Positions 1 to 64,000 of a DNA stretch of 64,000 nt are shown here, piece after piece. How positions within the stretch are numbered: the first letter of the stretch is position 1; the number at the start of each line of letters is the position of its first letter. The notes below the pieces were generated by a model, which had not been told where the DNA came from, ran no database searches, and was given only the letters and a program-made list of their open reading frames with translations. The DNA lies in contig MEOG01000073.1 in NCBI GenBank assembly GCA_001769125.1, forward strand, positions 14,834 through 78,833. Reading direction: 5' to 3'. The translations under genes were made by a program, and so were the position numbers. The DNA comes from Bacteroidetes bacterium GWF2_35_48 (lineage in GTDB: Bacteria; Bacteroidota; Bacteroidia; Bacteroidales; GWF2-35-48).

Positions 1-210
1 AAAAGTCCTGTTGCCGGTGATGCAGATTGTATGGTATTTCCTAATATTGAATCAGGGAATGTATTTTTTAAGACCAATACAAAATTGTGTAATGCAGAGC
101 TTGGCGCTGTAGTGTTTGGAGCAAAAGTTCCCGCTGTTCTTACATCAAGAGGCGATAGTGAAAAAACGAAATTGTATTCTATAGCACTTGCTGCTATGAT
201 TGCTAAGTAA
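1..210 (+). CDS. ptb: phosphate butyryltransferase / phosphotransacetylase family, C-terminal 69 aa (5' end outside window)
   Basis: Frame 1 is open from base 1 to TAA at 208-210. The translation KSPVAGDADCMVFPNIESGNVFFKT...GAKVPAVLTSRGDSEKTKLYSIALAAMIAK resembles the conserved PTA/PTB C-terminus. It lies directly upstream of butyrate kinase. Confidence 0.8.
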   Translation, partial: KSPVAGDADCMVFPNIESGNVFFKTNTKLCNAELGAVVFGAKVPAVLTSRGDSEKTKLYSIALAAMIAK

Positions 211-266
211 TGGACAAGGTTTGGTGTTTTTCAACAACAGATCATTTTTTCATATAGTACAAAATT

Positions 267-1340
267 ATGTCCGAAAGTTTAATTCTTGCGATAAATCCGG
301 GTTCCACTTCAACGAAGATTGCTGTTTTTCAAGATTCAAGATCAGTCTTCATGAAGAATTTATCACATAAAACAGAGGAGCTCTCAAAATTTAAAAAAAT
401 ATCAGAACAGTTTCAATTCCGGAAAGATATTATAATTGAAGAAATTGATTCAGCAGGTATCAGTCTTGATGCAATAAAAATTGTTGTTGGAAGGGGAGGG
501 CTTGTCAGACCTATTGAGTCTGGAGTGTATTCAGTGAATGAAAAGTTGAAAAAAGATTTGCTGAACAGTCCTTTCGGCGAGCATGCAAGCAATCTTGGCG
601 GGCTTATAGCCGACGACATTGCACGGTCATTAACAGAGGCACGAGCTTTTATTGTTGATCCGGTCGTTGTTGATGAACTGGACGATATTGCACGTATTTC
701 GGGTCATCCGCTATTAGAAAGGGTTTCAATTTTTCATGCATTGAATCAGAAAGCTGTTGCAAAGGCTCATGCAAAATCAATAATGAAGAAATATGAAGAC
801 CTGAATCTTATAGTTGTTCATTTAGGCGGAGGTATTTCTGTTGGAGCTCACAGGAAAGGCAAAGTTGTTGATGTGAATCAGGCCTTGGATGGCGATGGAC
901 CCTTTTCTCCTGAACGAAGCGGAACGCTGCCTGTTGGGGCTTTGGCACGACTATGTTTTAGTGGAAAATACACCAAAGAGCAGGTTGGAGAAATGATAAA
1001 GGGCGAAGGAGGAATGGTTGCGTATCTCGGGACAAACAGCGCTTATGAGGTAGAACAAAAAATGCTTGCCGGCGATAAAAAGGCAGGGTTTATTTTTGAA
1101 GCATTGGCTTATCAGGTTGCAAAAGAAATCGGGGCAATGTCATCGGTTTTGAAATGCGAAGTGGATGCGATATTAATTACCGGAGGCATTGCTTACAGCA
1201 AGTGGTGTGTTAATCAGATTATTGAAAGGGTTTATAAAATAGCCCCGGTACATGTGTATCCCGGCGAGGACGAAATGCAGGCACTTGCTATGGCGGGCTT
1301 GGCTGTGCTGAACAGAGAGATTGAACCTAGGGAGTATTGA
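267..1340 (+). CDS. buk: butyrate kinase
   Basis: 357 aa. The N-terminal ILAINPGSTSTKIAVF motif (ASKHA acetate/butyrate kinase fold), the length and the ptb neighbour are typical of Buk. Confidence 0.93.
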   Translation: MSESLILAINPGSTSTKIAVFQDSRSVFMKNLSHKTEELSKFKKISEQFQFRKDIIIEEIDSAGISLDAIKIVVGRGGLVRPIESGVYSVNEKLKKDLLNSPFGEHASNLGGLIADDIARSLTEARAFIVDPVVVDELDDIARISGHPLLERVSIFHALNQKAVAKAHAKSIMKKYEDLNLIVVHLGGGISVGAHRKGKVVDVNQALDGDGPFSPERSGTLPVGALARLCFSGKYTKEQVGEMIKGEGGMVAYLGTNSAYEVEQKMLAGDKKAGFIFEALAYQVAKEIGAMSSVLKCEVDAILITGGIAYSKWCVNQIIERVYKIAPVHVYPGEDEMQALAMAGLAVLNREIEPREY

Positions 1341-1360
1341 GGTCGGTGTCTTCGACTCCG

Positions 1361-1534
1361 CTCAGACACCGCATGTTGCGCTTAGACACCGCATGTTGCG
1401 CTTAGACACCGCATGTTGCGCTCAGACACCGCATGTTGCGCTCAGACACCGCATGTTGCGCTCAGACACCGCATGTTGCGCTCAGACACCGCATGTTGCG
1501 CTCAGACATCGCATGTTGCGCTCAGACATCGCAT
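1361..1534. repeat. tandem array of a 20-bp unit (CTCAGACACCGCATGTTGCG), about 8.7 head-to-tail copies
   Basis: Read directly. Units start at 1361, 1381, 1401 and so on. Units 2-3 carry C>T (CTTAGA) and units 8-9 carry ACATC. There are no spacers. The array sits between the buk stop and the LRR gene start. Confidence 0.95.
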
Positions 1535-1594
1535 TATTTTTTTACAATTATTAATTTTTTTCTTATTTTTGTTAAAAACAAACACAATATTATT

Positions 1595-2605
1595 ATGGGA
1601 ACATTCAACAAATCTGCTGTAAATGATTTTATCAAATGGGCTTCTAAAAAAGGAGTTAATTTACCTAAAGAACCCGAAAAGGTTTATGAGTTGCCGAAAT
1701 TAAATCTTAAATTAAAAGAAATTGATAAGCTTCCTTCGGAAATAGGCAGTCTACACAATCTCACAGAGCTGGATTTAAGCATGAATAAATTATCAAAGCT
1801 GCCTAAAGAAATTGAGAATCTTACGAATTTGAAAGTTCTGAATTTATCAAGAAATTTATTTAAGATTTTTCCTGATGAACTTGCTTTTCTTCGTTCTTTA
1901 GAAGAGCTTGAAATGGAGAGCAATCAAATGGAATCGCTTTCTTCAAAAATAGGAAAATTAAAAAATCTGAAAAAACTGAATTTATATTACAATCAGTTAA
2001 AAACCTTGCCCGAAGAAATAGGAATGCTCGTACATCTTAAAGAATTAAATTTAAGTGCGAACAATCTTGAAAAAGTACCATCAGCAGTATGCAATCTTGT
2101 TGATTTGGAAAAGTTAAATTTATGGTCGAACAAACTAACGGAACTTCCTCCTGAAATGGCTTATCTTGAAAAGTTAGAAGAGCTCAACATTTGGTCGAAT
2201 AAAATTTCCGATATTCCTGACGCAATTAAAAAACTTCCTAAACTGAAAGACCTAGATATTGCTGTAAATCATTCAAAGCTGAATCAAAAGTTAATTGAAG
2301 CAGTTTTAAAAGATGATGTCAAATTGGTAAAAGAATTGATTGCACATGGTGCTGATGTAAATTATAAATGGATGGCTTACGGCGATACAGATTTTACTAC
2401 TGCTTTATTTGAAGCAAAAGGTGTTGACATGATAAAATTATTATTGTCTCATAACGCGGATGTTCATGCAAAGAGGGAGAAAAAAGGAAGTGCGAGTATT
2501 CTTGTTTGGGAAAGCGATAATGCAGGAACAGGAAAACACGAGACTTTCCTTACAATGAAGCACTCTTTGGAAGTTACCAAATATTTGAAAACATTAAAGT
2601 TTTAA
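1595..2605 (+). CDS. leucine-rich-repeat protein with C-terminal ankyrin repeats
   Basis: The ATG at 1595 (MGTFNK...) is the first start downstream of the repeat array. There are about 8 LxxLxLxxNxL repeats (LTELDLSMNKLSKLP, LKVLNLSRNLF...), followed by ANK-like LIAHGADVN / LLLSHNADVHAK. The longer ORF-track start at 1433 only translates the tandem repeat. Confidence 0.85.
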   Translation: MGTFNKSAVNDFIKWASKKGVNLPKEPEKVYELPKLNLKLKEIDKLPSEIGSLHNLTELDLSMNKLSKLPKEIENLTNLKVLNLSRNLFKIFPDELAFLRSLEELEMESNQMESLSSKIGKLKNLKKLNLYYNQLKTLPEEIGMLVHLKELNLSANNLEKVPSAVCNLVDLEKLNLWSNKLTELPPEMAYLEKLEELNIWSNKISDIPDAIKKLPKLKDLDIAVNHSKLNQKLIEAVLKDDVKLVKELIAHGADVNYKWMAYGDTDFTTALFEAKGVDMIKLLLSHNADVHAKREKKGSASILVWESDNAGTGKHETFLTMKHSLEVTKYLKTLKF

Positions 2606-2636
2606 TTTTATACCAAGCCCGGTCATTCATTGCTTC

Positions 2637-2730
2637 CCGTTCGCGCTCGTCTTTGTGTAAAGCATTGTGGGGAGGGGACGAGTGCGCTTGTTGTACCTAA
2701 TTTTATTTTCAAAAACAATAGCTCTATCCC
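2637..2730. repeat. copy A of a ~95-bp direct repeat flanking the TA cassette
   Basis: CCCGTTCGCGCTCGTC...TTGTGGGGAGGGGACGAGTGCGCTTGTTGTACCTAATTTTATTTTCAAAAACAATAGCTCTATCC aligns by eye at roughly 85-90% identity to 3588-3684. It contains an internal hairpin GCGCTCGTC/GACGAGTGCGC. Confidence 0.8.
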
Positions 2731-2775
2731 TTTAACGACGAGGGGGGCTTATTTGGTGTTGTGCTCCTGTGCTTA

Positions 2776-3117
2776 TTAAGCTAAATTCAAATTAATGTCT
2801 AAGATTTTTTTTAATTCTGGAAGTTTGGTCTGAATAATTTGCCATACAACTTTGTCATCAATTCCAAAATAATCATGGGCAATCATATTTCTAAAACCAT
2901 GTATTTTATACCAATCAATTTGAGAGTATTTGTCTTTAAATTCATCACTTAATTTTCCCGCTATTTCTCCAATAACAATGAAATTCATCAATACAGCATC
3001 ATATGGAATATAATTGCTGGCTAATTCTTCTATTGACGAATATTGATTTGAAATATCAAGAATTTTTTTAACAGATTCTAATATATTAAAACATAATAGA
3101 TCGTCTTTACTATACAT
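2776..3117 (-). CDS. hepT: HepT-type HEPN toxin (DUF86, nucleotidyltransferase-substrate-binding family)
   Basis: 113 aa with the RNMIAHDY motif (the Rx4HxY HEPN signature). It overlaps the upstream MNT gene by 8 nt. Confidence 0.85.
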   Translation of the reverse strand: MYSKDDLLCFNILESVKKILDISNQYSSIEELASNYIPYDAVLMNFIVIGEIAGKLSDEFKDKYSQIDWYKIHGFRNMIAHDYFGIDDKVVWQIIQTKLPELKKILDINLNLA

Positions 3118-3409
3118 ATATAGCGTCTTTTAAAATTATTTGTTTAAAAATCGGTTTTATTGCTCCTTCTCTGCATAAATCTATCTTAATTTTTAAATGA
3201 GAAATCAAATATTCACGCAATTCAAATTTTTTATCGTATAAATTTTGAGCATTTTCTTCAAATTCAACAATTATATCAATATCACTCTTCTCTGTCTGCT
3301 CGTCTCTTGCATAAGAACCAAATATACCTATTCTAATAACTTCAAATTTTGTCTTGAAAAATGATTTATTTTCTCTTAAAAAATTTAATATCTCTGATTT
3401 TGAAAACAT
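3110..3409 (-). CDS. mntA: MntA-type minimal nucleotidyltransferase antitoxin
   Basis: 99 aa. GIFGSYARDE...SDIDIIVEF matches the GSx10-DxD MNT-fold motif. It is upstream of, and overlaps, the HEPN partner. Confidence 0.85.
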   Translation of the reverse strand: MFSKSEILNFLRENKSFFKTKFEVIRIGIFGSYARDEQTEKSDIDIIVEFEENAQNLYDKKFELREYLISHLKIKIDLCREGAIKPIFKQIILKDAIYV

Positions 3410-3587
3410 GATTATTTCATTTAATTGTCTTATTTATTGCAAATTTACTCAATTTTCATCAATTTATAACAAATACTCATTGATTTTTTGGCATGGAGCT
3501 CATCTTGTGAATAGAGTTTGCTTGTGCTACAATGTCAAGATGTGGAAGACCTTGTATATTTATCAGGCAAGCCCTAATCCAAATCAC

Positions 3588-3684
3588 CCGTTCGCGCTCG
3601 TTTCAGGGTAATGCTTTGTGGGGAGGGGACGAGTGCGTTTGTTGGTACTAATTTTTTATTTTCAAAAACAATAGCTCTATTCCT
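3588..3684. repeat. copy B of the ~95-bp direct repeat flanking the TA cassette
   Basis: CCCGTTCGCGCTCGTT...TTGTGGGGAGGGGACGAGTGCGTTTGTTGGTACTAATTTTTTATTTTCAAAAACAATAGCTCTATTCC, in the same orientation as copy A. Confidence 0.8.
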
Positions 3685-3840
3685 GCACTTGACCACCTGC
3701 CTGCCTGTTTACTATAGGTAAATTTGCCTGCGCTGAGACGAGCGCAAACCTTGGGGCAACGAGCATTAACAATGGAATATAAAATTTGTGTAATGTTCAA
3801 AGTTATCACTTTAAATTGTAAGTGCAAAATGCGGGGATAA

Positions 3841-4413
3841 CTAATTAAACCTATATTCTATCCCAAAATAAATACTAGGTATTACATTCACAAATATTAA
3901 AAAAAATCCTGCAAACGAACCTATTCCAATACTACTATTTATAAATATTTTTTTGTTAAGTTTATAGTTCAATCCTATTGTACCAGTATTTTCTACAAGA
4001 ATTCTATTTCTTTTTGTAATACCCGGTGGACCTAATTGATGTTCATTATAACTATTTTTATATATTGCATAATTAAATTGTAGAAATCCAAAAAGTCGTT
4101 GAAAATTAGTATTGAAAAGATAACGATACCCCAAATTCAAACCCAATGAATTAGTATCATATTTATTTACTGGATCACCAACTGGAGGATTAATAAGAAT
4201 TTTTGTATATTCAGGACCAAGATAAATACAATGTTTTTTTAGAAATAAATTAAAAGTAATCGCTAAATGAGTTGTTTTATAGCTGTAATTGAATACTGCT
4301 TGAGTTCCACAAAAGACACTTTTCAATGAATCTTTTTTATCATTATTATTTATCTGACTAAAACCATTTTTTATAATTAAAACACAAATAATTATTCTCA
4401 AATAATTCAACAT
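3841..4413 (-). CDS. hypothetical secreted protein, possibly a small outer-membrane beta-barrel
   Basis: 190 aa. Signal-like N-terminus ending GFSQ, alternating aromatic/Gly strands, C-terminal YRFN. No motif recognised. Confidence 0.4.
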   Translation of the reverse strand: MLNYLRIIICVLIIKNGFSQINNNDKKDSLKSVFCGTQAVFNYSYKTTHLAITFNLFLKKHCIYLGPEYTKILINPPVGDPVNKYDTNSLGLNLGYRYLFNTNFQRLFGFLQFNYAIYKNSYNEHQLGPPGITKRNRILVENTGTIGLNYKLNKKIFINSSIGIGSFAGFFLIFVNVIPSIYFGIEYRFN

Positions 4414-4426
4414 GGGATTATATTTA

Positions 4427-5875
4427 TTAGTTCAAAATAATCTTTTCTGAAACTGTTTTATCGCCAAAAAAACCTTTTAATAAATATACTCCCTTTGAAA
4501 GATTTGAAATATCAATGTCTATTTTATTAAGTGTTTGAATTTCTTTTGAAAAAACCGTATTACCAGATGAATTATATAGTTCTAATTTTATCGTTCTATC
4601 AATTATTCCCTCGAATTCGATAGTGATTTTACCATTACTAGGATTTGGAAAGATTTTGGTATAAAATAATGGTTTACTTTTTTCTCTACTTGAACTCAAC
4701 AGGGTTGTATCTTTACTGTTTTTATTTGATTGCCCATTATTTTCTACTTGTACTGGTCCAACATAATTTGAATTACTTTTTGACAAGTTAGGACAGTCAA
4801 CAATTTTTGCTTCAAAATTACCTTGAATAACTGTGTTTGGTTCAATAGTTATACTTTCAGTTGCTATCAATTTTAAGGATTGGTCTTGATAAAGTGTCGT
4901 ATTTGAAACGTTTATATTTTTTCCAGTTTTTGCGGTCTCGTCTGTTATAGTTTGATTATAATTATTTATTGTAATATCATGGTCACAATCTAATCTTGTC
5001 CATACACGAATAAAATCAATTTCCATAGTAGTAGGGCAAGGGGTCGTATTATCTGCCGCAGGAGGAAAAGGGGCATTAGTACCTGCAATAGAAAAATTTG
5101 CGATTATATTTGCTTGATAGTTTAAATCACCAAGCCAAATAGCAAATTCGTAATTATTAATTGAAAAATAACAGGCATCATTGCCCCATTCTGCTCTTAT
5201 GGTATTAAAACTTTCAGTTAAATTACCAATTAATGGAACCCATCCGCCATAATCATCCACAATACCAAAAAAATTATAATAATCCTCACAACCACTTGGG
5301 CAATGAGTATCAACATGATATCTGTTTGGGGTTTCACCTTTATACTCTATAATATCTAATTCCTCATCGGGATTAGCACCATATAGCCAAAAAGCAGGAA
5401 AAAAACCTTTGCCGTCTGGCCATTTTGCACCTATTTCAAATAAACCATATTTATATTTTTGTTTCGAAAAAATCATGCCTGATGTATAATGCCAAGTTTG
5501 TAAATTTGGAGAGCCATCTTTTAATGTAGATGTAGCCGATGTGTCATACCATACACCTCTAGCGTATATATCTTCTCTTTTTGCAATTAACCTTAATGTC
5601 CCACTATTAACATCTGAATTGTATCCAAATTCAATATTATTGCCATCTGTCATATATTCTTGGTTTATAGAAGGACCATTATAATTTCTACCCCATGGAA
5701 AACAATTTTGCCATTTGTTTTCATCTAATGAATTTCCACTAAATTCATCCCCATCTGCATAAGCCCACTTAATAATTGTTCCATTTGTTAATAATTGCCA
5801 CATTGTTTCTGGTTGTGCAAATAACATATTTTTATGTAAACTCAATAATAAAATAGTTAACAAAATTGCTTTCAT
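4427..5875 (-). CDS. glycoside hydrolase family 16 (beta-glucanase-like) with T9SS C-terminal domain
   Basis: Signal peptide, GH16 catalytic ExDxxE read as EELDIIEY, FPAFWLYG, and a C-terminal IFPNPSNGKITIEF...GVYLLKG T9SS sorting domain. Confidence 0.85.
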   Translation of the reverse strand: MKAILLTILLLSLHKNMLFAQPETMWQLLTNGTIIKWAYADGDEFSGNSLDENKWQNCFPWGRNYNGPSINQEYMTDGNNIEFGYNSDVNSGTLRLIAKREDIYARGVWYDTSATSTLKDGSPNLQTWHYTSGMIFSKQKYKYGLFEIGAKWPDGKGFFPAFWLYGANPDEELDIIEYKGETPNRYHVDTHCPSGCEDYYNFFGIVDDYGGWVPLIGNLTESFNTIRAEWGNDACYFSINNYEFAIWLGDLNYQANIIANFSIAGTNAPFPPAADNTTPCPTTMEIDFIRVWTRLDCDHDITINNYNQTITDETAKTGKNINVSNTTLYQDQSLKLIATESITIEPNTVIQGNFEAKIVDCPNLSKSNSNYVGPVQVENNGQSNKNSKDTTLLSSSREKSKPLFYTKIFPNPSNGKITIEFEGIIDRTIKLELYNSSGNTVFSKEIQTLNKIDIDISNLSKGVYLLKGFFGDKTVSEKIILN

Positions 5876-5904
5876 AAAAATGAAATTTATTTTGGTATAT
5901 ATAA

Positions 5905-7596
5905 TTATTCAAGAATTATTTTTTTAGAAATTATTAGACTTCCAGAATTTATTTTTACCAAATAAATACCTTTTGCAAAACCAAGCATCTCAATTTTTGA
6001 AAGAAATCTACAATTTTTGGAAATTAATTTTTTACCGTAAATATTACAAACTTCAATAGTATAAGGCACATCCAAAAGAGTGGGATCTGGTTTAATAATG
6101 AAATAATTTGTTGTAGGATTAGGAAAAATAGAATATTCAGTGTTCAAACAACTGCTTTTAGACACCTCGTTTTCATTTGATTGCATAGAATGAGCATCCT
6201 TAAATTTATTGTCAGAAGTGTTTTGGTGTGATATTTTTAAATTATTAAGCCCAGGACAAATAGGACACGGAATAATTGTAGCGGTAAAATCGCTTCCGGC
6301 TTCTGCAGAAAAACCGTCTTGTAAAATAATTTCCTGATATGCTTGATAACTTGCAGTAACACCAGATAATATAGTAATGTCGTCACAATATTGATCGGCT
6401 GGAGATATTATTATTCTACCTACAGGATTATTATTTGTATTAGCTAAACAAATAAATCTGTCTACCGAACAATCAATACTTGCATTTGGATGTAAATTGA
6501 ATATTGCAGATTCATATTGATTAAAACTACTATTATCAGCATTAAGAGCACCCATTGCATAATATCCATTACAGTACCCCTTCCAGCCCCAGTTAATATG
6601 AAAATTATTATCGCTATAACCATCAATAACAAAGGTATGCCCGCCACCTGTTGTTTCTCCACCCGAATATATAAGTGGGTAACTGAAATCTAAATCATCT
6701 TTTAACATTTTAATCCATTTCTTCTTTAAATAATATATTCTCCATTTTAAATCAGCATCTGAGCTATATCCGAAATGATCAACAAAAGCGTTTCTAGCTT
6801 TCCAAGGATAAGAAGAAGAACTACAATCTGGGCCATCACAATAGCCCATTTCCGCTTTATCCCCACAATCTGCTATTAATTTTGCTATAGCATCTGCTTC
6901 TATAATATCAGAACAATCATTATCCGAGTAATAATATAATTCATTGGGCATATTACACCAATCGTAATCACTATATGTAGGATATGCAGGATGTTGCCAT
7001 TTACGCATGACCTGAGCCATTGCAACAGCAACACATCCGGCAGCGCAATGATTACAGTTACATCCACCAAAATAAAGGCAGGATTTATTGTATGCAATAC
7101 TATTATTGCTACCACAGTTGCCGCTATTATTTGTTGACTGGCCCCATAGGGATGTAACTAATGGGTTAATGCTATTTATGCTCTTTGTGAAATTTTTTGT
7201 TTCAATATCTGTCCATTCTAAAATAGTAGAATCGTTAGGTAAATTATTTTGTTTAATATATTCTATTTCTTTAGAATATTTCTCCATCCACCAGAGATAT
7301 GCAGGAGGTAAATCGCTTTCATCGTATATAGCATCAAGTGAATAGCCCAGAATAGGGACAGCTGCATTATCAGAAGATATATAAACATAACCGCCATCAC
7401 TAAAACAAATAATATAATAGCTTATGCTACCATTATAATACTTTACGTGTGTTGTATCAACCAATAAATTACTTTTACCAGATAAAAATTCAAAATAATT
7501 TAAAGCAATTTGCGTTGCATAACTTACAGATACCGGATTTGAAAATAGTATCAGTCCATATATCTGAAAAAATAATAGAAATATAATCTTTTTCAT
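5905..7596 (-). CDS. peptidase C10 (streptopain/SpeB-like cysteine protease) with T9SS C-terminal domain
   Basis: AAGCVAVAMAQVMRKW (catalytic Cys context), GGHTFVIDGY (His), HINWGWKG, and a C-terminal IFPNPTTNYFII...GIYLVKI sorting domain. Confidence 0.85.
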   Translation of the reverse strand: MKKIIFLLFFQIYGLILFSNPVSVSYATQIALNYFEFLSGKSNLLVDTTHVKYYNGSISYYIICFSDGGYVYISSDNAAVPILGYSLDAIYDESDLPPAYLWWMEKYSKEIEYIKQNNLPNDSTILEWTDIETKNFTKSINSINPLVTSLWGQSTNNSGNCGSNNSIAYNKSCLYFGGCNCNHCAAGCVAVAMAQVMRKWQHPAYPTYSDYDWCNMPNELYYYSDNDCSDIIEADAIAKLIADCGDKAEMGYCDGPDCSSSSYPWKARNAFVDHFGYSSDADLKWRIYYLKKKWIKMLKDDLDFSYPLIYSGGETTGGGHTFVIDGYSDNNFHINWGWKGYCNGYYAMGALNADNSSFNQYESAIFNLHPNASIDCSVDRFICLANTNNNPVGRIIISPADQYCDDITILSGVTASYQAYQEIILQDGFSAEAGSDFTATIIPCPICPGLNNLKISHQNTSDNKFKDAHSMQSNENEVSKSSCLNTEYSIFPNPTTNYFIIKPDPTLLDVPYTIEVCNIYGKKLISKNCRFLSKIEMLGFAKGIYLVKINSGSLIISKKIILE

Positions 7597-8183
7597 GGTT
7601 TTATATAAATTGGTTTCATTCGGATTTCAGTTATCTTTCCACCAACTTCAAAATATTTAAAAGTGAAATAATGTAATCTTACTGAATCAGGTGGTTCTGT
7701 AAATTTTATTTCTAAGAACCATGGAAAAACTTTTTTTCTTTTGATAAATTCAGTAAATGGCTCAAAAGTGTCAACTATATTTCCATTTTCTTCTGAATAC
7801 CTTACTTTAATAATATTATTCAATGAAGTATGAGCATTATAATTATTATTGAATTTTTCATCTGAAACTAATGCTAAACTATCAATATTACCAATTATTT
7901 TAAATTCTATGTTCATAGCATAACATTTATTTATAATGTCAAAACTTGCCGTTTCAATTTTTACTGTTTTTCCAATTGGGTGTATAGAAATTGAGAAAGA
8001 ATAAATTAAAACAGTATCAAATTCATTTATTATCATATTCCTTTTTGTCGTATCAGAAAATTGATAATTAAATCCAACTACCTCCTGGTAATTTATTTTT
8101 GTTTTTTCTTTACAATAAGAAAACAGTAAAATCAAAAAAAAATAGATACAACCAATTATTGCTAACTTTATAGTAAATTTCAT
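7593..8183 (-). CDS. hypothetical lipoprotein, translationally coupled to the C10 peptidase gene
   Basis: Preferred start is MKFTIKLAIIGCIYFFLILLFSYC (lipobox-like). Its TGA overlaps the ATG of the C10 gene (ATGA at 7593-7596). The ORF-track start at 8219 would run into the neighbouring gene remnant. Confidence 0.55.
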   Translation of the reverse strand: MKFTIKLAIIGCIYFFLILLFSYCKEKTKINYQEVVGFNYQFSDTTKRNMIINEFDTVLIYSFSISIHPIGKTVKIETASFDIINKCYAMNIEFKIIGNIDSLALVSDEKFNNNYNAHTSLNNIIKVRYSEENGNIVDTFEPFTEFIKRKKVFPWFLEIKFTEPPDSVRLHYFTFKYFEVGGKITEIRMKPIYIKP

Positions 8184-8193
8184 TGTGCTGAAA

Positions 8194-8459
8194 TTATTTA
8201 TTTGTACCCTTTTTAACAACCTCTAATTCTTTTTGTAATTGAATTAGGTATAAAGTAAGTTCTTCAATTTTCTGTAAAAGGATACCGTCCATTTTTTGCA
8301 AGTCTGTACCGTTATTTTCAATTTCTTTAGCAGAATATCCCTCTGCCTTGATGCAAAAGACAAACTAATGTAATCATTAGAACAAGGCCAAGGTATTGTA
8401 TTCTGTGAATATCCAATATAAAAATACAACACAAAAATCAGTATTAATATATTTCTCAT
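8194..8459 (-). pseudogene. decayed gene: signal-peptide ORF fused out of frame to a tail-fibre-like C-terminal remnant
   Basis: The 71-aa ORF (8244-8459) starts with a signal peptide. A different minus-strand frame over ~8194-8345 reads IKAEGYSAKEIENNGTDLQKMDGILLQKIEELTLYLIQLQKELEVVKKGTNK*. This parallels the C-terminus of the 9226-12942 protein (PSEKNILKNGLDLGEISKIQMQKIEELFLYIIEQQKQIDELK). Confidence 0.5.
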
Positions 8460-9217
8460 TGCCTTACCCCCTCAAAATTAAATTTTAAATTTTCACGCTC
8501 AATATTTTTCGTTTTTAAAACAAATTCTATAAAATTTGAAAACAATTTTATGTCAATAATTTTAAAGGAAATAGGGAAATCAACCAATGTGAAATCTTTT
8601 TCAATTATATAATTTTCATCAAAAATACAAGCCTCAAAAATGGGTTTAGGGAATGAAGTATTTTGTTTAATATAAAAGATAATAAATTTGTTATCATAAA
8701 TTCCAAACGAACAGCTTGCATAATAATTATTAAATTTTTTTTTGCTGTATTGCTTGATGCATTCTCCTTTATTATTAAAAAACTTATAACATAAAGGACT
8801 TGGAAAATATACTGCAAAGCGGCCATCATTGGAAAGACATAAAAAAGATAAGGCTAAGGTTCGAAGTTTATTCTGACGTTCTTTTTCTAATTGTAACAAA
8901 GAGTCTTCTTTGTGATGATAATTAATTATATGTTTGTTAAGTTGATTCCCTTCATTATTGTAAATAATCACATTAGTAATTGAATCGTTTACCTTTGCTT
9001 CTAAAACACCGAGTAGCTTTTTATTGGGGGACAATGCAAGTCGGAACTTTGGTTCATAGGATAAAATCCTACCATTTGGGAAAGTTGCTTTACGTCCAGT
9101 AATATATCCCTTTGGAGCATAAACGTCCTCAATAATAATAATACTATCTGAATTGTTTTGCGAGAATGTAAACTCAACTAAAAAGGTAAGGATAAGTAAT
9201 AATAAAAAGTATTTCAT
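8456..9217 (-). CDS. hypothetical secreted protein
   Basis: 253 aa with a signal peptide (LVEFTFSQ). It overlaps the downstream ORF by 4 nt. No motif recognised. Confidence 0.5.
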   Translation of the reverse strand: MKYFLLLLILTFLVEFTFSQNNSDSIIIIEDVYAPKGYITGRKATFPNGRILSYEPKFRLALSPNKKLLGVLEAKVNDSITNVIIYNNEGNQLNKHIINYHHKEDSLLQLEKERQNKLRTLALSFLCLSNDGRFAVYFPSPLCYKFFNNKGECIKQYSKKKFNNYYASCSFGIYDNKFIIFYIKQNTSFPKPIFEACIFDENYIIEKDFTLVDFPISFKIIDIKLFSNFIEFVLKTKNIERENLKFNFEGVRQ

Positions 9218-9225
9218 ATTTTCAA

Positions 9226-12200
9226 TTATTTGTTTTTATTTTCAATTTGTCTTTTCAACTCATCAATTTGTTTTTGTTGTTCAATAATGTACAAAAACAA
9301 TTCTTCAATTTTCTGCATTTGTATTTTGCTGATTTCGCCTAGGTCTAAGCCATTTTTCAGGATATTTTTTTCAGAGGGAACATCGGGCAGGTGTTTGTTT
9401 TTATTAATAAAAGCTTCAACATCTTTTAGCTCTTTTAATTTATAATCATCATAAAAAACAAAATCGGCAAAATTGTTATTTACAAGCACCCTTTTTGCAT
9501 GGATTGTACCGTTTACATCCAATTTATAGGTAGGATTCCATAGACCTATTCCAACATTGCCTGTGCCGTCTGGTATCAGAAGAATATCCCCTTCATCATA
9601 CTCATTGCATATTACAAAGCTAGTTGAAACAGGATTATCATAAGAAAATCCTGTCCAGGCTCTTCTAGGTGCATTGATACCTTGTGGGTACCATCCAATA
9701 TAAGAATTAGTATATCCTTCTATAATCATTGCTGGGCTTAAGTTATTGTCACCTTTAATATGTAATTTTGCAATCGGATTAGTTGTTCCTATACCAGTAT
9801 ATCCGTTATCTGTAATAGTCAGATAACCATCATGATTTTGTCCGGCATTATCTTTAAACGATAGCATAAAGCCATTTTGATTTGCCGGGTTTGAAAATTT
9901 CCAAACACCATTGTTAGATGTTCTGCCAAATGTAAGCCAATTACCATACCCGCTTTTCAAGCTTAAAACGCCACTTTCAATAGCCGCAATACTACCAATA
10001 GTAACAGTTCCAGTTTCATAAAATAAATTTGTATTGTTTTTCTTCCAAAATCCTGAAAAAGGAATTGATACTCCGTTATTCCAGCCCATAAAATCTGTGC
10101 CGTCCCATGTAATTGAACCATCAGTATGAGTTGTTGAATTCGAAATTTTTATGGCTCCGTTGACTTCGAGTTTCTCGATAGCTGAGTTAACGCCTATTCC
10201 TACATTTCCATTATCTGTTGCCAAAAATGTACTGTGACATGTAATAAAATTACCAGTATTGGTAGCTTCGGGATTACCTCCTACAATAACATTTTTTCCA
10301 CTGTACCAATTTATCAGCAAAGCATCATCTGTAGGCCCATAACAATCCATTATAGCGTGAACACCATTATACCCTATTCGGAGGTAATTTAGAGGGTCGT
10401 TAACTTTGGTAAACCGGGCATCGCCATTTACATCAAGTTTGAGTCGTGTTAAACCACCTACATCGTTTTGTAAATCCCAACCAACTCCGGCATAAGTTTT
10501 CCCAATAGCTACCTTTCCATCATCAGTAAAAGAAATATTTGGTGTTTGATCGGGCAAACCTATTTGCAAGCGATTTTTAAAGCCCTGTCCACCGCCAAAT
10601 GGTTCGATATCCCACATCGAAGTCGTTCCGCCGATAACTTCATTTTCAATGCGCATTGAACCGCTTACCCCTCCTTCATTGTCCGCTGTAGAGAGATCAT
10701 TAACAGTTTTTATATGAAGTTTTTTCAGTGGCGTTTCTGTGCCAATACCAACTTTTCCAGAATTATTACAATAGACATCGTTATTTGCTTTTGACCAAAC
10801 ACTGTTTATCACATTACCCGTTATTGAAATACCTGTTCCTTCAGTAAGTAAATTTTCATCTCGCCAGTCAGGGTTGCCACTACCATCTGTCTTCCATATT
10901 TTGTTTGGATTTCCTTCACCTTGAGTCACAACACCTGCACTATTGAGGGAATTCGTAGCAACTGAAATAACTGGGGCTGTATAATTATTTTCAACAGAAA
11001 TCGGCAACATACCTTGAACATTTGTTACAGAACCAGCAGGTGATGTTGTCCAAGAAGGTGCACTATTGGGTCCATTAGATTTAAGAATTTGCTCCATCGT
11101 CCCGAAACCTAATTCCTGAACTTGTCCATTATTATCTGAATAAAACAGCTTCCAATTACTTGCAGTATGGTCGGTGGCAGAAGTTATCGAATGTGTTTGG
11201 TTATGCAATTGGGAATGAACGTGATTGCCTTCTGCAATAGTACCTGCAACAGAACCAAAATTTGCTGTGAAATTATTGTTGTTTAATAAAAGACCATCAC
11301 TGGCAGAATAGTTCTGAGCAGTTGAACTAATGATAAAATTAGGATAATCCCCGGAAAGAGAAAGCCCTGTTCCTACTGAATAAGAAATATTCTTTTTCCA
11401 TTTTGCATTACCCATATTGTCTGTAGTTAACACATAATTTTGTTGTTCCCCATTTTCCCTAAACCTCAAAGTCCCCTCTACATCTAATTTTGCTGTTGGG
11501 TTCATATCTTGTATACCAATCCCCACATATCCATCCAAAGCATTAATAATAGTATTCTGTCCATTCATGGCTGAATTCGATTGTATCAGTAAGGCTTCAT
11601 CTTTTGTGAAAATTTCATTTGTGCTGCCTTCAAGACCATCACTATTAGATGTTAAATAAATTGTGCCGGAACCAATTTTCAGCGTATCGGAAACATGAAC
11701 AGATGTTAAAACCGTGTTTGCAATATTTAACGAATCTGCTGTAATAATTCCTGCTGTAATGTTTCCGGTAACTGCGGCATCTCCATCAAAAATAGCATTG
11801 CCTGCAACATGCAGTTTGGCTTCAGGGTTTAAAATACCAATACCCACATTACCCATTTCTTTTAAGGTTAAAACAGGATAATCTTCTCCTGCTACGCTAT
11901 TAGTGAACAATAATTTTTTCTGTACCCCGCTTATTGTAACATCCCACCATATAGTACGGTTCAATTCTAAAACCATGTTGTTAATAACTTCATCTTCGAG
12001 CCTTAAAACTGTAGAGCGACGCCCTGGTCCCGGTGGCAAATCAGGATGCACGTAACAATCGGTAATTCCTTTTACATGTAAATGTGTTTGCGGGTTATTA
12101 GTACCCAGCCCATAATATTTGTGAGTGTTGCTAAATAAGCTATACTCATCTTTTTCAACCCATACACTGTTTAATACATTCCCATCAAAAGATAAGCCTG

Positions 12201-12942
12201 TTCCTGCAATTAAATCAAGTGGGGGCAAAGAACCAAATGTGCCGTTTCCATACAGCACAGTTCCTGCATCTCCATTATACTCCAACGCTTGAAAGACTCC
12301 GGTTTCATTAAATGTAACAATTCCATTTCCCATTCCGGCAAAATTTGTATTGCTGATAGCGCCCGTAATAAGACTACCAGACGAAATTGTACCTGTTGTT
12401 TGAATGTTGTTATTAATAAAATCAAGGATTCCGCTTGGCGATACTATTGCCGGAACGCTGATTTGACCGAGTATTGTTGCATTTTGACCAATGTGTAAAC
12501 TATTCAGCGTGCCTGTTCCTGAAATATTCAGGCTTGCTCCTTTAATTCCGGCAGTAGTAATAATATTACTTCCATCAAAATTTACAGTGCCAGTGGGCGA
12601 GAAAATTTTAGCTACAGAAAGACTATTCCCAACAGTAATATTTGCGAGAATATTAAAATTATTAATACGTCCATCGCCTTCCACATCGAACATACACGAG
12701 GGCGCAGCAAGACCAAGACCAAACCAGCCTGTTGCGGTAAATACAGCCCTTTGTGTGTTATTTGTTTTTAAGACTAAAGGTTGGTTGTTTTTTGAGCCCA
12801 GAAAATCGCCGGATGACAGGTTGTTTCCTCCGGTGGCCCATTTATCGCCGCTTTGCGAAAATGCGGACATATTAATGAAGGTGAAAAACAAAGCGAATAA
12901 TATCGCTAAACGAACATGGGGGGGGGTAGCGCAGCTTCTCAT
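9226..12942 (-). CDS. large secreted tail-fibre-like repeat protein
   Basis: Preferred start MRSCATPPHVRLAILFALFFTFINMSAFSQ (signal peptide). Six copies of the G-x-V/T-G-I-G-x3-P-x2-K-L-x-V/I-x-G motif. The conserved C-terminus FADFVFYDDYKLKELKDVEAFINKNKHLPDVPSEK...KIEELFLYIIEQQ is seen in Bacteroidetes proteins usually annotated as tail fibre domain proteins (from memory). Confidence 0.75.
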   Translation of the reverse strand: MRSCATPPHVRLAILFALFFTFINMSAFSQSGDKWATGGNNLSSGDFLGSKNNQPLVLKTNNTQRAVFTATGWFGLGLAAPSCMFDVEGDGRINNFNILANITVGNSLSVAKIFSPTGTVNFDGSNIITTAGIKGASLNISGTGTLNSLHIGQNATILGQISVPAIVSPSGILDFINNNIQTTGTISSGSLITGAISNTNFAGMGNGIVTFNETGVFQALEYNGDAGTVLYGNGTFGSLPPLDLIAGTGLSFDGNVLNSVWVEKDEYSLFSNTHKYYGLGTNNPQTHLHVKGITDCYVHPDLPPGPGRRSTVLRLEDEVINNMVLELNRTIWWDVTISGVQKKLLFTNSVAGEDYPVLTLKEMGNVGIGILNPEAKLHVAGNAIFDGDAAVTGNITAGIITADSLNIANTVLTSVHVSDTLKIGSGTIYLTSNSDGLEGSTNEIFTKDEALLIQSNSAMNGQNTIINALDGYVGIGIQDMNPTAKLDVEGTLRFRENGEQQNYVLTTDNMGNAKWKKNISYSVGTGLSLSGDYPNFIISSTAQNYSASDGLLLNNNNFTANFGSVAGTIAEGNHVHSQLHNQTHSITSATDHTASNWKLFYSDNNGQVQELGFGTMEQILKSNGPNSAPSWTTSPAGSVTNVQGMLPISVENNYTAPVISVATNSLNSAGVVTQGEGNPNKIWKTDGSGNPDWRDENLLTEGTGISITGNVINSVWSKANNDVYCNNSGKVGIGTETPLKKLHIKTVNDLSTADNEGGVSGSMRIENEVIGGTTSMWDIEPFGGGQGFKNRLQIGLPDQTPNISFTDDGKVAIGKTYAGVGWDLQNDVGGLTRLKLDVNGDARFTKVNDPLNYLRIGYNGVHAIMDCYGPTDDALLINWYSGKNVIVGGNPEATNTGNFITCHSTFLATDNGNVGIGVNSAIEKLEVNGAIKISNSTTHTDGSITWDGTDFMGWNNGVSIPFSGFWKKNNTNLFYETGTVTIGSIAAIESGVLSLKSGYGNWLTFGRTSNNGVWKFSNPANQNGFMLSFKDNAGQNHDGYLTITDNGYTGIGTTNPIAKLHIKGDNNLSPAMIIEGYTNSYIGWYPQGINAPRRAWTGFSYDNPVSTSFVICNEYDEGDILLIPDGTGNVGIGLWNPTYKLDVNGTIHAKRVLVNNNFADFVFYDDYKLKELKDVEAFINKNKHLPDVPSEKNILKNGLDLGEISKIQMQKIEELFLYIIEQQKQIDELKRQIENKNK

Positions 12943-13075
12943 AATGTATAATAAATTAAAGTTTATACTTTGTAAAGCCCCAAACTTATAGAAAAAAGTA
13001 TGGAAAAATTGTTTTGGTTTGGGTGAATTTTTCAATTCAACAAATTTTTCTACGAAAAAAAAACAAAAAGGTTAC

Positions 13076-13327
13076 ATCGGTGGCTGTCAGAATGTTCTAT
13101 GCTATCAAGATGCGGAACATCTTGTAATGCTTTTAATCTGCTTAGCGACCTGCTGGATATGCAATTTCAATCCTCAAAAAGTCAGAGAAATTTTTAATCT
13201 GCCGGAACATATCGAACCTGTTGTTTTACTGCCATTAGGTTATCCTCTCGATAAAGCAGATGTTGATCGTCATGATAAAGGAAGAAAAAAAATAGAGGAA
13301 ATTGTTCATTGGGAAAAGTTCAGTTAG
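13076..13327 (+). pseudogene. nitroreductase-family gene remnant (C-terminal ~80 aa only)
   Basis: ...CLATCWICNFNPQKVREIFNLPEHIEPVVLLPLGYPLDKADVDRHDKGRKKIEEIVHWEKFS matches the C-terminal third of nitroreductases (GLGxCWIG..F....V.....P......L.LGYP). Upstream sequence in the same frame is A-rich non-homologous DNA and no N-terminal FMN-binding part is present. Confidence 0.7.
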
Positions 13328-13328
13328 T

Positions 13329-14183
13329 TTACCAGGCAAGCCCCATCCCAAACCGAAAGGGAAAATCTAAAAAGTTGTGAGAAATACCTTTAGTTTCAAA
13401 TTTTACATTTTCAAAGCTGACACTGATATCTGCAAAAGTAAATATAAGTCCTATTTTCCTGATTGGTTTTGATGTGGAAAAGAAACGCAAGCCCCCGTAT
13501 GCTTTTAAGTAAGATGGACTCTCAAGATATGGCTTAAGTCTCTCCCCTTCACCTTTGTATTGAAAACCAAAAGTTTCAAAGAAACCGAATCTGCGCTTGT
13601 CTTTTCCATTAACAAATGCAGTACCTACTTTAAAATAAAAACCCGGTACATTATTAAATTTGAAAGCCAGATCATTATTAAGATTTGTTGATTCAGGCTG
13701 AAAATTAACATAAGACAAAGTCATTCCAAGTGTTACGGGTTCTTTTATTACAAGTCCAAATTGTAAGCCAAAACTTGTTTTGTATAAATTAAAATAATTG
13801 TTATAAACAAAAGACGGAGTTGTATTTAATAAATAGTCTTCAGAAAATGAAAACGAAGAATATTTTACATCCCGTGTAATAGAAAATTCCAGCCCTCTTT
13901 TTTCTTTCGTATTCCAGTATTGATATACTTCAAAATATTTATTTGTTAAAAATCCGCTAAGAGTTTCTTCTTTATATTTTCTGTATTTTTCAGGGTAATC
14001 ATTATTTGTATACATTTTGAGACTTGAGAAAAAAGAAGGGGAAAGGTTAAATAATGCATACCCAAAAGAACTTGAATTTTTATAATGAATAGTTTTGTAG
14101 GGAGCATAATAATCCTGAGGCAAATCTTGCGAAAATGTAGAACCGAAGAGGAATAGGGAAAATATAATTAAAGCTACTCTCAT
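13329..14183 (-). CDS. hypothetical secreted / outer-membrane beta-barrel-like protein
   Basis: 284 aa. Signal peptide, Tyr/Phe-rich strands, C-terminal GMGLAW. ATGA overlap with the upstream ankyrin gene. Confidence 0.45.
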   Translation of the reverse strand: MRVALIIFSLFLFGSTFSQDLPQDYYAPYKTIHYKNSSSFGYALFNLSPSFFSSLKMYTNNDYPEKYRKYKEETLSGFLTNKYFEVYQYWNTKEKRGLEFSITRDVKYSSFSFSEDYLLNTTPSFVYNNYFNLYKTSFGLQFGLVIKEPVTLGMTLSYVNFQPESTNLNNDLAFKFNNVPGFYFKVGTAFVNGKDKRRFGFFETFGFQYKGEGERLKPYLESPSYLKAYGGLRFFSTSKPIRKIGLIFTFADISVSFENVKFETKGISHNFLDFPFRFGMGLAW

Positions 14184-16612
14184 GCTTTTTTCGGAGGTAT
14201 TTTGCCGGTTATTATCAGCGTTTTCATTTCCTTAAACTCTCTTTCTCTTGCAATTTTAAGGGGAGCGCGTTTCCAATTATCTTTAATAGTTTTATTCGCT
14301 TTTTTCTCAAGGAGCAGTGAGGTAATATCCAGCCTGTTTTCTCTTACAGCATAATGAAGAGGCGTCCACCCGAATTCTCCCTGTGCATTAATATTTGCGC
14401 CTAAAGAAATCAGTTCAGCAGTCAAATCTTTATACCCTTTCCAAGCAGCATAATGAAGAGGTGTCCAGAGCTTATTATTCGCAATATTCACATTGGGTTT
14501 TGATGCAAGAATTTTTGAAACAGTACCAAGATCATTCAGAAGTAAAGCATGCATCAGCACTGTATTTCCTTTTTTATTTTTTATGTCGAGAGGAACTTTG
14601 TTCGACAAGAGTAAATCAATTATTGGTTCTGAATAATTATCAATTGCCAGATGCATTAATGAGCCATTTTCTGAAGGTAATTTAAAATCAACGGCAGCAC
14701 CATTTTTAACAAGAAGTTCGGCAGTAGGAACATTTTTCAAATTCACGGCATAATACAAAGGCGAGCAACCCTGATTGTCAATTTCATTTATTGATAATTG
14801 TTTTGCAATAAGGTCGGGCACCAATTCAAAATTTTTAAAATACAGGGAAAGATTGATAAGGTTTCCACCTCCGGTTACAGGCGCATTGAGAGAAGCTCCC
14901 AGTTCAATAAGTTTTCGTGCAACATCATTTGCTTTATTTGTGATAGCAAGCTCCATCAACTTTGTTCCATTTATTGTAGGGGAATTCAGGTTCATTCCTT
15001 TTCCAACAAAGAGATTGAAAATATCTTTCTGATTTTTTTGCACGACAAGCTCGAGAAAGTTTTTGCCATCGTTATTTGCTTCAAGATATATTTCAGGATA
15101 ATAATCCAGAACTAAAGTGGTTTTTTCCGGAGAGCTTAATTCTATCGCGTTATTGAGGATAATTTTAGCCATTGTTTTTAAATGCGCATCCATTTGTTTG
15201 CTTTTTGCAAAGAACAGATTTGTTTCAAGGTTTATACCCTGAGTTACGAGAGCATTTCCTGCTTTATAGGCATTATTGGCAACAGCAAGGTAGAGAAGTG
15301 GAACTCCGTTTGCATCGGTAGATTCAGGATTGATTTTGTAACCGAGTTCAGCCAGTTTCGCCATTGTTTTTTCAGCATCTTTTGTAATCGCGTAATTGTA
15401 ACACTCCTTGATAACAGTAGCAGGCACATTAGAAAGAAGCAGCGCTGTTATTTCTTCCCGATCTGCGTTAATAGCAGCAGCAACGGCAGAATTATTGTTT
15501 TTGTCAACAAGGTCGCTGTGAAATTTTAATTTGTAACTCTTACTGATAAAATCAATGTTGTTATTTTCAATTGCATTAAAGAAATCTTTTGTAAAATAAA
15601 ATTTAACAATTTTTTTCTCTCTAACCAAATCTTTATTGTCAGGCATCAGGTATTGGGCAAAACTGATGTACATATATTTATCAATAATGTCATCTGTCAT
15701 GAATGCAAGAAAAGCATAAGCATCGGGATTGTTTCTGTTCTCAGCCAGAGCTGCTTCTGTAAACTTTTTTGCAGCATCAAGAAATGCCTGATGATTGTAT
15801 TGTTCTTTATAAATTTTGAATTTTCTTTTTGCTGCAACCATATAATCGTTGCTGGGCTTTGAGAAAGAAGAAAACGAATAAACGCGGGGAGGAGGGGTGC
15901 AGCTTGTTTTAATCCAGTCTGCATTTTGCCATGTGTAATTTTTTTCAATTTCAGTTATAATGCAATCGTGAAAAATCAAATAATCTAAATACTTTTTTTC
16001 ATCATTTTCAGCAAAGGATTCTGCTGCTGCAACAAGATATTCTTCTTTTGCTCCCGTATTTTCCTTTATCAGGTCGTCTTTAATCTGGAGCATATTTTTT
16101 TGCATGAACTTTTCGAGTTCTATTTTTGCTTTTTCTTCTTCGGCCTTAATCTTTTTATCTGCATTGTTTTTTGCTATTGCAGCTCCTCCTTTTTCGAAAG
16201 CAAGTTTTACCGCCATATCGGCTAAAGCATTTCCGGTAGAAACATTTGCTTTTTTTGCTAATGCTGCAATTTCATCTGCAAGCTTTTTTGCCATGGCGTC
16301 AATTTCCTGTTTTTTCTTTTCACGCTGCCTGTCTGCTTCGGCTTTGATTTCTTCAATTTTATTTTTGTAGTAACGAATCAGCTCCTCGGGATCTTTTGTT
16401 TTTATTTCAAAATTGGAAATCTGCTGTATGCGGTTTTGGTAAGAAATATTGCTGTTATACATTTGGTAAGCGCCTCCGATCATTTCAGCGCCGGTAATAA
16501 CATTTTTGTTGATACCTAATTTATTGGTAGCATATTCTTTAAGGTCAAATTGAGATAAAACCTTGAGGGGTAAAACTGTAAAAAAGAATAATATTAAAAA
16601 TAATAACTTCAT
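14180..16612 (-). CDS. ankyrin-repeat protein with N-terminal coiled-coil region
   Basis: 810 aa. Signal peptide, K/E/A-rich coiled-coil region, and a C-terminal half with many ANK units (TPLHYAAWKGYKDLTAELISLGANINA, TPLHYAVRENRLDITSLLLEKKAN). Confidence 0.85.
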   Translation of the reverse strand: MKLLFLILFFFTVLPLKVLSQFDLKEYATNKLGINKNVITGAEMIGGAYQMYNSNISYQNRIQQISNFEIKTKDPEELIRYYKNKIEEIKAEADRQREKKKQEIDAMAKKLADEIAALAKKANVSTGNALADMAVKLAFEKGGAAIAKNNADKKIKAEEEKAKIELEKFMQKNMLQIKDDLIKENTGAKEEYLVAAAESFAENDEKKYLDYLIFHDCIITEIEKNYTWQNADWIKTSCTPPPRVYSFSSFSKPSNDYMVAAKRKFKIYKEQYNHQAFLDAAKKFTEAALAENRNNPDAYAFLAFMTDDIIDKYMYISFAQYLMPDNKDLVREKKIVKFYFTKDFFNAIENNNIDFISKSYKLKFHSDLVDKNNNSAVAAAINADREEITALLLSNVPATVIKECYNYAITKDAEKTMAKLAELGYKINPESTDANGVPLLYLAVANNAYKAGNALVTQGINLETNLFFAKSKQMDAHLKTMAKIILNNAIELSSPEKTTLVLDYYPEIYLEANNDGKNFLELVVQKNQKDIFNLFVGKGMNLNSPTINGTKLMELAITNKANDVARKLIELGASLNAPVTGGGNLINLSLYFKNFELVPDLIAKQLSINEIDNQGCSPLYYAVNLKNVPTAELLVKNGAAVDFKLPSENGSLMHLAIDNYSEPIIDLLLSNKVPLDIKNKKGNTVLMHALLLNDLGTVSKILASKPNVNIANNKLWTPLHYAAWKGYKDLTAELISLGANINAQGEFGWTPLHYAVRENRLDITSLLLEKKANKTIKDNWKRAPLKIAREREFKEMKTLIITGKIPPKKA

Positions 16613-16760
16613 TACTGCTTATATATTTGCGACAAAGATAATATTGATTTCTTCTCTATTATTATTATTTATAATTTTTTTATATAAAATAAATCATTTA
16701 ATTTTACGACATCTGTTATTTTGAATGTATCGTAATTTATAGTATTTTTGAAAAAAAAAT

Positions 16761-17351
16761 ATGAAACATTTATTAATCATATTGAGTTTATTTTTTGGAA
16801 CTTATGTTCTGGGGCAGGATATTATTTTTCTTAAAAACGGAGAAGAAATAAAAGCCAAGGTGCTTGAAATATTAACAAATGAGGTAAAGTACAAGAAATT
16901 TTCAAATCTGAAAGGACCAACCTATTCTTTGTTGAAATCTGAGATTTTTAAAATTAAATATCCGAACGGAGATCAGGATGTTTTTAAATCAGAGCCTGCA
17001 AGCGCAAATACTTCAAGCAATACACAGGAAAATCACACAAATGCAAATTCAAATACGAACAATGAAAATTCAAATTCAAATAATGAAACGGCTGTAATTA
17101 ATCCATTATTACCAAATACTTCTGATAATTCCAATGAATCGAATGCTCTGATACAGCAGCAACAAAATGCAACTTTTAAATATCAGGCTTCTTCGAGTTT
17201 TGAAGTTTTACACAGCGAGCTTCAGAAAATAAATTCTTCTGCAAATAAAGATGAAATTTTAAAATTAGTACAACAGCTTGAAGATACCATAACCCGTGAT
17301 GATCTCAAAAAAGCATGGGAAATTCAGGCAGAAATTGATAAGCTGAATTAA
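16761..17351 (+). CDS. hypothetical secreted protein with Asn/Ser-rich low-complexity centre
   Basis: 196 aa with a signal peptide. No motif recognised. Confidence 0.5.
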   Translation: MKHLLIILSLFFGTYVLGQDIIFLKNGEEIKAKVLEILTNEVKYKKFSNLKGPTYSLLKSEIFKIKYPNGDQDVFKSEPASANTSSNTQENHTNANSNTNNENSNSNNETAVINPLLPNTSDNSNESNALIQQQQNATFKYQASSSFEVLHSELQKINSSANKDEILKLVQQLEDTITRDDLKKAWEIQAEIDKLN

Positions 17352-17381
17352 CAGAATATTTTACTCATAATTTGCAATTCA

Positions 17382-17461
17382 CAGTCGGGCAGTCTGAGAA
17401 GTCGTCAGTCAGGCAGTCAGGCAGTCAGGCAGTCGGCAGTCGGCAATCGGCAGTCGGCAAT
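17382..17461. repeat. short tandem array built on GGCAGTC (8-mer GCAGTCAG x3, then 7-mer GCAGTCG x4)
   Basis: Read directly: ...CAGTCAGGCAGTCAGGCAGTCAGGCAGTCGGCAGTCGGCAATCGGCAGTCGGCAA. It lies about 95 bp upstream of the S46 peptidase start. Confidence 0.9.
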
Positions 17462-17556
17462 TCCTAATTAAACAATCTTAATTCTTAAACATAAAAGCCA
17501 TTTTTTTACTTGTATTTATTACATTTTTTTTTAGGTTTGCAATAAAACTTTTTACC

Positions 17557-19710
17557 ATGAAGATATTAAAGTATTTTATTGTTTTTGTCGTTTTATTTTC
17601 CTCCCTGATCTCACGTGCCGATGAGGGTATGTGGATTCCTCTTCTGCTCGAAAAGTATAATTTTGCCGATATGCAGAAAAAAGGGTTTAAGCTTACGGCA
17701 GAAGATGTTTACAGTATAAACAAAGCAAGTCTTAAAGATGCTATCGTGATTTTTGGAAGAGGTTGTACCGGAGAATTAATTTCTGACGAAGGTCTTATTA
17801 TAACAAATCATCATTGCGGTTATGGTCAGATACAAAAACACAGCACTGTTGAAAAAGATTATCTTACAGACGGCTTTTGGGCTATGAGCAGAAAAGATGA
17901 GCTTTCAAATCCCGGTCTTACGGTGCAGTTTTTGGTTCGCATGGAGGATGTTACAGTTAAAACTCTTGAAGGAGTTACGAATGAAATGGATGAAGCGGCT
18001 CGTGCTGCAATGATCAGGCAAAATGCATCGGTCATTTCAAAAGCTGTAACAGAGGGGACGCATTACAAAGCGCTGATCAGACCGTTTTATTATGGCAATC
18101 AATATTACATGTTTGTTTACGAAGAATTCAGAGATGTCCGTCTTGTTGGTGCTCCTCCATCTTCAATAGGAAAGTTTGGTGGCGATACCGATAACTGGAT
18201 GTGGCCAAGGCATACCGGCGACTTTTCGCTTTTCAGAATATATGCAGATAAAGATAATAAACCGGCTGATTATTCTCTCGATAATGTACCGTACAAACCA
18301 AAAAAATCTCTGGCAATTTCACTCAAAGGTGTTAAAAAGGGTGATTTTACAATGGTTTTTGGTTATCCTGGAAGAACACAGCAATTTCTTACCTCGCATG
18401 CTGTAGAGCTGATTTCGCAGGTTGAAAACCCCCACATGATTGCTATTCGTAGAATAATTCTTGACATTATGGGTGAAGATATGGACGCCAGTGATAAAGT
18501 GCGGATTCAGTATTCGTCTAAATATGCAGGTATTGCAAATTACTGGAAAAAATGGCTGGGCGAAAATAAAGGCTTGCAAAAGTTAAATGCAATTCAGAAA
18601 AAACGAGCACTCGAACTGAAATTCAGAGAATGGGCACTATCAAGTAATGAAAGGAAAATAAAATACGGCAACCTATTAGAAGATTTTGATAAAATTTATA
18701 AAGAAATTACGCCCTATTCATTGGCAAAAGATTACATATTCGAAGCTTTTTTTGGTATTGATATTAATGATTACATTAAAGATATTGATAACTTGCTTGG
18801 GGCTGAAAAACCTCCTACTGAAGCTGAATTAGCGACTTCTCTCGAAAAATTAAAAATTGTAACCACGAATTTTTTTAAAGATTACAACCTTTCTACAGAT
18901 AAAAAAATATTTATTGCAATGTTGAAATCATACAGAGAAAATGCAGGAGCTGAATTTCAACCAGAGGTTTTAAAAATAATAGACAAAAAATTTAAAGGCA
19001 GCATTGAGAAGTTTGCGGATCATATTTATTCAAAATCGGTTTTTGTTGATGAGAAAAAAGCTTTGGAATTTTTATCCGATTACAATGCATCAAAAAGAAA
19101 AAAATTAATGAAAGATCCTATGCTTGAAATGTACAGAAGCTTTATGGATGTGTATGAATATATCTCCCTGAAATCTTCCGGTATGAATGTGAGGTTGGAT
19201 AAATTGTACAGAGATTATGTTGCAGGTCTTATGGAGTTTCAGAAAGATAAAATCTTTTATCCGGATGCAAATTTTACAATGCGTATAACCTATGGACAGG
19301 TTAATGATTATGAGCCAATGGATGGTGTTTTTTATAATTACTTCACTTCTCTTGATGGGATAATTGCGAAGGACGATCCTGCCATTTATGATTACAAAGT
19401 ACCTGCTAAATTAAAAGAATTATTTCAACGAAAAGATTATGGCAGGTATGCTGAAAACGGAACCATGAAAGTTGCTTTTATTGGCTCAAATCATACTACC
19501 GGTGGTAATTCCGGAAGTCCTGTTTTAAATGCAAATGGTGAGTTGGTCGGTATTAATTTTGATCGTAACTGGGAAGGAACAATGAGTGATATTATGTATG
19601 ACCCGAATCAATGCAGGAATATTACTCTCGATATAAGGTACGCCCTTTTTATAATTGATAAATTTGCCGGAGCCGGACATCTTTTAAATGAAATGAAAAT
19701 TGTGGAATGA
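17557..19710 (+). CDS. S46 family dipeptidyl-peptidase (DPP7/DPP11 family, DPP11-like)
   Basis: ADEGMWIP after the signal peptide, TNHHCG (His), TTGGNSGSPV (Ser). Arg sits 18 residues after the catalytic Ser (GINFDRNWEG). Confidence 0.9.
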   Translation: MKILKYFIVFVVLFSSLISRADEGMWIPLLLEKYNFADMQKKGFKLTAEDVYSINKASLKDAIVIFGRGCTGELISDEGLIITNHHCGYGQIQKHSTVEKDYLTDGFWAMSRKDELSNPGLTVQFLVRMEDVTVKTLEGVTNEMDEAARAAMIRQNASVISKAVTEGTHYKALIRPFYYGNQYYMFVYEEFRDVRLVGAPPSSIGKFGGDTDNWMWPRHTGDFSLFRIYADKDNKPADYSLDNVPYKPKKSLAISLKGVKKGDFTMVFGYPGRTQQFLTSHAVELISQVENPHMIAIRRIILDIMGEDMDASDKVRIQYSSKYAGIANYWKKWLGENKGLQKLNAIQKKRALELKFREWALSSNERKIKYGNLLEDFDKIYKEITPYSLAKDYIFEAFFGIDINDYIKDIDNLLGAEKPPTEAELATSLEKLKIVTTNFFKDYNLSTDKKIFIAMLKSYRENAGAEFQPEVLKIIDKKFKGSIEKFADHIYSKSVFVDEKKALEFLSDYNASKRKKLMKDPMLEMYRSFMDVYEYISLKSSGMNVRLDKLYRDYVAGLMEFQKDKIFYPDANFTMRITYGQVNDYEPMDGVFYNYFTSLDGIIAKDDPAIYDYKVPAKLKELFQRKDYGRYAENGTMKVAFIGSNHTTGGNSGSPVLNANGELVGINFDRNWEGTMSDIMYDPNQCRNITLDIRYALFIIDKFAGAGHLLNEMKIVE

Positions 19711-19711
19711 G

Positions 19712-19768
19712 ATTGTAAAATCGCTCCACTTGTGCTGAGCTTGTCGAAGTATGGAGCGATTCTACAAT
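19712..19768. terminator. 17-bp-stem hairpin downstream of the S46 peptidase gene (putative terminator / REP-like element)
   Basis: ATTGTAAAATCGCTCCA pairs with TGGAGCGATTCTACAAT (1 mismatch). The 23-nt loop contains GCTGAGCTTGTCGAAG. There is no clear T-tract. Confidence 0.5.
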
Positions 19769-19859
19769 ACCCCAAATGCAACTATTCTTTTTATTTATAA
19801 GTCTTACAAGTGATAATTTGTTTTTTATCTTTAAAATGTAAATTCATACATACCGCATC

Positions 19860-22800
19860 ATGAGAAAAATATTTTTAACAACTATTTTAATTGCGTTAGC
19901 AGTAACATTATTTGGACAGGAGAAGATTTTATATGGCAAAGAAGCAAGTGCATTTTTTGATAATGCCGAAATGGTTCGTATTGCTGATAAAGCAAGCGTC
20001 CCCTCTTATATAAAATTTCAATCCGGCAGTGAAATGGACGAAGCTGCTTTTCTTGCAGTCATGAAAAAAAATATTTCTAAAGCAGAGAAATCTGATTTTA
20101 AAATTGTGAAAACCGAATCAGACAAATTGTCCCGGACTCATAAAAAATACCAGCAGTGCATTAATCAGATTCCGGTTGAATATGCTTTTTATAAAGCGCA
20201 TATTATTGAAAACAAAGTGCAATCATGCAGTGGTGTTTTGTATAATAAATCCCCTGACACAAATAGTCCTGTTTTGACAGAGCAGGAAGGCTTGAGCAAA
20301 GCGCTTACATATTATCCTGCTTCTGTTTATATGTGGCAGGTTGCCGGAGCAGATGCCTGGTTGAAAGAATTTACCGGAAACCCCGATGCAAGCTATTTTC
20401 CAAAAGGAGAGCTCGTGTATTTTCCGCAAAAAAATGAAAAATTAATTCTTGCGTATAAATTTAATATCTATGCCCAATATCCTTTAAAGCGTGCAATGAT
20501 ATACATTGATGCAACAAATGGAGAATTATTATTTCAGAATATCTTGTTGCATGCTACAGACGTACAAGGCACTGCTGTTACCAAATATAGCGGAACACAA
20601 ACAATAACAAGCGATAGTTACAACGGTAGTTTCAGGCTTCGTGAAACAGGTCGCGGAAATGGGATTCAGACTTTTGATATGAACATGGGAGACAGTTATC
20701 AGAATGCAACAGATTTTACAGATGACGACAATTACTGGAACAATGTAAATACCGAATTGGATGAAGTTGCAACCGATGCGCACTGGGCAACCGAAAAAAC
20801 TTATGATTATTATTATTTATTGCATGGGCGCAACAGTATTGATGGTAATGGCTTTGCTTTGCGCAGTTATATTCACGCAGATCTTGTTGCTTTTGGTTTA
20901 CCAAATAATGCCAACGCTTTCTGGAATGGAGAGTGTATGACGTATGGCGATGGCAATTCGAATATTTCTCCTCTTACAACGGTTGATATTTGCGGTCATG
21001 AAATTACACACGGTCTTACAAGTTATACTGCCGAACTTGTTTATGCTGAAGAATCAGGTGCAATGAACGAAGGTTTTAGTGATATTTTTGGTACGGCTAT
21101 TGAGTTTTATGCAAAGCCTTCAATGGCAAACTGGACAATGGGTGAGGATATCGGAAGCTGGTTTCGTTCTATGGAAGATCCTTCTTCAAATGGTTATCCC
21201 GATACTTATCAGGGAGCCAACTGGGATTTTGATCAGGAGGTACATCATAATTCAACTGTAATGAGCCACTGGTTTTATATTTTATCAGAAGGTGCTTCCG
21301 GAACCAATGATATTGGAAATACATTTAATGTAACAGGACAAAGTATTTCAGTAGCTGAGCAGATTGCTTTCAGGACATTGGTAACTTATTTACCACCATC
21401 ATCTACTTTTGCCGATGCACGATTTTACAGTATCATCGCTGCTACAGATTTGTACGGAGCATGCAGTAATGAAGTAGAAGCCGTTACCAATGCATGGTAT
21501 GCCGTAGGAGTTGGAAATGCTTATGTCCCCTATGTTGTAAGCAGTTTTTCGAGCGATTTCACAGCATTTTGCGATGCGCCCGCAACAGTAAATTTTATTA
21601 ACGAAAGCGCAAACGGGCAAAGCTTTTTATGGAATTTCGGCGATGGAACAACAAGCACAGATATCAATCCCTCACACACGTATTCAAGTCAGGGAACATT
21701 CACAGTTACGCTTAATGTTGATGGTGGCTCATGCGGTACCGATTCTCACGTGGAAAATCAATATATATCCATCAGCCCTGCGAATCCATGCATTGTAATA
21801 ATCCCACAAATAGGTTCAACAACTATCACACAATGTTCAGGAACGCTTTACGACAGTGGAGGATTGAGTGCTTATCAGAATAGCACAGATGTTACGGTTA
21901 CAATAACACCACAGGGAGCAGCTTCTGTTACGCTTACATTTTCTTCTTTTGATTTTGAATCCGGCTACGATTATCTTTATATTTATGATGGACCGAATAC
22001 CTCAAGCCCTCTGATTGGTCAATATGACGGGACTTCGCTTCCCAACGGCGGAGTTATTACATCTTCAGGCGGAAGCATTACGCTCAGGCAATATAGCGAT
22101 GAAGGAGTAATCGGGCAGGGCTTTGAACTTGACTGGTTATGCTCGGTGCCTTATGCTCCACCTGTTGCGAATTTTTCAAGCAGTGTAATATCTTCCTGTA
22201 TGGGATTGGTTTCATTTACGGATGTTTCTTCAAACGCGCCCGATTCATGGCATTGGGATTTTGGAGATGGAACAACATCCACACAAAACAATCCCCAGCA
22301 TATTTATTCAAACGATGGCGTGTATACTGTTACGCTTATTTCAGCAAATTCTTACGGATCGGATACGATTATTAAAAATAATAATGTTGCTATTGATCTC
22401 GCAGATGCCCCATTCGTAACAAATGATACTATTTGTACCGATGAAACAGCTTTACTCACTGCGCTGGGTAATGGAATTGTTTCCTGGTATGAAAATCAAT
22501 CAGGAGGAGTACCTTTTTTCATTGGTTCGAGCTTCACAACAAGTACTCTTTCAAATAATGTTACGTATTTTGTGAGAGATTCGGTTGACAGTCCCTTGTC
22601 CTATACCGGAGCAACAGATAAAACTGCAACAGGAAACTATTGGGAAAATGACGTGAACAGGACTTTGATTTTTGATGTTTTATCTTCCGTTAATCTTAAA
22701 TCTGTTAAAATTTACAGCAATACTGCAAGAACACTTACATTTCAGGTTGTTGATAATACTTTAGCGGTTGTTACAGGAACTACTGTTATTGTGCCACAGG

Positions 22801-23318
22801 GAGAATCGCGTGTAACGCTTAATTTTTCTCTTACACCGGGAAATGCGTATCAGCTCCGCACTCTTGAAAATATTAATAATTTATGGAGAGACGGTTCCAC
22901 CAATGGACCAATTCTGCCTTATCCTTATACCATCGAAAATGTGATACGTATTACAGGAAATAATGCAAACAATACAAGGTATTATTATTTCTTTTACGAC
23001 TGGGAAGTGCAAGAGCCGGTTTGTGTGAGTCCGAGAGTGCCTGTTTCTGCTATTGTTGAAACATGCAGCGGTATAAGTTCTGCTTCTGATAGCGATGAAA
23101 TTGAATTGTATCCGAATCCTGCAAAAAATAAATTATTTATCAGCAATTTGAAATCAGCAGGAATAATAATTTCAGATATTAATGGAAAAGAAATCTTGAA
23201 TCTCCATAATTTTGATAATTCTTATATTGATATATCAGAATTGAATGAGGGTTTTTATTTTTGTAAGATAATATACGGAAACACGATTACGATTAAAAAG
23301 TTTGTTATAACCAAATAA
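19860..23318 (+). CDS. M4 (thermolysin-like) zinc metalloprotease with PKD-type domains and T9SS C-terminal domain
   Basis: VDICGHEITHG...ESGAMNEGFSDIFG (HExxH plus the downstream Glu of M4). Two NFGDGTTS / DFGDGTTS PKD-like modules. C-terminal LYPNPAKNKLFI...GFYFCKI sorting domain. Confidence 0.88.
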   Translation: MRKIFLTTILIALAVTLFGQEKILYGKEASAFFDNAEMVRIADKASVPSYIKFQSGSEMDEAAFLAVMKKNISKAEKSDFKIVKTESDKLSRTHKKYQQCINQIPVEYAFYKAHIIENKVQSCSGVLYNKSPDTNSPVLTEQEGLSKALTYYPASVYMWQVAGADAWLKEFTGNPDASYFPKGELVYFPQKNEKLILAYKFNIYAQYPLKRAMIYIDATNGELLFQNILLHATDVQGTAVTKYSGTQTITSDSYNGSFRLRETGRGNGIQTFDMNMGDSYQNATDFTDDDNYWNNVNTELDEVATDAHWATEKTYDYYYLLHGRNSIDGNGFALRSYIHADLVAFGLPNNANAFWNGECMTYGDGNSNISPLTTVDICGHEITHGLTSYTAELVYAEESGAMNEGFSDIFGTAIEFYAKPSMANWTMGEDIGSWFRSMEDPSSNGYPDTYQGANWDFDQEVHHNSTVMSHWFYILSEGASGTNDIGNTFNVTGQSISVAEQIAFRTLVTYLPPSSTFADARFYSIIAATDLYGACSNEVEAVTNAWYAVGVGNAYVPYVVSSFSSDFTAFCDAPATVNFINESANGQSFLWNFGDGTTSTDINPSHTYSSQGTFTVTLNVDGGSCGTDSHVENQYISISPANPCIVIIPQIGSTTITQCSGTLYDSGGLSAYQNSTDVTVTITPQGAASVTLTFSSFDFESGYDYLYIYDGPNTSSPLIGQYDGTSLPNGGVITSSGGSITLRQYSDEGVIGQGFELDWLCSVPYAPPVANFSSSVISSCMGLVSFTDVSSNAPDSWHWDFGDGTTSTQNNPQHIYSNDGVYTVTLISANSYGSDTIIKNNNVAIDLADAPFVTNDTICTDETALLTALGNGIVSWYENQSGGVPFFIGSSFTTSTLSNNVTYFVRDSVDSPLSYTGATDKTATGNYWENDVNRTLIFDVLSSVNLKSVKIYSNTARTLTFQVVDNTLAVVTGTTVIVPQGESRVTLNFSLTPGNAYQLRTLENINNLWRDGSTNGPILPYPYTIENVIRITGNNANNTRYYYFFYDWEVQEPVCVSPRVPVSAIVETCSGISSASDSDEIELYPNPAKNKLFISNLKSAGIIISDINGKEILNLHNFDNSYIDISELNEGFYFCKIIYGNTITIKKFVITK

Positions 23319-23323
23319 AATTT

Positions 23324-24490
23324 ATGTCAAAAATTTTAGTAATAGATGATGAGAAAAGCATAAGAAACACATTGAAAGAAGTTCTTGAATATGAGAACCA
23401 CTCTGTTGATCTGGCAATAGACGGGGCAGAGGGTTTAACCATGATTGAAAACAGTAAATACGATGTTATTTTTTGTGATATAAAAATGCCCCAGATGGAC
23501 GGCATTGAAGTCCTTGAAAAAGCACTCGTGGTTTCTCCTGATTCCCCGGTAGTAATGATTTCAGGTCATGGAAATATTGATACAGCAGTTGATGCGATAA
23601 AAAAGGGCGCATTTGATTTTATTCAGAAACCGCTTGATCTGAATCGTATTCTTATTACCATACGCAACGCGATGGATAAGAAAAATCTTATCACAGAAAC
23701 AAAAATACTGAAACGTAAGGTTAATAAAACCTATGATATTGTTGGAGAATCTTCAGCAATAAATAAAATTTTGGAAATGATAGAACGTGTGGCTCCTACA
23801 GATGCGCGTGTACTTATAACAGGCGAAAACGGAACTGGAAAAGAGCTTGTAGCGCGTTGGGTGCATGAAAAGAGTAATCGTATTTCTGGACCTTTTGTTG
23901 AAGTAAATTGCGCTGCCATTCCTTCTGAACTTATAGAAAGTGAGTTGTTCGGGCATGAGAAAGGCGCATTTACATCAGCAATCAAACAACGTAAAGGAAA
24001 ATTTGAACAGGCAGACGGAGGTACTTTATTTCTTGATGAAATAGGCGATATGAGTCTTTCCGCACAGGCAAAGGTTTTACGTGCTTTGCAGGAAAATAAA
24101 ATCACAAGAGTGGGAAGCGATAAAGATATTACTGTTAATGTAAGAGTAATCGCTGCAACGAATAAAAATATCAAGAAAGAAATTGATGAAGGAAATTTCA
24201 GAGAAGACCTTTATCACAGGTTGAGTGTGATTATTATTCACGTTCCCTCTTTAAATGAAAGGAAAGATGATATTCCGCTGCTCACGAATCATTTTATAAA
24301 ACTTATCTGCGAAGAGTACGGAATGCCGGAGAAAAAAATCACAAATGATGCGATTGCTGAATTGCAAAAAATTAAATGGACAGGCAATATCCGCGAATTC
24401 AGAAATGTTATTGAACGGCTTATTATTCTTTGTACTGAAAAAATAACAGATAAAGATGTGTTAGCTTACGCACAGCCTTTATATAAATAA
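23324..24490 (+). CDS. sigma-54-dependent response regulator (REC + AAA+), apparently lacking a C-terminal HTH
   Basis: REC domain (VIDDE...DIKMPQMDG), Walker A GENGTGKE, GAFTSA loop (a GAFTGA variant), FLDEIG. The protein ends about 20 aa after the AAA+ lid (GNIREFRNVIERLIIL...). Confidence 0.88.
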   Translation: MSKILVIDDEKSIRNTLKEVLEYENHSVDLAIDGAEGLTMIENSKYDVIFCDIKMPQMDGIEVLEKALVVSPDSPVVMISGHGNIDTAVDAIKKGAFDFIQKPLDLNRILITIRNAMDKKNLITETKILKRKVNKTYDIVGESSAINKILEMIERVAPTDARVLITGENGTGKELVARWVHEKSNRISGPFVEVNCAAIPSELIESELFGHEKGAFTSAIKQRKGKFEQADGGTLFLDEIGDMSLSAQAKVLRALQENKITRVGSDKDITVNVRVIAATNKNIKKEIDEGNFREDLYHRLSVIIIHVPSLNERKDDIPLLTNHFIKLICEEYGMPEKKITNDAIAELQKIKWTGNIREFRNVIERLIILCTEKITDKDVLAYAQPLYK

Positions 24491-24601
24491 CTCAAGTTTA
24501 GCACAATCTTGATTTTTGATTAATATTTATTATTGCACTTTTCAACATTTTCGTTTCAAATATATTTTCTTTTCAATAATGAATGAAAAGATTTATTATA
24601 G

Positions 24602-24780
24602 GCGAAAATTATATTATTACGGTGCGCTGCACCTTTATAAACAACGCAGCTATCGCTGCTACAAATGTTATCGCAGCTCTGCTGCTATATTAAAATGCAG
24701 CAGCAGAGCTGCGAAATATTTGTAAAACAAATGAAATTTAAAAGCAAGGTGCAGAGCACCGTAATATCTTTTGCGAAAAT
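24602..24780. repeat. nested palindromic element (~150 bp) flanked by a 9-bp direct repeat GCGAAAATT; MITE-like
   Basis: Outer arms ATTACGGTGCGCTGCACCTT (24615-24634) and AAGGTGCAGAGCACCGTAAT (24745-24764) pair with 1 mismatch. Inner hairpin CGCAGCTCTGCTGC / GCAGCAGAGCTGCG spans 24672-24713. GCGAAAATT occurs at 24602 and 24772. Confidence 0.7.
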
Positions 24781-24835
24781 TTCTTAATATCAGACTTTTG
24801 AATAAGCAAAACTTCAGTAAATAAAAATATGCAAA

Positions 24836-25873
24836 ATGAACCAATCTAAAATAGATCTCCGGAGCGATACAGTAACGAAACCTTCTTCTCTGATGCTTGA
24901 AGCAATGATGGCTGCTGAAGTTGGCGATGATGTTTTTGGAGACGATCCCACGGTTCATAAACTTGAAGAAAAAACCGCTTCAATGTTTGGAATGGAAGCT
25001 GCCTTGTTCTGCACTTCCGGAACAATGACGAATCAGCTTGCAATCCGGTCTTTATGTTCCCCCGGCAGCGAAGTAATCTGCGATAAATTGTCTCATGTTT
25101 TTTTATACGAAGGCGGAGGTATTGCCCTTAACGCTTTTTCATCTGTTAAAACATTAAATGGTGACAGGGGAAGAATAACAGCCGGTCAGGTTGCTGCATC
25201 TGTTAATAATGCAAATGACATTCATCTTCCTGTAAGCAGATTGGTTGCATTGGAAAATACCATGAATAAAGGAGGGGGAAGCATTTATGACTTTCAGGAA
25301 ATAATTAAAATCAAGCAGGTTTGTAAAGACAATAATTTGTCGTTGCATCTCGATGGAGCAAGACTTTTTAATGCACTTGTTGAAAGAAAAGAAAGCATGA
25401 AAGATTTTGGAAATATTTTTGATTCCATTTCTATTTGTTTATAAAAAGGCTTGGGTTGTCCTGTTGGTTCGCTGCTGTTGGGCTCGAACGATTTAATAGA
25501 AAAAGCAAGACGATTCCGAAAAGTTATGGGAGGAGGCTGGCGTCAGGCAGGTTATCTTGCAGCCGCTGGAATTTATGCGCTCGATAATAATATTCAGCGA
25601 ATAAAAGAGGATCACAAAAGAGCTAAAATAATCGGAGAAATACTTAGCAGAAAAAATTATGTAAAAGAAATTTTTCCTATTGAAACGAATATTGTAATTT
25701 TTGAATTACCTGAAAATATTCTTGCAAAGGATTATGTTTCAAAAATGGCTGAACATAACCTGTTATCTATTGCTTTCGATAAACATGCTGTTCGTTTTGT
25801 AACGCATCTCGACATTACCGATAAGCATATTGAACAATTTGAGAAAATAATAAATTCGGTTACAATTTTTTGA
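24836..25873 (+). pseudogene. ltaE: low-specificity L-threonine aldolase interrupted by one in-frame TAA
   Basis: ORFs 24836-25444 and 25451-25873 are in the same frame. The sequence reads ...FDSISICL-TAA-KGLGCPVGSLLLGS, where homologues as I recall them read CLSKGLG with the PLP-binding Lys. Confidence 0.85.
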
Positions 25874-25904
25874 TTGCAAAACCAGTTTTAATGTGTTTTA
25901 ATTT

Positions 25905-26249
25905 ATGCTAAAATTAATCTTCTTATTTTTTATTATCTGTTGCAGTTTTAATATTATCGCAGGAACAAAATTTTCTTATCAGTCAGTAGACACAACCATT
26001 ACCGGAACTGCGAAAAATGCGAAATGGGGTGCTGTTGTTATTACTGACACTGGTAATACTTTTTATATTGATGAAAAACAAGAATGGGAGCCTGAATTTC
26101 TGAATACAAAAATTGAAGTGAAGGGATTGCTAAAAAAACAAACATACACAGAAAAAGATGTTAAAGATGAAGATGGGAATTACTCGCAGGGTATGATTGG
26201 TACAAAAAAAACTTTATGCAAGGCTCAAATAAAAACAATTAAAAAATAA
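25905..26249 (+). CDS. hypothetical small secreted protein
   Basis: 114 aa with a signal-like N-terminus. No motif recognised. Confidence 0.45.
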   Translation: MLKLIFLFFIICCSFNIIAGTKFSYQSVDTTITGTAKNAKWGAVVITDTGNTFYIDEKQEWEPEFLNTKIEVKGLLKKQTYTEKDVKDEDGNYSQGMIGTKKTLCKAQIKTIKK

Positions 26250-26254
26250 CGATT

Positions 26255-27175
26255 ATGTTTGAACTAATACATCAAATACAGGGGCCACAATTTTTATTAA
26301 TTTTTCTGACAGCGATTTTTGTTTCCTATATTTTGTATCGTGTTTATCTTAAAACAAGTGACGCTTTGAGGGAAGATGTTTATTCACCCTCTAAACAGAT
26401 TAATCCCTATGAACTCGCCGTATTAAAAGGGAAGGGCAATGTTCCTCATTTTCTGAAAACAATTCTTATCAGTTTATATGATAAAAAACTGATTGTATTA
26501 AGAGAAGACGGTACTATTATTAAAACAGAAAATTCAGATTGCAATAAATTAACGGAGGGAGAAAAAGTTGTTCTGCGTTTTTTTAATTCCGGACAGAAAG
26601 CTCAGGATGTGTTTAAAGATGCAGGCATTAAAGCGACGCTGCGTAATGAAATTGAAAAACATAAAGAAAGTCTCAGTATGCAGAATTTATTGAAGCCAAC
26701 TTCTATGTTATCAAAACAAAGGCTCGTGTGGATTCTGTTTTGGAGTCTTCTGATGATATTCGGAATAATAAAATTTAGCATGGGATTAAACTACGACAAA
26801 CCGGTGCTTTTTTTACTGATATTGCTGCTATTCGCTTTCTTCCTTTATTTGTTTTCTTTTCCCAGAAGAATTTCAAAAAACGGAAAAATGTTTATGCGCG
26901 GGCTTGCAGAGAAGTTTTCAGATGTTAAAAATGCAAAACCCAATGAAGCTACTTTGCCATCAGGAATGGATCCCGTGATGGTGGGAGCTCTTTTCGGAAT
27001 GGGTGCTTTGTTTATGTTTCCTGAATATTCTGCGCTTGAGAAACAATATCCCAACCAGACATCGAATTACAGCGGTTGTACCAGTTGCAGCACTTCATCA
27101 GGAGGCTGTAGCAGTTGCAGCGGTGGTGATGGAGGAGGAGGGGGCTGTGGTGGCTGCGGTGGAGGCGGAGATTAA
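26255..27175 (+). CDS. membrane protein with Cys/Gly/Ser-rich C-terminal tail (resembles TIGR04222-domain proteins)
   Basis: 306 aa. N-terminal TM, two central TMs, and the tail SGCTSCSTSSGGCSSCSGGDGGGGGCGGCGGGGD. The family assignment is from memory of the TIGR04222 description, not a search. Confidence 0.55.
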   Translation: MFELIHQIQGPQFLLIFLTAIFVSYILYRVYLKTSDALREDVYSPSKQINPYELAVLKGKGNVPHFLKTILISLYDKKLIVLREDGTIIKTENSDCNKLTEGEKVVLRFFNSGQKAQDVFKDAGIKATLRNEIEKHKESLSMQNLLKPTSMLSKQRLVWILFWSLLMIFGIIKFSMGLNYDKPVLFLLILLLFAFFLYLFSFPRRISKNGKMFMRGLAEKFSDVKNAKPNEATLPSGMDPVMVGALFGMGALFMFPEYSALEKQYPNQTSNYSGCTSCSTSSGGCSSCSGGDGGGGGCGGCGGGGD

Positions 27176-27200
27176 TCTTTTCTTCATCAAACATATTTTT

Positions 27201-27336
27201 GGTAATTCGCTAAATTAGTGGAAGTTTTTAAATGGGCAGATTAAATATAAAAGTTGCAAGTTACAAGTTGTTTTTAACCTGCAACCTGTAACTTGTAATA
27301 TACTAAAATCATCATCCACTAAAATGTCGAATTACC
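27201..27336. repeat. nested inverted repeat / hairpin between the TIGR04222-like and rSAM genes
   Basis: Outer arms are GGTAATTCG...TAGTGGA (27201-27222) and TCCACTA...CGAATTACC (27315-27336). The inner hairpin CAAGTTACAAGTTG / CAACCTGTAACTTG (~27253-27298) is built from 7-bp periodic GTTGCAA/GTTACAA units. Confidence 0.7.
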
Positions 27337-27364
27337 ATATTTTTTATTATTGGAACTTTTCACT

Positions 27365-28402
27365 ATGGATAAAGGCCGTCTTACCCTGCAATGGCATATC
27401 AACGAAGTATGCAATCAACATTGCGAACATTGCTACCAGAGCGAATTTGCACATCCCGGGTTTGAATTCGAAAAACTTGTAGAAATAATTCATGCTTATA
27501 AAAAACTCGTAACAGATTTTAATGAAAAATATAATAACCGTTTTTATAAAGGGCATATCAACATAACAGGTGGAGAGCCTTTGCTGCACCCTGATTTTTT
27601 TCGACTATTAGAATTTCTTTCTGCGTATAAAAAACATTTTACATTTGCGATACTTTCCAACGGCTCTCTCATTACTGATGAAGTCGCTGTGCGATTAAAA
27701 ATTGCTGCGCCTGAATTTATTCAACTCAGCATAGACGGGAATGAAAAAATGCACGACCGTATTCGTAGCAAAAACAATTTTAAAACAGTTGTGAATGCTA
27801 TAAAAATTCTTAATAAGCATAAAATTAAAACCTACATATCTTTTACTGCACATTCTGAGAATTACAAATGTTTTCCTGATGTTGCAAAAACAGGAAGAAA
27901 ATACAATGTAGCTAAGGTATGGGCAGACAGATTTGTTCCCTTCAACACAGCATCCGAATCTTTAAAAACATTGAATATTGATGAGAGTAATGATTTTTTC
28001 AGAATCATGAATTATGAAAAAAAGAAAAAGAATCTTTTTTCAAAAACCAAAATAGAAATGTCGCGAGCACTTATGTTTTTTGAAACAGGAGAAAAGCCCT
28101 ACCATTGCGCTGCGGGAGATACGCTGATTTGTATTCTACATGATGGAATCCTCTTCCCGTGCAGAAGACTCCCGATTAGCTGTGGAAATATTTTTGAGGA
28201 AAATTTATCTGAATTGTACTTTCATAATTCCTTCCTGAAAAAACTCAGAGATAAAAATCAAATTGCAGAAGAATGTGAAAAATGTTCATGGTATGTATTT
28301 TGCAAAGGCGGAGCAAAATGTATTAGTTATGCTTTAACAGGTAATGCTTTTAATGCCGATCCCGCATGCAAAATAGCAGCATTGTTTAAAACTGATGTTT
28401 AA
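27365..28402 (+). CDS. radical SAM / SPASM-domain protein
   Basis: CNQHCEHC (CxxxCxxC) near the N-terminus. C-terminal auxiliary-cluster cysteines CAAGDTLICILHDGILFPC...CEKCSWYVFCKGGAKC. The ATG at 27365 is preferred over the TTG at 27350. Confidence 0.85.
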   Translation: MDKGRLTLQWHINEVCNQHCEHCYQSEFAHPGFEFEKLVEIIHAYKKLVTDFNEKYNNRFYKGHINITGGEPLLHPDFFRLLEFLSAYKKHFTFAILSNGSLITDEVAVRLKIAAPEFIQLSIDGNEKMHDRIRSKNNFKTVVNAIKILNKHKIKTYISFTAHSENYKCFPDVAKTGRKYNVAKVWADRFVPFNTASESLKTLNIDESNDFFRIMNYEKKKKNLFSKTKIEMSRALMFFETGEKPYHCAAGDTLICILHDGILFPCRRLPISCGNIFEENLSELYFHNSFLKKLRDKNQIAEECEKCSWYVFCKGGAKCISYALTGNAFNADPACKIAALFKTDV

Positions 28403-28415
28403 TGACATGAAAGAT

Positions 28416-29975
28416 TTACTGTTCCTGCATGAAGAAGAATTCCATGAGTTCTATGATTTCTTCAAACTGGAATTTTGAGCGACCATCGAAGTAGCGGTCG
28501 AGTTCATTGTAGAATTCTTCCAGTGAAATAAAACCATCATTGTCGGCATCAACATGAATAAATCTTTGAGGAATATCATCTGCAAAAGATTCAAAGGATT
28601 TTGCTGAAGAAACAAGACTTGGATAGTATTTTTCAACAAAGTCATATTCCACTCCGAATTTAGCAGTATCGGCGGCCATTTCCAACATCATCGAGTCTGT
28701 ATAAGCATTCCCGTAAAGGTCAACTACCGTACCCGGAGTAGAATTGTATTCTTCTTTTTCGAGGTAGTCGGGAATACCATCGCCGTCGCAGTCTATCGGG
28801 CATCCAAATTTATCAACAGGTACGCCAAGCGGCGTTCCTATGCACTGATCATCGAAATCGGTTACACCATCTTTATCTTCATCTGCATAATAAATTTTAT
28901 CAAAATCAGAAATATTTGGATTATCAGCCAGAAATTTGTCGTAATTAACAATTTTTTCTTTACTGAAAATGTCCAAAAGGAATGTAACATAAGAGAATAT
29001 ATAAGTGTCTCCTCCCGATCTTCCCTGTCTGACGCCTTTTCCTTTAGACGTAAAATTATCAATATTGTCAGAAAAATTGTAATGGATGGAAGTGCCGAGT
29101 CTCATTGTTATTCTTTCATGTACATTCAGGTCAAATCCCACATGAAGAGGAACAGATATGGTTGTTTGCGAATATCTTCCTAATCCATCAAGATTCTGAT
29201 CGCGTAAATCTGTTTCATATTTATAATCGCGAACTAAAATAACACTGGTAGCTGCATTGGGTGCTGTTTCTGGTAAATTTCTGATTGTTCCGTCTGACCA
29301 ATAATTATAAATATTTCCGTTTTTGTCTTTAATATCTGCTTTTGAGTTAAAATTATTGGCTTCAATCCCAATAGAAATAAACGGGAGTACCTGATATTGT
29401 TTATTAAGGGCAAGCAGATAGCCTTCTTTTTTCAGAAAATGGCCGAAATTGTATGTAAGATTAGCGCTTCCGCAAAAAATATCTGTTTGAAAATTGTATC
29501 TCATATCTCCGGCAACCGTTTGTCCTGATAATTTTCCCATTATTGCAGAAAGACCAACGGAAAGAAATTCATCAAGATTTTTTGATACACCAAGTGTAAA
29601 ACCAACCCGCCCAATTACCGGGTGCGCCTTGGGAGTAGAAGATACTTCTCCATAAAACGACATAATTCCGGTTCCAACAATTATTATAGGTTTATATTCA
29701 AGATATTTTGTTTCTTCTTCCTCGTTGTAGAAATAGTTAAAACCGCTTGTATCGGTTGAAGGAATTATAGTTGTATCCGGGGAAATACTGGGGTTGTCTG
29801 AAGTATTAGGTGTAGTTGTAGTTGTATCTGGTGTCGGATTCGAGTCTGGAGTTATTGCTGGATTTGTCGAATTAGTATCGGGAGCAAATGCTGGAGAGAG
29901 GGAAGTATCCGGTTCCTGTGAATACGCCTTTCCCAAACAAAATAAAATAATCAGTAATGCGAAAAATAATCTCAT
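28416..29975 (-). CDS. secreted protein with Pro/Thr-rich linker, beta-barrel-like middle, thrombospondin type-3-like Ca-binding repeats and an EF-hand-like loop
   Basis: DEDKDGVTDFDDQC and DCDGDGIPDYLE (TSP3-like DxDxDGxxD), and DADNDGFISLEEF (EF-hand loop). Confidence 0.6.
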   Translation of the reverse strand: MRLFFALLIILFCLGKAYSQEPDTSLSPAFAPDTNSTNPAITPDSNPTPDTTTTTPNTSDNPSISPDTTIIPSTDTSGFNYFYNEEEETKYLEYKPIIIVGTGIMSFYGEVSSTPKAHPVIGRVGFTLGVSKNLDEFLSVGLSAIMGKLSGQTVAGDMRYNFQTDIFCGSANLTYNFGHFLKKEGYLLALNKQYQVLPFISIGIEANNFNSKADIKDKNGNIYNYWSDGTIRNLPETAPNAATSVILVRDYKYETDLRDQNLDGLGRYSQTTISVPLHVGFDLNVHERITMRLGTSIHYNFSDNIDNFTSKGKGVRQGRSGGDTYIFSYVTFLLDIFSKEKIVNYDKFLADNPNISDFDKIYYADEDKDGVTDFDDQCIGTPLGVPVDKFGCPIDCDGDGIPDYLEKEEYNSTPGTVVDLYGNAYTDSMMLEMAADTAKFGVEYDFVEKYYPSLVSSAKSFESFADDIPQRFIHVDADNDGFISLEEFYNELDRYFDGRSKFQFEEIIELMEFFFMQEQ

Positions 29976-30016
29976 CCGGTACGAAATAAATCGTAAAAAT
30001 AATATTTTTTTTTAAT

Positions 30017-31477
30017 TTATTTCATCCATTTTTGATTGGCTATCATCAGTGCTTCCTGAACAGTAATTCTGTTGCCATCATTATATGCTGAAACAAAGGC
30101 ATCGCTAATCGGAGTAGAATCCCAAATATAAACACGGTAATCCCGCGCAGATTTGTATTGAGGAAAAGCCCCGACCGTATATTTACGCCATCCTTCATGA
30201 TGTTCAAGTGAAATGCGGTCTTTAACTTTAAGCCTTCTGAAATAATAACTTGCATTTATTTGCTGATGTCCGGCTCCCACTTGAACTTTGTATACAACGC
30301 CTTTTTCGGGATTTGTAACGCGGTTGCCTTTGTTTAATTTATCTTGTTTCTTTTGCTCGGCCAACTCTTTTTGACGTTGTTTTTCCTCTTGTCTTTTTTC
30401 TTCTTTTAATTTTTGGGCTTCTTTCTTTTCTTCATCTTTTTTGCGCTGCGCCTCTTTTTTATCTTCATCTTTTTTCCGTTGCGCTTCCTTTTTCTCCTCC
30501 TGCTTTTTTAATTCTTCCTGTTTTTTCTGCTCTTTCGGGTCAAGTTTTTTATCTTCTTTCTTTATATCTTTGTTTGGGTCTTTGTTTTCTGCAACATCGC
30601 TTGAAGAACCTTCCTGTTTAACCGGAACATTATATGTTTTCTCAATATCCAGTAATGAAAAGGAGCCTTTAATATTTACGTCCCCGAGTGTTACGTATTT
30701 ATCTTCCGGTTTTAATTTATATGAAACAGAAAAATTACTTTCAGCCGGAAGGTTCATCCATAAAATTTTAACTTTTTTATCTTTAAATGTAAATATTCCG
30801 CCTTTGGTATCTATTGCTTCTGCAATATAGCCGGAGGGAATATCTTCATCTATTTTTGCATATTTATTTCCGAAATCCTGATCAACAGAAATATTAACAA
30901 TCAATGCATCCCCAGCTTCATTTTTATAAGGTTTTTGCCTTATGCAGGTAATATGCTTATCAGAAGGCAGCATAAATTCTACTCCTGTGTTATTTGTTTG
31001 GTCGGGTTGCTTATTATGTGTACTATCAGCTACAACACCACTACCCGCGGTAACATTAACAACTACTTCCTTGGCATCAACCGGAATACGCTGATTTTCT
31101 TTCAGGTAATTAAACTGTCCGCCAAGTTTTAATTTTCCTTTAAAAGACGGGTCTACATGAATGGTGTATTTTACCGTAATAACTTCGTCTGCAGGAAGTA
31201 AAAGCCACATCAAACGCAGTTTCTGGTATTGAAACTTAAAATCCGCATTAGAAAGTTGCGAATTATTATCTGTTACAGCAGTAACACCTTCGGGTAAATC
31301 CTGCTGAAAACGCGCAAGACCGGTTGCTTTTCCTTTATTAAAAACAATTTCAATAGTGAAATCTGTTCCTGCCTGTACGGTTTCAGGGGCTTTAATTTCA
31401 ACAGTAACATCGTTAGAGAAGAAATTAAAGATTAATAAACCCATCATGTTAAATAAAAGAACAAAATACTTTATCAT
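30017..31477 (-). CDS. secreted protein with Lys/Glu-rich repeats and a SPOR-like C-terminal domain
   Basis: KKEAQRKKDE repeated three times. The C-terminal VYKVQVGAG...KYTVGAFPQYKSARDYR...AFVSAYNDGNRITVQEA resembles SPOR domains (by eye). Confidence 0.55.
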   Translation of the reverse strand: MIKYFVLLFNMMGLLIFNFFSNDVTVEIKAPETVQAGTDFTIEIVFNKGKATGLARFQQDLPEGVTAVTDNNSQLSNADFKFQYQKLRLMWLLLPADEVITVKYTIHVDPSFKGKLKLGGQFNYLKENQRIPVDAKEVVVNVTAGSGVVADSTHNKQPDQTNNTGVEFMLPSDKHITCIRQKPYKNEAGDALIVNISVDQDFGNKYAKIDEDIPSGYIAEAIDTKGGIFTFKDKKVKILWMNLPAESNFSVSYKLKPEDKYVTLGDVNIKGSFSLLDIEKTYNVPVKQEGSSSDVAENKDPNKDIKKEDKKLDPKEQKKQEELKKQEEKKEAQRKKDEDKKEAQRKKDEEKKEAQKLKEEKRQEEKQRQKELAEQKKQDKLNKGNRVTNPEKGVVYKVQVGAGHQQINASYYFRRLKVKDRISLEHHEGWRKYTVGAFPQYKSARDYRVYIWDSTPISDAFVSAYNDGNRITVQEALMIANQKWMK

Positions 31478-31938
31478 ATTTTTTTCTGTTTAAAAATTCT
31501 GATTAAGGGCAAAAATATATATAAATTAATATAATAACAAGTTATTAACAGTAATTATAAACAAATTGTTGATAAAATACAGAAAAAAAACAAACGCAAA
31601 TATGTTAAATTACTGTTAATCAACTTATTGGAAATTATGGTGTATAATATATGTATTATTTGAAATATCGGTGGTCAATGTTAATAAGTTTAATTCGCTA
31701 AAAATCAATTATTTGTATTATTTTTTGTTTGTAGTGGAAAAATATTAGGGTAGAAAAATAATTTTTATACCTAAAAATCTGCTTTGAAAAGCATTGAATT
31801 TCATTGCTCATCCCTTATGGATTGCAAATATTCATGATGAATTATTTTTTGAAAGAAATGTTTACTTATAAGTTATTGATTAATATGTCTTTAATTTAAT
31901 TATTGCATGTGTTTTTTTATTTTTACAAAATTATTTTA

Positions 31939-31946
31939 TAAATTTG
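31939..31946 (+). promoter_or_regulatory. candidate Bacteroidetes -7 promoter box (TAnnTTTG)
   Basis: TAAATTTG lies 22 bp upstream of the ATG at 31969. No good -33 TTTG was seen. Confidence 0.3.
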
Positions 31947-31968
31947 CAGAAATTAATCTAAACATGCC

Positions 31969-32277
31969 ATGGAAGAATTCGAAAAGAAAGAAAAGGATGA
32001 AATTTTTTCTAAAGCTGTAAGGGCTGGGAAAAGGACGTATTTTTTTGATGTAAAATCTACAAAAAAAGGTGAGTATTACCTGACCATTACAGAGAGTAAA
32101 AAGAATTTTGACAGGGATGGTAATTACCACTACGAAAAGCACAAAATTTTCTTATACAAAGAAGATTTTGAAAAATTTGAAGAGGGACTCAATGAAGTTA
32201 TGAAGTACATTAGCGAAACGAATCCTGATATTCCATCAAATCCTCCTTTCGGAGATACAGATAAAGAAGAAAACTAA
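31969..32277 (+). CDS. DUF3276 / PUR-alpha-like nucleic-acid-binding protein
   Basis: EIFSKAVRAGKRTYFFDVKSTKKGEYYLTITESKK...KHKIFLYKEDFEKFEEGL is the typical Bacteroidetes DUF3276 pattern (from memory). Confidence 0.8.
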   Translation: MEEFEKKEKDEIFSKAVRAGKRTYFFDVKSTKKGEYYLTITESKKNFDRDGNYHYEKHKIFLYKEDFEKFEEGLNEVMKYISETNPDIPSNPPFGDTDKEEN

Positions 32278-32307
32278 AAAAAAGCCCATTTATTTGGGCT
32301 TTTTTTT
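32276..32307. terminator. bidirectional rho-independent terminator
   Basis: AAAAAAAGCCCA-TTTATT-TGGGCTTTTTTT lies between convergent genes. Confidence 0.8.
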
Positions 32308-32327
32308 ACAGTATCAATTCATTATTT

Positions 32328-33053
32328 TCATTTATTTTCTTCTTTCAATTGAAAAATTTCCTCCCAGGTTAATTTTTTGATATTAGTAACAATAAAATTT
32401 GTTTTTAAAAAATTTCCATACTCGTTGCATTCGTCTATAATGCTTCGGAACATAAGGTGAGCAGGTGTTTTTACCGGTATAAGGCAGGTTACAGAGCAGT
32501 AAATGTCATTAAAATCTACTTCTTCAATTTCAGCAGTGTATTCCGAAAATTTTATTTCTGTTTCAGTTTTCACAATTTTTTGGTGTGTTTCTGAAAACCC
32601 AATTTCATTGCTGCAAAATAAAACAACAAAAAAACGCAGACAGCTTCCTTTCCCTCCAAGCCCTGATGAAATAATAACATACGACTCATCTGTCAGCGAA
32701 TTTTCGATCAATGTTTTACTTTCGATAAATGCAAGTGCTGCCCAGTCTTTCATGCCGGGGTCGGGATTATTTTTGTATTTTTCTATAATCCTGAAAGATT
32801 CAATGTTTTCTTGGGATGCAAGGTTTACAAGAATATCTTTTTTGACTTCAATTGTTACATTTGGTTGAAATAGAAATTTAATGTTTTCAGATATTTCTGT
32901 TTTCTGTTTTTCTTCTCTGCATTTTTTTGATGATTCAAAGTATTCAAGTTGACTTTGAACATCCACCTGCTCTTCAAAAACAATGAAATTTTCAGGTAAC
33001 TGGCTGAAGAAATCTATTGCATCCTGATTGTTATATTCTATGGGTTGTTCCAT
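32328..33053 (-). CDS. hypothetical cytoplasmic protein
   Basis: 241-aa ORF with no recognisable motif. Confidence 0.45.
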   Translation of the reverse strand: MEQPIEYNNQDAIDFFSQLPENFIVFEEQVDVQSQLEYFESSKKCREEKQKTEISENIKFLFQPNVTIEVKKDILVNLASQENIESFRIIEKYKNNPDPGMKDWAALAFIESKTLIENSLTDESYVIISSGLGGKGSCLRFFVVLFCSNEIGFSETHQKIVKTETEIKFSEYTAEIEEVDFNDIYCSVTCLIPVKTPAHLMFRSIIDECNEYGNFLKTNFIVTNIKKLTWEEIFQLKEENK

Positions 33054-33093
33054 CTATTTGGGGGCTTTAACGATAGGATTATAATTTAATTTT

Positions 33094-33208
33094 GTTGCAG
33101 GTTGCAGGTTGCAGGTAGATTCGCTGATTGAGCCTGTCTCCCCTGCTTCCGTCGCAGTGGGCGAAGCCAGCTCCTGTCTGCTGCAACCTGCAACCTGCAA
33201 CCTGCAAC
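33094..33208. repeat. long inverted repeat made of heptamer arrays: (GTTGCAG)3 ... (CTGCAAC)4
   Basis: GTTGCAGGTTGCAGGTTGCAGG at 33094-33115 is complementary to CTGCAACCTGCAACCTGCAACCTGCAAC at 33181-33208. The ~65-nt GC-rich loop contains TTGAGCCTGTC. Confidence 0.85.
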
Positions 33209-33267
33209 ATCTTTCACCTTATACACCATAGACTATAATAACATCCTTTTTGTTGCATTGATAAATT

Positions 33268-35100
33268 TTATTGTTCTAAAAAATTCTCAAAAACCACTTG
33301 TATAAATGCTTTTCCTTTTTCTGAATCTTTTTCTGCTCCGGAGCCTGATTTTGTAATATAGCTTTTTGAAATGTGATCCCAGATAACTTTTGAACTATCT
33401 GTAAAAAATCCAAAGCCGTTGTTAAATGCGTAAAAAGAAAAAGATGGCGTGTTTTGTGTAAAAATATCTTTACTGTATTTGAATGAATCGCATTTTTCAT
33501 GAAGTTGCAAAAGTAGTGAATAAGCCAAATCTGTTTGTGATATATAGTTTGTGAAAACAGTATCTTTTTTATTTATTGCGCCACCGCAAATCAATAAAGG
33601 GATTCTGAAACTTTCCTCTGCAAAATGTCCTGAATTGCCCGGACGCAGGCTTCCATGATCTGCAACTAAAATTATAATTGTATTTTTCCACCAATTGGTT
33701 TTTTTTGCTTTTGCAATAAATGTCCCGAGTGCTTTGTCTGCGTAATAAACAGAGCTAAGATATTTGCTGTCATCGCCGCGGTTTGTAAAGTGATGCGGTT
33801 TCGGAATGTCAAAAGGATCGTGGCTGCTCAGCGTGAAAAATACTTTAAAAAATGGCTGTTTGGAAGATGCAATATCTTGAAATAATTTTTCAAAAACAAT
33901 ATGATCGTGTACGCCCCATTTTGCAGTATTCTCTTTTTTCTCAAAATCTGCTGATGATATTAATGTTTCAAATCCTGCTGTTAAAAGATACGATTTGATG
34001 TTTGCAAAATCGGGATTCCCTCCATAATAAAAAGAAGTGTGATACCCAAGTTGTTTCAGTTCTTTACTAAAAAAAGGTAGCTTTTGTGTTTTTCCGGGAT
34101 ATTGCATTACTGAAACGTTGGGCAGCGCAGGAAAACCACTGAGTAAAGCGGCAATTCCTTTGTCAGACCTGTCCCCGTTTGCAAAACAATTGCGGAACAA
34201 AATTCCTTCTTTAGCAAGCGCGTTGAAATTGGGAGTAATGCTGTCAAGTCCGCCTAAGGGTTTTATTACTTTTGCAGTAAAACTTTCAAGAATAATAAAA
34301 ACAATATTTGGTTTTTCGGTTGTAAAGATATTTGTTGTGCTGTCATTTTTTTGACACATTTTTGCGACAATTTTTTCTGCATCTTTATTTTTAAAAAACA
34401 GGTAATCATTTTTGATATTTTTTTGCTCAATTAAAGATTGTCCCACATTCCAGAAAAGATTTATGGTAGCATGATTTGTAAACATATTTTTACTGTGATA
34501 CGCCGCACTGATGTTAATCGGAACAATGCTCAGCCCTCCGCGCATCTGAATAAAACTCAATGCCGTTAATGCAAGAAAAAGCAGGGAAGCAGACCAATTT
34601 GTTTTTTGCAGATTTTTGATTTGTTTTCCTATAAGTTTTCTATATGAAAAATAACTAAGAGCAAACAGCACTGAACCTAAAATTATCTGACGAAGAATTG
34701 TAGTCCATGTAACCGATGCAAATGCCTCTCCCGGATTTCCGAGAAAGCGCAGAGGTGTACTATCCATGCGGAATTTCCAATGCGAATACAGTTCAAGATC
34801 GCTTATCAGCAATAAAATATTAATAAATAAAATCAGGATTACATAAACATTCATTATGTGATACAGAAATTTTGAATGTGTGTATGTTAAAAATGCAATG
34901 ATTAAACCTGTGAAAAGCATGAAGTAACCTGCGCTTGCGAAGTCAATTCTGAAACCGTAAACAAAAATTTTTATCCAGTCTGTGCCCGATTGCGCAAAAG
35001 CTTCCTGAAAATTGAAAAAAAGAAACAGAAGTTTGGACAACCAAAAAAAGCACAACCAGAAAAGAAGCAAAGAGAAATATATTTTTAAACGTGATTTCAT
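33268..35100 (-). CDS. LTA-synthase-family / sulfatase-domain membrane protein (phosphoglycerol- or phosphoethanolamine-transferase-like)
   Basis: 610 aa. About 5 N-terminal TMs, then an alkaline-phosphatase-superfamily domain (IILESFTA, LLSGFP, VADHGS). Confidence 0.8.
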   Translation of the reverse strand: MKSRLKIYFSLLLFWLCFFWLSKLLFLFFNFQEAFAQSGTDWIKIFVYGFRIDFASAGYFMLFTGLIIAFLTYTHSKFLYHIMNVYVILILFINILLLISDLELYSHWKFRMDSTPLRFLGNPGEAFASVTWTTILRQIILGSVLFALSYFSYRKLIGKQIKNLQKTNWSASLLFLALTALSFIQMRGGLSIVPINISAAYHSKNMFTNHATINLFWNVGQSLIEQKNIKNDYLFFKNKDAEKIVAKMCQKNDSTTNIFTTEKPNIVFIILESFTAKVIKPLGGLDSITPNFNALAKEGILFRNCFANGDRSDKGIAALLSGFPALPNVSVMQYPGKTQKLPFFSKELKQLGYHTSFYYGGNPDFANIKSYLLTAGFETLISSADFEKKENTAKWGVHDHIVFEKLFQDIASSKQPFFKVFFTLSSHDPFDIPKPHHFTNRGDDSKYLSSVYYADKALGTFIAKAKKTNWWKNTIIILVADHGSLRPGNSGHFAEESFRIPLLICGGAINKKDTVFTNYISQTDLAYSLLLQLHEKCDSFKYSKDIFTQNTPSFSFYAFNNGFGFFTDSSKVIWDHISKSYITKSGSGAEKDSEKGKAFIQVVFENFLEQ

Positions 35101-35208
35101 GTGTTTGCAAATATCAGAAAAAATATTGTCTGAAAATGGTTATTAATGAATAAAGAATGTATCTTTGATATAATTTAACTTATTATGCAAAATGTTTTGT
35201 TAAATCAT

Positions 35209-35446
35209 CGAAAGTCGGCAGTCGAAAGAGTCGGCAGTTGGCAGTTGGCAGTCTACAGTCTACAGTCGGCAGTCGGTATTTGGCAGTTGGCAGTCGGCAT
35301 TCAGCAGTCAAAGAGTCGGCAGTCGAAAGAGTCGGCAGTTGGCAGTTGGCAGTCTACAGTCGGCAGTCGGCAGTCGGTAGTTGGCAGTTGGCAGTCGGCA
35401 GTCGGCAGTCAAAGAGTCGGCAGACTGAGGACTGAGGACTGAGGAC
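35209..35446. repeat. 238-bp array of GGCAGTC/GGCAGTT heptamers with a ~101-bp higher-order repeat, ending in (ACTGAGG)3
   Basis: CGAAAGAGTCGGCAGTTGGCAGTTGGCAGTCTACAGTC occurs at 35223 and 35324. GCAGTCAAAGAGTCGGCAG occurs at 35304 and 35405. The array lies in the divergent promoter region between 35100 (-) and 35498 (+). Confidence 0.9.
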
Positions 35447-35497
35447 ATCAACAACATTTTACACAAATAGAACAACATTAATATATAAATTTGATTT

Positions 35498-38242
35498 ATG
35501 AAACAATATTTTTTTCTTTTACCTGCAATTTTACTAATCTCTTTGCAATCTGCAAAATCTCAGGTGTGGCCGGCAAGTCTTGCAGGACAATGGCAGTTTG
35601 ATGTGCTTTCAAATCCACTTCAGGCTACAGTGGGACAAAATCTTGTTTTGCATGGTTCTCATATAAATGTTTCCGGAACCGAACCAATGGATGGCGCTTA
35701 TGCAATCAGTACAGGTTCTTATTATGAGTGCCAGCATGGGATTGCTCCTAATGGCGGAGGAAGCGGAAGCTATGTGAATGAATATTCAATTCTTATTGAT
35801 TTTAAAATTCCGGATGCTACAGCCTGGCATTGCTTTTATCAGACCAATGCAGCCAATTCCAATGACGGTGAAATTTTCATGAATACTTATGGAAATATTG
35901 GTTTATCAACAACCGGTTATTCAGGGTTTGCGGTAATGCGAAATGTATGGCATCGTTTGCTTATCACAGTTGATCTTGGAAATTTTTTCAGATATTATTT
36001 AGATGGAAAACTTATTTGTGAAGCAACCAGTCAGAGCCTCGATGGGAGGTTTTCTTTAGATCCCACGCTTTTATTTTTTGCTGATGATAATGCTGAAGAT
36101 GGTGAAATTCATGTGTCCCAGATCGCTTTATTCAATACTGCATTATCAACACAGGAAGTGTTTGATTTAGGCGGTTTCAATGCTTCGCTCCTTCATCCTT
36201 ATTTGCAATCGCCCACACCGAATTCAATATACGTTTCATGGCTTTCCGCACAAACATCTTCAACTTTTATTCAGTATGGTTTAACAAATTCGCTTGGCTT
36301 ACTTGCTTCCGGAACCTATGAAGACATTTCGGGAAATTTATGGCACACTGTAAAATTAACAGGATTGCTCCCCGATACAACCTATTATTACCGTTGTATC
36401 AGCGGGAATGATACTTCTGTTGTTTATCCCTTTCAAACGCCACATCTGAACAGCACATCCGGCAAACATCTTCGTTTTGTTAAGCTTGGCGATTCTCAAA
36501 CACATTTCAATATTTCCAAACCATTAGCTGATTCCTTAAAATCAAAATTGATTGAATTGTATGGAACAAGCTGGTATAAAGAGGTGGATTGTATTATGCA
36601 TACAGGCGATATTGTTGGAGTTGGCTCTACTATTAATTCCTATCAGGCTGAATTTTTCAACACCTTTGCTGATCTTTCATGCTCTGTTCCTGTAATGATT
36701 TCTATAGGTAATCATGAAGAAGAAAGTGCAAATTTTTATAAATTCATGAAATATGAAGATTTCTCTGATTATTCAAGCCCTAATATTCTTAATGAAAAGT
36801 TTTATTCTTTCACATTAGGAAACGCTCAGTTTATTATTTTAAATTCAAATGGTCTATACAATACTACAGAGCAAACTACATGGCTGGGAAATAAACTGGC
36901 GGTTTCAGATGTAAATCCTGACATAGATTTTGTGTTTACTTTTTCTCACCAACCGGGACTGACAGAGCTGTGGCCTGATGGAAATACATCTTACGTCTGG
37001 AGTAATGTAATGGGAGCAATTGCGCAATATCCGAAAGCAACCATTCATTTTGGCGGGCATTCCCATTGTTATGAGCGGGGTTATTATTATGGAACAAGCA
37101 CCCAGAAGCGCGATTTCAGGACTGTTGTCAGCGGTGGGATGGGAGGTACGCTCGACCGTTGGGGCGATTATTCAAATCAGACCAATTATCAGACAACACA
37201 TCGTTCACTGGATCATTATAATTATGTAATAATTGATGTGGATATTGATTCAAAAAGTTACTCAGGTAAAACTTTTAGCATGGGGCATCCACAGAAGTCG
37301 CTTGCAAATGTGCTTGTAGATTTTTGGCATGGAAAAGCGAATCAGGCAGCCCCGGAAGCACCGCTGGCACTATATCCATATCTTTCAGCAAATACAGCAC
37401 CCGTGTTAATTGCTTCGCCTTTTTCAGGGCTTGATACACTTTTTTCTTCGCAATTTCAAATCAGCGCAAGCGAGGGGAATTGGTTGAATCCTGTTTTTAA
37501 TTCAATTCGCGATATGGAAAATTATTACGGTTCTACAGGAAATCCTGATTATTATCCTGTGGATATGAATACCAATATAGACATCCAACGTTGTGCTGTT
37601 ACAGCCGGATTGCTCACAAGTGGTACGACTTACTGGTGGCGTGTTCGTTATCGTGATAAAAATTTACGCTGGAGCAATTGGTCGCTTGATCAGGCTTTCA
37701 CTGTTGAACCAAATCTTGCTGATGCTGCTGATTTTACAGCAGATGTTACATCCGGAAATTTACCTCTGACAGTGCATTTTACTGATATTTCAAACAACAG
37801 CCCTCTCTCATGGGAGTGGGATTTTGATAATGATGGTGTCATTGACAGTTATGAGCAGGATCCTGTTTTTACGTACACAAGTCCCGGTTTGTATTCTGTT
37901 GCATTAACAAGTTATTTTTCCACACAAAATCTTACTGAAACGAAAACGAATTATATAAACGTGCTGCCTTCTAATGTAGATTTTAATAGCGAAAAAACTG
38001 ATTTTGTAATTTATCCGAACCCTGTTGATAAAATACTTATGCTTGATTTTATTTCAGATGAAATCGCAAAAGAAATTTCTATAAGCATATCTGATTTATC
38101 TGGTAGAAAAATATTAGAATTCACAAAATCGTGTTCAAATAAAGTTTTTCTCGATGTTTCAATGTTTGATTCCGGAATTTACATACTAAAAGTGCAGAAT
38201 GAAAATAAAGAATATAAAAGAATGATTTTTATTGTAAAGTAA
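35498..38242 (+). CDS. purple-acid-phosphatase-like metallophosphoesterase with N-terminal LamG-like region, PKD-like module and T9SS C-terminal domain
   Basis: GDSQ, HTGDIV, GNHE and GHSHCYERG metallophosphoesterase motifs. FN3-like PAP N-domain (SIYVSW...PDTTYYYRC). C-terminal IYPNPVDKILMLDF...GIYILKV. Confidence 0.8.
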   Translation: MKQYFFLLPAILLISLQSAKSQVWPASLAGQWQFDVLSNPLQATVGQNLVLHGSHINVSGTEPMDGAYAISTGSYYECQHGIAPNGGGSGSYVNEYSILIDFKIPDATAWHCFYQTNAANSNDGEIFMNTYGNIGLSTTGYSGFAVMRNVWHRLLITVDLGNFFRYYLDGKLICEATSQSLDGRFSLDPTLLFFADDNAEDGEIHVSQIALFNTALSTQEVFDLGGFNASLLHPYLQSPTPNSIYVSWLSAQTSSTFIQYGLTNSLGLLASGTYEDISGNLWHTVKLTGLLPDTTYYYRCISGNDTSVVYPFQTPHLNSTSGKHLRFVKLGDSQTHFNISKPLADSLKSKLIELYGTSWYKEVDCIMHTGDIVGVGSTINSYQAEFFNTFADLSCSVPVMISIGNHEEESANFYKFMKYEDFSDYSSPNILNEKFYSFTLGNAQFIILNSNGLYNTTEQTTWLGNKLAVSDVNPDIDFVFTFSHQPGLTELWPDGNTSYVWSNVMGAIAQYPKATIHFGGHSHCYERGYYYGTSTQKRDFRTVVSGGMGGTLDRWGDYSNQTNYQTTHRSLDHYNYVIIDVDIDSKSYSGKTFSMGHPQKSLANVLVDFWHGKANQAAPEAPLALYPYLSANTAPVLIASPFSGLDTLFSSQFQISASEGNWLNPVFNSIRDMENYYGSTGNPDYYPVDMNTNIDIQRCAVTAGLLTSGTTYWWRVRYRDKNLRWSNWSLDQAFTVEPNLADAADFTADVTSGNLPLTVHFTDISNNSPLSWEWDFDNDGVIDSYEQDPVFTYTSPGLYSVALTSYFSTQNLTETKTNYINVLPSNVDFNSEKTDFVIYPNPVDKILMLDFISDEIAKEISISISDLSGRKILEFTKSCSNKVFLDVSMFDSGIYILKVQNENKEYKRMIFIVK

Positions 38243-38270
38243 ATATGTATAACAATTAAAAAAAGTTTAT

Positions 38271-39242
38271 ATGAAAACAAAATTTTTTATTTTATCAGTT
38301 TCCGCTCTGGCATTGATAACGAGTATTGCAAATGCTCAGCTTATTAACCCGGGATTTGAAACATGGACAAACGATATTCTTGTTCCAGCAGCTATGAATC
38401 CTAATAGTGGTAATGATACGTATGGATGGTGTGATTATAATTTTTTTAATAGTCCTTTAGCAGGAAACAGTCCTATTACAGTTACAAGATGTACTGATAC
38501 TGTACGCACTGGGAATTACTCTGTTCGTTTAGAAAGTAAGGTTTACACACCAACATCGTGGAATATTTATAAATACTGGGGCATTCCATTTATAGGTCAT
38601 GAATATAATGATACTTTGGGAATTTTGTTTAATGGAAAACTTAATGTTACAAACCAGACTTTTATACCGGGAACAGCGTGTCCTCAAAATTTAGCTCAAT
38701 TTAAATTTTATTATCAATATCGCCCAAATGGAAATGATACAGCAGAATGTCGTGTTGCGTTAATGAGTGGCGACTCGCTGGTAGCAGGTGGTGCATTTAA
38801 AACAAGTACTGCAACAGCGGGTTCGGGCTGGCAAGAGGCCGTGATTGATTTTACTTATATAAGCGGATTAACGCCCGATACTTTATATGTTTTGTTTAGC
38901 TCCACATCTCTCGATTATAGTCCCCGTAGCGGAAGCGTACTCTGGATAGATGATGCAAGTTTTGTATTTCCGACAGGTGTTGAACAGATTCTCGAAGAAG
39001 AAAGCAACGTGACAATTTTTCCTAATCCATCAAACGGTGCTTTTTCTATACGGAATTTGCAAGGAAACAATAATCAGCAAATCATAGAAATTTACAATTT
39101 ACTCGGAGAAAAAGTTTATTATGCTTTTTATAAAGATAAATCAATGCTCGATGTTGATATTTCTTCTTCTTCAAGAGGAATTTATTTTGTGAAATTTTTT
39201 GATGAGGGAAAAATCAATATTGAAAGAATTGTAATACAATAA
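38271..39242 (+). CDS. secreted protein of unknown function with T9SS C-terminal domain
   Basis: Signal peptide and C-terminal IFPNPSNGAFSIRN...GIYFVKF. Confidence 0.55.
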   Translation: MKTKFFILSVSALALITSIANAQLINPGFETWTNDILVPAAMNPNSGNDTYGWCDYNFFNSPLAGNSPITVTRCTDTVRTGNYSVRLESKVYTPTSWNIYKYWGIPFIGHEYNDTLGILFNGKLNVTNQTFIPGTACPQNLAQFKFYYQYRPNGNDTAECRVALMSGDSLVAGGAFKTSTATAGSGWQEAVIDFTYISGLTPDTLYVLFSSTSLDYSPRSGSVLWIDDASFVFPTGVEQILEEESNVTIFPNPSNGAFSIRNLQGNNNQQIIEIYNLLGEKVYYAFYKDKSMLDVDISSSSRGIYFVKFFDEGKINIERIVIQ

Positions 39243-39446
39243 ACAAAATTTATAAAATTCAGCTTTACATTTAGCGATGCTGATTTTGTAACAGACAATA
39301 CAGATTACTACATATTAAAAATTATCTGAAAAACAAATCTGCGAAAAATGGTATAACCTGACCGAAACGTGAGGATTTGTTGTAAAAACAATGTGACTGA
39401 ATTTTACCAAGATTAAATTATACAATACAAGGGCTTAGTCCTTGCA

Positions 39447-40145
39447 TTACATTATTTTTTCAATCAGATGCTCTGTCTTTTCTCTTATGGATTCATACAT
39501 TGTATGCTTCAGAATATCGAATTCAGTTTTTGCATAAGTACCTGTTATTTTTTTGTTTTCAAGACGGTAAATTTTATCACAGACCGATTCAAGGGATTCG
39601 AAAATATGCGAGGTTATTATAATTGTTTTTCCATTTTGTTTCATGCGCGATAAAATATTTTTCAGAATTTGCACTGTTTCAATATCCAATCCGTTAAAGG
39701 GTTCATCGAGCATCAGCATTTTTTTATCTTGCTTCATTAGTGCGAATATTGCAAGTTTTTTTTTCATGCCGGTAGAGTAATTTTCTATCAACTCGTTTAA
39801 GGGTAACTGAAATAATTCCTGCCATTCTTCAATCTTGAATTTTTCATTTTGTTTTGGAAAAATTTTCAGATATTCTTTTCCTGTAATGCCCGGATAGAAA
39901 TAATTTCCGGTTTCAAGAAACGATATATCTTTTCTTTGTATTTTTTTATTATCCAATAAAATTTCTCCCGAAACAGGTTTCACAAATTGAAAAAAACAAT
40001 TCAGCAAAGTTGTTTTACCAGAGCCGTTCAGACCAACAAGACCGTGTATCAATCCTGAATCTAAAATTAGATCAAGATTTTCAAGCACAAGATTTTTTTC
40101 GTAAGCAACACAAAGTTTATTTATTGTAAGCATTGAGATATACAT
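39447..40145 (-). CDS. ABC transporter ATP-binding protein
   Basis: Walker A GLNGSGKTT, signature YSTGMKKK, Walker B LMLDEP. An alternative start lies at 40133. Confidence 0.85.
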   Translation of the reverse strand: MYISMLTINKLCVAYEKNLVLENLDLILDSGLIHGLVGLNGSGKTTLLNCFFQFVKPVSGEILLDNKKIQRKDISFLETGNYFYPGITGKEYLKIFPKQNEKFKIEEWQELFQLPLNELIENYSTGMKKKLAIFALMKQDKKMLMLDEPFNGLDIETVQILKNILSRMKQNGKTIIITSHIFESLESVCDKIYRLENKKITGTYAKTEFDILKHTMYESIREKTEHLIEKIM

Positions 40146-41067
40146 TAAGATTTTTACCTGCTTTTATAAAGTTACGAATGGTTAAAAGAAGCGGTACAGG
40201 AAGAAAAAACGGCAGCGCAATGCTTATTAATACAAGAGCTTTCATGATTTCATTTCCTGTTACAGATTTTCCTGCTTCATACAAAGAATATTTTGAAACA
40301 ATAAAATAGCACATGATAATAAATGTAAATAACACGAAAAAGCAAACTACCCACCATGTTTCAGGATGTATAAGCGTACTTAAAATTATAACAGGACTAA
40401 TGAACAGCAGGTATAATTTACAATGATTTTTAATTTTCTGAAGAAGAAATTTTTTTACAGGAATTTCGTTGGCGCGTAATATTTCAAAGGATTCGCCATG
40501 ATTGTAAAATTCAGAAATGATCATGAAAAGAAACCATAATACAAAAAGACTTGCATAAGGATAATATAACAATGCCAAAGAAGCAGCATAGAGCACTACA
40601 ATCCAAATCTGATATTTTCTGAAACCGGCTTTCCATTCAAAATTGTTGTCAGGAATAAATCTGTTCAAAGGTGCTGTAGATTTTAAACGGGCAGGGGTAT
40701 AGGAAATTAAACTGAGAAAAAATAAAAGCATAGCCCAGAGCATACTTAGATACCAGACTCCTGATGCAATCAGAATAATCCATAAAGGACTTGAAAAAAC
40801 AAGGTATTCAGAAAAATAAATTATATTTTTTTGCTGTGTGATATGCGATAAAAACCTTTTGTCTTTTCTGTTGATATGAATAAAAAAGAGTATTAAAAAT
40901 GCTAAAGAAAGAAGAATCAATTGTTCCGGAAATTTTTTTGCATTATGAAAGCAGTTATAGCCAAGATAAATCAGAACAAGTAATAAAAACAAATAGTGGA
41001 CGAGGGTCATTCCTTTGAGTTGCCTCTTCAACTGCTGTATTCGGAGTATTATGAATTGCTTTATCAT
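40117..41067 (-). CDS. polytopic membrane protein, probable permease partner of the ABC ATPase
   Basis: 316 aa with about 8 hydrophobic segments. It overlaps the ATPase gene. No motif recognised. Confidence 0.5.
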   Translation of the reverse strand: MIKQFIILRIQQLKRQLKGMTLVHYLFLLLVLIYLGYNCFHNAKKFPEQLILLSLAFLILFFIHINRKDKRFLSHITQQKNIIYFSEYLVFSSPLWIILIASGVWYLSMLWAMLLFFLSLISYTPARLKSTAPLNRFIPDNNFEWKAGFRKYQIWIVVLYAASLALLYYPYASLFVLWFLFMIISEFYNHGESFEILRANEIPVKKFLLQKIKNHCKLYLLFISPVIILSTLIHPETWWVVCFFVLFTFIIMCYFIVSKYSLYEAGKSVTGNEIMKALVLISIALPFFLPVPLLLTIRNFIKAGKNLNVYLNAYNK

Positions 41068-41405
41068 TATTTTAAACAGTCAGTTCAATTGTTATCATTA
41101 CAAAGATTTTAAAATTTGTAAAAAATGTACATGCAAATAACGAATAGCTTTTAAATATAGTACTTGTTTGAAAGTTCATGTGCAAAGATGCAACATTTTT
41201 CATTCGCCCCCAAAAATTATCCGTTCATCAAACATTCCAATACATTTGACAACATAAAAGTATCCATTCATAAAATATGTTATAAAACATATATGGGGGG
41301 GGTAAAATCGGATGCTTTATTGTATTTTTACATAAGGTTTGGCCAAACCAATAGCGGATGCCGAAAAGCTTAATCAGAGTAGGCAAAATAAAAAATTGAA
41401 AGAGT

Positions 41406-41639
41406 ATGAAAAAACAAAAATTCAACAAAAAACTTGTTTTAAACAAGGAAACCATTGCGAAGCTGAATGGGGAAGAAATGAATGAGGTTAAAGGTGGGAC
41501 AGACACTATAAATACATTCGCTACAGTTTGCAATTCCGGTTGTGTAACTTGTCAAACTTGCGGAAACACTTGCAACACTTGTTATCCATGTATCGAAACA
41601 ATTCTACAAACATGTAATCCATCATGTTATTGTAAGTAA
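41406..41639 (+). CDS. lanA: lanthipeptide precursor (LanA) with Bacteroidetes-type double-glycine leader
   Basis: Leader MKKQKFNKKLVLNKETIAKLNGEEMNEVKGG (31 aa). The 46-aa core TDTINTFATVCNSGCVTCQTCGNTCNTCYPCIETILQTCNPSCYCK has 10 Cys and 12 Ser/Thr. It sits upstream of lanC/lanB/lanT. Confidence 0.85.
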   Translation: MKKQKFNKKLVLNKETIAKLNGEEMNEVKGGTDTINTFATVCNSGCVTCQTCGNTCNTCYPCIETILQTCNPSCYCK

Positions 41640-41650
41640 ACAAATTTTTT

Positions 41651-41679
41651 GAAAGGACATCTTGTATGTCCTTTCTTTT
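41651..41679 (+). terminator. rho-independent terminator/attenuator immediately after lanA
   Basis: GAAAGGACAT-CTTGT-ATGTCCTTTC followed by TTTT. Confidence 0.75.
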
Positions 41680-41700
41680 ATCAAAATAATATGAAAAATA

Positions 41701-43749
41701 ATGAAAAAAAACTTATTATTACTTGGATTTATCGTGTTTGTTTCTTTTGCACATGCGCAATGGCAGTGGCTAAATCCAAAACCACAAGGGAATTATCTTA
41801 GTTCTGTTCATTTTCCGTCACCACTCGTAGGTTATGCAGCCGGAGTGAATGGTACACTGATAAAAACAACAGATGGCGGCGTTGTATGGGAGAACTTAGG
41901 AAATGGGTATAATTATGATATAAATTCAATATTCTTTACAAGTGAACAAACCGGTTATTGTGTTGGAGCCAATGGGAGAATATTTAAAACCACCGATGGA
42001 GGTATAACATGGAGTATATCGAATGTATCTAGTCCTTATTGGTTATGGTCTGTTTATTTTATTACACCAGAAATAGGATTTGCATCCGGTTTAAATGGTA
42101 GGCTTTATAAAACCACAAATGCTGGTGTAACATGGACGTATAAACCAACTGGCACACAAAATCATTTATATTCAGTTTTTTTTGTTAATCAACAAATTGG
42201 TTTTGCAGTTGGCGATCAAGGAAGAATAATTAAAACTACAGATGGCGGAGAGACTTGGAACACATGTTTGAATGTTTCTAACCAGCAATTATGGTCTGTA
42301 TTTTTTACAGATTCAATAACAGGTTTTGCGTGTGGTTTAAACGGAACAATTCTAAAAACAACAGACTGTGGTGATACTTGGGAACAACAAATTACAAATA
42401 CTTATTTCAATTTTTATTCGATATTTTTCATCAATTCTTCAACAGGGTTTGCTACAGGAGAAACTGGAAGAATTATAAAAACAACAAATTCAGGAGCTAC
42501 ATGGGATCTTATTCAAACATCTTATTACGATTTGTTTAGTATTTGTTTTCCTGATGACACGCATGGAATTGCAGTCGGGTATGGCGGGAGTGTAGTCATA
42601 ACACATGATGCAGGTTTAAATTGGGAGTTTTCGGTTCCGCTTATTTTTGGTGAAATAAATTGTTTGTTTTTTTTAAATGACAGTATGGGTTATATCGGAA
42701 CAGAAAATGGAAAAATATTTAAAACAACAAATGGTGGCGATACATGGGATTTATCATCTGGAATTAGCAATAATAGCATTAACTCAATCTGGTTTAGTGA
42801 TCCCCAAAATGGAATGGCTGTAGGTAATGCAGGAACAATATTATCTACAGAAGATGGTGGGCAAAACTGGAGTATTGCAAATAGCACTGTTCAGGTTAAT
42901 CTCAACTCCATTTGCATGACAAATAACAGTACTGCTTTTATTGTTGGGGATAATGGAAAAATATATAAAACTTCTGATAATGGAGTTAACCTTACGCTGC
43001 AAATTAGCAATTTTACAGGTACTTTAAGATCTGTATATTTTATTGAACCAGTAACAGGTTATGCCTGTGGCGATAGCGGTATGATTATGCAAACGCTTGA
43101 TGCTGGTGTTACATGGGAGTCATATAATACAAATACAGGGAAGATTTTATATTCATTATTTTTTGTAAACAAAAACGTAGGCTTTGCTGTTGGAGAAAGT
43201 TATAAAACAATGAAAACAACAGATGGGGGTTATAATTGGATAAGTATAACTGTTGCGCAACTCCCAAGTATGTCTGATTATTTTACTTCAGTTTTTTTCT
43301 TGAATAATGATACAGGTTATACTGCCGGAATAAATGGTGTTATATGGAAAACGACAAATGGAGGCAATAGTTGGTCAAATGATAATAGTTGCACATCAAA
43401 TCACCTTAATGCAGTACAATTTACCAGTAACAATGTTGGATATGCAGTTGGTTTTGCGGGAAATATTATTAAATATACAGGGAATTCAACTGTTAATATA
43501 AATGAAAAATTAATTAATCAAGACGTAAGGATATATCCTAACCCTGTATCGAATATTACAACAATTGAAAACACTTGCCATTGCAAATCAAGCATAGATA
43601 TTTACAATATGGAAGGGAAAAAAGTTTTTACTCAAATAACAGAAGAAAAAATTGTACAAATAGATATATCAAAATTTCCTACAGGTATTTATTCTGTTCG
43701 TTTGAAAAATGCAAACGGTGTATGGGTAGATAGAATTGTGAAGATATGA
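41701..43749 (+). CDS. BNR/Asp-box (YCF48/sortilin-like) beta-propeller repeat protein with T9SS C-terminal domain
   Basis: More than 10 repeats of the I/Y-K-T-T-D/N-G-G-x-T/S-W motif. C-terminal IYPNPVSNITTIEN...GIYSVRL. Confidence 0.75.
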   Translation: MKKNLLLLGFIVFVSFAHAQWQWLNPKPQGNYLSSVHFPSPLVGYAAGVNGTLIKTTDGGVVWENLGNGYNYDINSIFFTSEQTGYCVGANGRIFKTTDGGITWSISNVSSPYWLWSVYFITPEIGFASGLNGRLYKTTNAGVTWTYKPTGTQNHLYSVFFVNQQIGFAVGDQGRIIKTTDGGETWNTCLNVSNQQLWSVFFTDSITGFACGLNGTILKTTDCGDTWEQQITNTYFNFYSIFFINSSTGFATGETGRIIKTTNSGATWDLIQTSYYDLFSICFPDDTHGIAVGYGGSVVITHDAGLNWEFSVPLIFGEINCLFFLNDSMGYIGTENGKIFKTTNGGDTWDLSSGISNNSINSIWFSDPQNGMAVGNAGTILSTEDGGQNWSIANSTVQVNLNSICMTNNSTAFIVGDNGKIYKTSDNGVNLTLQISNFTGTLRSVYFIEPVTGYACGDSGMIMQTLDAGVTWESYNTNTGKILYSLFFVNKNVGFAVGESYKTMKTTDGGYNWISITVAQLPSMSDYFTSVFFLNNDTGYTAGINGVIWKTTNGGNSWSNDNSCTSNHLNAVQFTSNNVGYAVGFAGNIIKYTGNSTVNINEKLINQDVRIYPNPVSNITTIENTCHCKSSIDIYNMEGKKVFTQITEEKIVQIDISKFPTGIYSVRLKNANGVWVDRIVKI

Positions 43750-43784
43750 AAATGTAATATAAGAATTGTAAAATATCAACTAAT

Positions 43785-44978
43785 ATGAAGCAAATAGAAA
43801 ATAAAATATATAATATTTGTAGCTTAATAAATGATGATGATAATCAAAAAAAAGAAATCGGGCTTCTTACCGGGAATAGTGGGTTTGCTATTTATTTGTT
43901 TGAAATCGGGTCAAAATATTCTGATGCAAACCATCAGGAAAATGCTACTGAAAAAATATACAATTGTATAAATTCAATAAATACAGGTAACTTTTCTCCA
44001 ACTTATTGTAACGGTGTTGCCGGGTTTTGTTGGACTTTAGAATATTTAGCGCAGAATGATTATGTTGACAATGCAGATATTGAAATAGTAAACAATTTTG
44101 ATGAATACCTTCACAATCAAATGATCCGCTTTATTCAACAAAAAAACTATGACTATCTTCATGGAGCTGTAGGCGTTGGTCTTTATTTTATTAAGAGAAG
44201 TAAACGAGATAAAAATGTAATTTCTTATTTAGACGAGCTTCTTGATATTTTAAAAGCGGTAAGTATAGAAGAAGCAGATGGAAGCTTAAAATGGAAATCT
44301 GTTGTTATTAATGAAACGGGACAGGAAGCTTTTAACCTTAGCCTGTCTCATGGTATTACCAGTATTATTGCTTTTACAGCAAAATTAGTAAAAGAAGATA
44401 TTTGCAGAGAAAAAGCACTGAATATTTTAGATGGTGCATTAAAATATTTATTAAAACATAAAAAGAACCCCCTTGAAAATATTGTTTATTTTCCCTCTTG
44501 GGTTGATGAAAATGATATTGCGCCAAAAGGTGGGAGAATGGCCTGGTGCTATAATGATTTAGGAATTGCTGCGGTTTTATATTGGGTAAGTGATGTAATT
44601 AAAGATGCTTCCTTAAAAAAACTATCTGTTGAAATTTTAACGTATCACTCAAATACAAGGGACTTAAAAAAAGCCGGAGTGGCAGATGCAGGTTTGTGCC
44701 ACGGTTCTGCAGGTATTGCACATATTTATTACCGAATGTTTTTTAATACAGGTATTGAAAGCTTTAGAGAAACAGCAGCCTTTTGGTTTGATGAAACACT
44801 AAAACTGGCAACATTTGATGATGGGCCTGCCGGTTATAAAGCATGGCATACAGAAAAGTACGGAGGCTGGGTAAGCGAATATGGAATATTGGAAGGTATT
44901 GCGGGCATTGGTTTGGCGATGCATTCTTATATAACAGGCACAGAACCTAAGTGGGATGAATGTTTATTGTTGAGTTAA
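43785..44978 (+). CDS. lanC: LanC-type lanthionine cyclase
   Basis: LSHGITS, WCYNDLG and GLCHGSAGIAHIY provide the zinc-ligand Cys/Cys/His contexts of LanC. Confidence 0.9.
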   Translation: MKQIENKIYNICSLINDDDNQKKEIGLLTGNSGFAIYLFEIGSKYSDANHQENATEKIYNCINSINTGNFSPTYCNGVAGFCWTLEYLAQNDYVDNADIEIVNNFDEYLHNQMIRFIQQKNYDYLHGAVGVGLYFIKRSKRDKNVISYLDELLDILKAVSIEEADGSLKWKSVVINETGQEAFNLSLSHGITSIIAFTAKLVKEDICREKALNILDGALKYLLKHKKNPLENIVYFPSWVDENDIAPKGGRMAWCYNDLGIAAVLYWVSDVIKDASLKKLSVEILTYHSNTRDLKKAGVADAGLCHGSAGIAHIYYRMFFNTGIESFRETAAFWFDETLKLATFDDGPAGYKAWHTEKYGGWVSEYGILEGIAGIGLAMHSYITGTEPKWDECLLLS

Positions 44979-44996
44979 GGTTTATAAAAGTAAGGC

Positions 44997-47210
44997 ATGA
45001 ATCCATATAAAGCATTTAATACCTGCATACTCAGAACGCCTCTTTTCTCATTAGAAAAATATCAGGAATTTTTAAACTTGTTTAACTCCATTGATAATAA
45101 CGTTTCTTCATTTATTGATGACCTTGTTATTATGGAAGCTCTTTTTCTGGCATCCCCAGAATTTTATCAGGAATTGTTAAAGTTGAATAAGGAAAGTTTA
45201 CAAGTAAAGGATAGGAACAAAATTATTTTTTCGTTATATAAATATCTGTCGCGCGCTTCAACAAGATGCACGCCATTCGGTCTTTTTGCAGGCTTTTCCA
45301 GTGGCTTGTTAAGTGATCAAACATCCATCATTGAAAATACCGGAGTAGTAAATTACAAACGACATACGCGATTAGACATGAATTATCTGTGTGCGCTTGC
45401 CTCTAATCTTTCCAAAGATGAAAAATTAAAAAATAAGCTTACCTATCATACAAATAACAGCCTTTATTTTGATGGCTTGCGTTTTAGAATGGTTGAGTAC
45501 AGATATAGAAATGCAAAACGAGAACATTATATTGTTTCTTTTGATGATACGCCCTATTTTAGAGCTATTATTGATAAAGCAAAAGTGGGGGTCTGTTTTA
45601 CAGAATGTGTTGCGGAATTAATAACCGATGATATTTCTGAAGAAGAAGCAACAGAATATGTTTATACTCTTATAGAATCACAGGTGCTTGTCAGCGAACT
45701 GGAGCCTACTGTTACAGGGCCTGATTTTTTTGACCGCGTTCTTAATTTAATAAACAATTTTGAGGAGCTTGATGATATAAAAAACAATTTGAAAGAGCTA
45801 CAGTTTAAATTAAGTGAAATAAACAAACAAGTGCTGGGTATTCCTGTTTCAAGATACAATGAAATAACAAACTTTTTATCAGAAAAAGAAACAAAATTCG
45901 AGAAAAAATTTTTGTTTCAGTGCGATTTATTAAATGCTGCACAAGATTTTACAATCAATAAAAGCATTGCTCAAAATATTTTAGAAGCCTTGACATTTTT
46001 AAATGCGTTTACAAAAACATATAAGACAAATCTGCAAAATTTTAAAGAAGCGTTCTTTGCCAGATATGAAACAATGGAAATTCCTTTATTACAGGCATTG
46101 GATGTTGAAAGTGGCATTGGCTATGCACAAAGCGCAGGACAGGACAAAGGCGATATTTCACCTTTAGTTGCAAAGCTGCATGTTTTTGGAAAACAAACTG
46201 GTGAAACAGAAATTAAATGGACGGCTTTTCAAAATCTTCTTTATAAAAAATTCTTGCTTGCTTTTCAAAACAAAGAGCATGTAATCACACTTTGCGATGA
46301 GGATATTCAAGAAATGAAACCGGAATGGTCAGATTTACCTCCCACGATTTATTCGATGGTTGAGGTGTACTGCAAAGAAAATAAAGAAAATGAAATATAT
46401 TTGAATTCATTAGGAGGGAGCTCTGCCGGTAACCTTATCGGTCGTTTTGCGCATGCTGATGATAAAACATTTGATTTACTCAAAGAGATTGCAGATTTTG
46501 AAGCAGAATATTACAAAGATAAAATAGTAGCAGAAATTGTTCATTTGCCGGAAACAAGAACGGGAAACGTGCTTTACAGACCTGTTGTAAGAGAATATGA
46601 AATTCCTTATTTAGCGCAGTCATGCGTACCAAAAAACAAACAAATACAAATAGACGATTTATACATTTCGGTAAGAAATAATAAAATTGTTTTAAGGTCA
46701 AAGTTATTTAATTCAGAAATCATACCACGCCTTACCAATGCGCATAATTATTCTTTTAATGCCTTACCGGCATATCAATTTTTATGCGATATGCAAGCGC
46801 AGGATTTAAGAACAGGTTTTTATTTTAACTGGGGATTTTTATCGAATCAATACGGGTTTTTACCAAGAGTAGTTTATAAAAATATTATTTTGTCTAAGGC
46901 AACATGGAATATTCAGGTATCAGAATTAAAAAGTATTATAGACGAAAAAACCGAAGAAAAAAAGTTTGAAGCATGGCTGAATTGGAGAAAGATAATGAAC
47001 ATCCCGAAACTTGTTTCACTTGTTGATGGCGATAATGAACTGACTATTGATACTGAACATAAAATATCGGTATTTACATTATTGTCTTTAATTAAAAAGC
47101 GGATGTCTTTTAAATTAGAAGAGTTTCTTTTTTCACGGGAGAACAGCCCTGTGCAGGGTCTTGAAGGAACTTATACCAATCAGTTTATTTTCACATTTTA
47201 TAAAAGCTGA
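44997..47210 (+). CDS. lanB: lanthipeptide dehydratase, N-terminal glutamylation part of a split LanB
   Basis: 737 aa. ILRTPLFS and SRASTRCTPFGLFAG are typical of the Lant_dehydr_N family. Confidence 0.9.
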   Translation: MNPYKAFNTCILRTPLFSLEKYQEFLNLFNSIDNNVSSFIDDLVIMEALFLASPEFYQELLKLNKESLQVKDRNKIIFSLYKYLSRASTRCTPFGLFAGFSSGLLSDQTSIIENTGVVNYKRHTRLDMNYLCALASNLSKDEKLKNKLTYHTNNSLYFDGLRFRMVEYRYRNAKREHYIVSFDDTPYFRAIIDKAKVGVCFTECVAELITDDISEEEATEYVYTLIESQVLVSELEPTVTGPDFFDRVLNLINNFEELDDIKNNLKELQFKLSEINKQVLGIPVSRYNEITNFLSEKETKFEKKFLFQCDLLNAAQDFTINKSIAQNILEALTFLNAFTKTYKTNLQNFKEAFFARYETMEIPLLQALDVESGIGYAQSAGQDKGDISPLVAKLHVFGKQTGETEIKWTAFQNLLYKKFLLAFQNKEHVITLCDEDIQEMKPEWSDLPPTIYSMVEVYCKENKENEIYLNSLGGSSAGNLIGRFAHADDKTFDLLKEIADFEAEYYKDKIVAEIVHLPETRTGNVLYRPVVREYEIPYLAQSCVPKNKQIQIDDLYISVRNNKIVLRSKLFNSEIIPRLTNAHNYSFNALPAYQFLCDMQAQDLRTGFYFNWGFLSNQYGFLPRVVYKNIILSKATWNIQVSELKSIIDEKTEEKKFEAWLNWRKIMNIPKLVSLVDGDNELTIDTEHKISVFTLLSLIKKRMSFKLEEFLFSRENSPVQGLEGTYTNQFIFTFYKS

Positions 47211-47215
47211 TACAA

Positions 47216-48103
47216 ATGCAAACAAGCAGATATTTCATCCCCGGTAGTGAATGGCTGTATTATAAAATTTACTGCGGTCCGAAAACGGCAGATACAATCA
47301 TCGAAAATGTTTTTCTTCCGGTAAGCTCAAAGCTTTTTGAAAATAGCCTTATAAAAAAATGGTTCTTTATCCGTTATTCTGATTCAGATCTTCACCTACG
47401 TTTCAGAATTCTTTTAAATGACCGTTGTTAAATAGGACTTGTTATGCAAATGGTATATGAATATTTGTTGCCCTATGTCGAAAAATTAATAGTTCATTCT
47501 ATTACAACTGATACCTATAAAAGAGAAATTGAACGTTACGGAGAAAACAGTATTGAGCATCTTGAAACTTTATTTTATTATGACAGCGAGTTTATCGCGA
47601 ATATTATTTCTTCAACGGAAGGAGAAGAAGGAGAACAGATAAAGTGGCAAATTTGTTTGCGTACGCTTGATGAATTATTAAATTTATTTGGATTTGATTT
47701 CCAACAAAAACATCAGCTATTAAAGACTTTGAGTTTAGGTTTCATGAATGAATTCGGAACAGAAAAAAATATGGACCCGCAAATAAGCATAAAGTACAGA
47801 GAAAGTAAAAAACAGGTAGAGGTTTTTTTAAATTGTAGTTTAACAGAGGATAATGAACTCCTTCCATTATTTATATTTCTTGAAAATTATAAAAAAAGAG
47901 CACAGCCTGTAATTTCAGAAATTATCGAAAAATTTTCCATACAGCAAATCAATATACCGATGAATGACTTAATAGGCAGCTATTTTCACATGCACTGCAA
48001 CCGTTTATTTCGCACAAAACAAAGGCTGCATGAAATGATAATTTATTCATATTTGGAAAGATACTATAAGTCTTTTATTGCACGTGAAAAAATGAAAATA
48101 TAG
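47216..48103 (+). pseudogene. split-LanB glutamate-elimination domain (thiopeptide-type bacteriocin biosynthesis domain) interrupted by one in-frame TAA
   Basis: ORFs 47216-47431 and 47444-48103 share a frame: ...WFFIRYSDSDLHLRFRILLNDRC-TAA-IGLVMQMVYEYL...TDTYKREIERYGENS. Together they span the full ~295-aa domain. Confidence 0.75.
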
Positions 48104-48118
48104 TTATAATTGTTTTTG

Positions 48119-48162
48119 TCTGCGCCAATCCGCCTCATCCGCGTAATCCGCATTCAAAAACA
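48119..48162. repeat. GC-rich 'ATCCGC...TTCAAAAA' intergenic element upstream of lanT
   Basis: TCTGCGCCAATCCGCCTCATCCGCGTAATCCGCATTCAAAAACA is related to the elements at 50435-50601. Confidence 0.6.
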
Positions 48163-48239
48163 TTTATAAATCTACTAAATAATAAACCCGCATTCCAATA
48201 AAATATTATCTTCGCAAGCAATAAAAACAATTCACAATT

Positions 48240-50429
48240 TTGGCAAAGTTTCCCTTTTATAAACAACTTGATGCAATGGATTGCGGACCCTCGAGTCTGC
48301 GCATGATAGCCAAGCATTACGGTCGTTCCTACACACTGCAAACACTGCGCGATAAATGCTATATCACCCGGGAAGGTGTTTCTCTTATGGGAATCAGCGA
48401 TGCAGCGGAAAGCATCGGGTTGCATACAATGGGTGTGCGTATCAACTGGGAAACACTTACTAAAGAAGCACCTCTGCCTTGTATTGCACACTGGAAACAA
48501 AATCACTTTGTTGTAGTATATAAAATTAAAAAAAATAAAGTTTTTGTTGCCGACCCTGCCATTGGGCACATTGAATATTCTCAGAAAGAATTTCTCGAAA
48601 GCTGGCTCAGTACTCGCACAGAAGGAGAAAATAAAGGGATATGCCTTTTAGTGGAACCTACACCTGAATTCTATAAAGACAAAGGAGAAACCATAGATAA
48701 GAGCAATACCTCCTTTTTGTTTTCGTATCTGCGACCACATAAAAAGTTATTACTTCAATTGTTCTTTGGTCTGATTATCGGCAGCCTTATTCAATTAATT
48801 TTTCCATTTCTTACACAGTCGGTTGTTGATTTTGGGATTAGTAATAATAATATTGGATTTGTCTGGTTGATATTAATTGCGCAGCTCACATTGTATATCA
48901 GCCGTACTTCCGTTGAATTTATCCGTAGCTGGATATTACTGCATATCAGTGCGCGTATTAATATTTCACTCATATCTGATTTTCTCGTCAAACTGATGAA
49001 ATTGCCTATATCTTTTTTTGATATTAAAATGATTGGCGACCTGTTACAGCGCATTGGAGACCATTCGAGGATACAAAATTTTCTTACAACTTCCACATTG
49101 GAATTTTTATTTTCATTTGTCAATTTTTTAATATTCGGAGCCATTCTTGCTGTTTACAGCATTAAAATTTTTGCAGTATTTTTGATTGGCACCCTTTTGT
49201 ATATTCTTTGGATTTTTATCTTCCTTAAACGTCGTCGCAGTCTTGATTACAAACGTTTCGCGCAGTTGTCCGAAAATCAAAGCACTTTAATTCAGCTCAT
49301 CACAGGAATGCAGGAAATAAAACTCAATAATTGTGAAAAACAAAAACGCTGGGATTGGGAAAAAGTGCAGGCACGTCTTTTTAAAATAAATATAAAGTCA
49401 TTATCATTGGCGCAATACGAGCAGGCAGGATCTTTATTTTTGAATGAACTTAAAAATATTTTTATCTCTTTTATTGCAGCAAAATTAGTTATTGAGGGAC
49501 AGCTCACGCTTGGAATGATGCTTGCCGTGCAGTATATCATCGGGCAGTTAAATGCGCCGGTGCAACAGCTTATTGGCTTTATTCATGCGCTTCAGGATGC
49601 AAAAATAAGTCTGGAACGTCTTGGAGAAATTCACAAAAAAGAAGACGAAGAACAAACCGAAGAAGGCAGAATGACTGTGATTCCGGAAGAGAGCAATCTC
49701 AATATCAATAATGTTTTTTTTCAGTACGAAGGCCCACATTCTGAAATGGTTTTGCACGATATTAATCTTGTAATTCCTTACAATAAAACCACAGCTATTG
49801 TTGGTGGCAGTGGCAGTGGAAAAACAACATTGGTAAAATTGCTGTTAGGTTTTTATCCGCCCGTGAAAGGAGAAATATTAGTTGGTGGTTTCCGCATAGA
49901 TACAATAAGTACACGCTTATGGAGACAAAACTGTGGCACCGTAATGCAAGACGGTTTTATATTCAGTGATACCATTGCAAAAAACATTGCTGTAAGTGAT
50001 GAAACAATAGACAAAGAGCGACTTGTGCTTGCTGCAAGAACTGCAAATATTCATGAATTTGTCATGTCGCTTCCTTTACGTTTCAATACAAAAATTGGTG
50101 CAGACGGACACGGATTGAGCCAGGGACAAAAGCAAAGGATTTTAATAGCGCGTGCAGTTTATAAAGATCCGGCTTTTCTATTTTTCGATGAAGCAACCAA
50201 TGCGCTCGATGCAAATAATGAAAAAATTATTATGAATAATTTGGATGAATTTTTTAAAAACAGAACTGCTGTTGTGGTTGCTCATAGGTTGAGTACTGTA
50301 AAAAATGCAGACCAGATTGTGGTGTTGGAAAAAGGTCGTATCGTAGAAAAAGGAACGCATGCAGAATTGATTGAAACAAAAGGGGCGTATTATGAACTTG
50401 TAAAAAATCAGTTGGAGATTGGAAGTTAG
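48240..50429 (+). CDS. lanT: bacteriocin/lanthipeptide ABC exporter with N-terminal C39 double-glycine peptidase domain
   Basis: QLDAMDCGPSSLRMIAKHYG (C39 catalytic Cys), HFVVVYK (His), six TMs, Walker A GGSGSGKTT, LSQGQKQR, FFDEATNALD. The start is the TTG at 48240 and is uncertain. Confidence 0.9.
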   Translation: MAKFPFYKQLDAMDCGPSSLRMIAKHYGRSYTLQTLRDKCYITREGVSLMGISDAAESIGLHTMGVRINWETLTKEAPLPCIAHWKQNHFVVVYKIKKNKVFVADPAIGHIEYSQKEFLESWLSTRTEGENKGICLLVEPTPEFYKDKGETIDKSNTSFLFSYLRPHKKLLLQLFFGLIIGSLIQLIFPFLTQSVVDFGISNNNIGFVWLILIAQLTLYISRTSVEFIRSWILLHISARINISLISDFLVKLMKLPISFFDIKMIGDLLQRIGDHSRIQNFLTTSTLEFLFSFVNFLIFGAILAVYSIKIFAVFLIGTLLYILWIFIFLKRRRSLDYKRFAQLSENQSTLIQLITGMQEIKLNNCEKQKRWDWEKVQARLFKINIKSLSLAQYEQAGSLFLNELKNIFISFIAAKLVIEGQLTLGMMLAVQYIIGQLNAPVQQLIGFIHALQDAKISLERLGEIHKKEDEEQTEEGRMTVIPEESNLNINNVFFQYEGPHSEMVLHDINLVIPYNKTTAIVGGSGSGKTTLVKLLLGFYPPVKGEILVGGFRIDTISTRLWRQNCGTVMQDGFIFSDTIAKNIAVSDETIDKERLVLAARTANIHEFVMSLPLRFNTKIGADGHGLSQGQKQRILIARAVYKDPAFLFFDEATNALDANNEKIIMNNLDEFFKNRTAVVVAHRLSTVKNADQIVVLEKGRIVEKGTHAELIETKGAYYELVKNQLEIGS

Positions 50430-50434
50430 AACTT

Positions 50435-50601
50435 GGATGACGCAGATAAACGCACAAGAAAACAATCAACGAAATCAGCGTGAAAAAAAAGAAGAAGCTG
50501 CCGCAGATGACGCAGGTAAACGAAGATTTACGCTGATAGAAAATTATAGAAAAAAATAAGCGAATATCTGCTGCATCCGCAAAATCAGTGTTCAAAAAAC
50601 A
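50435..50601. repeat. two tandem copies of a GATGACGCAGRTAAACG...AATCAGYGTKxAAAAAA element between lanT and hlyD
   Basis: GGATGACGCAGATAAACGCA...AATCAGCGTGAAAAAAAA is followed by GCAGATGACGCAGGTAAACGAA...CATCCGCAAAATCAGTGTTCAAAAAACA. Confidence 0.6.
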
Positions 50602-50635
50602 GAAAACAGAATATACAAAATCAGCATTCAAAAAA

Positions 50636-51973
50636 ATGTCAGAAGAAAGCGAACATATAGAATTACGCAGCGAAGAAGTCCAAGAGATTCTTGGTCATGT
50701 GCCGCCCGGTGTTATCCGTTGGGGAATTTCTGTTATTTCAGCTATTGTAATTCTTCTTTTAGTTGCAAGCTGGTTCATAAAATATCCGGAAATAATTATT
50801 TCTCCTGTAACAGTTACAACACAAAATCCTCCTGTTACATTGGTTTCAAAAATGAACGGAAAAATTTCAAAACTTTTTGTGAAAGATAAGCAACGAATTA
50901 AATCAGGTTCTGTTATTGCTGTGATTGAAAACCCAACAGATTTCAATGATGTTTATACACTCAAACAAAAGCTCGATTCCTTCCGTGTTGTACTTATGAA
51001 AATTCAGATTTCTGAAAACAGGCAAACCGCGCTTTACGCTGTAGATTCAACGCAAAAAGTATTTTTTGATGAAAATCTCAATCTTGGAGAAATGCAGACC
51101 TGGTATGGCGCATTTCTGAAAAGTATGGCAGATTTTTCACATTTTATACATACCGATTATCATCAGAAAAAAATATTTACAGTACAAGACCAGATTGCTA
51201 AGTACAACCAACTTTACACACGTCTGCTGAAACAACAAAATATTCTATCAGAAGAGCTTTCTATTGACAGGCAGCAATTCAGCAGGGATTCTAATCTTTT
51301 CGCAAAAGGTGTTCTTGCAAAAGCAGATTTTGATAAATCGAAATCTTTTCTTTTACAGAAAAGGTATTCTTTTGAAGGATCTAAATCAACACTTTCTAAT
51401 ACACAGATACAAATATCACAATTGCAACAGTCAATTTTTGATTTGCAACAGCAGCATGAAGATCAGAACAAACAATTAAAGCTGGCGCTTTCTCAGGCAT
51501 ACGAAAATCTTATTGGTCAGATAAAAATATGGGAGCAGAATTATGTGTTTACTTCACCTGTTGACGGCATCATAACTTTTACAAAATATTGGAACGAAAA
51601 TCAAAATATTCTTTCCGGGGATAAGGTTGTAACTATCATTCCTGAAGCAGAAAGCCGCTCTATTGGAAAACTTCAATTGCCCATACGTGGTTCGGGGAAA
51701 GTAAAAACCGGTCAGAGCGTAAACATAAAATTAGACAATTATCCTTATATGGAATACGGAATGTTACGGGGAAAAATAGAATCCATCTCATTAGTTTCTT
51801 CAGATGATTCCTATGCGGTAGAAGTAAGCATGCCGAATGGTCTTTTGAGTTCCTACGGAAAAAAACTTGAGTTCAGCCATGATATGAAAGGGACTGCTGA
51901 AATCATTACAGAAGACGAACGTTTGATAATGCGTTTTATTAATCCGCTTCGTGCTTTGCTTGCCGGTAGTTGA
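50636..51973 (+). CDS. HlyD-family membrane fusion / secretion adaptor protein
   Basis: ATG at 50636 (MSEESEH...). One N-terminal TM, a coiled-coil middle, and a beta-barrel C-terminus (GQSVNIKLDNYPY...GKIESIS), typical of bacteriocin HlyD partners. The GTG at 50588 lies inside the repeat element. Confidence 0.8.
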   Translation: MSEESEHIELRSEEVQEILGHVPPGVIRWGISVISAIVILLLVASWFIKYPEIIISPVTVTTQNPPVTLVSKMNGKISKLFVKDKQRIKSGSVIAVIENPTDFNDVYTLKQKLDSFRVVLMKIQISENRQTALYAVDSTQKVFFDENLNLGEMQTWYGAFLKSMADFSHFIHTDYHQKKIFTVQDQIAKYNQLYTRLLKQQNILSEELSIDRQQFSRDSNLFAKGVLAKADFDKSKSFLLQKRYSFEGSKSTLSNTQIQISQLQQSIFDLQQQHEDQNKQLKLALSQAYENLIGQIKIWEQNYVFTSPVDGIITFTKYWNENQNILSGDKVVTIIPEAESRSIGKLQLPIRGSGKVKTGQSVNIKLDNYPYMEYGMLRGKIESISLVSSDDSYAVEVSMPNGLLSSYGKKLEFSHDMKGTAEIITEDERLIMRFINPLRALLAGS

Positions 51974-52014
51974 GAAATTAATAATAATTCTTTTCAGTAA
52001 ATCAAAAAATCTTA

Positions 52015-52992
52015 TCACAAAGAAACAACTTTCAAATTATCATCTGCAAGCTCAATTTTACAAGGAAGAAATCCATAAGGGTCACCGTCAAATTCAACAG
52101 CTGCATTGGGATTTCCTTTTATTGATAGAGAAGTACAATAAGTCAGTTCAATAATTTTACTTTTTTTAATTTTTTTTCCGCTGTACACAGAATACAATGC
52201 TTTTGGTAAGTTTAGTAAATTTAATTTCTTAATAGTAAGATTATAAAAATGCCGATCGTCTTGCTGCAAATCGTGATTAACTTTTATTCCTGAAGCAATA
52301 AATCGTGTGATTCCGGCTGAGAGATTAAAGAGTTTTTCAATATGTTTTTTTTCTCCATCTTGTTCGAATATAAAATCGCTGGGTTTATATTTTATTATTG
52401 CTGAAATAAGAGATATAAATGTTCCGACTGCATCGCCCAGGTATTTTCTGATACCGCTGTTGGCCATACTTGCGGTTGCTGCTCCCAATCCGATATTTAC
52501 ACAGCATGCAAAATAATTTACTTCCGTTTCTGATGCAGGAACTTCTTCGATTGCACAACCAATATTTTGAAAATTTTTATTTTTACACAGCAAAATTTTT
52601 CCGATAGGGATATTACGGGTTTTATTTTGGTAAATAGCGTCAAGAGCGGCATTGAGATGTATCGGAATATTGTAAGATTTACAGAAATCAGGACTGGTTC
52701 CCGTGTAAATTACTGCAAAGATTGCATTTGAAATTTTAATCCCTTCCTTATCATAAAAACCATTCAGTACACGATTGATTGTCCCGTCCCCACCAACAGC
52801 AACAATGATATCAAATCCGTTTTGGTTTGCTTTAACTGATAAATCGTACGCATCATCGAGATTTTTTGTAATTGCGTATTCAAATTGTAAATTTTTTTCT
52901 TTGAAAAAAGTAAGAATTTTATCAATTTTATTTTGACTTTTTCCTCCTTTGGAACCGGGGTTGATGATTAAAAAGTAACGTGTGGAAGACAT
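52015..52992 (-). CDS. diacylglycerol-kinase-catalytic-domain lipid kinase (YegS/BmrU family)
   Basis: YFLIINPGSKGGK and IIVAVGGDGTINRVLNG. Confidence 0.85.
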   Translation of the reverse strand: MSSTRYFLIINPGSKGGKSQNKIDKILTFFKEKNLQFEYAITKNLDDAYDLSVKANQNGFDIIVAVGGDGTINRVLNGFYDKEGIKISNAIFAVIYTGTSPDFCKSYNIPIHLNAALDAIYQNKTRNIPIGKILLCKNKNFQNIGCAIEEVPASETEVNYFACCVNIGLGAATASMANSGIRKYLGDAVGTFISLISAIIKYKPSDFIFEQDGEKKHIEKLFNLSAGITRFIASGIKVNHDLQQDDRHFYNLTIKKLNLLNLPKALYSVYSGKKIKKSKIIELTYCTSLSIKGNPNAAVEFDGDPYGFLPCKIELADDNLKVVSL

Positions 52993-53033
52993 TTTGGTTT
53001 TTTCTTGTGTTTTGTTTTAATCGGCAACAACGT

Positions 53034-54197
53034 TTATTTCATAGAGCGTATCAGCATTGCTGCTTTTTGAACAATATCATCCGATAAATTTGCGCCTGTT
53101 ATCAATCTTATTCTGCCTTGTTTTTCGGGTACTGATGGAAAAATAAAAGGGGTTGTAAGGATTTTATTTTTATAAAATTCATAAGCCAATCGTAATGTTT
53201 GTTCAGAGTTTCCGGCTTCTATGGACATAATGGGAGTTTCGCTTTGTGCAATGCTAAATCCTGCTGCAACCAGTGCTTCCTGAATTGTTTTTTTATGGCG
53301 AAACATTCTTTCTTTAATGCTAGAAAAATCTTCTTCAATAATTTCAAGAACTTTGATAATTCCTCCCAGCACCGATGGAACAATCGCAGTAGAATATATA
53401 AGGTGCGAGCTGTTATACCGAAGAAAATCTATGATTGTTTTATTCCCTCCAATCATTCCTCCTGAATTGGCAATGGCTTTTCCGAGTGAAGCAGTATAAA
53501 TACCGTTGAAATCAGAAATACAGCTTATAGCACCTTTTCCTTTATCTCCGATAACGCCTATTCCATGAGAATCATCTATGATAAAAACAGCATTGTATTT
53601 ATTGCAAAGCTCATTAATTTCCTGCAAAGGAGCTATAGAGCCTTCTGTCGAAAAAACAGATTCGGTTACAACAAACACCTGCTCAAAATCATTTGCTTTT
53701 TTTAACAATTCTTCAAGGTGGCTGGTGTTATTATGCAGAAAAGGTCTGAATTTACAAGACGCTGCTTTTATCCCTTCAACAAGCGAAGAATGGGCATAAT
53801 GGTCAACTATTATAAGATCGTTTTTTTCCGTGATTACTTTGAATACTGCATTGTTGGCTTGATAGCACGATGGATAAATAATGCAATCTTCAACACCAGT
53901 GAATTTTGAAAGTAACACAGCGGCCTCCTGAAAAATTTTACATGCACCTCCTGCAATTGGCGTTGCGCAGATGGAGAGTCCATAATCCCGTATTGCTTTT
54001 ATTGATGCTTCTTTTACTCGTATATCATCTGCCAAACCTAAATAATTATTTGTTGCAAGATTAATAAATTCATCGTTTTCTATAAGAAGCGTATTTCCAA
54101 GTGATGATTGCAAAACCGCATAGTAAGGATTAAAACCAAGCCTGTCAACAATAGATGAGTCAAGATAAAGGCGTTTCAGGAATGTTTCGTTTTTCAT
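53034..54197 (-). CDS. alpha-oxoamine synthase family PLP enzyme (serine palmitoyltransferase / AONS / KBL-like)
   Basis: NNYLGL, DHYAHSS, IIDDSHGIGVIGDKGKG, and TASLGKA (PLP Lys). Confidence 0.88.
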   Translation of the reverse strand: MKNETFLKRLYLDSSIVDRLGFNPYYAVLQSSLGNTLLIENDEFINLATNNYLGLADDIRVKEASIKAIRDYGLSICATPIAGGACKIFQEAAVLLSKFTGVEDCIIYPSCYQANNAVFKVITEKNDLIIVDHYAHSSLVEGIKAASCKFRPFLHNNTSHLEELLKKANDFEQVFVVTESVFSTEGSIAPLQEINELCNKYNAVFIIDDSHGIGVIGDKGKGAISCISDFNGIYTASLGKAIANSGGMIGGNKTIIDFLRYNSSHLIYSTAIVPSVLGGIIKVLEIIEEDFSSIKERMFRHKKTIQEALVAAGFSIAQSETPIMSIEAGNSEQTLRLAYEFYKNKILTTPFIFPSVPEKQGRIRLITGANLSDDIVQKAAMLIRSMK

Positions 54198-54341
54198 GGA
54201 TTTGTTTTTGTTTGTATTTATTTTTTAAGTCGGAAGACAAAAGCCAGTGGCTGAACCTGAGCTTGCTGAGCTAAGCCGAAGCGGGTTGCAGAGTTAAGCC
54301 GAAGCCGGTGGCTGAGCCTGTCGAAGCCCCGGATTCGTGGA
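54198..54341. repeat. GC-rich repeat-containing spacer inside the operon (between ACP and AOS genes)
   Basis: Internal direct repeats are AGCCAGTGGCTGAACCTG / AGCCGGTGGCTGAGCCTG and GAGCTAAGCCGAAGC / GAGTTAAGCCGAAGC. It contains GCTGAGCCTGTCGAAGC. Confidence 0.6.
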
Positions 54342-54575
54342 TCAAGCAACCCCGTATTTCTCGAGTTTTTCAATAATATCATTTACCGTTACCAATCCAT
54401 CAATATCTTCATCTTTTATTGTGATGTTAAACTCGTCTTCAACAGCGTTGAGCAGCATAATACGTCCGAAAGAATCCACTTCAAGATCGTCTACCAATCT
54501 GCTTTCCGGTTTAACCTCTGTCTGGTTTTCCATATTTTTAGAAATTACTTTTATTACACGTTCTTTAATTGTCAT
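54342..54575 (-). CDS. acyl carrier protein
   Basis: 77 aa. DLEVDSFGRIML matches the DSL/DSF phosphopantetheine attachment motif. Confidence 0.85.
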   Translation of the reverse strand: MTIKERVIKVISKNMENQTEVKPESRLVDDLEVDSFGRIMLLNAVEDEFNITIKDEDIDGLVTVNDIIEKLEKYGVA

Positions 54576-54580
54576 TTGAT

Positions 54581-55780
54581 TTATTTGTTTTTAAATTTAT
54601 AGCATTTTGTTATCTTTCCACTATCACACATGACGGAGCAAAAGTTGCAATTTATACATTTTGATTTATAATGTAAATTTTCCTGAATTTTTTTTACAAT
54701 ATCCGGTTCGCAAATAAAGGGGCGGCACATTGAAACATAATCTATTCCTGCATTTATTGCTTCATTTATATCATCAAGATTTCTGTAGCCTCCCACTGAA
54801 ATAATCGGAAGTTTCGTATGTTCTCTTGCAATAAGTGCATATTTAATATTATACTTTGATGAAAAAGATTTTATTTGTCTTTTAATAACAGGTGCTGCCA
54901 GTACTTTCCATAAGGTATTATATATTTTTCCATGCCCTTTATAAAAAGGATTTATTTTTAAAATAAGATCGAGAGGTATGTCGCCACGAATTATATTCAG
55001 TGCCACATCCATGGTTCCATAACTAATTTCTAATGCATCAACATTTATTGTGTTGATAAATTGAATCAGATGAATATATTGTTGCTCTGAAAAAGCGAGT
55101 TTTCCGTCAGCACTGCCACTTATTTTAAGAATTACAGGGAAGTCATCCCCGCAATCAATTCTTATTTTTTCTATTACACTTTGCAGAAATGCAGTACCCA
55201 GTCTGGTTTTTTCATCAATTCCAAAAATATCTTTTCTGTTATTAATTGCAGGTAATAAAAATTGATGTATCAGATAACCGTGTGCGGCATGCACCTGAAC
55301 ACCGTCAAATCCTGCTTCTTTAGCCCATTTGGCGCTTTGTGCAAATTGATTAATTATTTCTTTAATTTCAGATGTGGATAAAGTCTCTGGTTTGCTTTTA
55401 AAATAGGGAGAAGCTTTTGATGAGGCACCTCTGACTTTTTGTACCCTTTCATTTATGGTTTGACGACCTGTATGCGCAAGCTGAATAAAAATTTTGCTTC
55501 CATTACGATGAACTTCATCTGTGATTTTTTTGTACAGCATGGCTTTTTCATGATTATCAAAGCCGCCTTGCGCATTCTGCATCGCTTTCCCATCAGGAGC
55601 GACATGCACAAAACCAGTAATGATAAGTCCCGGTTTACCGGCAGAAAGCTCTGAATACATTTTGAAATAATCATTGCCGGGAATACCATCAGGACTGCAT
55701 GCGCCTTCATACGTTGCAGAGCGCACGATACGATTAGTAAGTCTGCAATTTCCAATATATGATTCTTCAAAGGCTTTCAT
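54581..55780 (-). CDS. Old-Yellow-Enzyme-family NADH:flavin oxidoreductase with C-terminal Cys cluster
   Basis: FIQLAHTGRQ, GFDGVQVHAAHGYLIHQFL, and C-terminal CINCNFCSVMC. Confidence 0.85.
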   Translation of the reverse strand: MKAFEESYIGNCRLTNRIVRSATYEGACSPDGIPGNDYFKMYSELSAGKPGLIITGFVHVAPDGKAMQNAQGGFDNHEKAMLYKKITDEVHRNGSKIFIQLAHTGRQTINERVQKVRGASSKASPYFKSKPETLSTSEIKEIINQFAQSAKWAKEAGFDGVQVHAAHGYLIHQFLLPAINNRKDIFGIDEKTRLGTAFLQSVIEKIRIDCGDDFPVILKISGSADGKLAFSEQQYIHLIQFINTINVDALEISYGTMDVALNIIRGDIPLDLILKINPFYKGHGKIYNTLWKVLAAPVIKRQIKSFSSKYNIKYALIAREHTKLPIISVGGYRNLDDINEAINAGIDYVSMCRPFICEPDIVKKIQENLHYKSKCINCNFCSVMCDSGKITKCYKFKNK

Positions 55781-56757
55781 TATGCTTTTGTATCTGAATA
55801 AAGTTTAAACAGGAATTCAACGAGCACATAAGATAAGATGAAAAGTACCATTGCCAGTTCCTGATTGAATAAGGCGATGAGCGCACATTGACTGCAACAG
55901 CAAGCTCTGAAATTTACCGATAGAGAATAATACGCTTCTTTGCCAACAGGATTTCTGAAATATAAAATTCCGGTCCAGAGTTGCAGAAAAAATGCCACGA
56001 GAGAAAGTATCAGAAATACGTTGTTTGCTCGTGCTACAATAAAATCACCAAAGTAAAAAAATAAAAACAAGGAAGCAGGAACGAGTGAAAATGCAAGCGC
56101 AAAATAACGGGCTTTGTGTAATCCGAATTTAACAACAATCGTATTTTTTCCCGCAAGTTTGTCGCCTTTGTAATCTTTAAAATATGTGTAGAATGTCATG
56201 ATCGCATTCAATGCAAAAATTATGAGTAATACTGAAACCCTGCTTGATGTAAAATAGGGTTCGGAGGTTGGACCGCTTGCAAGGAAGCCGTATATCGTGC
56301 ATTGTGTGAGCATCAATCCGAAAATAATATTGCCAAGAATGCCGTAGCCTTTTGCATATTCATAAATTACATTGAGAATTACACCGGCAAATAAGGGTAT
56401 CAGTGCCAGCTTTTCTAAATAAAACCATGTAATCAGAGCAGTAGTAGTAATCAGAACGATAGATACAAGCAGGGCGATATTTTTATTCAACTCCCCTGTA
56501 ACCATTGGTCGGTTAGGAGCATTAATCTTATCTTCTTTTAATCCCAGATAATCATTTACAATTTGATTGATACCCCAACTTAAAAAGAGCATTGCTAATA
56601 TAACAGAAGTTTTAAGAGTAGATGGAATGATTTCAACCGTATGAAAATTTTCAGCAATATGCCTGTAAAAAGCAACACCCACAAAGCCTGCTATCCCTGT
56701 GATAAAAGAATAATAAAGGCGCATTGATTTTATGTAGGCTTTCGTAAATGTTAGCAT
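55780..56757 (-). CDS. UbiA-family integral-membrane prenyltransferase
   Basis: About 8-9 TMs. First Asp-rich motif NQIVNDYLGLKEDKINAPNRP and second motif YTYFKDYKGDKLAGKNT. TAATG overlap with the downstream OYE gene. Confidence 0.85.
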   Translation of the reverse strand: MLTFTKAYIKSMRLYYSFITGIAGFVGVAFYRHIAENFHTVEIIPSTLKTSVILAMLFLSWGINQIVNDYLGLKEDKINAPNRPMVTGELNKNIALLVSIVLITTTALITWFYLEKLALIPLFAGVILNVIYEYAKGYGILGNIIFGLMLTQCTIYGFLASGPTSEPYFTSSRVSVLLIIFALNAIMTFYTYFKDYKGDKLAGKNTIVVKFGLHKARYFALAFSLVPASLFLFFYFGDFIVARANNVFLILSLVAFFLQLWTGILYFRNPVGKEAYYSLSVNFRACCCSQCALIALFNQELAMVLFILSYVLVEFLFKLYSDTKA

Positions 56758-56769
56758 GGTATAAATTCT

Positions 56770-58086
56770 TTATAATTTATAGACTTTTTCGTAGAATTTA
56801 CTTTGTCTGCCTCTTCTCCAGTTCTTAAAAAGATGTTCTGATTTCTCGGGAGAAAGTGGTAATGACTTCAAATTATTTTCTTTAAATTCTTTATAAATTT
56901 CACACGAATATTTTTCACAAATCCAGCAGTCACCGCCACCTGCAAAACTTTTTCTCATTTTTTTATATATCTCGTCAAAATTTCCGGTTGTAATATTACC
57001 ATAAGATATATTTACAAATTCGCAGGGTTGCACATCTCCTTTTGCATTGATGTAAAAGCGGTCAGTTCCTCCGGCGGTACATCCAAACATTTCTTCACTT
57101 TCTTCAATAATTTGCGCGCTGATTGAAGGATATTTATTTTTTGAAACATCAAGATTGTAATGCATTACTTTTTGCTTTACCGTTTTCAGATCTTCTTCGT
57201 TGAAATCATTTTCAATACCTGATAAATATCCGCCTGCTGGCTTGGGTTTAATGATTTGGATCAGCGTTATTCCACGGTCTTTAGTAAGCTCCATTATTTT
57301 TTCAAAAGTTCCGTCAAAAAAAGAATTTTTCATGAGGCAGGTATTGATTGCTGCTGCAAAACCGGCTTCCCTGCACATTTGTATTCCCTGAATCATATCG
57401 TCCCAAGCGGTTTCTTTGCCCATAAATTCATTAAATGATTTTTTTTCCGGGGTATGAAGCGAAAACATGAAACCTGCAATATTATCTTGTTTCAATTCTT
57501 TGAGTTTTTCAATACTCATGCCATCTCCTGTTGAGTTAATCCATATTTCTGAACGATGGTCAATGGCTCTGCATACTTGCTTTAACCTTTCAAAAACAAG
57601 AAAAGGTTCGCCTCCTTCAATATTGAAAAAAGCAATCCCCATATCCTGCAATTTTTTTATTGTGGAAATTAAAATATTTATGTCCATGTCTTTTCCGATG
57701 TCGTGTTTCTGATAACAATGAGGACAACTGAAACGACAGGCAGAAGTTACAGAAATAAGTACGGTTGTGCAGGGCATGATATCTTTAAAAACCGCAAATT
57801 TATTGCAGGCTGTAAAAAATGCTTTTGATGGAAAAGCAGGCACGTACAAATCAATTTTTGTCCCCTGCCGTGTTCGTGCAAACTTATTATGCTGAATGGA
57901 TGAAAGAAAAAAATTAAGTCTCCGCAACACCCTGATGAATGTAACAGGACTTATTATAAAAAGCATCATTTTGAAATAAAATGTGTAAAAAACAACGAAT
58001 TTTACTTTCAGATTAAATCTTGATTTTTGTGTTGCTGTTAAATTTTTTTCCTGTATCATTTGTTTTATTTTTATAAACTGTGGCAT
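56770..58086 (-). CDS. radical SAM protein with N-terminal membrane segment and C-terminal auxiliary Cys motif
   Basis: SACRFSCPHC (CxxxCxxC), GGEPFL, and later GCTAGGTDRFYINAKGDVQPC...CWICEKYSC. Confidence 0.85.
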   Translation of the reverse strand: MPQFIKIKQMIQEKNLTATQKSRFNLKVKFVVFYTFYFKMMLFIISPVTFIRVLRRLNFFLSSIQHNKFARTRQGTKIDLYVPAFPSKAFFTACNKFAVFKDIMPCTTVLISVTSACRFSCPHCYQKHDIGKDMDINILISTIKKLQDMGIAFFNIEGGEPFLVFERLKQVCRAIDHRSEIWINSTGDGMSIEKLKELKQDNIAGFMFSLHTPEKKSFNEFMGKETAWDDMIQGIQMCREAGFAAAINTCLMKNSFFDGTFEKIMELTKDRGITLIQIIKPKPAGGYLSGIENDFNEEDLKTVKQKVMHYNLDVSKNKYPSISAQIIEESEEMFGCTAGGTDRFYINAKGDVQPCEFVNISYGNITTGNFDEIYKKMRKSFAGGGDCWICEKYSCEIYKEFKENNLKSLPLSPEKSEHLFKNWRRGRQSKFYEKVYKL

Positions 58087-58103
58087 CGCCCCATGGGGCG
58101 ATG
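58084..58103 (-). promoter_or_regulatory. perfect 20-bp GC-rich palindrome overlapping the rSAM start codon
   Basis: CATCGCCCCATGGGGCGATG is its own reverse complement. The 3'-arm ATG (58086-58084) is the annotated start. Confidence 0.6.
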
Positions 58104-58110
58104 TTACAGT

Positions 58111-59139
58111 TTATATATAGGCATTTTGTTTATACCATTCCACTGTTTTTTTTATGCCCTGTTCAAGACTTATTTCACTTGTAAAACCTAATTCTTTTTT
58201 TGCTTTTTCCACGCTGAATTCAAGATTATCGTAAAACATATTTATTCTGCTACGGGAGAGCAAAGGTGGATTTTTTATTTTAAAAATTGTATAAAAAAGT
58301 TCTAATAAAAAACCGATAGGATATATTAATCCTTTGGGAATATCTGCCGGTTTTTTTTTGTTTATTTCTGTGCAAAATAATTCGTATATCTTGTGCATTA
58401 ATACGGTTTCTGAATTTCCTGCAATATATTTATTGATTCCTGTGGGTTGTTTTTCATAAACGATATAAAAAAAACGTGCAAGATCATCTGCGTGAATTAC
58501 CGGAAATTTATTTTTTTTACTTCCGGGAAGATAGGGCATTCCTGATTTTACGGTTTTTAAATATTCAAAAAATCCCGTGTTAAATTCTCGTTCTCCGTAG
58601 ACCCAAACAGGCTCTACGACTGTAAGATTAAGATTGTTTTTTTCTGCGATTTCAATAGCTTTTTTAGTTAATTCTGTTTTTGTATCTCTGTAGAAATTCA
58701 TTGCAGAAGGAAATATTGCATCAAGAAAATATGGGTAGTGGGAGTTGCAGAGACTATTTTCATTTTTAATAGTAAGTGAATTTTCTTCACCATAAGATGA
58801 AATTGATCCTGTTATGATAATGTTTTTAATGCCGCAATCAACTGCAGCTCTCATGACATTTTCTGTTCCTGTAACATTGGTTTTATAGAAGTCGTCATAT
58901 CTTCCCCAGTCTTTTGCAAGGCCTGCAATATGAATTACAAAATTTGCATTTTTAAAGGCGTTGTTCAAGCTTGTATAGTCGCTGATATCTCCTTTAATGT
59001 ATTCAATATCCTGTTTAAATTTTACAGCCTCAGGGTCTCTAACAAGACATGCAAAATCTACATTCCTTTTGTGAAAATATTCTGCCACATGGCTTCCAAT
59101 GAATCCGGCAACGCCTGTTATGATTAGTTTTTTCTGCAA
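58111..59139 (-). CDS. NAD-dependent epimerase/dehydratase-family SDR
   Basis: ITGVAGFIGSHV Rossmann motif and the YRDTK (YxxxK) catalytic motif. Confidence 0.88.
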   Translation of the reverse strand: MQKKLIITGVAGFIGSHVAEYFHKRNVDFACLVRDPEAVKFKQDIEYIKGDISDYTSLNNAFKNANFVIHIAGLAKDWGRYDDFYKTNVTGTENVMRAAVDCGIKNIIITGSISSYGEENSLTIKNENSLCNSHYPYFLDAIFPSAMNFYRDTKTELTKKAIEIAEKNNLNLTVVEPVWVYGEREFNTGFFEYLKTVKSGMPYLPGSKKNKFPVIHADDLARFFYIVYEKQPTGINKYIAGNSETVLMHKIYELFCTEINKKKPADIPKGLIYPIGFLLELFYTIFKIKNPPLLSRSRINMFYDNLEFSVEKAKKELGFTSEISLEQGIKKTVEWYKQNAYI

Positions 59140-59210
59140 AATATATTTTGTTGTTTTTTAAATCAAAATTAACGATTCAATCATAAGATATCATAATTAT
59201 TAATTGAATT

Positions 59211-60254
59211 TTAAATTGCAAATTTCATAAGAATATAAAACATATTTTTTTCAGGCTGTAGCGTGAATGACGTTGGTAACACGTAGTTCCGCAGATAGCT
59301 TACTGTAACATAATTATATTTTGCGAAAGGTAGATCTAGGCACATCCTCCAGCCAAAACCGTTTGTTTTGTGATAGCATAAGCCAGCACCATATAGAAAT
59401 GCAACTTCTGCAAGCACATAAGCATTGTCGTTATTATTCAATTCACCTTTGAGTGTCTCTCCAATTGTTTCATCAACGCTGAAATACTTACCCAGTCTGG
59501 CTTTTATCTGACCGTGCAAATCTTTAGCATCACCAAGGATATAGATAAATTCATATCCGGTATCATAGTCATAGCCAAATGGATTTTTAATTCTTTCTGT
59601 ATATAACTCACTTGAAATTTTCAGGTAATTTAAACCTGCAAAAAGTCCGAATTGAGCCAGAGATTTAAAATCATAACTTGGAATTGCATTGACTGAAAGA
59701 CTAAATTTCTTAATAGGAATATCAATATAAAGGTATGGTGATAATGTAAAACCACGTTTTGTGTTCCAGATAGTAGTATCAGGTGTAACTGTTTTAAAAA
59801 GATTATTACCGGCACGGAAAGAACCGCCTAAAAATATTTTATAAAAACGGGAATGAATACTTACTCCTGCAGAGCCTGTAAGCGCAGCATTGTCCGCATC
59901 TGTAATGCCCGCATAAGGTCTTTTATAAGCAAGATAACCAAAATCGAAATTTAAAAAACGGAGAAAAGGAGAATTTTTTGTTACAAATGGCACGCTTCCA
60001 ACCATGCCCCCGAATAATTTTGTTTTTGAGAACATTTGGGCTTCCAGCGCCCACCTGTAATTTTTCGGCGGGTCAATTTTTCCGGTTTTATCTGCTACCG
60101 AGTCCAACGTTGTAGGAACAACAATATTTTTTCTGAACATCCGATTATAAAATTCATCATTAAGCTGAACTTCCTGACCCATAATGTGAGTAAGGGATAA
60201 AACTGTCAATATTAAAATAACAGCAATTTTTTTGAGGTATAAATTCATAAGCAA
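59211..60254 (-). CDS. hypothetical secreted, outer-membrane beta-barrel-like protein encoded inside the operon
   Basis: 347 aa. Signal peptide (LSLTHIMGQE), alternating aromatic strands, C-terminal ILMKFAI. No motif recognised. Confidence 0.45.
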   Translation of the reverse strand: MLMNLYLKKIAVILILTVLSLTHIMGQEVQLNDEFYNRMFRKNIVVPTTLDSVADKTGKIDPPKNYRWALEAQMFSKTKLFGGMVGSVPFVTKNSPFLRFLNFDFGYLAYKRPYAGITDADNAALTGSAGVSIHSRFYKIFLGGSFRAGNNLFKTVTPDTTIWNTKRGFTLSPYLYIDIPIKKFSLSVNAIPSYDFKSLAQFGLFAGLNYLKISSELYTERIKNPFGYDYDTGYEFIYILGDAKDLHGQIKARLGKYFSVDETIGETLKGELNNNDNAYVLAEVAFLYGAGLCYHKTNGFGWRMCLDLPFAKYNYVTVSYLRNYVLPTSFTLQPEKNMFYILMKFAI

Positions 60255-60277
60255 TTGGTCATTAAATATTAATAAAT

Positions 60278-61546
60278 CTATACAAATTTTTTAAACAGCA
60301 CCGCTGAATTATGTCCACCAAAACCGTATGATGTAGACAAAGCGTAATTAATATCAGCAGAACAACTTTTGTTAATGATGTTTAATCCTTCAATATTGTT
60401 TTCAGAGAGATTCAGATGTACACATTGTTGTTTAATAGATATTGCTGTAACAGCTGCTTCAATTGCAGCGCTGGCACCAATAGAGTGTCCCAGTATGCTT
60501 TTCGTTGAGTTTATCAATGGTTGGTTTTTTACAGAACCAAATATTTCTTTTATTGCTGCTGCTTCAATGGAATCGTTATTGGTTGTAGCAGTCCCATGTG
60601 CATTCAGATAATCTATTTTTTTATTTTCAGATGCTTGCCGTAGTAATTTTTTTATTTGCATTCCGGATTCTTCCATCTGCAAAATATTATGATGATCGCT
60701 GTTAAAAAAACAATCTGTAATTTCAGCGTAAATTTGAGCGCCTCTTGCAAGCGCATGTTCCATTTCTTCAAGAATAAGAATACAGCCTGCTCCTTCTGAA
60801 AACAAAAAACCACTTCGGTTTTCTGAAAAAGATTCAGGTTGTCCATTTTTTGAAAGCGTGAGTGCACCAAGCATATCAAAACCACGCATCATTGCGCCGA
60901 ATTCATCCATCAGGCATTCAACACCTCCTGTTATCATAAATTTCGATTCTCCATTTTTTATTTTGCCGAATGCTTCTCCTATAGCATGATTTCCTGATGC
61001 ACAAGAAGCGTTAATCGTATGACATTGATCACTGGTTCCAAAAATTATGGAAATCCAGGCTGCGACAGAATTTGGCATTGTTAGAGGAATAACCATCCTG
61101 TTGTAACGATAGTCTTTTAATTCTTCATTTTGAAGGTGATGCGCTGCATGCTGAACGTAGGAGGTAAAAGCGGTTTTAAGAGAACTTATTCCAACTCCGA
61201 TTATTATTCCGGGGCTTTCATTTTCTTCAATCTGAAAACCGGTTTTATTATTTTCTTTTAACTGAAAACCTGCATCCAGTAAAGCTTCTTTTGTACATAC
61301 GATTCCAATTTTTACATTTTCTTCCATCAGTAAATTCAGTTTGTTATGAAAACCATAATCACCAATATTTATTTTTGGAAAGGGTACAAAAAAACGCGAA
61401 CGGAAGGTATAATTTTTCTCAAAGCAATCTGGAACAGAAGCTACAAAAATAGTTCCTTCTAAAAGATTTTTAAATAAGCAGTCTTTCGTGTTTGAATTTC
61501 CTGAAATTGCAGAAATGCCTGTAATTACTACTCTTTTTCTTTCCAT
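60278..61546 (-). CDS. beta-ketoacyl-ACP synthase (KAS I/II type, Cys-His-His)
   Basis: INASCASGNHAIGEA (Cys), NSDHHNI (His), LNAHGTATTNND (His), GHSIGASAA, and C-terminal SYGFGGHNSAVLF. Confidence 0.9.
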   Translation of the reverse strand: MERKRVVITGISAISGNSNTKDCLFKNLLEGTIFVASVPDCFEKNYTFRSRFFVPFPKINIGDYGFHNKLNLLMEENVKIGIVCTKEALLDAGFQLKENNKTGFQIEENESPGIIIGVGISSLKTAFTSYVQHAAHHLQNEELKDYRYNRMVIPLTMPNSVAAWISIIFGTSDQCHTINASCASGNHAIGEAFGKIKNGESKFMITGGVECLMDEFGAMMRGFDMLGALTLSKNGQPESFSENRSGFLFSEGAGCILILEEMEHALARGAQIYAEITDCFFNSDHHNILQMEESGMQIKKLLRQASENKKIDYLNAHGTATTNNDSIEAAAIKEIFGSVKNQPLINSTKSILGHSIGASAAIEAAVTAISIKQQCVHLNLSENNIEGLNIINKSCSADINYALSTSYGFGGHNSAVLFKKFV

Positions 61547-61548
61547 AG

Positions 61549-62547
61549 TTATTTTAGTAAGTTTTGTAGTGTATTTATATAATCTTTTACATTGTTAAAA
61601 TCCCGTGCAGAAATATCAAAATGGTTCAAATCAAGAATGTTTTTTTCTTTTTTTAGAAGGAAATTCTGATCTTTTGTAAGTACTCCAATTTTGTAAAATT
61701 TCAAAAATGATTTTTCTGTGTCAGCTAAAAATTCTGCTTCATTTTTTTTCGGAACAGTAAATAAAAGTTCATATTCTCCACATTCAGCAATCATAAGCAT
61801 TTCAACAGGTTTTCTTAAAAGTTTGGCAGCTTTTTGCGCGATGTTGTGATACGGAATATTTTCAACAAGAAATCCTGTTTGATTGCAATTCGCAAGATGA
61901 ATAAGGGAATGACAAAGACCATCGCTTGTGTCAATGCACGACGAAGCGTATTTTTTAATGAATGCAGATTCAGCAAGTCTGGGAATTAATTTTATTTTAT
62001 ATGTATTCAGAAAGGGCGCTAATAGCTTATTGTCAGAATAAATGTTCATCATTGCTTCAAAGTTGCCTGCACCAATCGAGCCACTCAAATAAAGAAGGTC
62101 TCCTTCACTTGCTCCTGAGCGCATCAGGGGTTTATCGGTTTCTCCAAGCACAACTGCTGTATAGCTCCATTGCTCTGCTGTCCCAAAATCGCCGCCAATA
62201 AAATTTATTTTAAATTTTTGTAACGAATGCTTTATTCCTTTTGTAAATTCATTTAAAAATTTCTCATCCCATTCTTTGCTTATTACAAGGCTGTGTGAAT
62301 AATAAAGCGGTTTTCCACCGCAAGCCAGAACATCGCTTATTGCAGCAACCGAAAGATTGTAACCTAAAATAAAAGGATCATTTTCTCTGAATTTATCTTC
62401 TGCCGAAAATCCATCTATTGTAAAAAGAAGAAATTTATCTCCCCATTCAATAATCTCGCAATCGGCTTCAAAGGGCTTATTTAATTGAGTTCCTCCTTTC
62501 GCTAAAATGCTGCAAATGGCTTGAATGCTTTGTTTTTCGTTGAGCAT
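61549..62547 (-). CDS. AIR-synthase-related (PurM/ThiL/HypE superfamily) ATP-dependent enzyme
   Basis: LFTIDGFSAED, ISDVLACGG, FIGGDFG and SGASEGDLLYLSGSIGAGN follow the ThiL/PurM-like pattern (by eye). Confidence 0.75.
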   Translation of the reverse strand: MLNEKQSIQAICSILAKGGTQLNKPFEADCEIIEWGDKFLLFTIDGFSAEDKFRENDPFILGYNLSVAAISDVLACGGKPLYYSHSLVISKEWDEKFLNEFTKGIKHSLQKFKINFIGGDFGTAEQWSYTAVVLGETDKPLMRSGASEGDLLYLSGSIGAGNFEAMMNIYSDNKLLAPFLNTYKIKLIPRLAESAFIKKYASSCIDTSDGLCHSLIHLANCNQTGFLVENIPYHNIAQKAAKLLRKPVEMLMIAECGEYELLFTVPKKNEAEFLADTEKSFLKFYKIGVLTKDQNFLLKKEKNILDLNHFDISARDFNNVKDYINTLQNLLK

Positions 62548-62719
62548 TGTGGGGTTTGGTTATATTTTGTTTCTAATATTGGAATCAATCCTATTATTTG
62601 TCTCCATTTATACTGCAATATTTTTTTCGTAAATATGAGGGTCAGCCTTAAAGGCTTATTTAGCTTTTGGAATCGTGAGTGAGATTTAAGCAAATGCTAA
62701 ATGACCTCAAAACAAATGG

Positions 62720-64000
62720 TTATTTAAACGTTGAAATCATTTTGTATTCATCATCGTTTAACCCATATAACTCTGAAATAATAATATCAATTTCATTAAG
62801 CAAATAATTTATTCTTCTTTGTGTTTGTTCAGATTTTGGTTGTTGGTGTAATTCTAATAAAATATCAACTTGTTTAATAATTTGATCATGCTTATTTTTA
62901 TTTTTAGTATTAATATTTGGTATTGGTAATTGAGACAATTGACCCATTAATATTTGAGGAAAACCTTGTGCATTTGTTAATAATTTTTGCTTTAAATAAA
63001 AAGTTAAAACATTTGAATTTAAAACACCTAATAAATATTTTAGATTTAATGATTTTGATGTAGCTATATAGATTGTACTTTCAATTAATTCTTGCTGATC
63101 ACTATAAGTTGCACAAAGTATATTACCGGTTCTACGTATTAATAAACGAGGTGTTTGCAGATGCTTTTCTAGTTTATTAGTGCCACCAATAATTTTAAGA
63201 TTATTATAAGTAGCATAATTTGTATAGAAATGATTATACCTACTCATGTTTTTACCAAGCAAAAATGGATAATTTGTTTTTGACTTTTTACTCTCCATCA
63301 CACTTTCTCTATCTTGCACAACCATTCCTTTGTTCATAATTACCATATCTCCCATCATTGTTGATTGCTTTTGTATTTTTTTCAAAATAGAATCAAATTG
63401 ATTATTAATTTGTGTCTCCCAAATTTCATTTTTTGACTTGATATTTATTTTTTTTGATTCTTTAATTTTACCGAATTTATTAATGATTTTTAACTCTGTC
63501 GATGAAGTGTGTTTTTTATTTTCTGCCACAAATACTGTAGTCCCAATTGTAGCCTGTTCAAAAACAAAATGGTCAAAAACTGCAATTGTTTTTATATTCA
63601 AATTTTCAATTAATGTATTTCTTACAATATTATTGCTTGATGTTGTTAATAAGGCTTCAGGAACTATAAAGGAAAAATAATTTGATTGAAATTTTGCAAA
63701 TTTTTCAATAAATAACTGAAATAAATTTTTGGAACTACCTCCATGAATACTTAAATATTTTTGATTATAGTATTCTAAAATATTACTATTAGTATTATTC
63801 TTTGTTAATTTTAAATATGGAGGATTGCCAATAATACAATCAAAACCTTCTTTATTGAAAATTTGTTTAAATTCACTTTCCCAATCAAAAGCATTTATAT
63901 TTTTTTCACTTATTGTTTCAAAACAAAATTCATTATTGAAAAAATCATTACCAATTAAAGAATTTCCACATTTTATATTAAAGTCTAAATTTGGTAAAAC
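62720..64000 (-). CDS. Eco57I/type IIG-like N6-adenine DNA methyltransferase with TaqI-like C-terminal specificity domain (5' part outside window)
   Basis: The minus-strand frame is open from 64000 with no stop: VLPNLDFNIKCGNSLIG...EGFDCIIGNPPYLKL... (NPPY motif IV) continues into the 293-aa ORF. The M at 63601 in the ORF track is an internal TTG. Confidence 0.8.
   Translation of the reverse strand, partial: VLPNLDFNIKCGNSLIGNDFFNNEFCFETISEKNINAFDWESEFKQIFNKEGFDCIIGNPPYLKLTKNNTNSNILEYYNQKYLSIHGGSSKNLFQLFIEKFAKFQSNYFSFIVPEALLTTSSNNIVRNTLIENLNIKTIAVFDHFVFEQATIGTTVFVAENKKHTSSTELKIINKFGKIKESKKINIKSKNEIWETQINNQFDSILKKIQKQSTMMGDMVIMNKGMVVQDRESVMESKKSKTNYPFLLGKNMSRYNHFYTNYATYNNLKIIGGTNKLEKHLQTPRLLIRRTGNILCATYSDQQELIESTIYIATSKSLNLKYLLGVLNSNVLTFYLKQKLLTNAQGFPQILMGQLSQLPIPNINTKNKNKHDQIIKQVDILLELHQQPKSEQTQRRINYLLNEIDIIISELYGLNDDEYKMISTFK

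What the first reader, a model, noticed from the sequence alone, without database searches (positions are those of the whole stretch)
35209..35446. 238-bp (GGCAGTY)n heptamer array with ~101-bp higher-order repeat in a divergent promoter region
The array lies between the LTA-synthase-family gene (start 35100, minus strand) and the secreted metallophosphoesterase gene (start 35498, plus strand). It is built from GGCAGTC/GGCAGTT/CTACAGT heptamers.

Two long blocks recur with a 101-bp period: 35223 vs 35324, and 35304 vs 35405. A terminal (ACTGAGG)3 closes the array.

The location is not a terminator position, because both flanking genes start here. A 7-bp period is non-coding and prone to slippage. 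Possible roles are a variable promoter spacer, a protein-binding array, or a strand-biased (GGCAG-rich) DNA structural element.
Basis: seen in the sequence. Interest (0 to 1): 0.5.

Follow-up and report, generated by a model that had tools for sequence, protein, structure and literature searches.

The report
Intergenic heptamer-repeat hairpin element
The 238-bp run of 7-base repeats is real, but it is one of about 120 non-coding heptamer arrays lying between genes in this Bacteroidia-type genome: a known and still unexplained kind of bacterial repeat, not a dedicated switch for its two neighbouring genes.

Summary
Window 35209-35446 holds about 26 CAGTC-core heptamers. They include two 101-bp higher-order copies (96/101 identical) and end in (GACTGAG)3.

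It is not a local oddity. Period-7 arrays dominate this 5.98-Mb genome: 131 arrays, against 12 or fewer for each of periods 4-10. There are 61 clusters of the same CAGT/ACTG family, all intergenic.

- The CAGT arm always precedes the ACTG arm (20:0 here, 7:0 in unrelated phyla).
- The G-rich strand follows the direction of the flanking genes (39:5), not GC skew.
- Only the sense RNA folds strongly (-103 kcal/mol, z -6.8, against z -0.1).
- The orthologous gene in a same-genus genome has no array upstream.
- About an eighth of the arrays lie inside a conserved 26-nt palindrome pair found across the phylum. The focal locus keeps only weak remnants of it.

Best reading (0.6): a lineage-specific, slippage-grown member of the heptamer-armed hairpin repeats, probably transcribed. 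It matches the heptanucleotide long simple sequence repeats, TAACTGA arrays and convergent GGGAATC arrays of the literature.

No evidence supports a phase-variable promoter spacer. Length polymorphism could not be tested.

This scan has described the same class before, in this genome and in others.

The parts
33268..35100 (-). Left flanking gene, 610 aa, sulfatase / LTA-synthase-type fold. Its start codon faces the array.
   Evidence: ORF list. Pfam Sulfatase PF00884, E 1.1e-41.
35160..35167 (+). TATCTTTG, an exact match to the Bacteroidota -7 promoter motif TAnnTTTG, lying upstream of the array and pointing through it. If it is used, the whole array would be a 5' leader of about 330 nt.
   Evidence: About 0.5 such matches are expected by chance in this spacer, so this is only a lead.
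35166..35197 (-). Possible decayed left half of the conserved 26-nt palindrome (consensus ACAWTTTGCGTAACATCAGTTAATAA), facing outward.
   Evidence: nhmmer with a model of 36 family ends. The best hit in the spacer is 35197-35183 on the minus strand (AAACATTTTGCATAA), local E 0.018. It was not found in the genome-wide search at E<=10.
35209..35422 (+). G-rich arm of about 26 CAGTC-core heptamers (GGCAGTC, GGCAGTT, CTACAGT), punctuated by A-rich 8-9-mers (AGTCGAAAG, AGTCAAAG).
   Evidence: The same punctuated arm is seen at 13 other loci.
35213..35313 (+). Higher-order repeat, copy 1 (101 bp).
   Evidence: TRF period 101. 96/101 identical to copy 2.
35314..35414 (+). Higher-order repeat, copy 2 (101 bp): a recent segmental duplication inside the array.
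35423..35446 (+). Short inverted arm, (GACTGAG)x3.4. Its GACTG core is the reverse complement of CAGTC. It carries TGA in all three frames.
   Evidence: Arm order CAGT then ACTG in 20 of 20 two-armed clusters.
35449..35470 (+). Possible decayed right half of the 26-nt palindrome (CAACAACATTTTAC...), facing outward.
   Evidence: Second-best nhmmer hit in the spacer, 35449-35462 on the plus strand, local E 0.47. Weak.
35486..35493 (+). TAAATTTG, an exact -7-type box 4 nt before the start codon of the plus-strand gene. This is closer than the usual 20-29 nt.
   Evidence: Genome-wide distance histogram.
35498..38242 (+). Right flanking gene, 914 aa: a secreted metallophosphoesterase with PKD domain and T9SS C-terminal sorting domain.

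Best explanation
The array is the overgrown G-rich arm, plus a short inverted arm, of a heptamer-armed hairpin repeat. This is a non-coding, probably selfish or near-neutral kind of element that fills many intergenic spacers of this genome.

Shown:
- It belongs to a family of 61 CAGTC/GACTG-core clusters, within about 120 heptamer loci in the genome.
- The family has a fixed architecture: CAGTC arm, short junction, GACTG arm.
- Its orientation follows the neighbouring genes.

Inferred:
- The element arose in this lineage after the split from the same-genus relative.
- It grew by replication slippage of 7-bp units. One unequal exchange duplicated a 101-bp block.
- It is transcribed with, or towards, the downstream gene, so the G+U-rich sense RNA folds into a long imperfect hairpin.
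- Any effect on the two flanking genes (promoter spacing, leader structure, RNA stability) is a by-product, not a dedicated switch.
For: - Period-7 arrays dominate: 131, against 3, 1, 6, 7, 12 and 3 for periods 4, 5, 6, 8, 9 and 10. They merge into 123 loci covering 9.6 kb.
- Thirteen other loci show the same punctuated (AGTCGGC)n - CAG - (ACTGAGG/ACTGTAG)n layout.
- Arm order is CAGT then ACTG in 20:0 clusters here and 7:0 in Acidobacteriota, Devosia and other genomes. For other unit families in this genome the G-richer arm comes first at 8 of 8 loci.
- Orientation follows gene direction 39:5, p 1.4e-7, and 36:4 when only ORFs of 150 aa or more are used. It does not follow GC skew (28/54). 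It follows the gene in 14 of 15 cases where gene direction and skew disagree.
- The plus-strand RNA folds at -103.4 kcal/mol, z -6.8. The minus strand gives -50.2, z -0.1. Sense RNA is the more stable in 37 of 44 family members.
- The two higher-order copies are 96/101 identical.
- There is no array upstream of the ortholog in same-genus G002 (59% aa identity) or in G025.
- G002 has CAGTCGT/CAGTCAT arrays instead of CAGTCGG. Distribution is sporadic: 32 of 151 genomes of the order.
- Literature: heptamers are the commonest long simple sequence repeats, and TAACTGA arrays lie in forward orientation upstream of start codons (PMC4679880). Convergent G-rich heptamer pairs are mostly transcribed in Xanthomonas (PMC4692102).
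Against: - There are no transcript data, so transcription of the array is inferred only from the orientation bias.
- No population data are available, so slippage and length variation are not shown for this locus.
- The strict arm order (35:0 in all) is not predicted by plain polymerase slippage and hints at a more specific mechanism.
- The strong sense-strand bias could mean selection for a function rather than mere tolerance.
- Gene calls are my own crude longest-ORF calls.
- The genome is a 142-contig draft in which long arrays may be collapsed or missing.
Confidence: 0.6

Rival explanations
1. It is a functional cis-acting RNA element. The array is transcribed as a 5' leader or intercistronic segment, and its G.U-rich hairpin or its repeated ACUGA/CAGUC words act post-transcriptionally. 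They might bind a regulator (as proposed for TAACTGA arrays) or serve as an RNase III / exonuclease barrier that sets the stability of the neighbouring mRNA.
For: - Sense-strand orientation 39:5, with sense RNA more stable in 37 of 44 members.
- A tight median of 67 nt to the downstream start codon.
- A -7-type box at 35160-35167 points through the array.
- MacGregor proposed a post-transcriptional role for forward-oriented TAACTGA arrays (PMC4679880). Most Xanthomonas heptamer arrays are transcribed (PMC4692102).
Against: - The ortholog in the same genus has no array.
- Units, copy numbers and arm lengths differ freely between loci.
- The genus relative uses other units.
- There is no Rfam match.
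- Only 12 of 54 loci have an exact -7 box between array and start codon, which neither places the arrays in leaders nor excludes it.
Confidence: 0.2
2. It is a phase-variable promoter spacer (contingency locus). Gain or loss of 7-bp units or of the 101-bp block changes the geometry of the divergent promoters and switches the sulfatase-type and phosphoesterase genes.
For: The array lies between two divergent starts. A 7-bp period is prone to slippage, and the 101-bp duplication shows recent length change.
Against: - The array lies outside the candidate core promoter. It ends at 35446 and the -7 box is at 35486-35493.
- 44 of 61 family clusters are between co-directional genes and only 15 are between divergent ones.
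- About 120 loci next to unrelated genes argue against a dedicated switch.
- The array is absent at the orthologous gene.
Confidence: 0.07
3. It is a DNA-level structural or protein-binding array. The repeated CAGTC words would be iteron-like sites for a DNA-binding or nucleoid protein, or the GG tracts would form a two-tetrad G-quadruplex or slipped structure that affects replication or transcription.
For: The words are regularly repeated. The plus DNA strand folds somewhat better than shuffles (-33.8 kcal/mol, z -2.6), while the minus strand does not (z +0.7). G-rich heptamers of Xanthomonas and Nostoc form G4 in vitro (PMC4692102).
Against: - The units have GG, not the GGG/GGGG tracts of the G4-forming repeats.
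- The inverted arm is only 24 bp with 5 of 7 complementarity, so a cruciform is weak.
- Orientation follows transcription, not replication.
- A 7-bp period is out of phase with the helix.
- No candidate binding protein was found.
Confidence: 0.05
4. It is the interior of a true miniature transposon (MITE) bounded by the 26-nt inverted repeats. The transposon inserted here as a unit and brought the array with it.
For: - The halves form a conserved pair: 68 halves against 4 in the control, and 19 outward-facing pairs against 0 inward.
- Heptamer runs lie on the inner side of 33 of 73 halves and on the outer side of 1.
- The family is patchily present in 18/151 genomes of the order and 21/301 of the phylum.
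- Halves often abut stop codons.
- Weak remnants flank the focal array in the right places and orientations.
- BrickBuilt of Porphyromonas gingivalis is a precedent for a minisatellite inside a MITE (PMC4596501).
Against: - Only 16 of 123 heptamer loci have a half within 150 bp.
- The focal remnants are weak (local E 0.018 and 0.47) and invisible genome-wide.
- No target-site duplication or empty site could be shown.
- In other genomes the same halves enclose quite different cargo or nothing.
- In one genome they enclose an IS110-family transposase. From my own knowledge, that family tends to insert into extragenic palindromes, so the pair looks more like a REP-like landing pad than a transposon's own ends.
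Confidence: 0.08

Closest known systems
Heptanucleotide long simple sequence repeats (LSSR) of prokaryotes (Mrazek et al. 2007, as summarised in PMC4679880)
   Same: Tandem 7-nt units, far more abundant than other periods in the same genome, mostly intergenic, with a sporadic phylogenetic distribution. Polymerase slippage is the proposed cause.
   Different: Here the arrays have a fixed two-armed inverted architecture, a conserved 5-nt core (CAGTC/GACTG) with variable 2-nt spacers, and a strong sense-strand bias. Those features are not part of the LSSR description.
TAACTGA heptamer arrays of Beggiatoaceae, Cyanobacteria and some Bacteroidetes (MacGregor 2015, PMC4679880)
   Same: An ACTGA-containing heptamer, intergenic, in forward orientation upstream of start codons. 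Long mixed heptamer arrays occur in Bacteroidetes and are absent at the same site in close relatives. This genome also holds (TAACTGA)n-type runs (C96 13775).
   Different: The focal units are GGCAGTC and GACTGAG, not TAACTGA. The arrays sit a median of 67 nt from the start, not a few nt. The arrays are much longer and paired with an inverted arm.
GGGAATC / GGGGAYT G-rich heptamer arrays of Xanthomonas and Nostoc, with convergent pairs (Rehm et al. 2015, PMC4692102)
   Same: Heptamer arrays over-represented between co-directional genes. There are 70-75 pairs in convergent orientation (G-rich array first on each strand), the same arm order as here. Most are transcribed. They are not conserved between related species.
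   Different: Those units have GGG/GGGG tracts and form G-quadruplexes, with a preference for four units. Here the tracts are only GG and both arms are G>C on the same strand.
STRR (short tandemly repeated repetitive) heptamers of heterocystous cyanobacteria (Mazel et al. 1990; from my own knowledge, not read here)
   Same: Dispersed intergenic heptamer arrays. Two of the three classical units (CCCCAGT, CAACAGT) share the CAGT core seen here. A (CAACAGT)n run exists in this genome (C96 127044).
   Different: A different phylum. An inverted-arm architecture and a palindrome frame are not described for STRR, to my knowledge.
BrickBuilt, a MITE of Porphyromonas gingivalis that contains a minisatellite (Klein et al. 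2015, PMC4596501)
   Same: Bacteroidia. An intergenic multi-copy element with small inverted-repeat ends and an internal tandem array of variable length. It lies tens to hundreds of nt from neighbouring genes.
   Different: Its unit is 23 nt and in direct orientation only. Promoter activity was shown there and not here. There is no sequence similarity. At the focal locus the end repeats are barely recognisable.
REP/BIME elements and Neisseria Correia elements (from my own knowledge)
   Same: Short palindromic intergenic repeats, transcribed as hairpins with neighbouring genes, sometimes targets of IS110-type insertion or RNase III.
   Different: The Y1/RAYT genes of this genome are flanked by their own, different REP-like repeats, with no heptamer runs within 1 kb. 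REPs are single hairpins, not arrays of 7-nt units.

Membership tests
Intergenic heptanucleotide LSSR / STRR-type arrays | Head-to-tail tandem copies of a 7-nt unit | tested here: met
   TRF gives period 7 x 25.6 copies at 35229-35410 and x 3.4 at 35423-35446.
Intergenic heptanucleotide LSSR / STRR-type arrays | Period 7 over-represented in the same genome relative to other periods | tested here: met
   131 arrays of period 7, against 3, 1, 6, 7, 12 and 3 for periods 4, 5, 6, 8, 9 and 10 under the same criterion.
Intergenic heptanucleotide LSSR / STRR-type arrays | Located outside coding sequence | tested here: met
   All 61 CAGT-family clusters are intergenic once 7 short ORF calls that overlap arrays are set aside. 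Those ORFs are 84-190 aa, and 5-83% of their length lies in strict period-7 runs. The ORF across the focal array has no Pfam match.
Intergenic heptanucleotide LSSR / STRR-type arrays | Copy number varies between strains | not testable with these tools
The metagenome scan found no relative above 39% identity. The only indirect signs are a 96/101-identical internal duplication and absence at the ortholog.
Convergent (G-rich arm first) heptamer pairs, as in Xanthomonas | Two arrays of reverse-complementary core close together, with the G-rich array 5' on each strand | tested here: met
   Focal locus: CAGTC arm at 35209-35422, then GACTG arm at 35423-35446. Family: 20:0. Other phyla: 7:0. The focal second arm matches only the 5-nt core, not the spacer.
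G-quadruplex-forming heptamer repeats (GGGNATC type) | Four or more tracts of at least three G | tested here: not met
   The units GGCAGTC and GGCAGTT carry GG only.
MITE | Terminal inverted repeats at both ends | tested here: inconclusive
   The family-level pair is clear (19 outward pairs against 0 inward). At the focal locus only partial matches exist, with local E 0.018 and 0.47.
MITE | Target-site duplication and empty sites | tested here: inconclusive
   Conservation stops right after ...CAGTTAATAA. TTAA lies inside both ends, but no empty site was available for comparison.
MITE | A related autonomous element with a transposase and the same ends | tested here: not met
   No pair of halves 1.5-10 kb apart around a transposase was found in this genome. 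The one case found elsewhere encloses an IS110-family gene. From my own knowledge, that family has no such terminal repeats of its own.
Phase-variable promoter SSR (contingency locus) | Repeat lies between the promoter elements, or in the 5' coding region, of the gene it controls | tested here: not met
   The array ends at 35446. The only nearby -7-type box is at 35486-35493 and the start codon is at 35498. The array does not enter either ORF.
REP / REPIN with RAYT | Repeats flank or accompany a Y1 (RAYT) transposase gene | tested here: not met
   At least six Y1_Tnp genes are present. Each is flanked by other hairpin repeats, with no heptamer run within 1 kb.
Heptamer-armed cassettes carrying a 23S_rRNA_IVP (PF05635) four-helix-bundle gene (class proposed by earlier notes of this scan) | A PF05635 gene between inverted short-period arrays | tested here: not met
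   The focal element carries no such gene. In this genome 6 PF05635 genes exist, and at least 3 (C10, C30, C135) lie between inverted arrays of other units. The class is therefore present in the genome, but the focal element would at most be an empty relative.

The most novel reading that the evidence does not exclude
The heptamer arms are not made by ordinary polymerase slippage. They would be made by a dedicated process that adds or copies CAGTC-type units onto 3' ends at a break or hairpin tip. This would resemble a telomere-to-telomere fusion, where both G-rich strands point 5'->3' at the junction. The process may be linked to the four-helix-bundle (PF05635, Avd-like) genes that sit between such arms.

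The footprint would be threefold: the strict 'G-rich/CAGTC arm first' order (35:0 across this genome and unrelated phyla), the onion-like nesting of arm pairs, and their preference for the centre of a conserved palindrome.
Probability: 0.12. Interest if true: 0.8.

Novelty: new member of a known kind. Interest (0 to 1): 0.35.

Why it matters
Heptamer arrays are the commonest long simple repeats of bacteria. They have been noted since 1990 without an accepted origin or function.

This locus adds nothing categorically new on its own. The family it belongs to, however, gives unusually clean regularities that any explanation must meet:
- a conserved 5-nt palindromic core;
- an arm order that never reverses;
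- orientation tied to transcription and not to replication;
- species-specific units within one genus;
- frequent nesting inside a phylum-wide 26-nt palindrome.

For annotation, such arrays create spurious ORFs (85 aa here). They should not be read as promoter switches of whichever genes happen to flank them.

Tried and rejected
- **Length polymorphism.** A metagenome scan with the phosphoesterase found nothing above 39% identity. Megablast of Bacteroidetes loci holding (GGCAGTC)4 against this genome found nothing. No test was possible.
- **Coding.** The 85-aa ORF across the array has no Pfam family. Rejected.
- **Known RNA family.** Rfam gave nothing for the focal spacer and only sub-threshold miRNA-type noise for eight family elements and two minimal palindromes.
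- **RAYT/REP link.** The Y1 transposases have their own REP-like repeats. Rejected.
- **IS110 link in this genome.** The single IS110 gene (contig C40) is not near the palindrome or the arrays.
- **Palindrome half as a -33 box.** The idea was that the half supplies a -33 TTTG for an outward hybrid promoter. Only 8-9 of 68 halves have a -7-type box at 18-20 nt. Not general.
- **Intrinsic terminator.** The arms are followed by A-runs rather than T-runs, and arrays are depleted between convergent genes. Rejected as a general role.
- **Replication-strand bias.** Orientation is unrelated to the sign of local GC skew.
- **Sense-strand bias for all heptamer families together.** Weak (54:39), because most other families occur as balanced inverted pairs. 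The strong bias holds for the CAGT family.
- **Plasmid and phage collections.** No match to the minimal palindrome.

Full report
**1. The observation**

Tandem Repeats Finder gives three rows:
- a period-7 array at 35229-35410, 25.6 copies, consensus AGTCGGC;
- a period-101 repeat at 35213-35423, 2.1 copies, 95% matches;
- a perfect (GACTGAG)x3.4 at 35423-35446.

The two higher-order copies are 35213-35313 and 35314-35414, and 96 of 101 bases agree. Each copy consists of twelve heptamers plus a 9-mer (AGTCGAAAG) and an 8-mer (AGTCAAAG). This explains the odd period.

The flanking ORFs start at 35100 (minus strand; Pfam Sulfatase, 1.1e-41) and at 35498 (plus strand; Metallophos, Pur_ac_phosph_N, PKD and the T9SS sorting domain). 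The 85-aa ORF that the array opens has no family.

Its GACTG core is the reverse complement of the CAGTC core of the long array, so the element has two inverted arms of very unequal length.

**2. It is one of many**

The window lies in a 5.98-Mb draft genome of 142 contigs and 34.8% G+C. The T9SS tail and a sharp peak of the TAnnTTTG -7 motif 20-29 nt before start codons fit a Bacteroidota genome.

With one criterion applied to all periods, period 7 gives 131 arrays. Periods 4, 5, 6, 8, 9 and 10 give 3, 1, 6, 7, 12 and 3. Merged, there are 123 heptamer loci covering 9.6 kb, with many unit families: GCAGGTT, GACTGTA, GGCAGTC, AATTAGG, AAGGATT, GGAAGTT and others.

Thirteen other loci show the same layout as the focal one. 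It runs: (AGTCGGC)n broken by A-rich 8-9-mers, a short junction that often ends in CAG, then (ACTGAGG) or (ACTGTAG)n.

The window itself holds further examples at 17382-17461 and 33094-33208.

**3. Regularities of the CAGT/ACTG family**

I found 98 arms of three or more units, grouped into 61 clusters. Where both arm types occur together, the CAGT arm always comes first: 20 clusters against 0. This order reads the same on either strand.

The same holds in loci fetched from unrelated phyla with the pattern (GGCAGTC)4: 7 against 0. It also holds for inverted pairs of other units in this genome, where the G-richer arm is first at 8 of 8 loci, leaving aside one tandem cluster. Rehm et al. reported the same 'convergent' arrangement for 70-75 GGGAATC pairs in Xanthomonas (PMC4692102).

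In this genome both arms are G>C on the same strand (spacers GG on one arm; TA, AG or AA on the other). That gives each element a polarity.
- Between co-directional genes the G-rich strand is the sense strand in 39 of 44 cases (p 1.4e-7). The count is 36:4 when only ORFs of 150 aa or more are used.
- Polarity is unrelated to local GC skew (28 of 54). It follows the genes in 14 of 15 cases where the two disagree.
- Clusters are depleted between convergent genes (2 against 9.1 expected by length, p 0.006).
- They lie a median of 67 nt from the downstream start and 87 nt from the upstream stop.

**4. Structure**

As RNA, the plus strand of 35195-35500 folds at -103.4 kcal/mol, with z -6.8 against shuffles. 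The minus strand reaches -50.2, with z -0.1.

The reason is that GGCAGUC pairs with itself through G.U pairs in 6 of 7 positions, while GACUGCC cannot. Across the family, the sense RNA is the more stable in 37 of 44 co-directional clusters (p 4.8e-6).

As DNA the asymmetry is modest (z -2.6 against +0.7). The 24-bp inverted arm matches the long arm only in the 5-nt core, so a cruciform is unlikely to matter.

**5. Evolutionary lability**

The closest genomes available are two of the same genus.
- G002 encodes the phosphoesterase ortholog (59% identity) behind a 160-bp spacer with no repeat. Its upstream neighbour is a different gene.
- G025 (47% identity) has no array either.
- G002 does have CAGT-core arrays, but mostly of CAGTCGT and CAGTCAT units rather than CAGTCGG.
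- The fragmented G001 assembly shows none.

Across the order, 32 of 151 sampled genomes have arrays of at least five CAGT-core units. This genome has the most matches by far.

So the core is shared, while the units and the sites turn over quickly.

**6. A conserved palindrome around some arrays**

Looking for promoter motifs downstream of the arrays, I saw a recurring word, AAAAAA-ACATTTTGCGTAACATAAGTTAATAA.

Genome-wide there are 68 copies with at most 6 of 26 mismatches, against 4 for the reversed pattern. They form 19 outward-facing pairs 69-308 bp long, and no inward-facing pair.

The elements are nested palindromes. From outside to inside they hold: the 26-nt half, GGAAGTC-type arms, CAGTC-type arms, a junction, and then the mirror image.

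Heptamer runs lie on the inner side of 33 of 73 halves and on the outer side of one. But only 16 of 123 heptamer loci have a half within 150 bp (2.15 expected at random).

The same halves, almost unchanged, occur in 18 of 151 genomes of the order and in 21 of 301 of the phylum. One genome has up to 66 matches to the 22-nt word, both strands counted.

In those genomes the halves enclose nothing (58-bp minimal forms) or quite different GC-rich cargo. In one genome they enclose an IS110-family transposase gene. Outer ends often overlap the stop codon of the upstream gene.

I read the pair as a REP-like palindrome whose centre attracts insertions, rather than as proven transposon ends.

At the focal locus the two best matches to a model of the halves fall just outside the array and face outward: 35197-35183 (local E 0.018) and 35449-35462 (E 0.47). 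They are partial and are not detectable genome-wide. This is a lead and not a finding.

**7. Links tested**

- Earlier notes of this scan tie heptamer arms to small four-helix-bundle genes (PF05635). This genome has six such genes. At least three lie between inverted short-period arrays, G-rich arm upstream. None uses CAGTC units, and the focal element has no gene.
- Y1/RAYT transposases are present but are flanked by their own hairpin repeats.
- There is no Rfam family and no plasmid or phage match.

**8. What it most likely is and does**

The array is a lineage-specific member of the heptamer-armed hairpin repeats. It grew by 7-bp slippage and by one recent 101-bp duplication.

Its polarity, like that of its relatives, follows the downstream gene. 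The simplest explanation is that these spacers are transcribed and that only the G+U-rich orientation is tolerated or favoured in RNA.

Whether the array lies in a leader is open. A -7-type box at 35160-35167 would place it in a leader. The box at 35486-35493 would place it upstream of the promoter.

I give 0.6 to the passenger reading, 0.2 to a functional RNA element, and less than 0.1 each to a phase-variable spacer, a DNA-binding array and a true MITE.

The strict arm order is not explained by slippage and keeps a more specific origin alive (novel case, 0.12).

**9. Comparison and novelty**

The class is known:
- heptanucleotide long simple sequence repeats (Mrazek 2007, via PMC4679880);
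- TAACTGA arrays in forward orientation before start codons, including long mixed arrays in Bacteroidetes that are missing from close relatives (PMC4679880);
- convergent G-rich heptamer pairs that are mostly transcribed (PMC4692102);
- a minisatellite inside a MITE in Porphyromonas (PMC4596501).

This scan has described the same class before, in this genome (e1-5260762, e1-3982421) and in others.

The focal array is therefore a new member of a known kind. The quantified polarity rule and the phylum-wide palindrome frame are the useful additions.

**Limits**

- Gene calls are my own longest-ORF calls.
- The assembly is a draft.
- No transcript or population data were available.

Noticed in passing
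G000 contigs, e.g. C81:15942-16128, C46:85165-85308, C88:158330-158407 (loci L149, L151, L152); also L163, L164 in other genomes: A conserved 26-nt palindrome pair, TTATTAACTGATGTTACGCAAAWTGT ... ACAWTTTGCGTAACATCAGTTAATAA. It has 68 halves here. It is present almost unchanged in 18/151 genomes of the order and 21/301 of the phylum. Minimal forms are 58-78 bp. Its centre holds heptamer arms, other GC-rich hairpins or nothing, and its outer ends often overlap the upstream gene's stop codon. There is no Rfam, plasmid or phage match.
   Followed up: partly
L258 (G373:C4:36150-38150), ORF 555-1661 minus strand: In another genome of the phylum, the two halves of that palindrome enclose a 368-aa IS110-family transposase (DEDD_Tnp_IS110 + Transposase_20). 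This suggests the palindrome is an IS110 target site.
   Followed up: partly
window 33094-33208: (GTTGCAG)3 and (CTGCAAC)4 form inverted heptamer arms around a 64-nt GC-rich centre, between two co-directional minus-strand genes. The G-rich arm comes first, as in the family rule.
   Followed up: partly
window 17382-17461: A second CAGTC-core array, with mixed 7- and 8-nt units CAGTCGG and CAGTCAGG. It lies about 30 nt after a stop codon and about 95 nt before the next start.
   Followed up: no
window 1359-1534: 8.8 tandem copies of a 20-mer (CGCTCAGACACCGCATGTTG, 98% matches). The array starts right after a stop codon and fills the spacer to the next gene.
   Followed up: no
G000 C135:12793-13101 and flanks (L250); CRISPR arrays at C135:4854-8014: A PF05635 four-helix-bundle gene lies between long inverted arrays (GATAGATTGAG-type upstream, CTCAATCCC-type downstream). 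It sits next to a Cas2-like ORF and near CRISPR arrays with repeat ATTTCAATTCCACTATGGGACGATTAAAAG.
   Followed up: no
G000 C105:89969-90313, C82:73145-73489, C88:50316-50660, C140:38812-39156, C64:90364-90705: Five similar Y1 (IS200/RAYT-like) transposase genes of about 155 aa. Each is flanked by its own family of hairpin repeats, for example about ten tandem copies of GGTGCAACCGATGGCATATAATC after the C105 gene. These look like REPtron-type units.
   Followed up: partly
G000 genome-wide: Period-11 tandem arrays are the second most common class (35 loci under the same criterion). I did not examine them.
   Followed up: no
Genome-contig loci L019-L138: Exact (GGCAGTC)4 occurs in more than 120 stretches from very different phyla, including Acidobacteriota, Planctomycetota, Streptomyces, Mesorhizobium, Cyanobacteria and a halobacterial archaeon. 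It is often paired with an inverted (GACTGCC)n arm. No control heptamer was run, so enrichment of this particular unit is not shown.
   Followed up: partly

Follow-up and report, generated by a model that had tools for sequence, protein, structure and literature searches.

The interval 39447-51973 of the window (the whole 64,000-nucleotide stretch of DNA analysed here) very probably holds a class I lanthipeptide gene cluster of the Bacteroidota type, whose lyase gene is split by a fixed TAA stop codon and which is most likely blocked or impaired. The DNA comes from an uncultured Bacteroidetes population of the Rifle aquifer, represented by MAGs GWF2_35_48, RIFOXYA12_FULL_35_11 and others. Because the stop codon divides an essential lyase gene into two parts, the cluster may no longer make a product.

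Bacteroidota are a large and barely tapped source of class I lanthipeptides. To our knowledge, the pinensins are the only ones that have been isolated natively, and a few others have been made heterologously. The precursor encoded here is a near-orphan, and its cysteine density is the highest among about 60 related precursors apart from one (P0002); repair of the cluster would thus probably yield a new and heavily cross-linked scaffold.

Gene content of the cluster

The features of the interval are the following:

39447-40145, minus strand: ABC ATPase gene (PF00005, 78 bits)
40117-41067, minus strand: gene for a 316-aa membrane protein (no Pfam or NCBIfam match)
41351-41385, plus strand: DUF805b motif (RF02914, 45.3 bits)
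41406-41639, plus strand: lanA, 77 aa (NF038153, 52.3 bits)
41651-41675, plus strand: terminator-like hairpin (consensus scan)
41701-43749, plus strand: Ycf48-like BNR protein with a T9SS tail (PF14870, PF18962)
43785-44978, plus strand: lanC, 397 aa (PF05147, 138.8 bits)
44997-47210, plus strand: lanB-N, 737 aa (PF04738, 489.9 bits)
47216-47431, plus strand: lyase N-fragment, 71 aa (PF14028, 68 bits; TIGR03891, 65 bits)
47444-48103, plus strand: lyase C-fragment, 219 aa (PF14028, 143.6 bits)
48240-50429, plus strand: C39-ABC exporter, 729 aa, TTG start (PF03412, PF00664, PF00005)
50588-51973, plus strand: HlyD-family protein, 461 aa (PF13437, 50.5 bits)

The identities of the genes, their catalytic motifs, their synteny and the leader type are plain. 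All core cluster genes lie above curated HMM cut-offs in profile searches of Pfam and NCBIfam (22 bits for both PF03412 and NF038153), and the LanB and LanC ORFs, for which the original prediction had proposed a threshold check, score 489.9 bits against 28 for PF04738 and 138.8 bits against 23 for PF05147. The ORFs of lanA, the BNR/T9SS gene, lanC, lanB-N, the C39-ABC exporter and hlyD were found in the order and at the coordinates foreseen, and the profiles bear out the assigned class, that is, LanB and LanC chemistry with a split LanB, a Gly-Gly leader and C39-ABC/HlyD export. The elimination gene lanB-C, taken to be a single ORF, proved to be two ORFs in the same frame (47216-47431 and 47444-48103) with a TAA between them. 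As had been said, a LanP gene is missing: no S8 or LanP-type protease occurs in any window ORF of at least 150 aa. antiSMASH/HMM-style calls would rate this cluster complete despite the nonsense codon in its lyase gene, which is a lesson for genome mining.

The PF05147 match of LanC spans model positions 5-350 of 350, and its motifs SHG (188), WCY (254) and CHG (305) align with the same motifs in the solved LanC-like protein 8byk; the zinc-ligand and acid-base motifs are all kept. LanB-N matches PF04738 over model positions 4-647 of 649, aligns with residues 37-690 of NisB (4wd9) and 5-692 of MadB (9g04), and terminates where the elimination domains of these two proteins start. It ends at 47210 and the lyase ORF begins at 47216, which places glutamylation and elimination on separate polypeptides.

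The exporter matches PF03412 (127 bits), PF00664 (111 bits) and PF00005 (101 bits). Its C39 domain is nearest LahT150 (6mpz, E = 7e-24), the best PDB match, and PCAT1; Cys15 of the DCG motif, His89 of NHF and Asp105 of ADP (counted from motif positions) align with their LahT150 counterparts, and Cys15 and Asp105 with those of PCAT1. The HlyD-family protein is a membrane-fusion (periplasmic adaptor) protein, matching PF13437 at 50.5 bits and TIGR01843 at 120 bits (under the latter's cut-off of 208.65), and synteny between its gene and the C39-ABC gene is seen in about 20 related loci. No outer-membrane factor gene lies in the cluster.

For dehydration, ring formation and export we infer the following route. 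LanA would be translated from a short 5' UTR bearing the DUF805b element, and the 737-aa LanB-N would glutamylate Ser and Thr of the core with Glu-tRNA(Glu) as donor; a separate glutamate lyase would then remove the glutamate to give Dha and Dhb, the zinc enzyme LanC would join the 10 Cys thiols into (methyl)lanthionine rings, and the C39-ABC transporter would cleave behind the Gly-Gly and export the product together with HlyD.

A lyase gene split by a stop codon

An in-frame TAA at 47429-47431 cuts the lyase gene into ORFs of 71 and 219 aa in the same frame. The ATG of the C-fragment lies 12 nt beyond this codon, so that termination-reinitiation could yield both pieces. Beyond the single TAA no degradation was seen in the cluster, an observation that speaks against decay.

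Comparison with homologs marks the TAA as a derived lesion, because the site is read through, with a variable sense residue, in 49 of the 50 related loci compared there, as it is in the best 120 database relatives (self-hit excluded). The lengths of these relatives run from 273 to 385 aa (283-326 aa in every case except one), and they span 91-100% of the joined lyase sequence; the self-hit alone departs from this. Decay of the lyase gene is not rare: it is disrupted by a frameshift (L006), a stop (L008) and truncation by an inserted element (L022) in three of 51 related loci, or in 4 of 52 with the present locus counted.

The PF14028 match of the N-fragment covers model positions 1-56 of 255 and that of the C-fragment positions 65-255 of 255; both are well over the Pfam threshold, and the other cluster genes are full length. 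In a profile alignment to 4wd9, R62 and R64 of the N-fragment correspond to NisB R784 and R786, which bind the gamma-carboxylate of the glutamyl group and have a critical part in elimination (PMC9486935), while E104, R107 and H258 of the C-fragment correspond to E823, R826 and H961, and the H961A mutant of NisB gave no dehydration (PMC4341554). By this alignment, the TAA parts the glutamyl-binding arginines from the catalytic histidine and puts them on different polypeptides. All 35 invariant lyase-family columns are kept across the two fragments. In an AF2 model of the joined lyase (pLDDT 89), the N-fragment forms beta1-alpha1-beta2-beta3 and the ferredoxin-like module is interrupted between beta3 and alpha2, and the sheet is therefore divided over both fragments. 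Structurally the break lies in a loop on the surface, and in sequence its position is variable; split proteins can come together again at breaks of this kind.

Since the nonsense codon divides the lyase active site over two ORFs, the cluster is most likely, though far from certainly, blocked or severely impaired at elimination, and would be recently decaying. The residual probability falls to activity that the two lyase pieces, or another lyase in the genome, could supply. A functional cluster is clearly the less probable reading; it would have either a three-piece LanB, with the lyase fragments made by stop-restart and assembled non-covalently, or a trans-complementing lyase from another lanthipeptide cluster of the same genome. 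This reading finds support in the intact invariant residues of both fragments, the break in a variable loop, the ATG 12 nt downstream of the TAA, the intact remainder of the cluster and the fixation of the allele in every assembly sampled, but the same split occurs in no other member (120 best relatives; 50 loci compared at the site), two chains would have to build the ferredoxin-like sheet and the active site between them, and the other disrupted lyase genes among the relatives resemble plain decay. Trans-complementation draws on the frequency of several LanB sets in Bacteroidota genomes (for example, L010 and L051); the lack of a second PF14028 gene in the 64-kb window counts against the reading of a functional cluster.

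We consider it unlikely that two things hold together, namely that the nonsense codon is tolerated, the lyase acting as two non-covalent chains by way of stop-restart in a natural three-piece LanB, and that the product is a 46-residue peptide in which CVTCxTCxxxCNTCxxCxPC becomes a ladder of overlapping methyllanthionine rings with at most 10 thioethers. If the split lyase were active, it would reveal where the elimination domain tolerates cutting, which might be of modest use in enzyme engineering. A less likely variant, suggested by analogy with the pinensins and zinc, is that elimination has been lost and that the exported peptide, glutamylated or with free thiols, would be a metallothionein-like metal binder with CxxC repeats.

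The TAA itself is real. The same codon and flanks occur in 12 independent assemblies (NCBI, ENA, JGI, Logan) of one Rifle-aquifer population, and gene callers list the C-fragment as a separate protein of 217-219 aa in public assemblies; the assemblies are about 100% identical to one another and thus carry no population-genetic signal on selection. A sequencing or assembly error hiding an intact lyase of about 295 aa is very improbable. Many of the assemblies go back to shared aquifer data sets, and a systematic error might be common to them, yet several samples, worked up by different groups with different assemblers, gave the identical sequence, the stop site (CGTTGTTAAATAGG) contains no homopolymer, and the lesion is a substitution-type in-frame stop with no indel. 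Readthrough or recoding of the TAA in the host, giving a full-length lyase, is more improbable still: nothing specific favours it, though the two lyase ORFs are in the same frame, and TAA serves as a stop more often than any other codon in the window, terminating 29 of the 43 long ORFs (lanA included) and interrupting no other gene.

The lanA precursor

LanA consists of the leader MKKQKFNKKLVLNKETIAKLNGEEMNEVKGG and the core TDTINTFATVCNSGCVTCQTCGNTCNTCYPCIETILQTCNPSCYCK, the latter having 46 residues with 10 Cys, 10 Thr and 2 Ser. The leader model NF038153 (lant_leader_L1a) is matched at 52.3 bits against a cut-off of 22; the LxLxKx5L motif reads LVLNKETIAKL, the leader ends in KGG with the Gly-Gly at -2/-1, and hydrophobic residues stand at -4, -7, -12 and -15. 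No second ORF of the lanA kind occurs in the 64-kb window. We regard as negligible the chance that the precursor is instead the substrate of a radical-SAM maturase (TIGR04149 GG-leader family of rSAM substrates) with the LanB and LanC genes irrelevant, as TIGR04149 is matched at 25.3 bits, just over its cut-off of 25, and rSAM/SPASM genes lie in the window at 27350-28402 and 56770-58086, but the class I lanthipeptide leader model is much stronger (52 bits), the rSAM genes are 13-15 kb off on separate transcription units, and lanA leads the lanC-lanB operon here as in related loci.

A search of 5.8 billion proteins returned a single relative, P0002, which is 53% identical and whose locus has lanC directly 3' of lanA; the core is thus not identical to a known lanthipeptide, which was the identity that the original prediction had asked about. 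None of the roughly 60 cores in the 51 related loci is related to this one, which shares with P0002 the conserved block CVTCxTCxxxCNTCxxCxPC. Its cysteine density had been called unusual and, at 22%, is the highest among these cores, exceeded only by that of P0002 (23%). The claim that the product is likely new stands in so far as the core is identical to nothing else, but it presumes a working pathway, and the lyase active site is split.

Comparison with related loci and known systems

The comparison set comprised 51 related loci, including Pedobacter, Flavobacterium and Chryseobacterium, with no pinensin locus among them. In every one of the 51 the lyase gene forms an ORF of its own directly behind lanB-N. 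Most show lanC, lanB-N and the lyase gene in colinear order, and about half have C39-ABC and HlyD genes nearby. The hybrid architecture that had seemed surprising is thus the standard of the phylum. The split-LanB precedent invoked for Bacteroidetes is real: class I LanAs of this group have an LxLxKx5L leader ending in GG, with C39 proteases in the clusters and a pinensin-like split LanB (Walker et al. 2020, PMC7268733). The combination of split LanB, Gly-Gly leader and C39 protease has already been described for Bacteroidota, and the locus is ordinary of its type.

Pinensin is the founding Bacteroidota class I lanthipeptide with a split LanB, and its cluster in Chitinophaga pinensis (PinA, PinB1/PinB2, PinC) resembles the present one in having glutamylation and elimination on separate polypeptides, a LanC and a Bacteroidota host (PMC7268733, PMC9680876). 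The LanC of that cluster is of a type that groups with LanM cyclase domains, and the best NCBIfam match of the LanC here is the LanM C-terminus. In contrast to the pinensins (about 2 kDa, zinc-binding; PMC13532221), the core here has 46 residues, 10 of them Cys, and does not resemble the pinensins in sequence, and the lyase gene is also broken by a stop. Leader motif, Gly-Gly site, C39 transporter and lack of LanP are shared with the Bacteroidetes LxLxKx5L…GG LanA family (Walker et al. 2020; NF038153, PF28317), which includes the Pedobacter clusters (Caetano 2020; Ped15.1/15.2), and the 51 related loci have the same synteny as here; the locus differs from others of this family in its unrelated core, in its LanB-N (no relative in 185,579 species genomes exceeds 46% identity) and in the BNR/T9SS gene found in the operon here only.

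That gene had been placed in the gene order and is present at 41701-43749, matching PF14870 at 178 bits in seven stretches and PF18962 at 52 bits, but no conserved link to such clusters was found: a homolog is absent from all 51 related loci, and the nearest relatives of the protein (39% identity) sit amid other T9SS cargo genes, outside RiPP clusters. The gene stands between lanA and lanC and is probably a lineage-specific passenger.

The joined lyase models as an elimination domain like those of NisB, MadB and MibB (TM-scores 0.6-0.73), and the equivalents of NisB R784, R786, E823, R826 and H961 are kept, which therefore makes it an anti-elimination-type lyase with a catalytic His. NisB, MadB and MibB are single chains of about 1000 aa, whereas the same functions are spread over three ORFs here; the LanB-N/lyase boundary is ancestral, and that within the lyase is a lineage-specific nonsense codon. 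The exporter has the C39 Cys/His/Asp triad of LahT/PCAT1-type peptidase ABC transporters, and the hydrophobic leader residues before the Gly-Gly correspond to that type as well; unlike those exporters of class II lanthipeptides and bacteriocins, it belongs to a diderm host and is paired with a HlyD adaptor.

Flanking ABC ATPase and membrane-protein genes, and elements around lanA

The two divergent minus-strand genes at the start of the interval (39447-40145 and 40117-41067) were absent from the earlier gene list. The ATPase has as its best NCBIfam match TIGR03740, the lantibiotic protection ABC ATP-binding subunit, at 115 bits; this is far under the cut-off of 309.75, and the ATPase is therefore not a member of TIGR03740. 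Its candidacy as a LanFEG/TIGR03740 self-protection subunit was rejected on this score and on a partner without a family match. The partner, the 316-aa membrane protein, whose gene overlaps the ATPase gene by 29 nt, matches nothing in Pfam or NCBIfam and is labelled a hypothetical protein in public MAG records; it has eight hydrophobic 19-mers (Kyte-Doolittle), making it polytopic with eight TM segments, and is the presumed permease of the ATPase. An ATPase of comparable kind lies near one of the 51 related loci (L044). It is possible that the ATPase is a subunit of a self-protection pump, the immunity role being a guess and the association with such clusters not conserved.

The DUF805b motif consists of a small hairpin and the conserved AGAGUAGGCA, and ends 20 nt 5' of the lanA start codon. 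The covariance model RF02914 is matched over its full length at 45.3 bits (gathering score 35.6; E = 2.8e-10), and the 3-bp stem covaries. The motif also stands about 20 nt 5' of lanA genes in L001 (three copies), L010, L024, L027, L039, L040 and L051. It is a general 5' element and not RiPP-specific, because 86 metagenome DUF805b sites precede very diverse genes.

Immediately 3' of lanA, the consensus scan found a hairpin with a 10-bp stem followed by TTTTAT, which, by analogy with other lantibiotic operons, is a probable attenuator setting the ratio of precursor to enzymes.

Gene content and family assignment of the locus

As proposed in the original prediction, a set of class I lanthipeptide genes lies between positions 39447 and 51973 of the window, and the ORF map matches the list of genes that had been read there.

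Genes of the lanthipeptide locus (window coordinates, strand, assignment)
39447-40145, -, ABC ATPase, divergent, at the start of the interval
40117-41067, -, membrane protein, divergent, 8-TM, 316 aa
41406-41639, +, lanA, 77 aa
41701-43749, +, BNR protein, 682 aa
43785-44978, +, lanC
44997-47210, +, LanB N-terminal protein (LanB-N), 737 aa
47216-48103, +, elimination-domain region
48240-50429, +, C39-ABC transporter, 729 aa
50588-51973, +, HlyD protein, 461 aa

In curated profile searches LanB-N scored 490 bits against Lant_dehydr_N, LanC 139 bits against LANC_like, two pieces of the elimination domain (hereafter the lyase) 68 and 144 bits against Lant_dehydr_C, and the transporter 127 bits against Peptidase_C39; the LanB and LanC ORFs exceed the profile-HMM thresholds widely. 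The LanA leader scored 52 bits against the NCBIfam 'class I lanthipeptide' leader NF038153, for which the cut-off is 22. The locus is a true class I lanthipeptide cluster of the Bacteroidota type. LanB-N aligns to NisB residues 37-690 and terminates at the start of the NisB elimination domain, and the SHG, WCY and CHG motifs of LanC are present and align with those of a solved LanC-like protein. The peptidase domain of the transporter is closest to LahT150 and PCAT1, its DCG, NHF and ADP motifs supplying the catalytic Cys, His and Asp. Within the window, no ORF of 150 aa or more encodes an S8/LanP protease, in line with what had been noted. Directly 3' of lanA there is a hairpin of 10 bp with a T-run behind it; the position just after lanA is the usual site of an attenuator.

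When one genome per species was scanned, 51 related loci were found in Bacteroidota, among them Prolixibacteraceae, Flavobacterium, Pedobacter, Chryseobacterium, Sphingobacterium and Maribacter, with LanB-N identities of 35-46% to the window protein. A separate lyase ORF lies directly 3' of LanB-N in 51/51, lanC is mostly just upstream of LanB-N, and C39-ABC/HlyD genes are near in about half. The 'hybrid architecture' described for the locus is therefore present but not unusual, being the norm of the phylum. A precedent for split LanBs of the pinensin type is likewise on record: many Bacteroidetes class I LanAs have GG-ending LxLxKx5L leaders and C39 proteases in their clusters, split LanBs occur 'as in pinensin', and the LanCs of these clusters are similar to LanM cyclase domains (Walker et al. 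2020, PMC7268733). In agreement with the last point, the best NCBIfam match of the window LanC is the LanM C-terminus.

A nonsense codon in the lyase gene

The reading of lanB-C as a single elimination-domain ORF did not hold, as the translation of 47216-48103 has one internal stop, an in-frame TAA at 47429-47431. The ATG of a 219-aa ORF follows 12 nt past it. Positions 1-56 of the Pfam lyase model fall on the 71-aa piece ahead of the stop and positions 65-255 on the 219-aa piece, and therefore one domain has been cut in two. Exact-protein look-ups found at least 19 contigs carrying the locus, from NCBI MAGs, ENA, JGI and Logan, under the names Bacteroidetes bacterium GWF2_35_48, RIFOXYA12_FULL_35_11 and RIFOXYC12_FULL_35_7, together with a TPA Bacteroidales bin; the TAA and its flanks are identical in all 12 contigs that span the site, with ~100% identity across 13 kb. 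Recoding of TAA under an alternative genetic code is excluded by stop-codon usage, since TAA is the commonest genuine stop in the window and terminates 29 of its 43 long ORFs, lanA included. The stop in the lyase gene is real.

Of 50 related loci, 49 have an open lyase ORF at the stop position, where the sense residue varies (N, A, H, K, R and others). In a search of 5.8 billion proteins, the 120 best lyase relatives have lengths of 273-385 aa (283-326 aa in all but one) and span 91-100% of the joined sequence, that is, the two fragments read across the TAA; only the 217-aa self-hit departs from this. Judged by these relatives, the stop is derived. There are no closer relatives by which the nonsense mutation might be dated, the nearest lyase being 47% and the nearest LanB-N 46% identical.

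A divided active site and the fate of the cluster

Equivalences to NisB were obtained by aligning the lyase-family profile to NisB (4wd9, native numbering).

NisB residues, window residues and the fragment that carries them
R784 / R786, R62 / R64, 71-aa fragment
E823 / R826, E104 / R107, 219-aa fragment
H961, H258, 219-aa fragment

In NisB the mutation H961A abolishes dehydration (PMC4341554). By this alignment, each lyase fragment on its own lacks part of the active site. The joined lyase sequence gave a confident AlphaFold2 model (pLDDT 89), with TM-scores of 0.6-0.73 to the elimination domains of MadB, NisB and MibB. In the model, the break sits in the loop that joins beta3 (residues 60-67) to alpha2 (74-89) in the N-terminal ferredoxin-like module, of which the first fragment holds three of the four strands. 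Since a fixed nonsense codon divides the lyase active site, production of a mature lanthipeptide is doubtful, and we consider that the cluster is probably blocked at elimination; no second lyase gene is present within the window.

The lyase might still function by assembly of its fragments or by complementation in trans, and this we regard as unlikely, although 35/35 invariant residues of the lyase family are preserved in the two fragments, the break falls at a variable surface position with a restart codon near the stop, and all other genes of the cluster are intact: such a split is found in no other lineage, and 3 of the 51 related loci have disrupted lyase genes. A working three-piece LanB that makes a thioether-ladder peptide is more improbable still.

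The three disrupted genes comprise a frameshift near residue 210 (locus L006, 12238-13099), an in-frame stop within the ERYG motif (L008, 2902-3630), and, in Flagellimonas oceanensis (L022, 12241-12865), a lyase that ends after about residue 70, where the transposase-like ORF of an inserted element starts.

The precursor peptide

The LanA leader (LVLNKETIAKL…EEMNEVKGG) carries LxLxKx5L, and its residues at -4, -7, -12 and -15 ahead of the GG are hydrophobic. The 46-residue core, TDTINTFATVCNSGCVTCQTCGNTCNTCYPCIETILQTCNPSCYCK, contains 10 Cys, 10 Thr and 2 Ser; at 22% Cys, against at most 19% in ~60 precursors of the same leader type from the related loci, whose cores are hypervariable, it is as unusually Cys-dense as had been suggested. 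In the collection of 5.8 billion proteins its only relative is P0002 (53% identity), a 78-aa precursor with a leader ending in AG and 11 Cys in its core, SGASCVTCATCPASCNTCPSCPPCLTYTCTVDPCHQPTLNEHTCACK. The two cores have in common the block CVTCxTCxxxCNTCxxCxPC and a C-terminal CxCK. P0002 is encoded on two short contigs (L071, 2032-2268; L072, 1707-1943) that are too short to cover its LanB, with lanC directly after the precursor and a T9SS-tailed protein upstream. The window precursor is a very Cys-rich near-orphan, and no further precursors were found within the window. We infer that the repeated Thr-Cys spacing would permit a chain of overlapping methyllanthionine rings, perhaps resembling rings D and E of nisin; the core is unlike the pinensins, which are zinc binders of ~2 kDa (PMC13532221).

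Accessory genes

The BNR/Ycf48-like T9SS gene lies inside the operon, 61 nt past lanA and 35 nt ahead of lanC. Its role as a component of the cluster is unsupported: none of the 51 related loci contains a homolog, the gene is missing at the P0002 locus, and its nearest relatives (39% identity), in a propeller family with more than 6000 secreted members, lie amid other T9SS cargo genes. We treat it as a passenger. An apparent 'split BNR' variant in locus L070 is a scaffold gap of Ns. For the divergent ABC ATPase and 8-TM protein a role as a self-protection pump is conceivable; the ATPase falls far short of the LanF family cut-off (115 bits vs 309.75), and the pair is not conserved beside related clusters.

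Elements upstream of lanA and around the transporter gene

The Rfam motif DUF805b (RF02914) matches at 41351-41385 (+) with 45.3 bits (gathering score 35.6), stopping 20 nt ahead of the lanA ATG. A covariance model built from DUF805b-type sites, whose 3-bp stem covaries, gave 13 significant hits across 1.04 Mb of related loci, 10 of them ~20 nt upstream of lanA-type genes.

DUF805b sites upstream of lanA genes in related loci
L001, 6769-6811, 7274-7316, 9464-9506
L010, 17366-17407
L024, 9048-9087
L027, 57-96
L039, 8447-8489
L040, 8070-8111
L051, 13024-13065

When metagenomes were scanned with the conserved core, the motif lay ~15-25 nt upstream of very diverse genes (lipoproteins, secreted proteins, small ORFs), with GG-leader peptides encoded after only ~11 of 86 sites, which rules out a regulatory RNA specific to RiPP precursors. 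DUF805b therefore seems to be a general 5'-UTR or promoter-proximal element of Bacteroidota rather than a lanthipeptide-specific switch; nothing on the motif was found in Weinberg 2017. Directly upstream of it is a perfect 14-nt palindrome, GGTTTGGCCAAACC (41336-41349), which may be an operator site, and a similar TGTTTAGGCCAAACA precedes the motif in related loci L037 and L038.

Short ATCCGC repeats with 9-nt periodicity, each followed by TTCAAAAA(A)C, occupy both intergenic regions around the C39-ABC gene (48128-48151 and 50566-50580), with 3 matches observed vs 0.09 expected by chance.

Other features of the window

T9SS cargo genes (Por_Secre_tail) are unusually many (4427-5875, 5905-7596, 19860-23318, 35498-38242, 38271-39242 and 41701-43749), and their products include a GH16 protein, a C10 peptidase with an I69 inhibitor domain, an M4 thermolysin-like protease, a purple-acid-phosphatase-like protein and the BNR propeller. 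Next to a DUF2207_C membrane protein is a stand-alone radical SAM/SPASM protein (27350-28402, +), and no GG-leader peptide ORF was found near its gene. A second biosynthetic-looking operon (52015-62547, -) encodes a DAGK-type lipid kinase, a class I/II aminotransferase (alpha-oxoamine-synthase-like), an ACP, an Old Yellow Enzyme, a UbiA prenyltransferase, a radical SAM/SPASM protein, an NAD-dependent epimerase/reductase, a ketosynthase and an AIR-synthase-like protein, and may represent a lipid pathway of the sphingolipid or sulfonolipid type.

Follow-up and report, generated by a model that had tools for sequence, protein, structure and literature searches.

The cluster lies at positions 52015 to 62547 on the minus strand of a 64,000-nucleotide window from Bacteroidetes bacterium GWF2_35_48 (the window being the whole stretch of DNA analyzed) and consists of ten genes tightly packed into a single-strand operon. 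The first gene in this lineage encodes a ThiL-like kinase with the AIR-synthase (PurM) fold (AIRS; 61549–62547, 332 aa). It is followed by genes for a FabF-like β-ketoacyl-ACP synthase of the KAS II type (KAS; 60278–61546, 422 aa), an orphan signal-peptide protein predicted to be a 16-strand outer-membrane β-barrel (59211–60254), an extended SDR of the Epimerase/3β-HSD type (58111–59139, 342 aa), and a radical SAM protein with a C-terminal twitch/partial-SPASM region and an N-terminal helical extension of ~100 aa (56770–58086, 438 aa). Next come a UbiA-superfamily transferase resembling DGGGPS and chlorophyll synthase (55780–56757, 325 aa), the one protein of the set that spans the membrane several times, an FMN ene-reductase of the OYE type that carries a Cys cluster at its C-terminus but lacks an FAD/NAD(P)H domain (54581–55780, 399 aa), and a dedicated acyl carrier protein (ACP; 54342–54575, 77 aa). 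A PLP-dependent α-oxoamine synthase (AOS; 53034–54197, 387 aa) and a soluble lipid kinase with the DAGK_cat/YegS_C fold (52015–52992, 325 aa) complete the operon. The initial annotation correctly placed all ORFs on the minus strand with overlaps or tiny gaps: the UbiA stop and OYE start codons share a TAATG overlap at 55780, and gaps of 2 and 5 nt separate AIRS from KAS (61546/61549) and OYE from ACP (54575/54581). The remaining gaps are 23, 71, 24, 12, 144, and 41 nt.

The same annotation counted eleven genes, but the ORF layout and gene calls made independently on metagenome contigs of identical sequence both give ten, and an ORF scan of the 144-nt gap between the ACP and AOS genes (54198–54341, minus strand) yielded no credible candidate. 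This G+C-rich non-coding spacer contains GCTTCGGCTTA twice and TCAGCCAC twice, folds no better than shuffled sequences (z −1.03), and was not found when compared across related loci. The domain calls themselves held up, since each scored above the Pfam gathering score: AIRS (1.2e-15) with AIRS_C (4.6e-08), ketoacyl-synt with Ketoacyl-synt_C, Epimerase (2.6e-30), Radical_SAM with SPASM, UbiA (87 bits, cut-off 34), Oxidored_FMN (1.6e-56), PP-binding (3.7e-08), Aminotran_1_2 (4.2e-41), and DAGK_cat (2.7e-22) with YegS_C; the radical SAM protein also matched Fer4_12. No protein of the cluster reached a curated cut-off in NCBIfam release 20 (June 2026). The catalytic motifs are all kept across orthologs, and every motif quoted previously is present in the translations, but the "SDHH" assigned to KAS lies outside its catalytic triad and is not conserved. 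Thus, the operon, its layout, and its domains were described accurately, with the gene number, the SDHH motif, and the PurM label requiring correction.

Nine of the genes, those for the ThiL-like kinase, KAS, SDR, radical SAM protein, UbiA, OYE, ACP, AOS, and DAGK_cat kinase, form a conserved cassette. Synteny in other genomes had been set in advance as a test, and it is conserved: all nine genes lie on one strand within 8.7–10.4 kb at 52 of 82 loci from other genomes, with identities of 40–63%, and only eight loci of at least 15 kb lack one or two cassette genes. KAS, in some cases together with ACP, is absent from six otherwise intact cassettes (L020, L074, L084, L085, L089, and L090), UbiA and OYE are both absent from L058, and AIRS and SDR are fused in one gene call (P0226). 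The cassette is thus modular, with KAS (and ACP) forming one module and UbiA with OYE, whose genes overlap here, another. In Bacteroidota and Ignavibacteria, the gene order is circularly permuted with the same content. The hosts, all of them anaerobes, belong to at least 12 phyla, including Bacillota (cultured Desulfosporosinus among them), Bacteroidota, Omnitrophota, Cloacimonadota, Spirochaetota, and Acidobacteriota. The cassette also occurs in cultured Acetivibrio strains, and most carriers are not Bacteroidota. In total, 159 of 185,579 species representatives matched it. Around the 82 loci, no additional gene is conserved across phyla except an XRE regulator at 15 loci (Desulfosporosinus, HGW-Firmicutes, and Bacillota MAGs where listed); neither a prenyl diphosphate synthase nor a transporter is conserved in these flanks. 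Across the eight large families, pairwise distances are correlated (r of 0.83–0.97), and the nine cassette families co-evolve. Because the same nine genes recur together at 52 of the 82 loci, their arrangement is far beyond chance, which supports a coherent functional unit rather than a chance run of paralogs. Inheritance and transfer as a single block among strict anaerobes is the best explanation of this distribution.

The tenth gene behaves differently. Its product has no match in Pfam or NCBIfam, matches only itself among 5.8 billion clustered proteins, has four relatives among 1.84 billion representatives, and gave no tblastn match at the 82 related loci; one homolog is located in an unrelated gene context. 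Its AlphaFold2 model (pLDDT 66) matched exclusively outer-membrane barrels and porins in Foldseek, so that the earlier designation "barrel-like" is upheld by prediction. The protein was absent from all 82 related loci, however, and does not belong to the pathway; its gene is a lineage-specific orphan insert outside the conserved cassette.

AOS enzymes convert acyl thioesters into α-amino ketones. The cassette AOS scored below the cut-off of every relevant NCBIfam model (bioF, 286 vs. 426 bits; Kbl, 278 vs. 460; Spt-CFB, 236 vs. 640; CqsA, 207 vs. 428; ALAS, 174 vs. 339), and its PDB matches were KBL (193 bits), Spt (177), BioF (148), CqsA (134), and cysteate acyltransferase (131). Its identity is 44–61% with cassette orthologs but no more than 32% with Kbl, BioF, and HemA encoded on plasmids. 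By these comparisons, the AOS falls in a separate clade outside Spt, BioF, Kbl, CqsA, and ALAS, in agreement with the prior expectation that it would not group with BioF/Kbl; membership in Spt was rejected, as the scores are far under all three Spt models. KAS matched fabF (274 bits, cut-off 494) and retains its triad (C in NASCASG, H in NAHGTAT, and H in ILGHSIGA) in 63 orthologs. With NCBIfam ACP models, ACP reached 58 bits (cut-off 71), and 43 orthologs all keep the DS of its phosphopantetheine site. The best NCBIfam matches of the SDR were HpnA (122 bits, cut-off 368) and OleD-type 2-alkyl-3-oxoalkanoate reductases; its PDB neighbors were 3wj7, kavalactone reductase, and sterol-4-α-carboxylate 3-dehydrogenase, and GxxGxxG and YxxxK are kept across orthologs.

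This set resembles bacterial ceramide synthesis of the Caulobacter type (Spt, ACP, bCerS, and CerR; PMC11087976, PMC9386255), in which an AOS-family condenser is likewise encoded alongside a dedicated ACP and a Rossmann-fold reductase that uses NAD(P). In contrast to that system, the cassette lacks a bCerS-type N-acyltransferase and an acyl-ACP synthetase, its AOS is far under the Spt models, and it adds UbiA, the radical SAM protein, the Fe–S OYE, the ThiL-like kinase, and KAS, all of them foreign to ceramide synthesis. Capnine/sulfonolipid synthesis (cysteate synthase, CapB/SulA, and CapC; PMC9304779) also makes a sphingoid-like base with an AOS and an SDR in Bacteroidota; the cassette, however, has no cysteate synthase, its AOS matched the solved cysteate-C-fatty acyltransferase less well (131 bits) than KBL (193 bits), and its carriers are mostly not Bacteroidota. 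The DAGK_cat fold recalls ceramide and sphingosine kinases, but the cassette kinase is closest to DgkB/YegS: S. aureus DgkB is its nearest structure (7.6e-16), every NCBIfam lipid-kinase score is under its cut-off, and GGDGT is invariant in orthologs. A sphingosine/ceramide kinase identity was accordingly not supported. The "sphingoid-base-type" label given initially therefore stands as a resemblance and not as membership, given the low Spt scores, the missing bCerS-type acyltransferase, and the DgkB/YegS-like kinase.

The AIRS protein, for which orthologs were found at 65 loci, had been called a PurM-like ATPase. The fold was right, but both NCBIfam, in which thiamine-phosphate kinase models were best (1.2e-45, 156 bits; cut-offs 301 and 184), and the PDB (ThiL, 1.4e-22; PurM, just 8e-4) identify it as specifically ThiL-like, and the PurM-like identity was rejected. 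ThiL converts TMP to TPP, and its family makes a diphosphate from a phosphate monoester; we know of no ThiL-family lipid-phosphate kinase. In phytol salvage, VTE5 phytol kinase and VTE6 phytyl-phosphate kinase act in turn ahead of VTE2/ChlG. The cassette would share this logic, in which two kinases take an alcohol through a monophosphate to a diphosphate for a UbiA-superfamily enzyme, but its kinases have unrelated folds (DAGK_cat and ThiL/PurM) and its relay is a proposed one.

UbiA-family enzymes use diphosphate substrates. A PDB search with the family profile of the cassette UbiA yielded nothing beyond DGGGPS from M. jannaschii (2.6e-10) and chlorophyll a synthase (1.3e-7), aromatic prenyltransferases being absent at E ≤ 10; in NCBIfam, DGGGPS scored 66 bits against a cut-off of 296. 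The first Asp-rich motif reads NDxxGxxxD with an invariant Gly, and the second, DYxGD, is intact. These matches place the protein on the O-prenylating DGGGPS/chlorophyll-synthase branch. DGGGPS, the closest counterpart, O-prenylates a phosphate-headed lipid with a free secondary hydroxyl in archaeal-type ether-lipid synthesis (GGGPS + DGGGPS; Cloacimonadota version, PMC7852524), and GGGP would have a structural analogue in a phosphorylated amino alcohol. Unlike that pathway, the cassette has no GGGPS, G1P dehydrogenase, or CarS, and its first UbiA motif is altered; the DGGGPS described in Cloacimonadota lies beside GGGPS at a locus distinct from the cassette (PMC7852524).

The OYE has TOYE, FadH, and YqjM as PDB neighbors and is much shorter than the matched Fe–S flavoenzymes (399 aa vs. 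~640–670 aa). It retains the His/His/Tyr motif of carbonyl-activated ene-reductases and the Cys cluster; HTGRQ, HAAHGYL, and CxxCxxCxxxC are kept in 63 orthologs. The radical SAM protein has invariant cysteines at C117/C121/C124, C336, C355, and C390, and 941 relatives at E ≤ 1e-10, the best 120 of which are 53–60% identical. Transmembrane-helix character of its N-terminal hydrophobic segment is not conserved. The Foldseek neighbors of its AlphaFold2 model (pLDDT 84.5) are generic (SkfB, SuiB, viperin, BlsE, anSME, and MoaA), the likeness to SkfB and SuiB being confined to the SPASM core (TM about 0.5, 16–18% identity). The tetraether synthase GDGT-MAS ranks 39th among these neighbors, and the C–C cross-linked product suggested earlier found no specific support.

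We consider it possible, at close to but short of an even chance, that the nine enzymes constitute a self-contained biosynthetic cassette making a membrane-associated amino-lipid. As in the initial annotation, the prenylated, and here also phosphorylated, product class is something we infer; of its broader interpretation, the coherent undescribed unit was supported, and sphingoid membership, barrel participation, and C–C cross-linking were not. In brief, a long-chain amino alcohol would be phosphorylated and then joined by UbiA to a prenyl or alkyl chain, each chemical step being assigned from family membership. An acyl chain from the dedicated ACP would be loaded or extended by KAS, a supply module with which some lineages dispense. 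The AOS would join an amino acid to this acyl thioester to give an α-amino ketone with a long-chain-base-like skeleton, whose keto group the SDR would reduce, leaving a vicinal amino alcohol. The DAGK_cat kinase would then phosphorylate a lipid hydroxyl, the 1-hydroxyl existing only if the AOS amino acid is serine, and the ThiL-like enzyme would add a second phosphate, yielding a lipid diphosphate. UbiA would consume a diphosphate and thereby attach an alkyl or prenyl group through O (or N), the donor being either the home-made lipid diphosphate or, by analogy with GGGP, a polyprenyl diphosphate transferred to the phosphorylated amino alcohol. The OYE, translationally coupled to UbiA, may reduce a carbonyl-conjugated C=C bond; isolated prenyl double bonds are, to our knowledge, not reduced by enzymes of this type, which makes it necessary to postulate an activated alkene. 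The twitch-type radical SAM enzyme might perform a radical oxidation, dehydration, or C–C step on the amino-alcohol part, which is a guess since its neighbors are generic. Counted against the amino-lipid reading were the NCBIfam scores, all below their curated cut-offs, the Gly fixed in the first Asp-rich motif of UbiA, the non-conserved hydrophobic segment of the radical SAM enzyme, and the absence of a conserved adjacent prenyl diphosphate synthase or transporter; counted for it were the conserved catalytic motifs, the O-prenylating PDB matches and membrane location of UbiA, the ThiL-like AIRS, the OYE motif with its Cys cluster, and the AIRS–SDR fusion.

An unlikely, though not negligible, alternative is a prenylated N-heterocycle, an alkyl-hydroxypyrrole or pyrroline serving as an anaerobe membrane redox cofactor or signal. 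Here, a 3-oxoacyl thioester from KAS and ACP would be condensed with glycine or serine by the AOS and cyclized as in prodiginines, with the PurM-fold protein aiding ring closure or activation and UbiA prenylating the ring. The co-encoded KAS, ACP, AOS, and reductase do parallel the established prodiginine pyrrole modules (PigJ/PigH and RedL/RedK), PurM-fold enzymes include the ring-closing AIR synthase, and anaerobes, to which the cassette is confined, might need special electron carriers. However, the KAS match to PigJ is weak (2e-15; 56 bits, cut-off 900), the cassette proteins are stand-alone rather than multidomain, and no pyrrole-2-carboxyl or bipyrrole genes accompany them. The six cassettes without KAS, or without KAS and ACP, indicate that a dedicated 3-oxoacyl-ACP is not obligatory, and the UbiA matches (O-prenylating, not aromatic) and ThiL-like AIRS also point away from ring chemistry. 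A water-soluble, vitamin-like cofactor related to biotin, thiamine, or tetrapyrroles is quite improbable. It would combine a BioF/Kbl/ALAS-type AOS, a true thiamine-phosphate kinase, and a BioB- or NirJ-like radical SAM enzyme, in line with the best NCBIfam matches (bioF/Kbl, thiL, NirJ2/AhbD, and, for UbiA, chlorophyll synthase) and with the public thiamine-monophosphate kinase annotation of AIRS. Those matches, however, are all far under their curated cut-offs, the AOS is distant from annotated Kbl, BioF, and HemA (at most 32%), BioA/BioD/BioB, ThiE/ThiG, and tetrapyrrole genes are not conserved in the flanks of the 82 loci, and a TPP or other riboswitch was absent near the seven cassettes examined. 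With matches in only 159 species representatives, the cassette is rarer than a core cofactor pathway should be, and the integral-membrane UbiA and the lipid-kinase fold point toward a lipid.

There is a small chance that the pathway has already been characterized in, for example, a subscription journal or work later than mid-2026, as it occurs in studied cultured Desulfosporosinus and Acetivibrio strains and most subscription-journal papers lay outside our literature coverage. Within the full-text literature, searches with varied terms found no description of the cassette, none of the nine proteins has an equivalog model in NCBIfam release 20, and public annotation gives them names that are either generic or incorrect ("radical SAM protein", "thiamine-monophosphate kinase", and "hypothetical"). 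Within this coverage, the cassette matches no described pathway, as had been claimed at the outset. Finally, it is very improbable that the cassette serves the neighboring class I lanthipeptide cluster by tailoring its product with lipid, producing a lipidated RiPP such as a lipolanthine. The cassette is convergent to the LanC, LanB, C39-ABC exporter, and HlyD genes (43785–51973 in the window), and the radical SAM protein has the RiPP maturases SkfB and SuiB as its nearest structures. Nonetheless, that similarity covers the generic SPASM core only, and the two clusters lie on opposite strands. No lanthipeptide gene recurs beside the cassette at the 82 other loci, and this lack of co-occurrence effectively refutes the proposal.

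The locus at 52015-62547 contains ten ORFs, all on the minus strand, and gene calling carried out independently on identical contigs from metagenomes recovered the same ten genes. The initial annotation had counted eleven; the 144-nt gap between the ACP gene and the gene for the alpha-oxoamine synthase (AOS), where an extra gene was sought, holds just short overlapping ORFs of 22-54 aa, none of them credible, and nothing was called there on the identical contigs. The quoted junctions proved accurate (the genes overlap by one base, in TAATG, at 55780 and are separated by 2 nt at 61546/61549 and by 5 nt at 54575/54581), and the remaining intergenic gaps, besides the 144-nt spacer, measured 12-71 nt. 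The domain calls were likewise all confirmed with Pfam scores above the gathering score; in gene order, the matches were AIRS/AIRS_C, ketoacyl-synt N and C (KAS), none for the third protein, Epimerase (SDR), Radical_SAM with SPASM (rSAM), UbiA, Oxidored_FMN (an old-yellow-enzyme-type ene-reductase, OYE), PP-binding (ACP), Aminotran_1_2 (AOS) and DAGK_cat with YegS_C (a lipid kinase, DAGK). All of the quoted motifs were present, but SDHH, which had been read as part of the KAS triad, is not conserved among orthologs and lies outside that triad, which is made up of one Cys (in NASCASG) and two His residues (in NAHGTAT and in ILGHSIGA). Public annotations of these proteins are generic or misleading, and none of the ten reached the curated cut-off of any model in the June 2026 release of NCBIfam. 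The Bacteroidota MAG from which the window comes also recurs in other metagenome assemblies (ENA, JGI and Logan). Judging from the gene packing and the synteny described below, the genes probably constitute a single operon. Sigma-70 promoter and terminator patterns were as numerous as in shuffled sequences, in a scan that does not cover Bacteroidota promoters, and are therefore uninformative on the transcript. Close to the cassette, Rfam gave no riboswitch or leader RNA, the TPP riboswitch included, either here or at seven other loci.

The initial annotation had named a lack of conserved synteny in other genomes, together with independent transcription, as evidence against its reading; conserved synteny was found. 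At E<=1e-10 the rSAM protein had 941 relatives, of which the best 120 came from several phyla and shared 53-60% identity, and nine of the families stood side by side in the neighbourhoods of Desulfosporosinus fructosivorans, an Auribacterota MAG and a Saprospiraceae MAG. Scanning one genome per GTDB species gave 159 species with a relative, from which 80 loci were fetched, and cassette content was scored by tblastn of the ten window proteins in 82 non-redundant loci. All nine genes were present on one strand, within a span of 8.7-10.4 kb, in 52 of the 82; the incomplete loci were almost all short contigs, and eight loci of at least 15 kb lacked one or two genes. The carriers include Bacillota (many Desulfosporosinus, Acetivibrio, Herbivorax, Petroclostridium, Heliobacteriaceae and Halobacteroidaceae) as well as Bacteroidota, Ignavibacteria, Omnitrophota, Auribacterota, Cloacimonadota, Neomarinimicrobiota, Spirochaetota, Acidobacteriota, Sumerlaeota, Desulfobacterales and Planctomycetales. 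The nine enzymes are kept together, and co-evolve, in anaerobes of at least 12 phyla. The eight large families correlate in their pairwise distances with r of 0.83-0.97, indicating that the cassette is inherited or transferred as a unit. We regard it as nearly certain that the nine genes form one conserved biosynthetic unit.

Two gene orders were observed, which are circular permutations of one another: UbiA-OYE-ACP-AOS-DAGK-AIRS-KAS-SDR-rSAM in most phyla, and AIRS-KAS-SDR-rSAM-UbiA-OYE-ACP-AOS-DAGK in Bacteroidota, Ignavibacteria and the window. Among the fetched loci with exceptions, KAS was missing from L020, L074, L085 and L089, KAS and ACP together from L084 (a seven-gene cassette of Ignavibacteriaceae) and L090, UbiA and OYE together from L058 (a seven-gene cassette of Neomarinimicrobiota), and OYE alone from L053. 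This pattern of losses defines AOS-DAGK-AIRS-SDR-rSAM as the invariant core; KAS and ACP behave as a replaceable supply module, and UbiA and OYE as a terminal pair, in agreement with their overlapping stop and start codons. The database protein P0226 is a single gene call fusing the ThiL-like (AIRS) and SDR domains, on a 2.3-kb contig and possibly an artefact. When the flanking ORFs of the 80 loci were clustered, nothing was conserved beyond an XRE-type regulator; in particular, no prenyl diphosphate synthase, transporter or acyltransferase was. In 15 loci (for example at 1247-1708 in locus L007; where listed, these are Desulfosporosinus, HGW-Firmicutes and Bacillota MAGs), the gene for this helix-turn-helix protein lies directly upstream of UbiA; it is absent from the window. 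Its product is a candidate regulator of the pathway.

The tenth gene (59211-60254) encodes a 347-aa protein with a signal peptide and no family match. It retrieved only itself from 5.8 billion clustered proteins and four relatives from 1.84 billion representatives, giving a family of five members, and tblastn detected no counterpart in any related cassette locus. The nearest relative (41% identity; 5137-6150 in locus L091) lies downstream of a two-component system and is flanked by a 559-aa protein without a Pfam match and a Fib_succ_major-domain protein, a context unrelated to the cassette. A model predicted from the five-sequence alignment (pLDDT 66) contained about 16 strands, and its Foldseek neighbours were all outer-membrane barrels. 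The description of this protein as barrel-like therefore stands for the predicted model, whereas its assignment to the pathway does not, since other cassettes hold no orthologs and its few relatives occur in an unrelated context. The locus is real, with the corrections that it holds ten genes, that the conserved core numbers nine and that the barrel gene is a lineage-specific insert, unrelated to the pathway and not counted in it.

The AOS protein belongs to the AOS superfamily of fold-type I PLP enzymes (Pfam Aminotran_1_2, 142 bits against a cut-off of 19.7), with SLGKA, bearing the PLP lysine, and the Asp/His motif DDSHG conserved in 64 orthologs. To place it relative to Spt, CapB, BioF, Kbl and CqsA, we used HMM cut-offs, PDB scores and tblastn against plasmids as proxies. 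It fell short of the NCBIfam cut-offs for bioF (286 bits, cut-off 426), Kbl (278, 460), CqsA (207, 428), ALAS (174, 339), Spt of the CFB type (236, 640) and two further Spt models (183, 500; 133, 670). Against the PDB it scored 193 bits with KBL, 180 with Thermus BioF/KBL, 177 with Sphingobacterium Spt, 148 with E. coli BioF, 134 with CqsA and 131 with cysteate acyltransferase, which puts it roughly equidistant from these solved structures. Annotated Kbl, BioF and HemA proteins on 72,556 plasmids reached at most about 32% identity to AOS, as against 44-61% for cassette orthologs. These three lines of evidence suggest that AOS represents a subfamily of its own, and the firm grouping with BioF or Kbl that would have spoken against the initial annotation was not seen by any of the proxies.

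The cassette partly resembles bacterial sphingoid-base synthesis in combining an AOS with an ACP and a reductase, the latter an extended Epimerase-type SDR whose best NCBIfam matches are HpnA and OleD. An identity of AOS as serine palmitoyltransferase was rejected, as all three Spt models scored far below cut-off and the PDB score for Spt was lower than that for KBL. Bacterial ceramide synthesis requires bCerS (PMC11087976), and no bCerS-type N-acyltransferase was found among the ten genes or among the conserved flank families of the 80 loci. Lacking both an Spt-level score and bCerS, the cassette falls outside the bacterial ceramide pathway.

The AIRS protein had been called PurM-like, which holds for the fold; its nearest relatives by sequence are ThiL proteins (NCBIfam 1e-45; PDB ThiL 1e-22 vs PurM 8e-4). 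ThiL turns a phosphate monoester into a diphosphate. The protein does not qualify as a true ThiL, as it scored 156 and 144 bits with the thiamine-phosphate kinase models (cut-offs 301 and 184), no thiamine genes were conserved in the flanks and no TPP riboswitch was detected at seven cassettes or in the window. The nearest relatives of the DAGK_cat protein are the soluble lipid kinases DgkB and YegS, and KAS scored 274 bits with the fabF model (cut-off 494).

UbiA, the sole multi-pass membrane protein of the set, is a clear superfamily member (Pfam, 87 bits against a cut-off of 34) with several hydrophobic segments and an intact second Asp-rich motif, DYxGD. Its closest solved relative is DGGGPS: in the PDB, a profile of 15 cassette UbiA proteins found no aromatic prenyltransferase and matched only chlorophyll a synthase (1.3e-7) and, more strongly, Methanocaldococcus jannaschii DGGGPS (2.6e-10), which places it on the branch that alkylates oxygen nucleophiles. 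It is not DGGGPS proper, scoring 66 and 61 bits with the NCBIfam models (cut-offs 296 and 353), and no GGGPS/PcrB family was conserved in the flanks. In the first Asp-rich motif, NDxxGxxxD (residues 68-76 of the window protein, 55780-56757; UbiA alignment A3), an invariant Gly replaces the middle Asp that other members of the superfamily have at this position, as DGGGPS does in the alignment shown, and a nearly invariant Glu directly precedes the last Asp. This family-specific alteration may reflect an unusual diphosphate substrate. The likeness of the cassette to archaeal ether-lipid synthesis is limited to this DGGGPS-like protein. Archaeal-type lipid genes have been described in Cloacimonadota (PMC7852524); a link to them was rejected, as DGGGPS sits there with GGGPS, in a locus different from the cassette.

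OYE scored 192 bits with its Pfam family and has an FMN TIM barrel with neighbours TOYE, FadH and YqjM, the conserved His/His/Tyr of HAAHGYL, a retained HTGRQ and, towards the C-terminus, a conserved CxxCxxCxxxC; the FAD/NAD(P)H domains found in FadH and BaiCD are missing. The HAAHGYL motif and Cys cluster, combined with the missing domains, suggest that it reduces a carbonyl-conjugated alkene with electrons supplied via an Fe-S cluster.

The rSAM protein falls into the SPASM/twitch subgroup, with C117, C121 and C124 invariant and a Pfam SPASM score of 25 bits against 21.5. Its auxiliary cysteines (C336-x13-G-x4-C355 and C390 invariant, C387 frequent) are fewer than the full seven of SPASM proteins, and the canonical triad with this reduced set characterizes it as twitch-like. 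Foldseek neighbours of the predicted model (pLDDT 84.5) were generic: SkfB, SuiB, viperins, BlsE, anSME and MoaA. GDGT-MAS (7tol; TM 0.39/0.35) ranked only 39th, after many radical SAM enzymes of a generic kind, so that no specific structural similarity to tetraether synthases (GDGT-MAS/Tes) speaks for C-C coupling of lipids; the suggested C-C cross-linked product is accordingly unsupported, and tail coupling was dropped. Membrane anchoring was also rejected, as the N-terminal helices are not kept as a hydrophobic segment (median KD 1.28).

From the families observed, their conservation and their modularity, we infer a series of chemical steps leading to a phosphorylated, alkylated or prenylated amino-lipid, a product class that we put forward tentatively. 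ACP and KAS would provide an acyl thioester, which AOS would join to an amino acid; the resulting alpha-amino ketone would be reduced by SDR to a vicinal amino alcohol. A lipid hydroxyl would then be phosphorylated by the DAGK-fold kinase, and a second phosphate added by the ThiL-like enzyme. UbiA would form an ether or N-alkyl bond from a diphosphate substrate, either using the cassette-made lipid diphosphate as donor or transferring a cellular polyprenyl diphosphate to the phosphorylated base as a GGGP-like acceptor. Finally, rSAM and the Fe-S OYE would tailor the product, possibly by making and then removing an unsaturation. An analogous two-kinase relay into a UbiA enzyme operates in plant phytol salvage (VTE5, then VTE6, then VTE2/ChlG), although the cassette kinases have unrelated folds.

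A bolder and, as a whole, unlikely version of the amino-lipid reading is that the product is a hitherto undescribed, glycerol-free class of membrane lipid of anaerobic bacteria, in which UbiA links a phosphorylated amino-alcohol base to a second chain. A fatty acyl-ACP would be joined to an amino acid to give the backbone, a long-chain amino alcohol, which would be converted to a diphosphate by the DAGK-fold kinase and then by the ThiL-like enzyme, the latter being the first of its family known to phosphorylate a lipid phosphate; the DGGGPS-like UbiA would attach a second hydrocarbon chain by an ether or N-linkage, and the rSAM/OYE pair would create, then remove, an unsaturation needed for transfer. 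Bacteria would then have a sphingoid-based equivalent of archaeal ether lipids, and such lipids could explain some orphan amino- or ether-lipids of anoxic sediments.

The combination of KAS, ACP, AOS and a reductase would also be accounted for by a prodiginine-like heterocycle route. We consider this quite unlikely, because KAS and ACP are dispensable, the affinity of UbiA is to O-prenylating enzymes and that of the AIRS protein is to ThiL rather than PurM. A pathway to a soluble cofactor, to which a ThiL-like protein might belong, is very unlikely given that all scores with named families are sub-threshold, that the flanks hold no partner genes, that no riboswitch was detected near the cassette here or at seven other loci and that the cassette is rare among species. 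Least probable is that the enzymes tailor the product of the neighbouring lanthipeptide cluster, as this neighbourhood is not conserved at other cassette loci. The claim that the gene combination is undescribed held up: varied full-text searching of the literature returned no paper on it, leaving a small chance that the pathway has been published outside the literature searched.

We thus describe the cassette as a putative amino-lipid operon that starts from an AOS reaction and is extended, in a way without precedent, by UbiA, two kinases, radical SAM and OYE. A sphingoid-base-type head is combined with a UbiA membrane transferase, two kinases of different folds, rSAM and an Fe-S ene-reductase, and no lipid or cofactor pathway with this set of enzymes emerged from the literature search; for an orphan pathway, the comparative evidence is unusually clean. 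If the product is a membrane lipid, it would represent a new lipid class, possibly a new biomarker for anoxic environments, with a new function for the ThiL fold and a wider substrate range for DGGGPS-like UbiA enzymes. The question of the product is directly testable, since several carriers are in culture (Desulfosporosinus lacus, D. hippei, D. fructosivorans, Acetivibrio alkalicellulosi, Herbivorax sp. and Petroclostridium sp. X23).

The ACP/AOS spacer (54198-54341) is G+C-rich inside a tightly packed, A+T-rich operon and carries the direct repeats GCTTCGGCTTA and TCAGCCAC, each twice. A structured RNA was rejected here, as the fold was no better than that of shuffles (z -1.03) and Rfam gave no match; the spacer sequence has no second copy in the window and is absent from the other loci. 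Upstream of the cassette by 172 nt, on the same strand, lies a type IIG MmeI-like restriction-modification gene with a TaqI_C domain (62720-64000, minus strand), which continues beyond the end of the window. It is listed as a 293-aa ORF, but its frame stays open up to base 64000 and is identical to L001; on identical contigs the gene product measures 920 aa. Convergent to the cassette is a class I lanthipeptide cluster (43785-51973, plus strand) comprising LanC (43785-44978), the LanB N-terminal domain (44997-47210), a separate LanB C-terminal piece (47444-48103), a C39-peptidase ABC exporter (48240-50429) and HlyD (50588-51973), all on the plus strand. On identical contigs, a 71-aa Lant_dehydr_C fragment lies between the LanB pieces, and the dehydratase appears to be split. 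A DUF805b RNA motif (Rfam RF02914, 45 bits; 41351-41385, plus strand) was detected upstream of the gene at 41701-43749 (plus strand), which encodes a 682-aa BNR/YCF48-like repeat protein with a type IX secretion C-terminal sorting domain.
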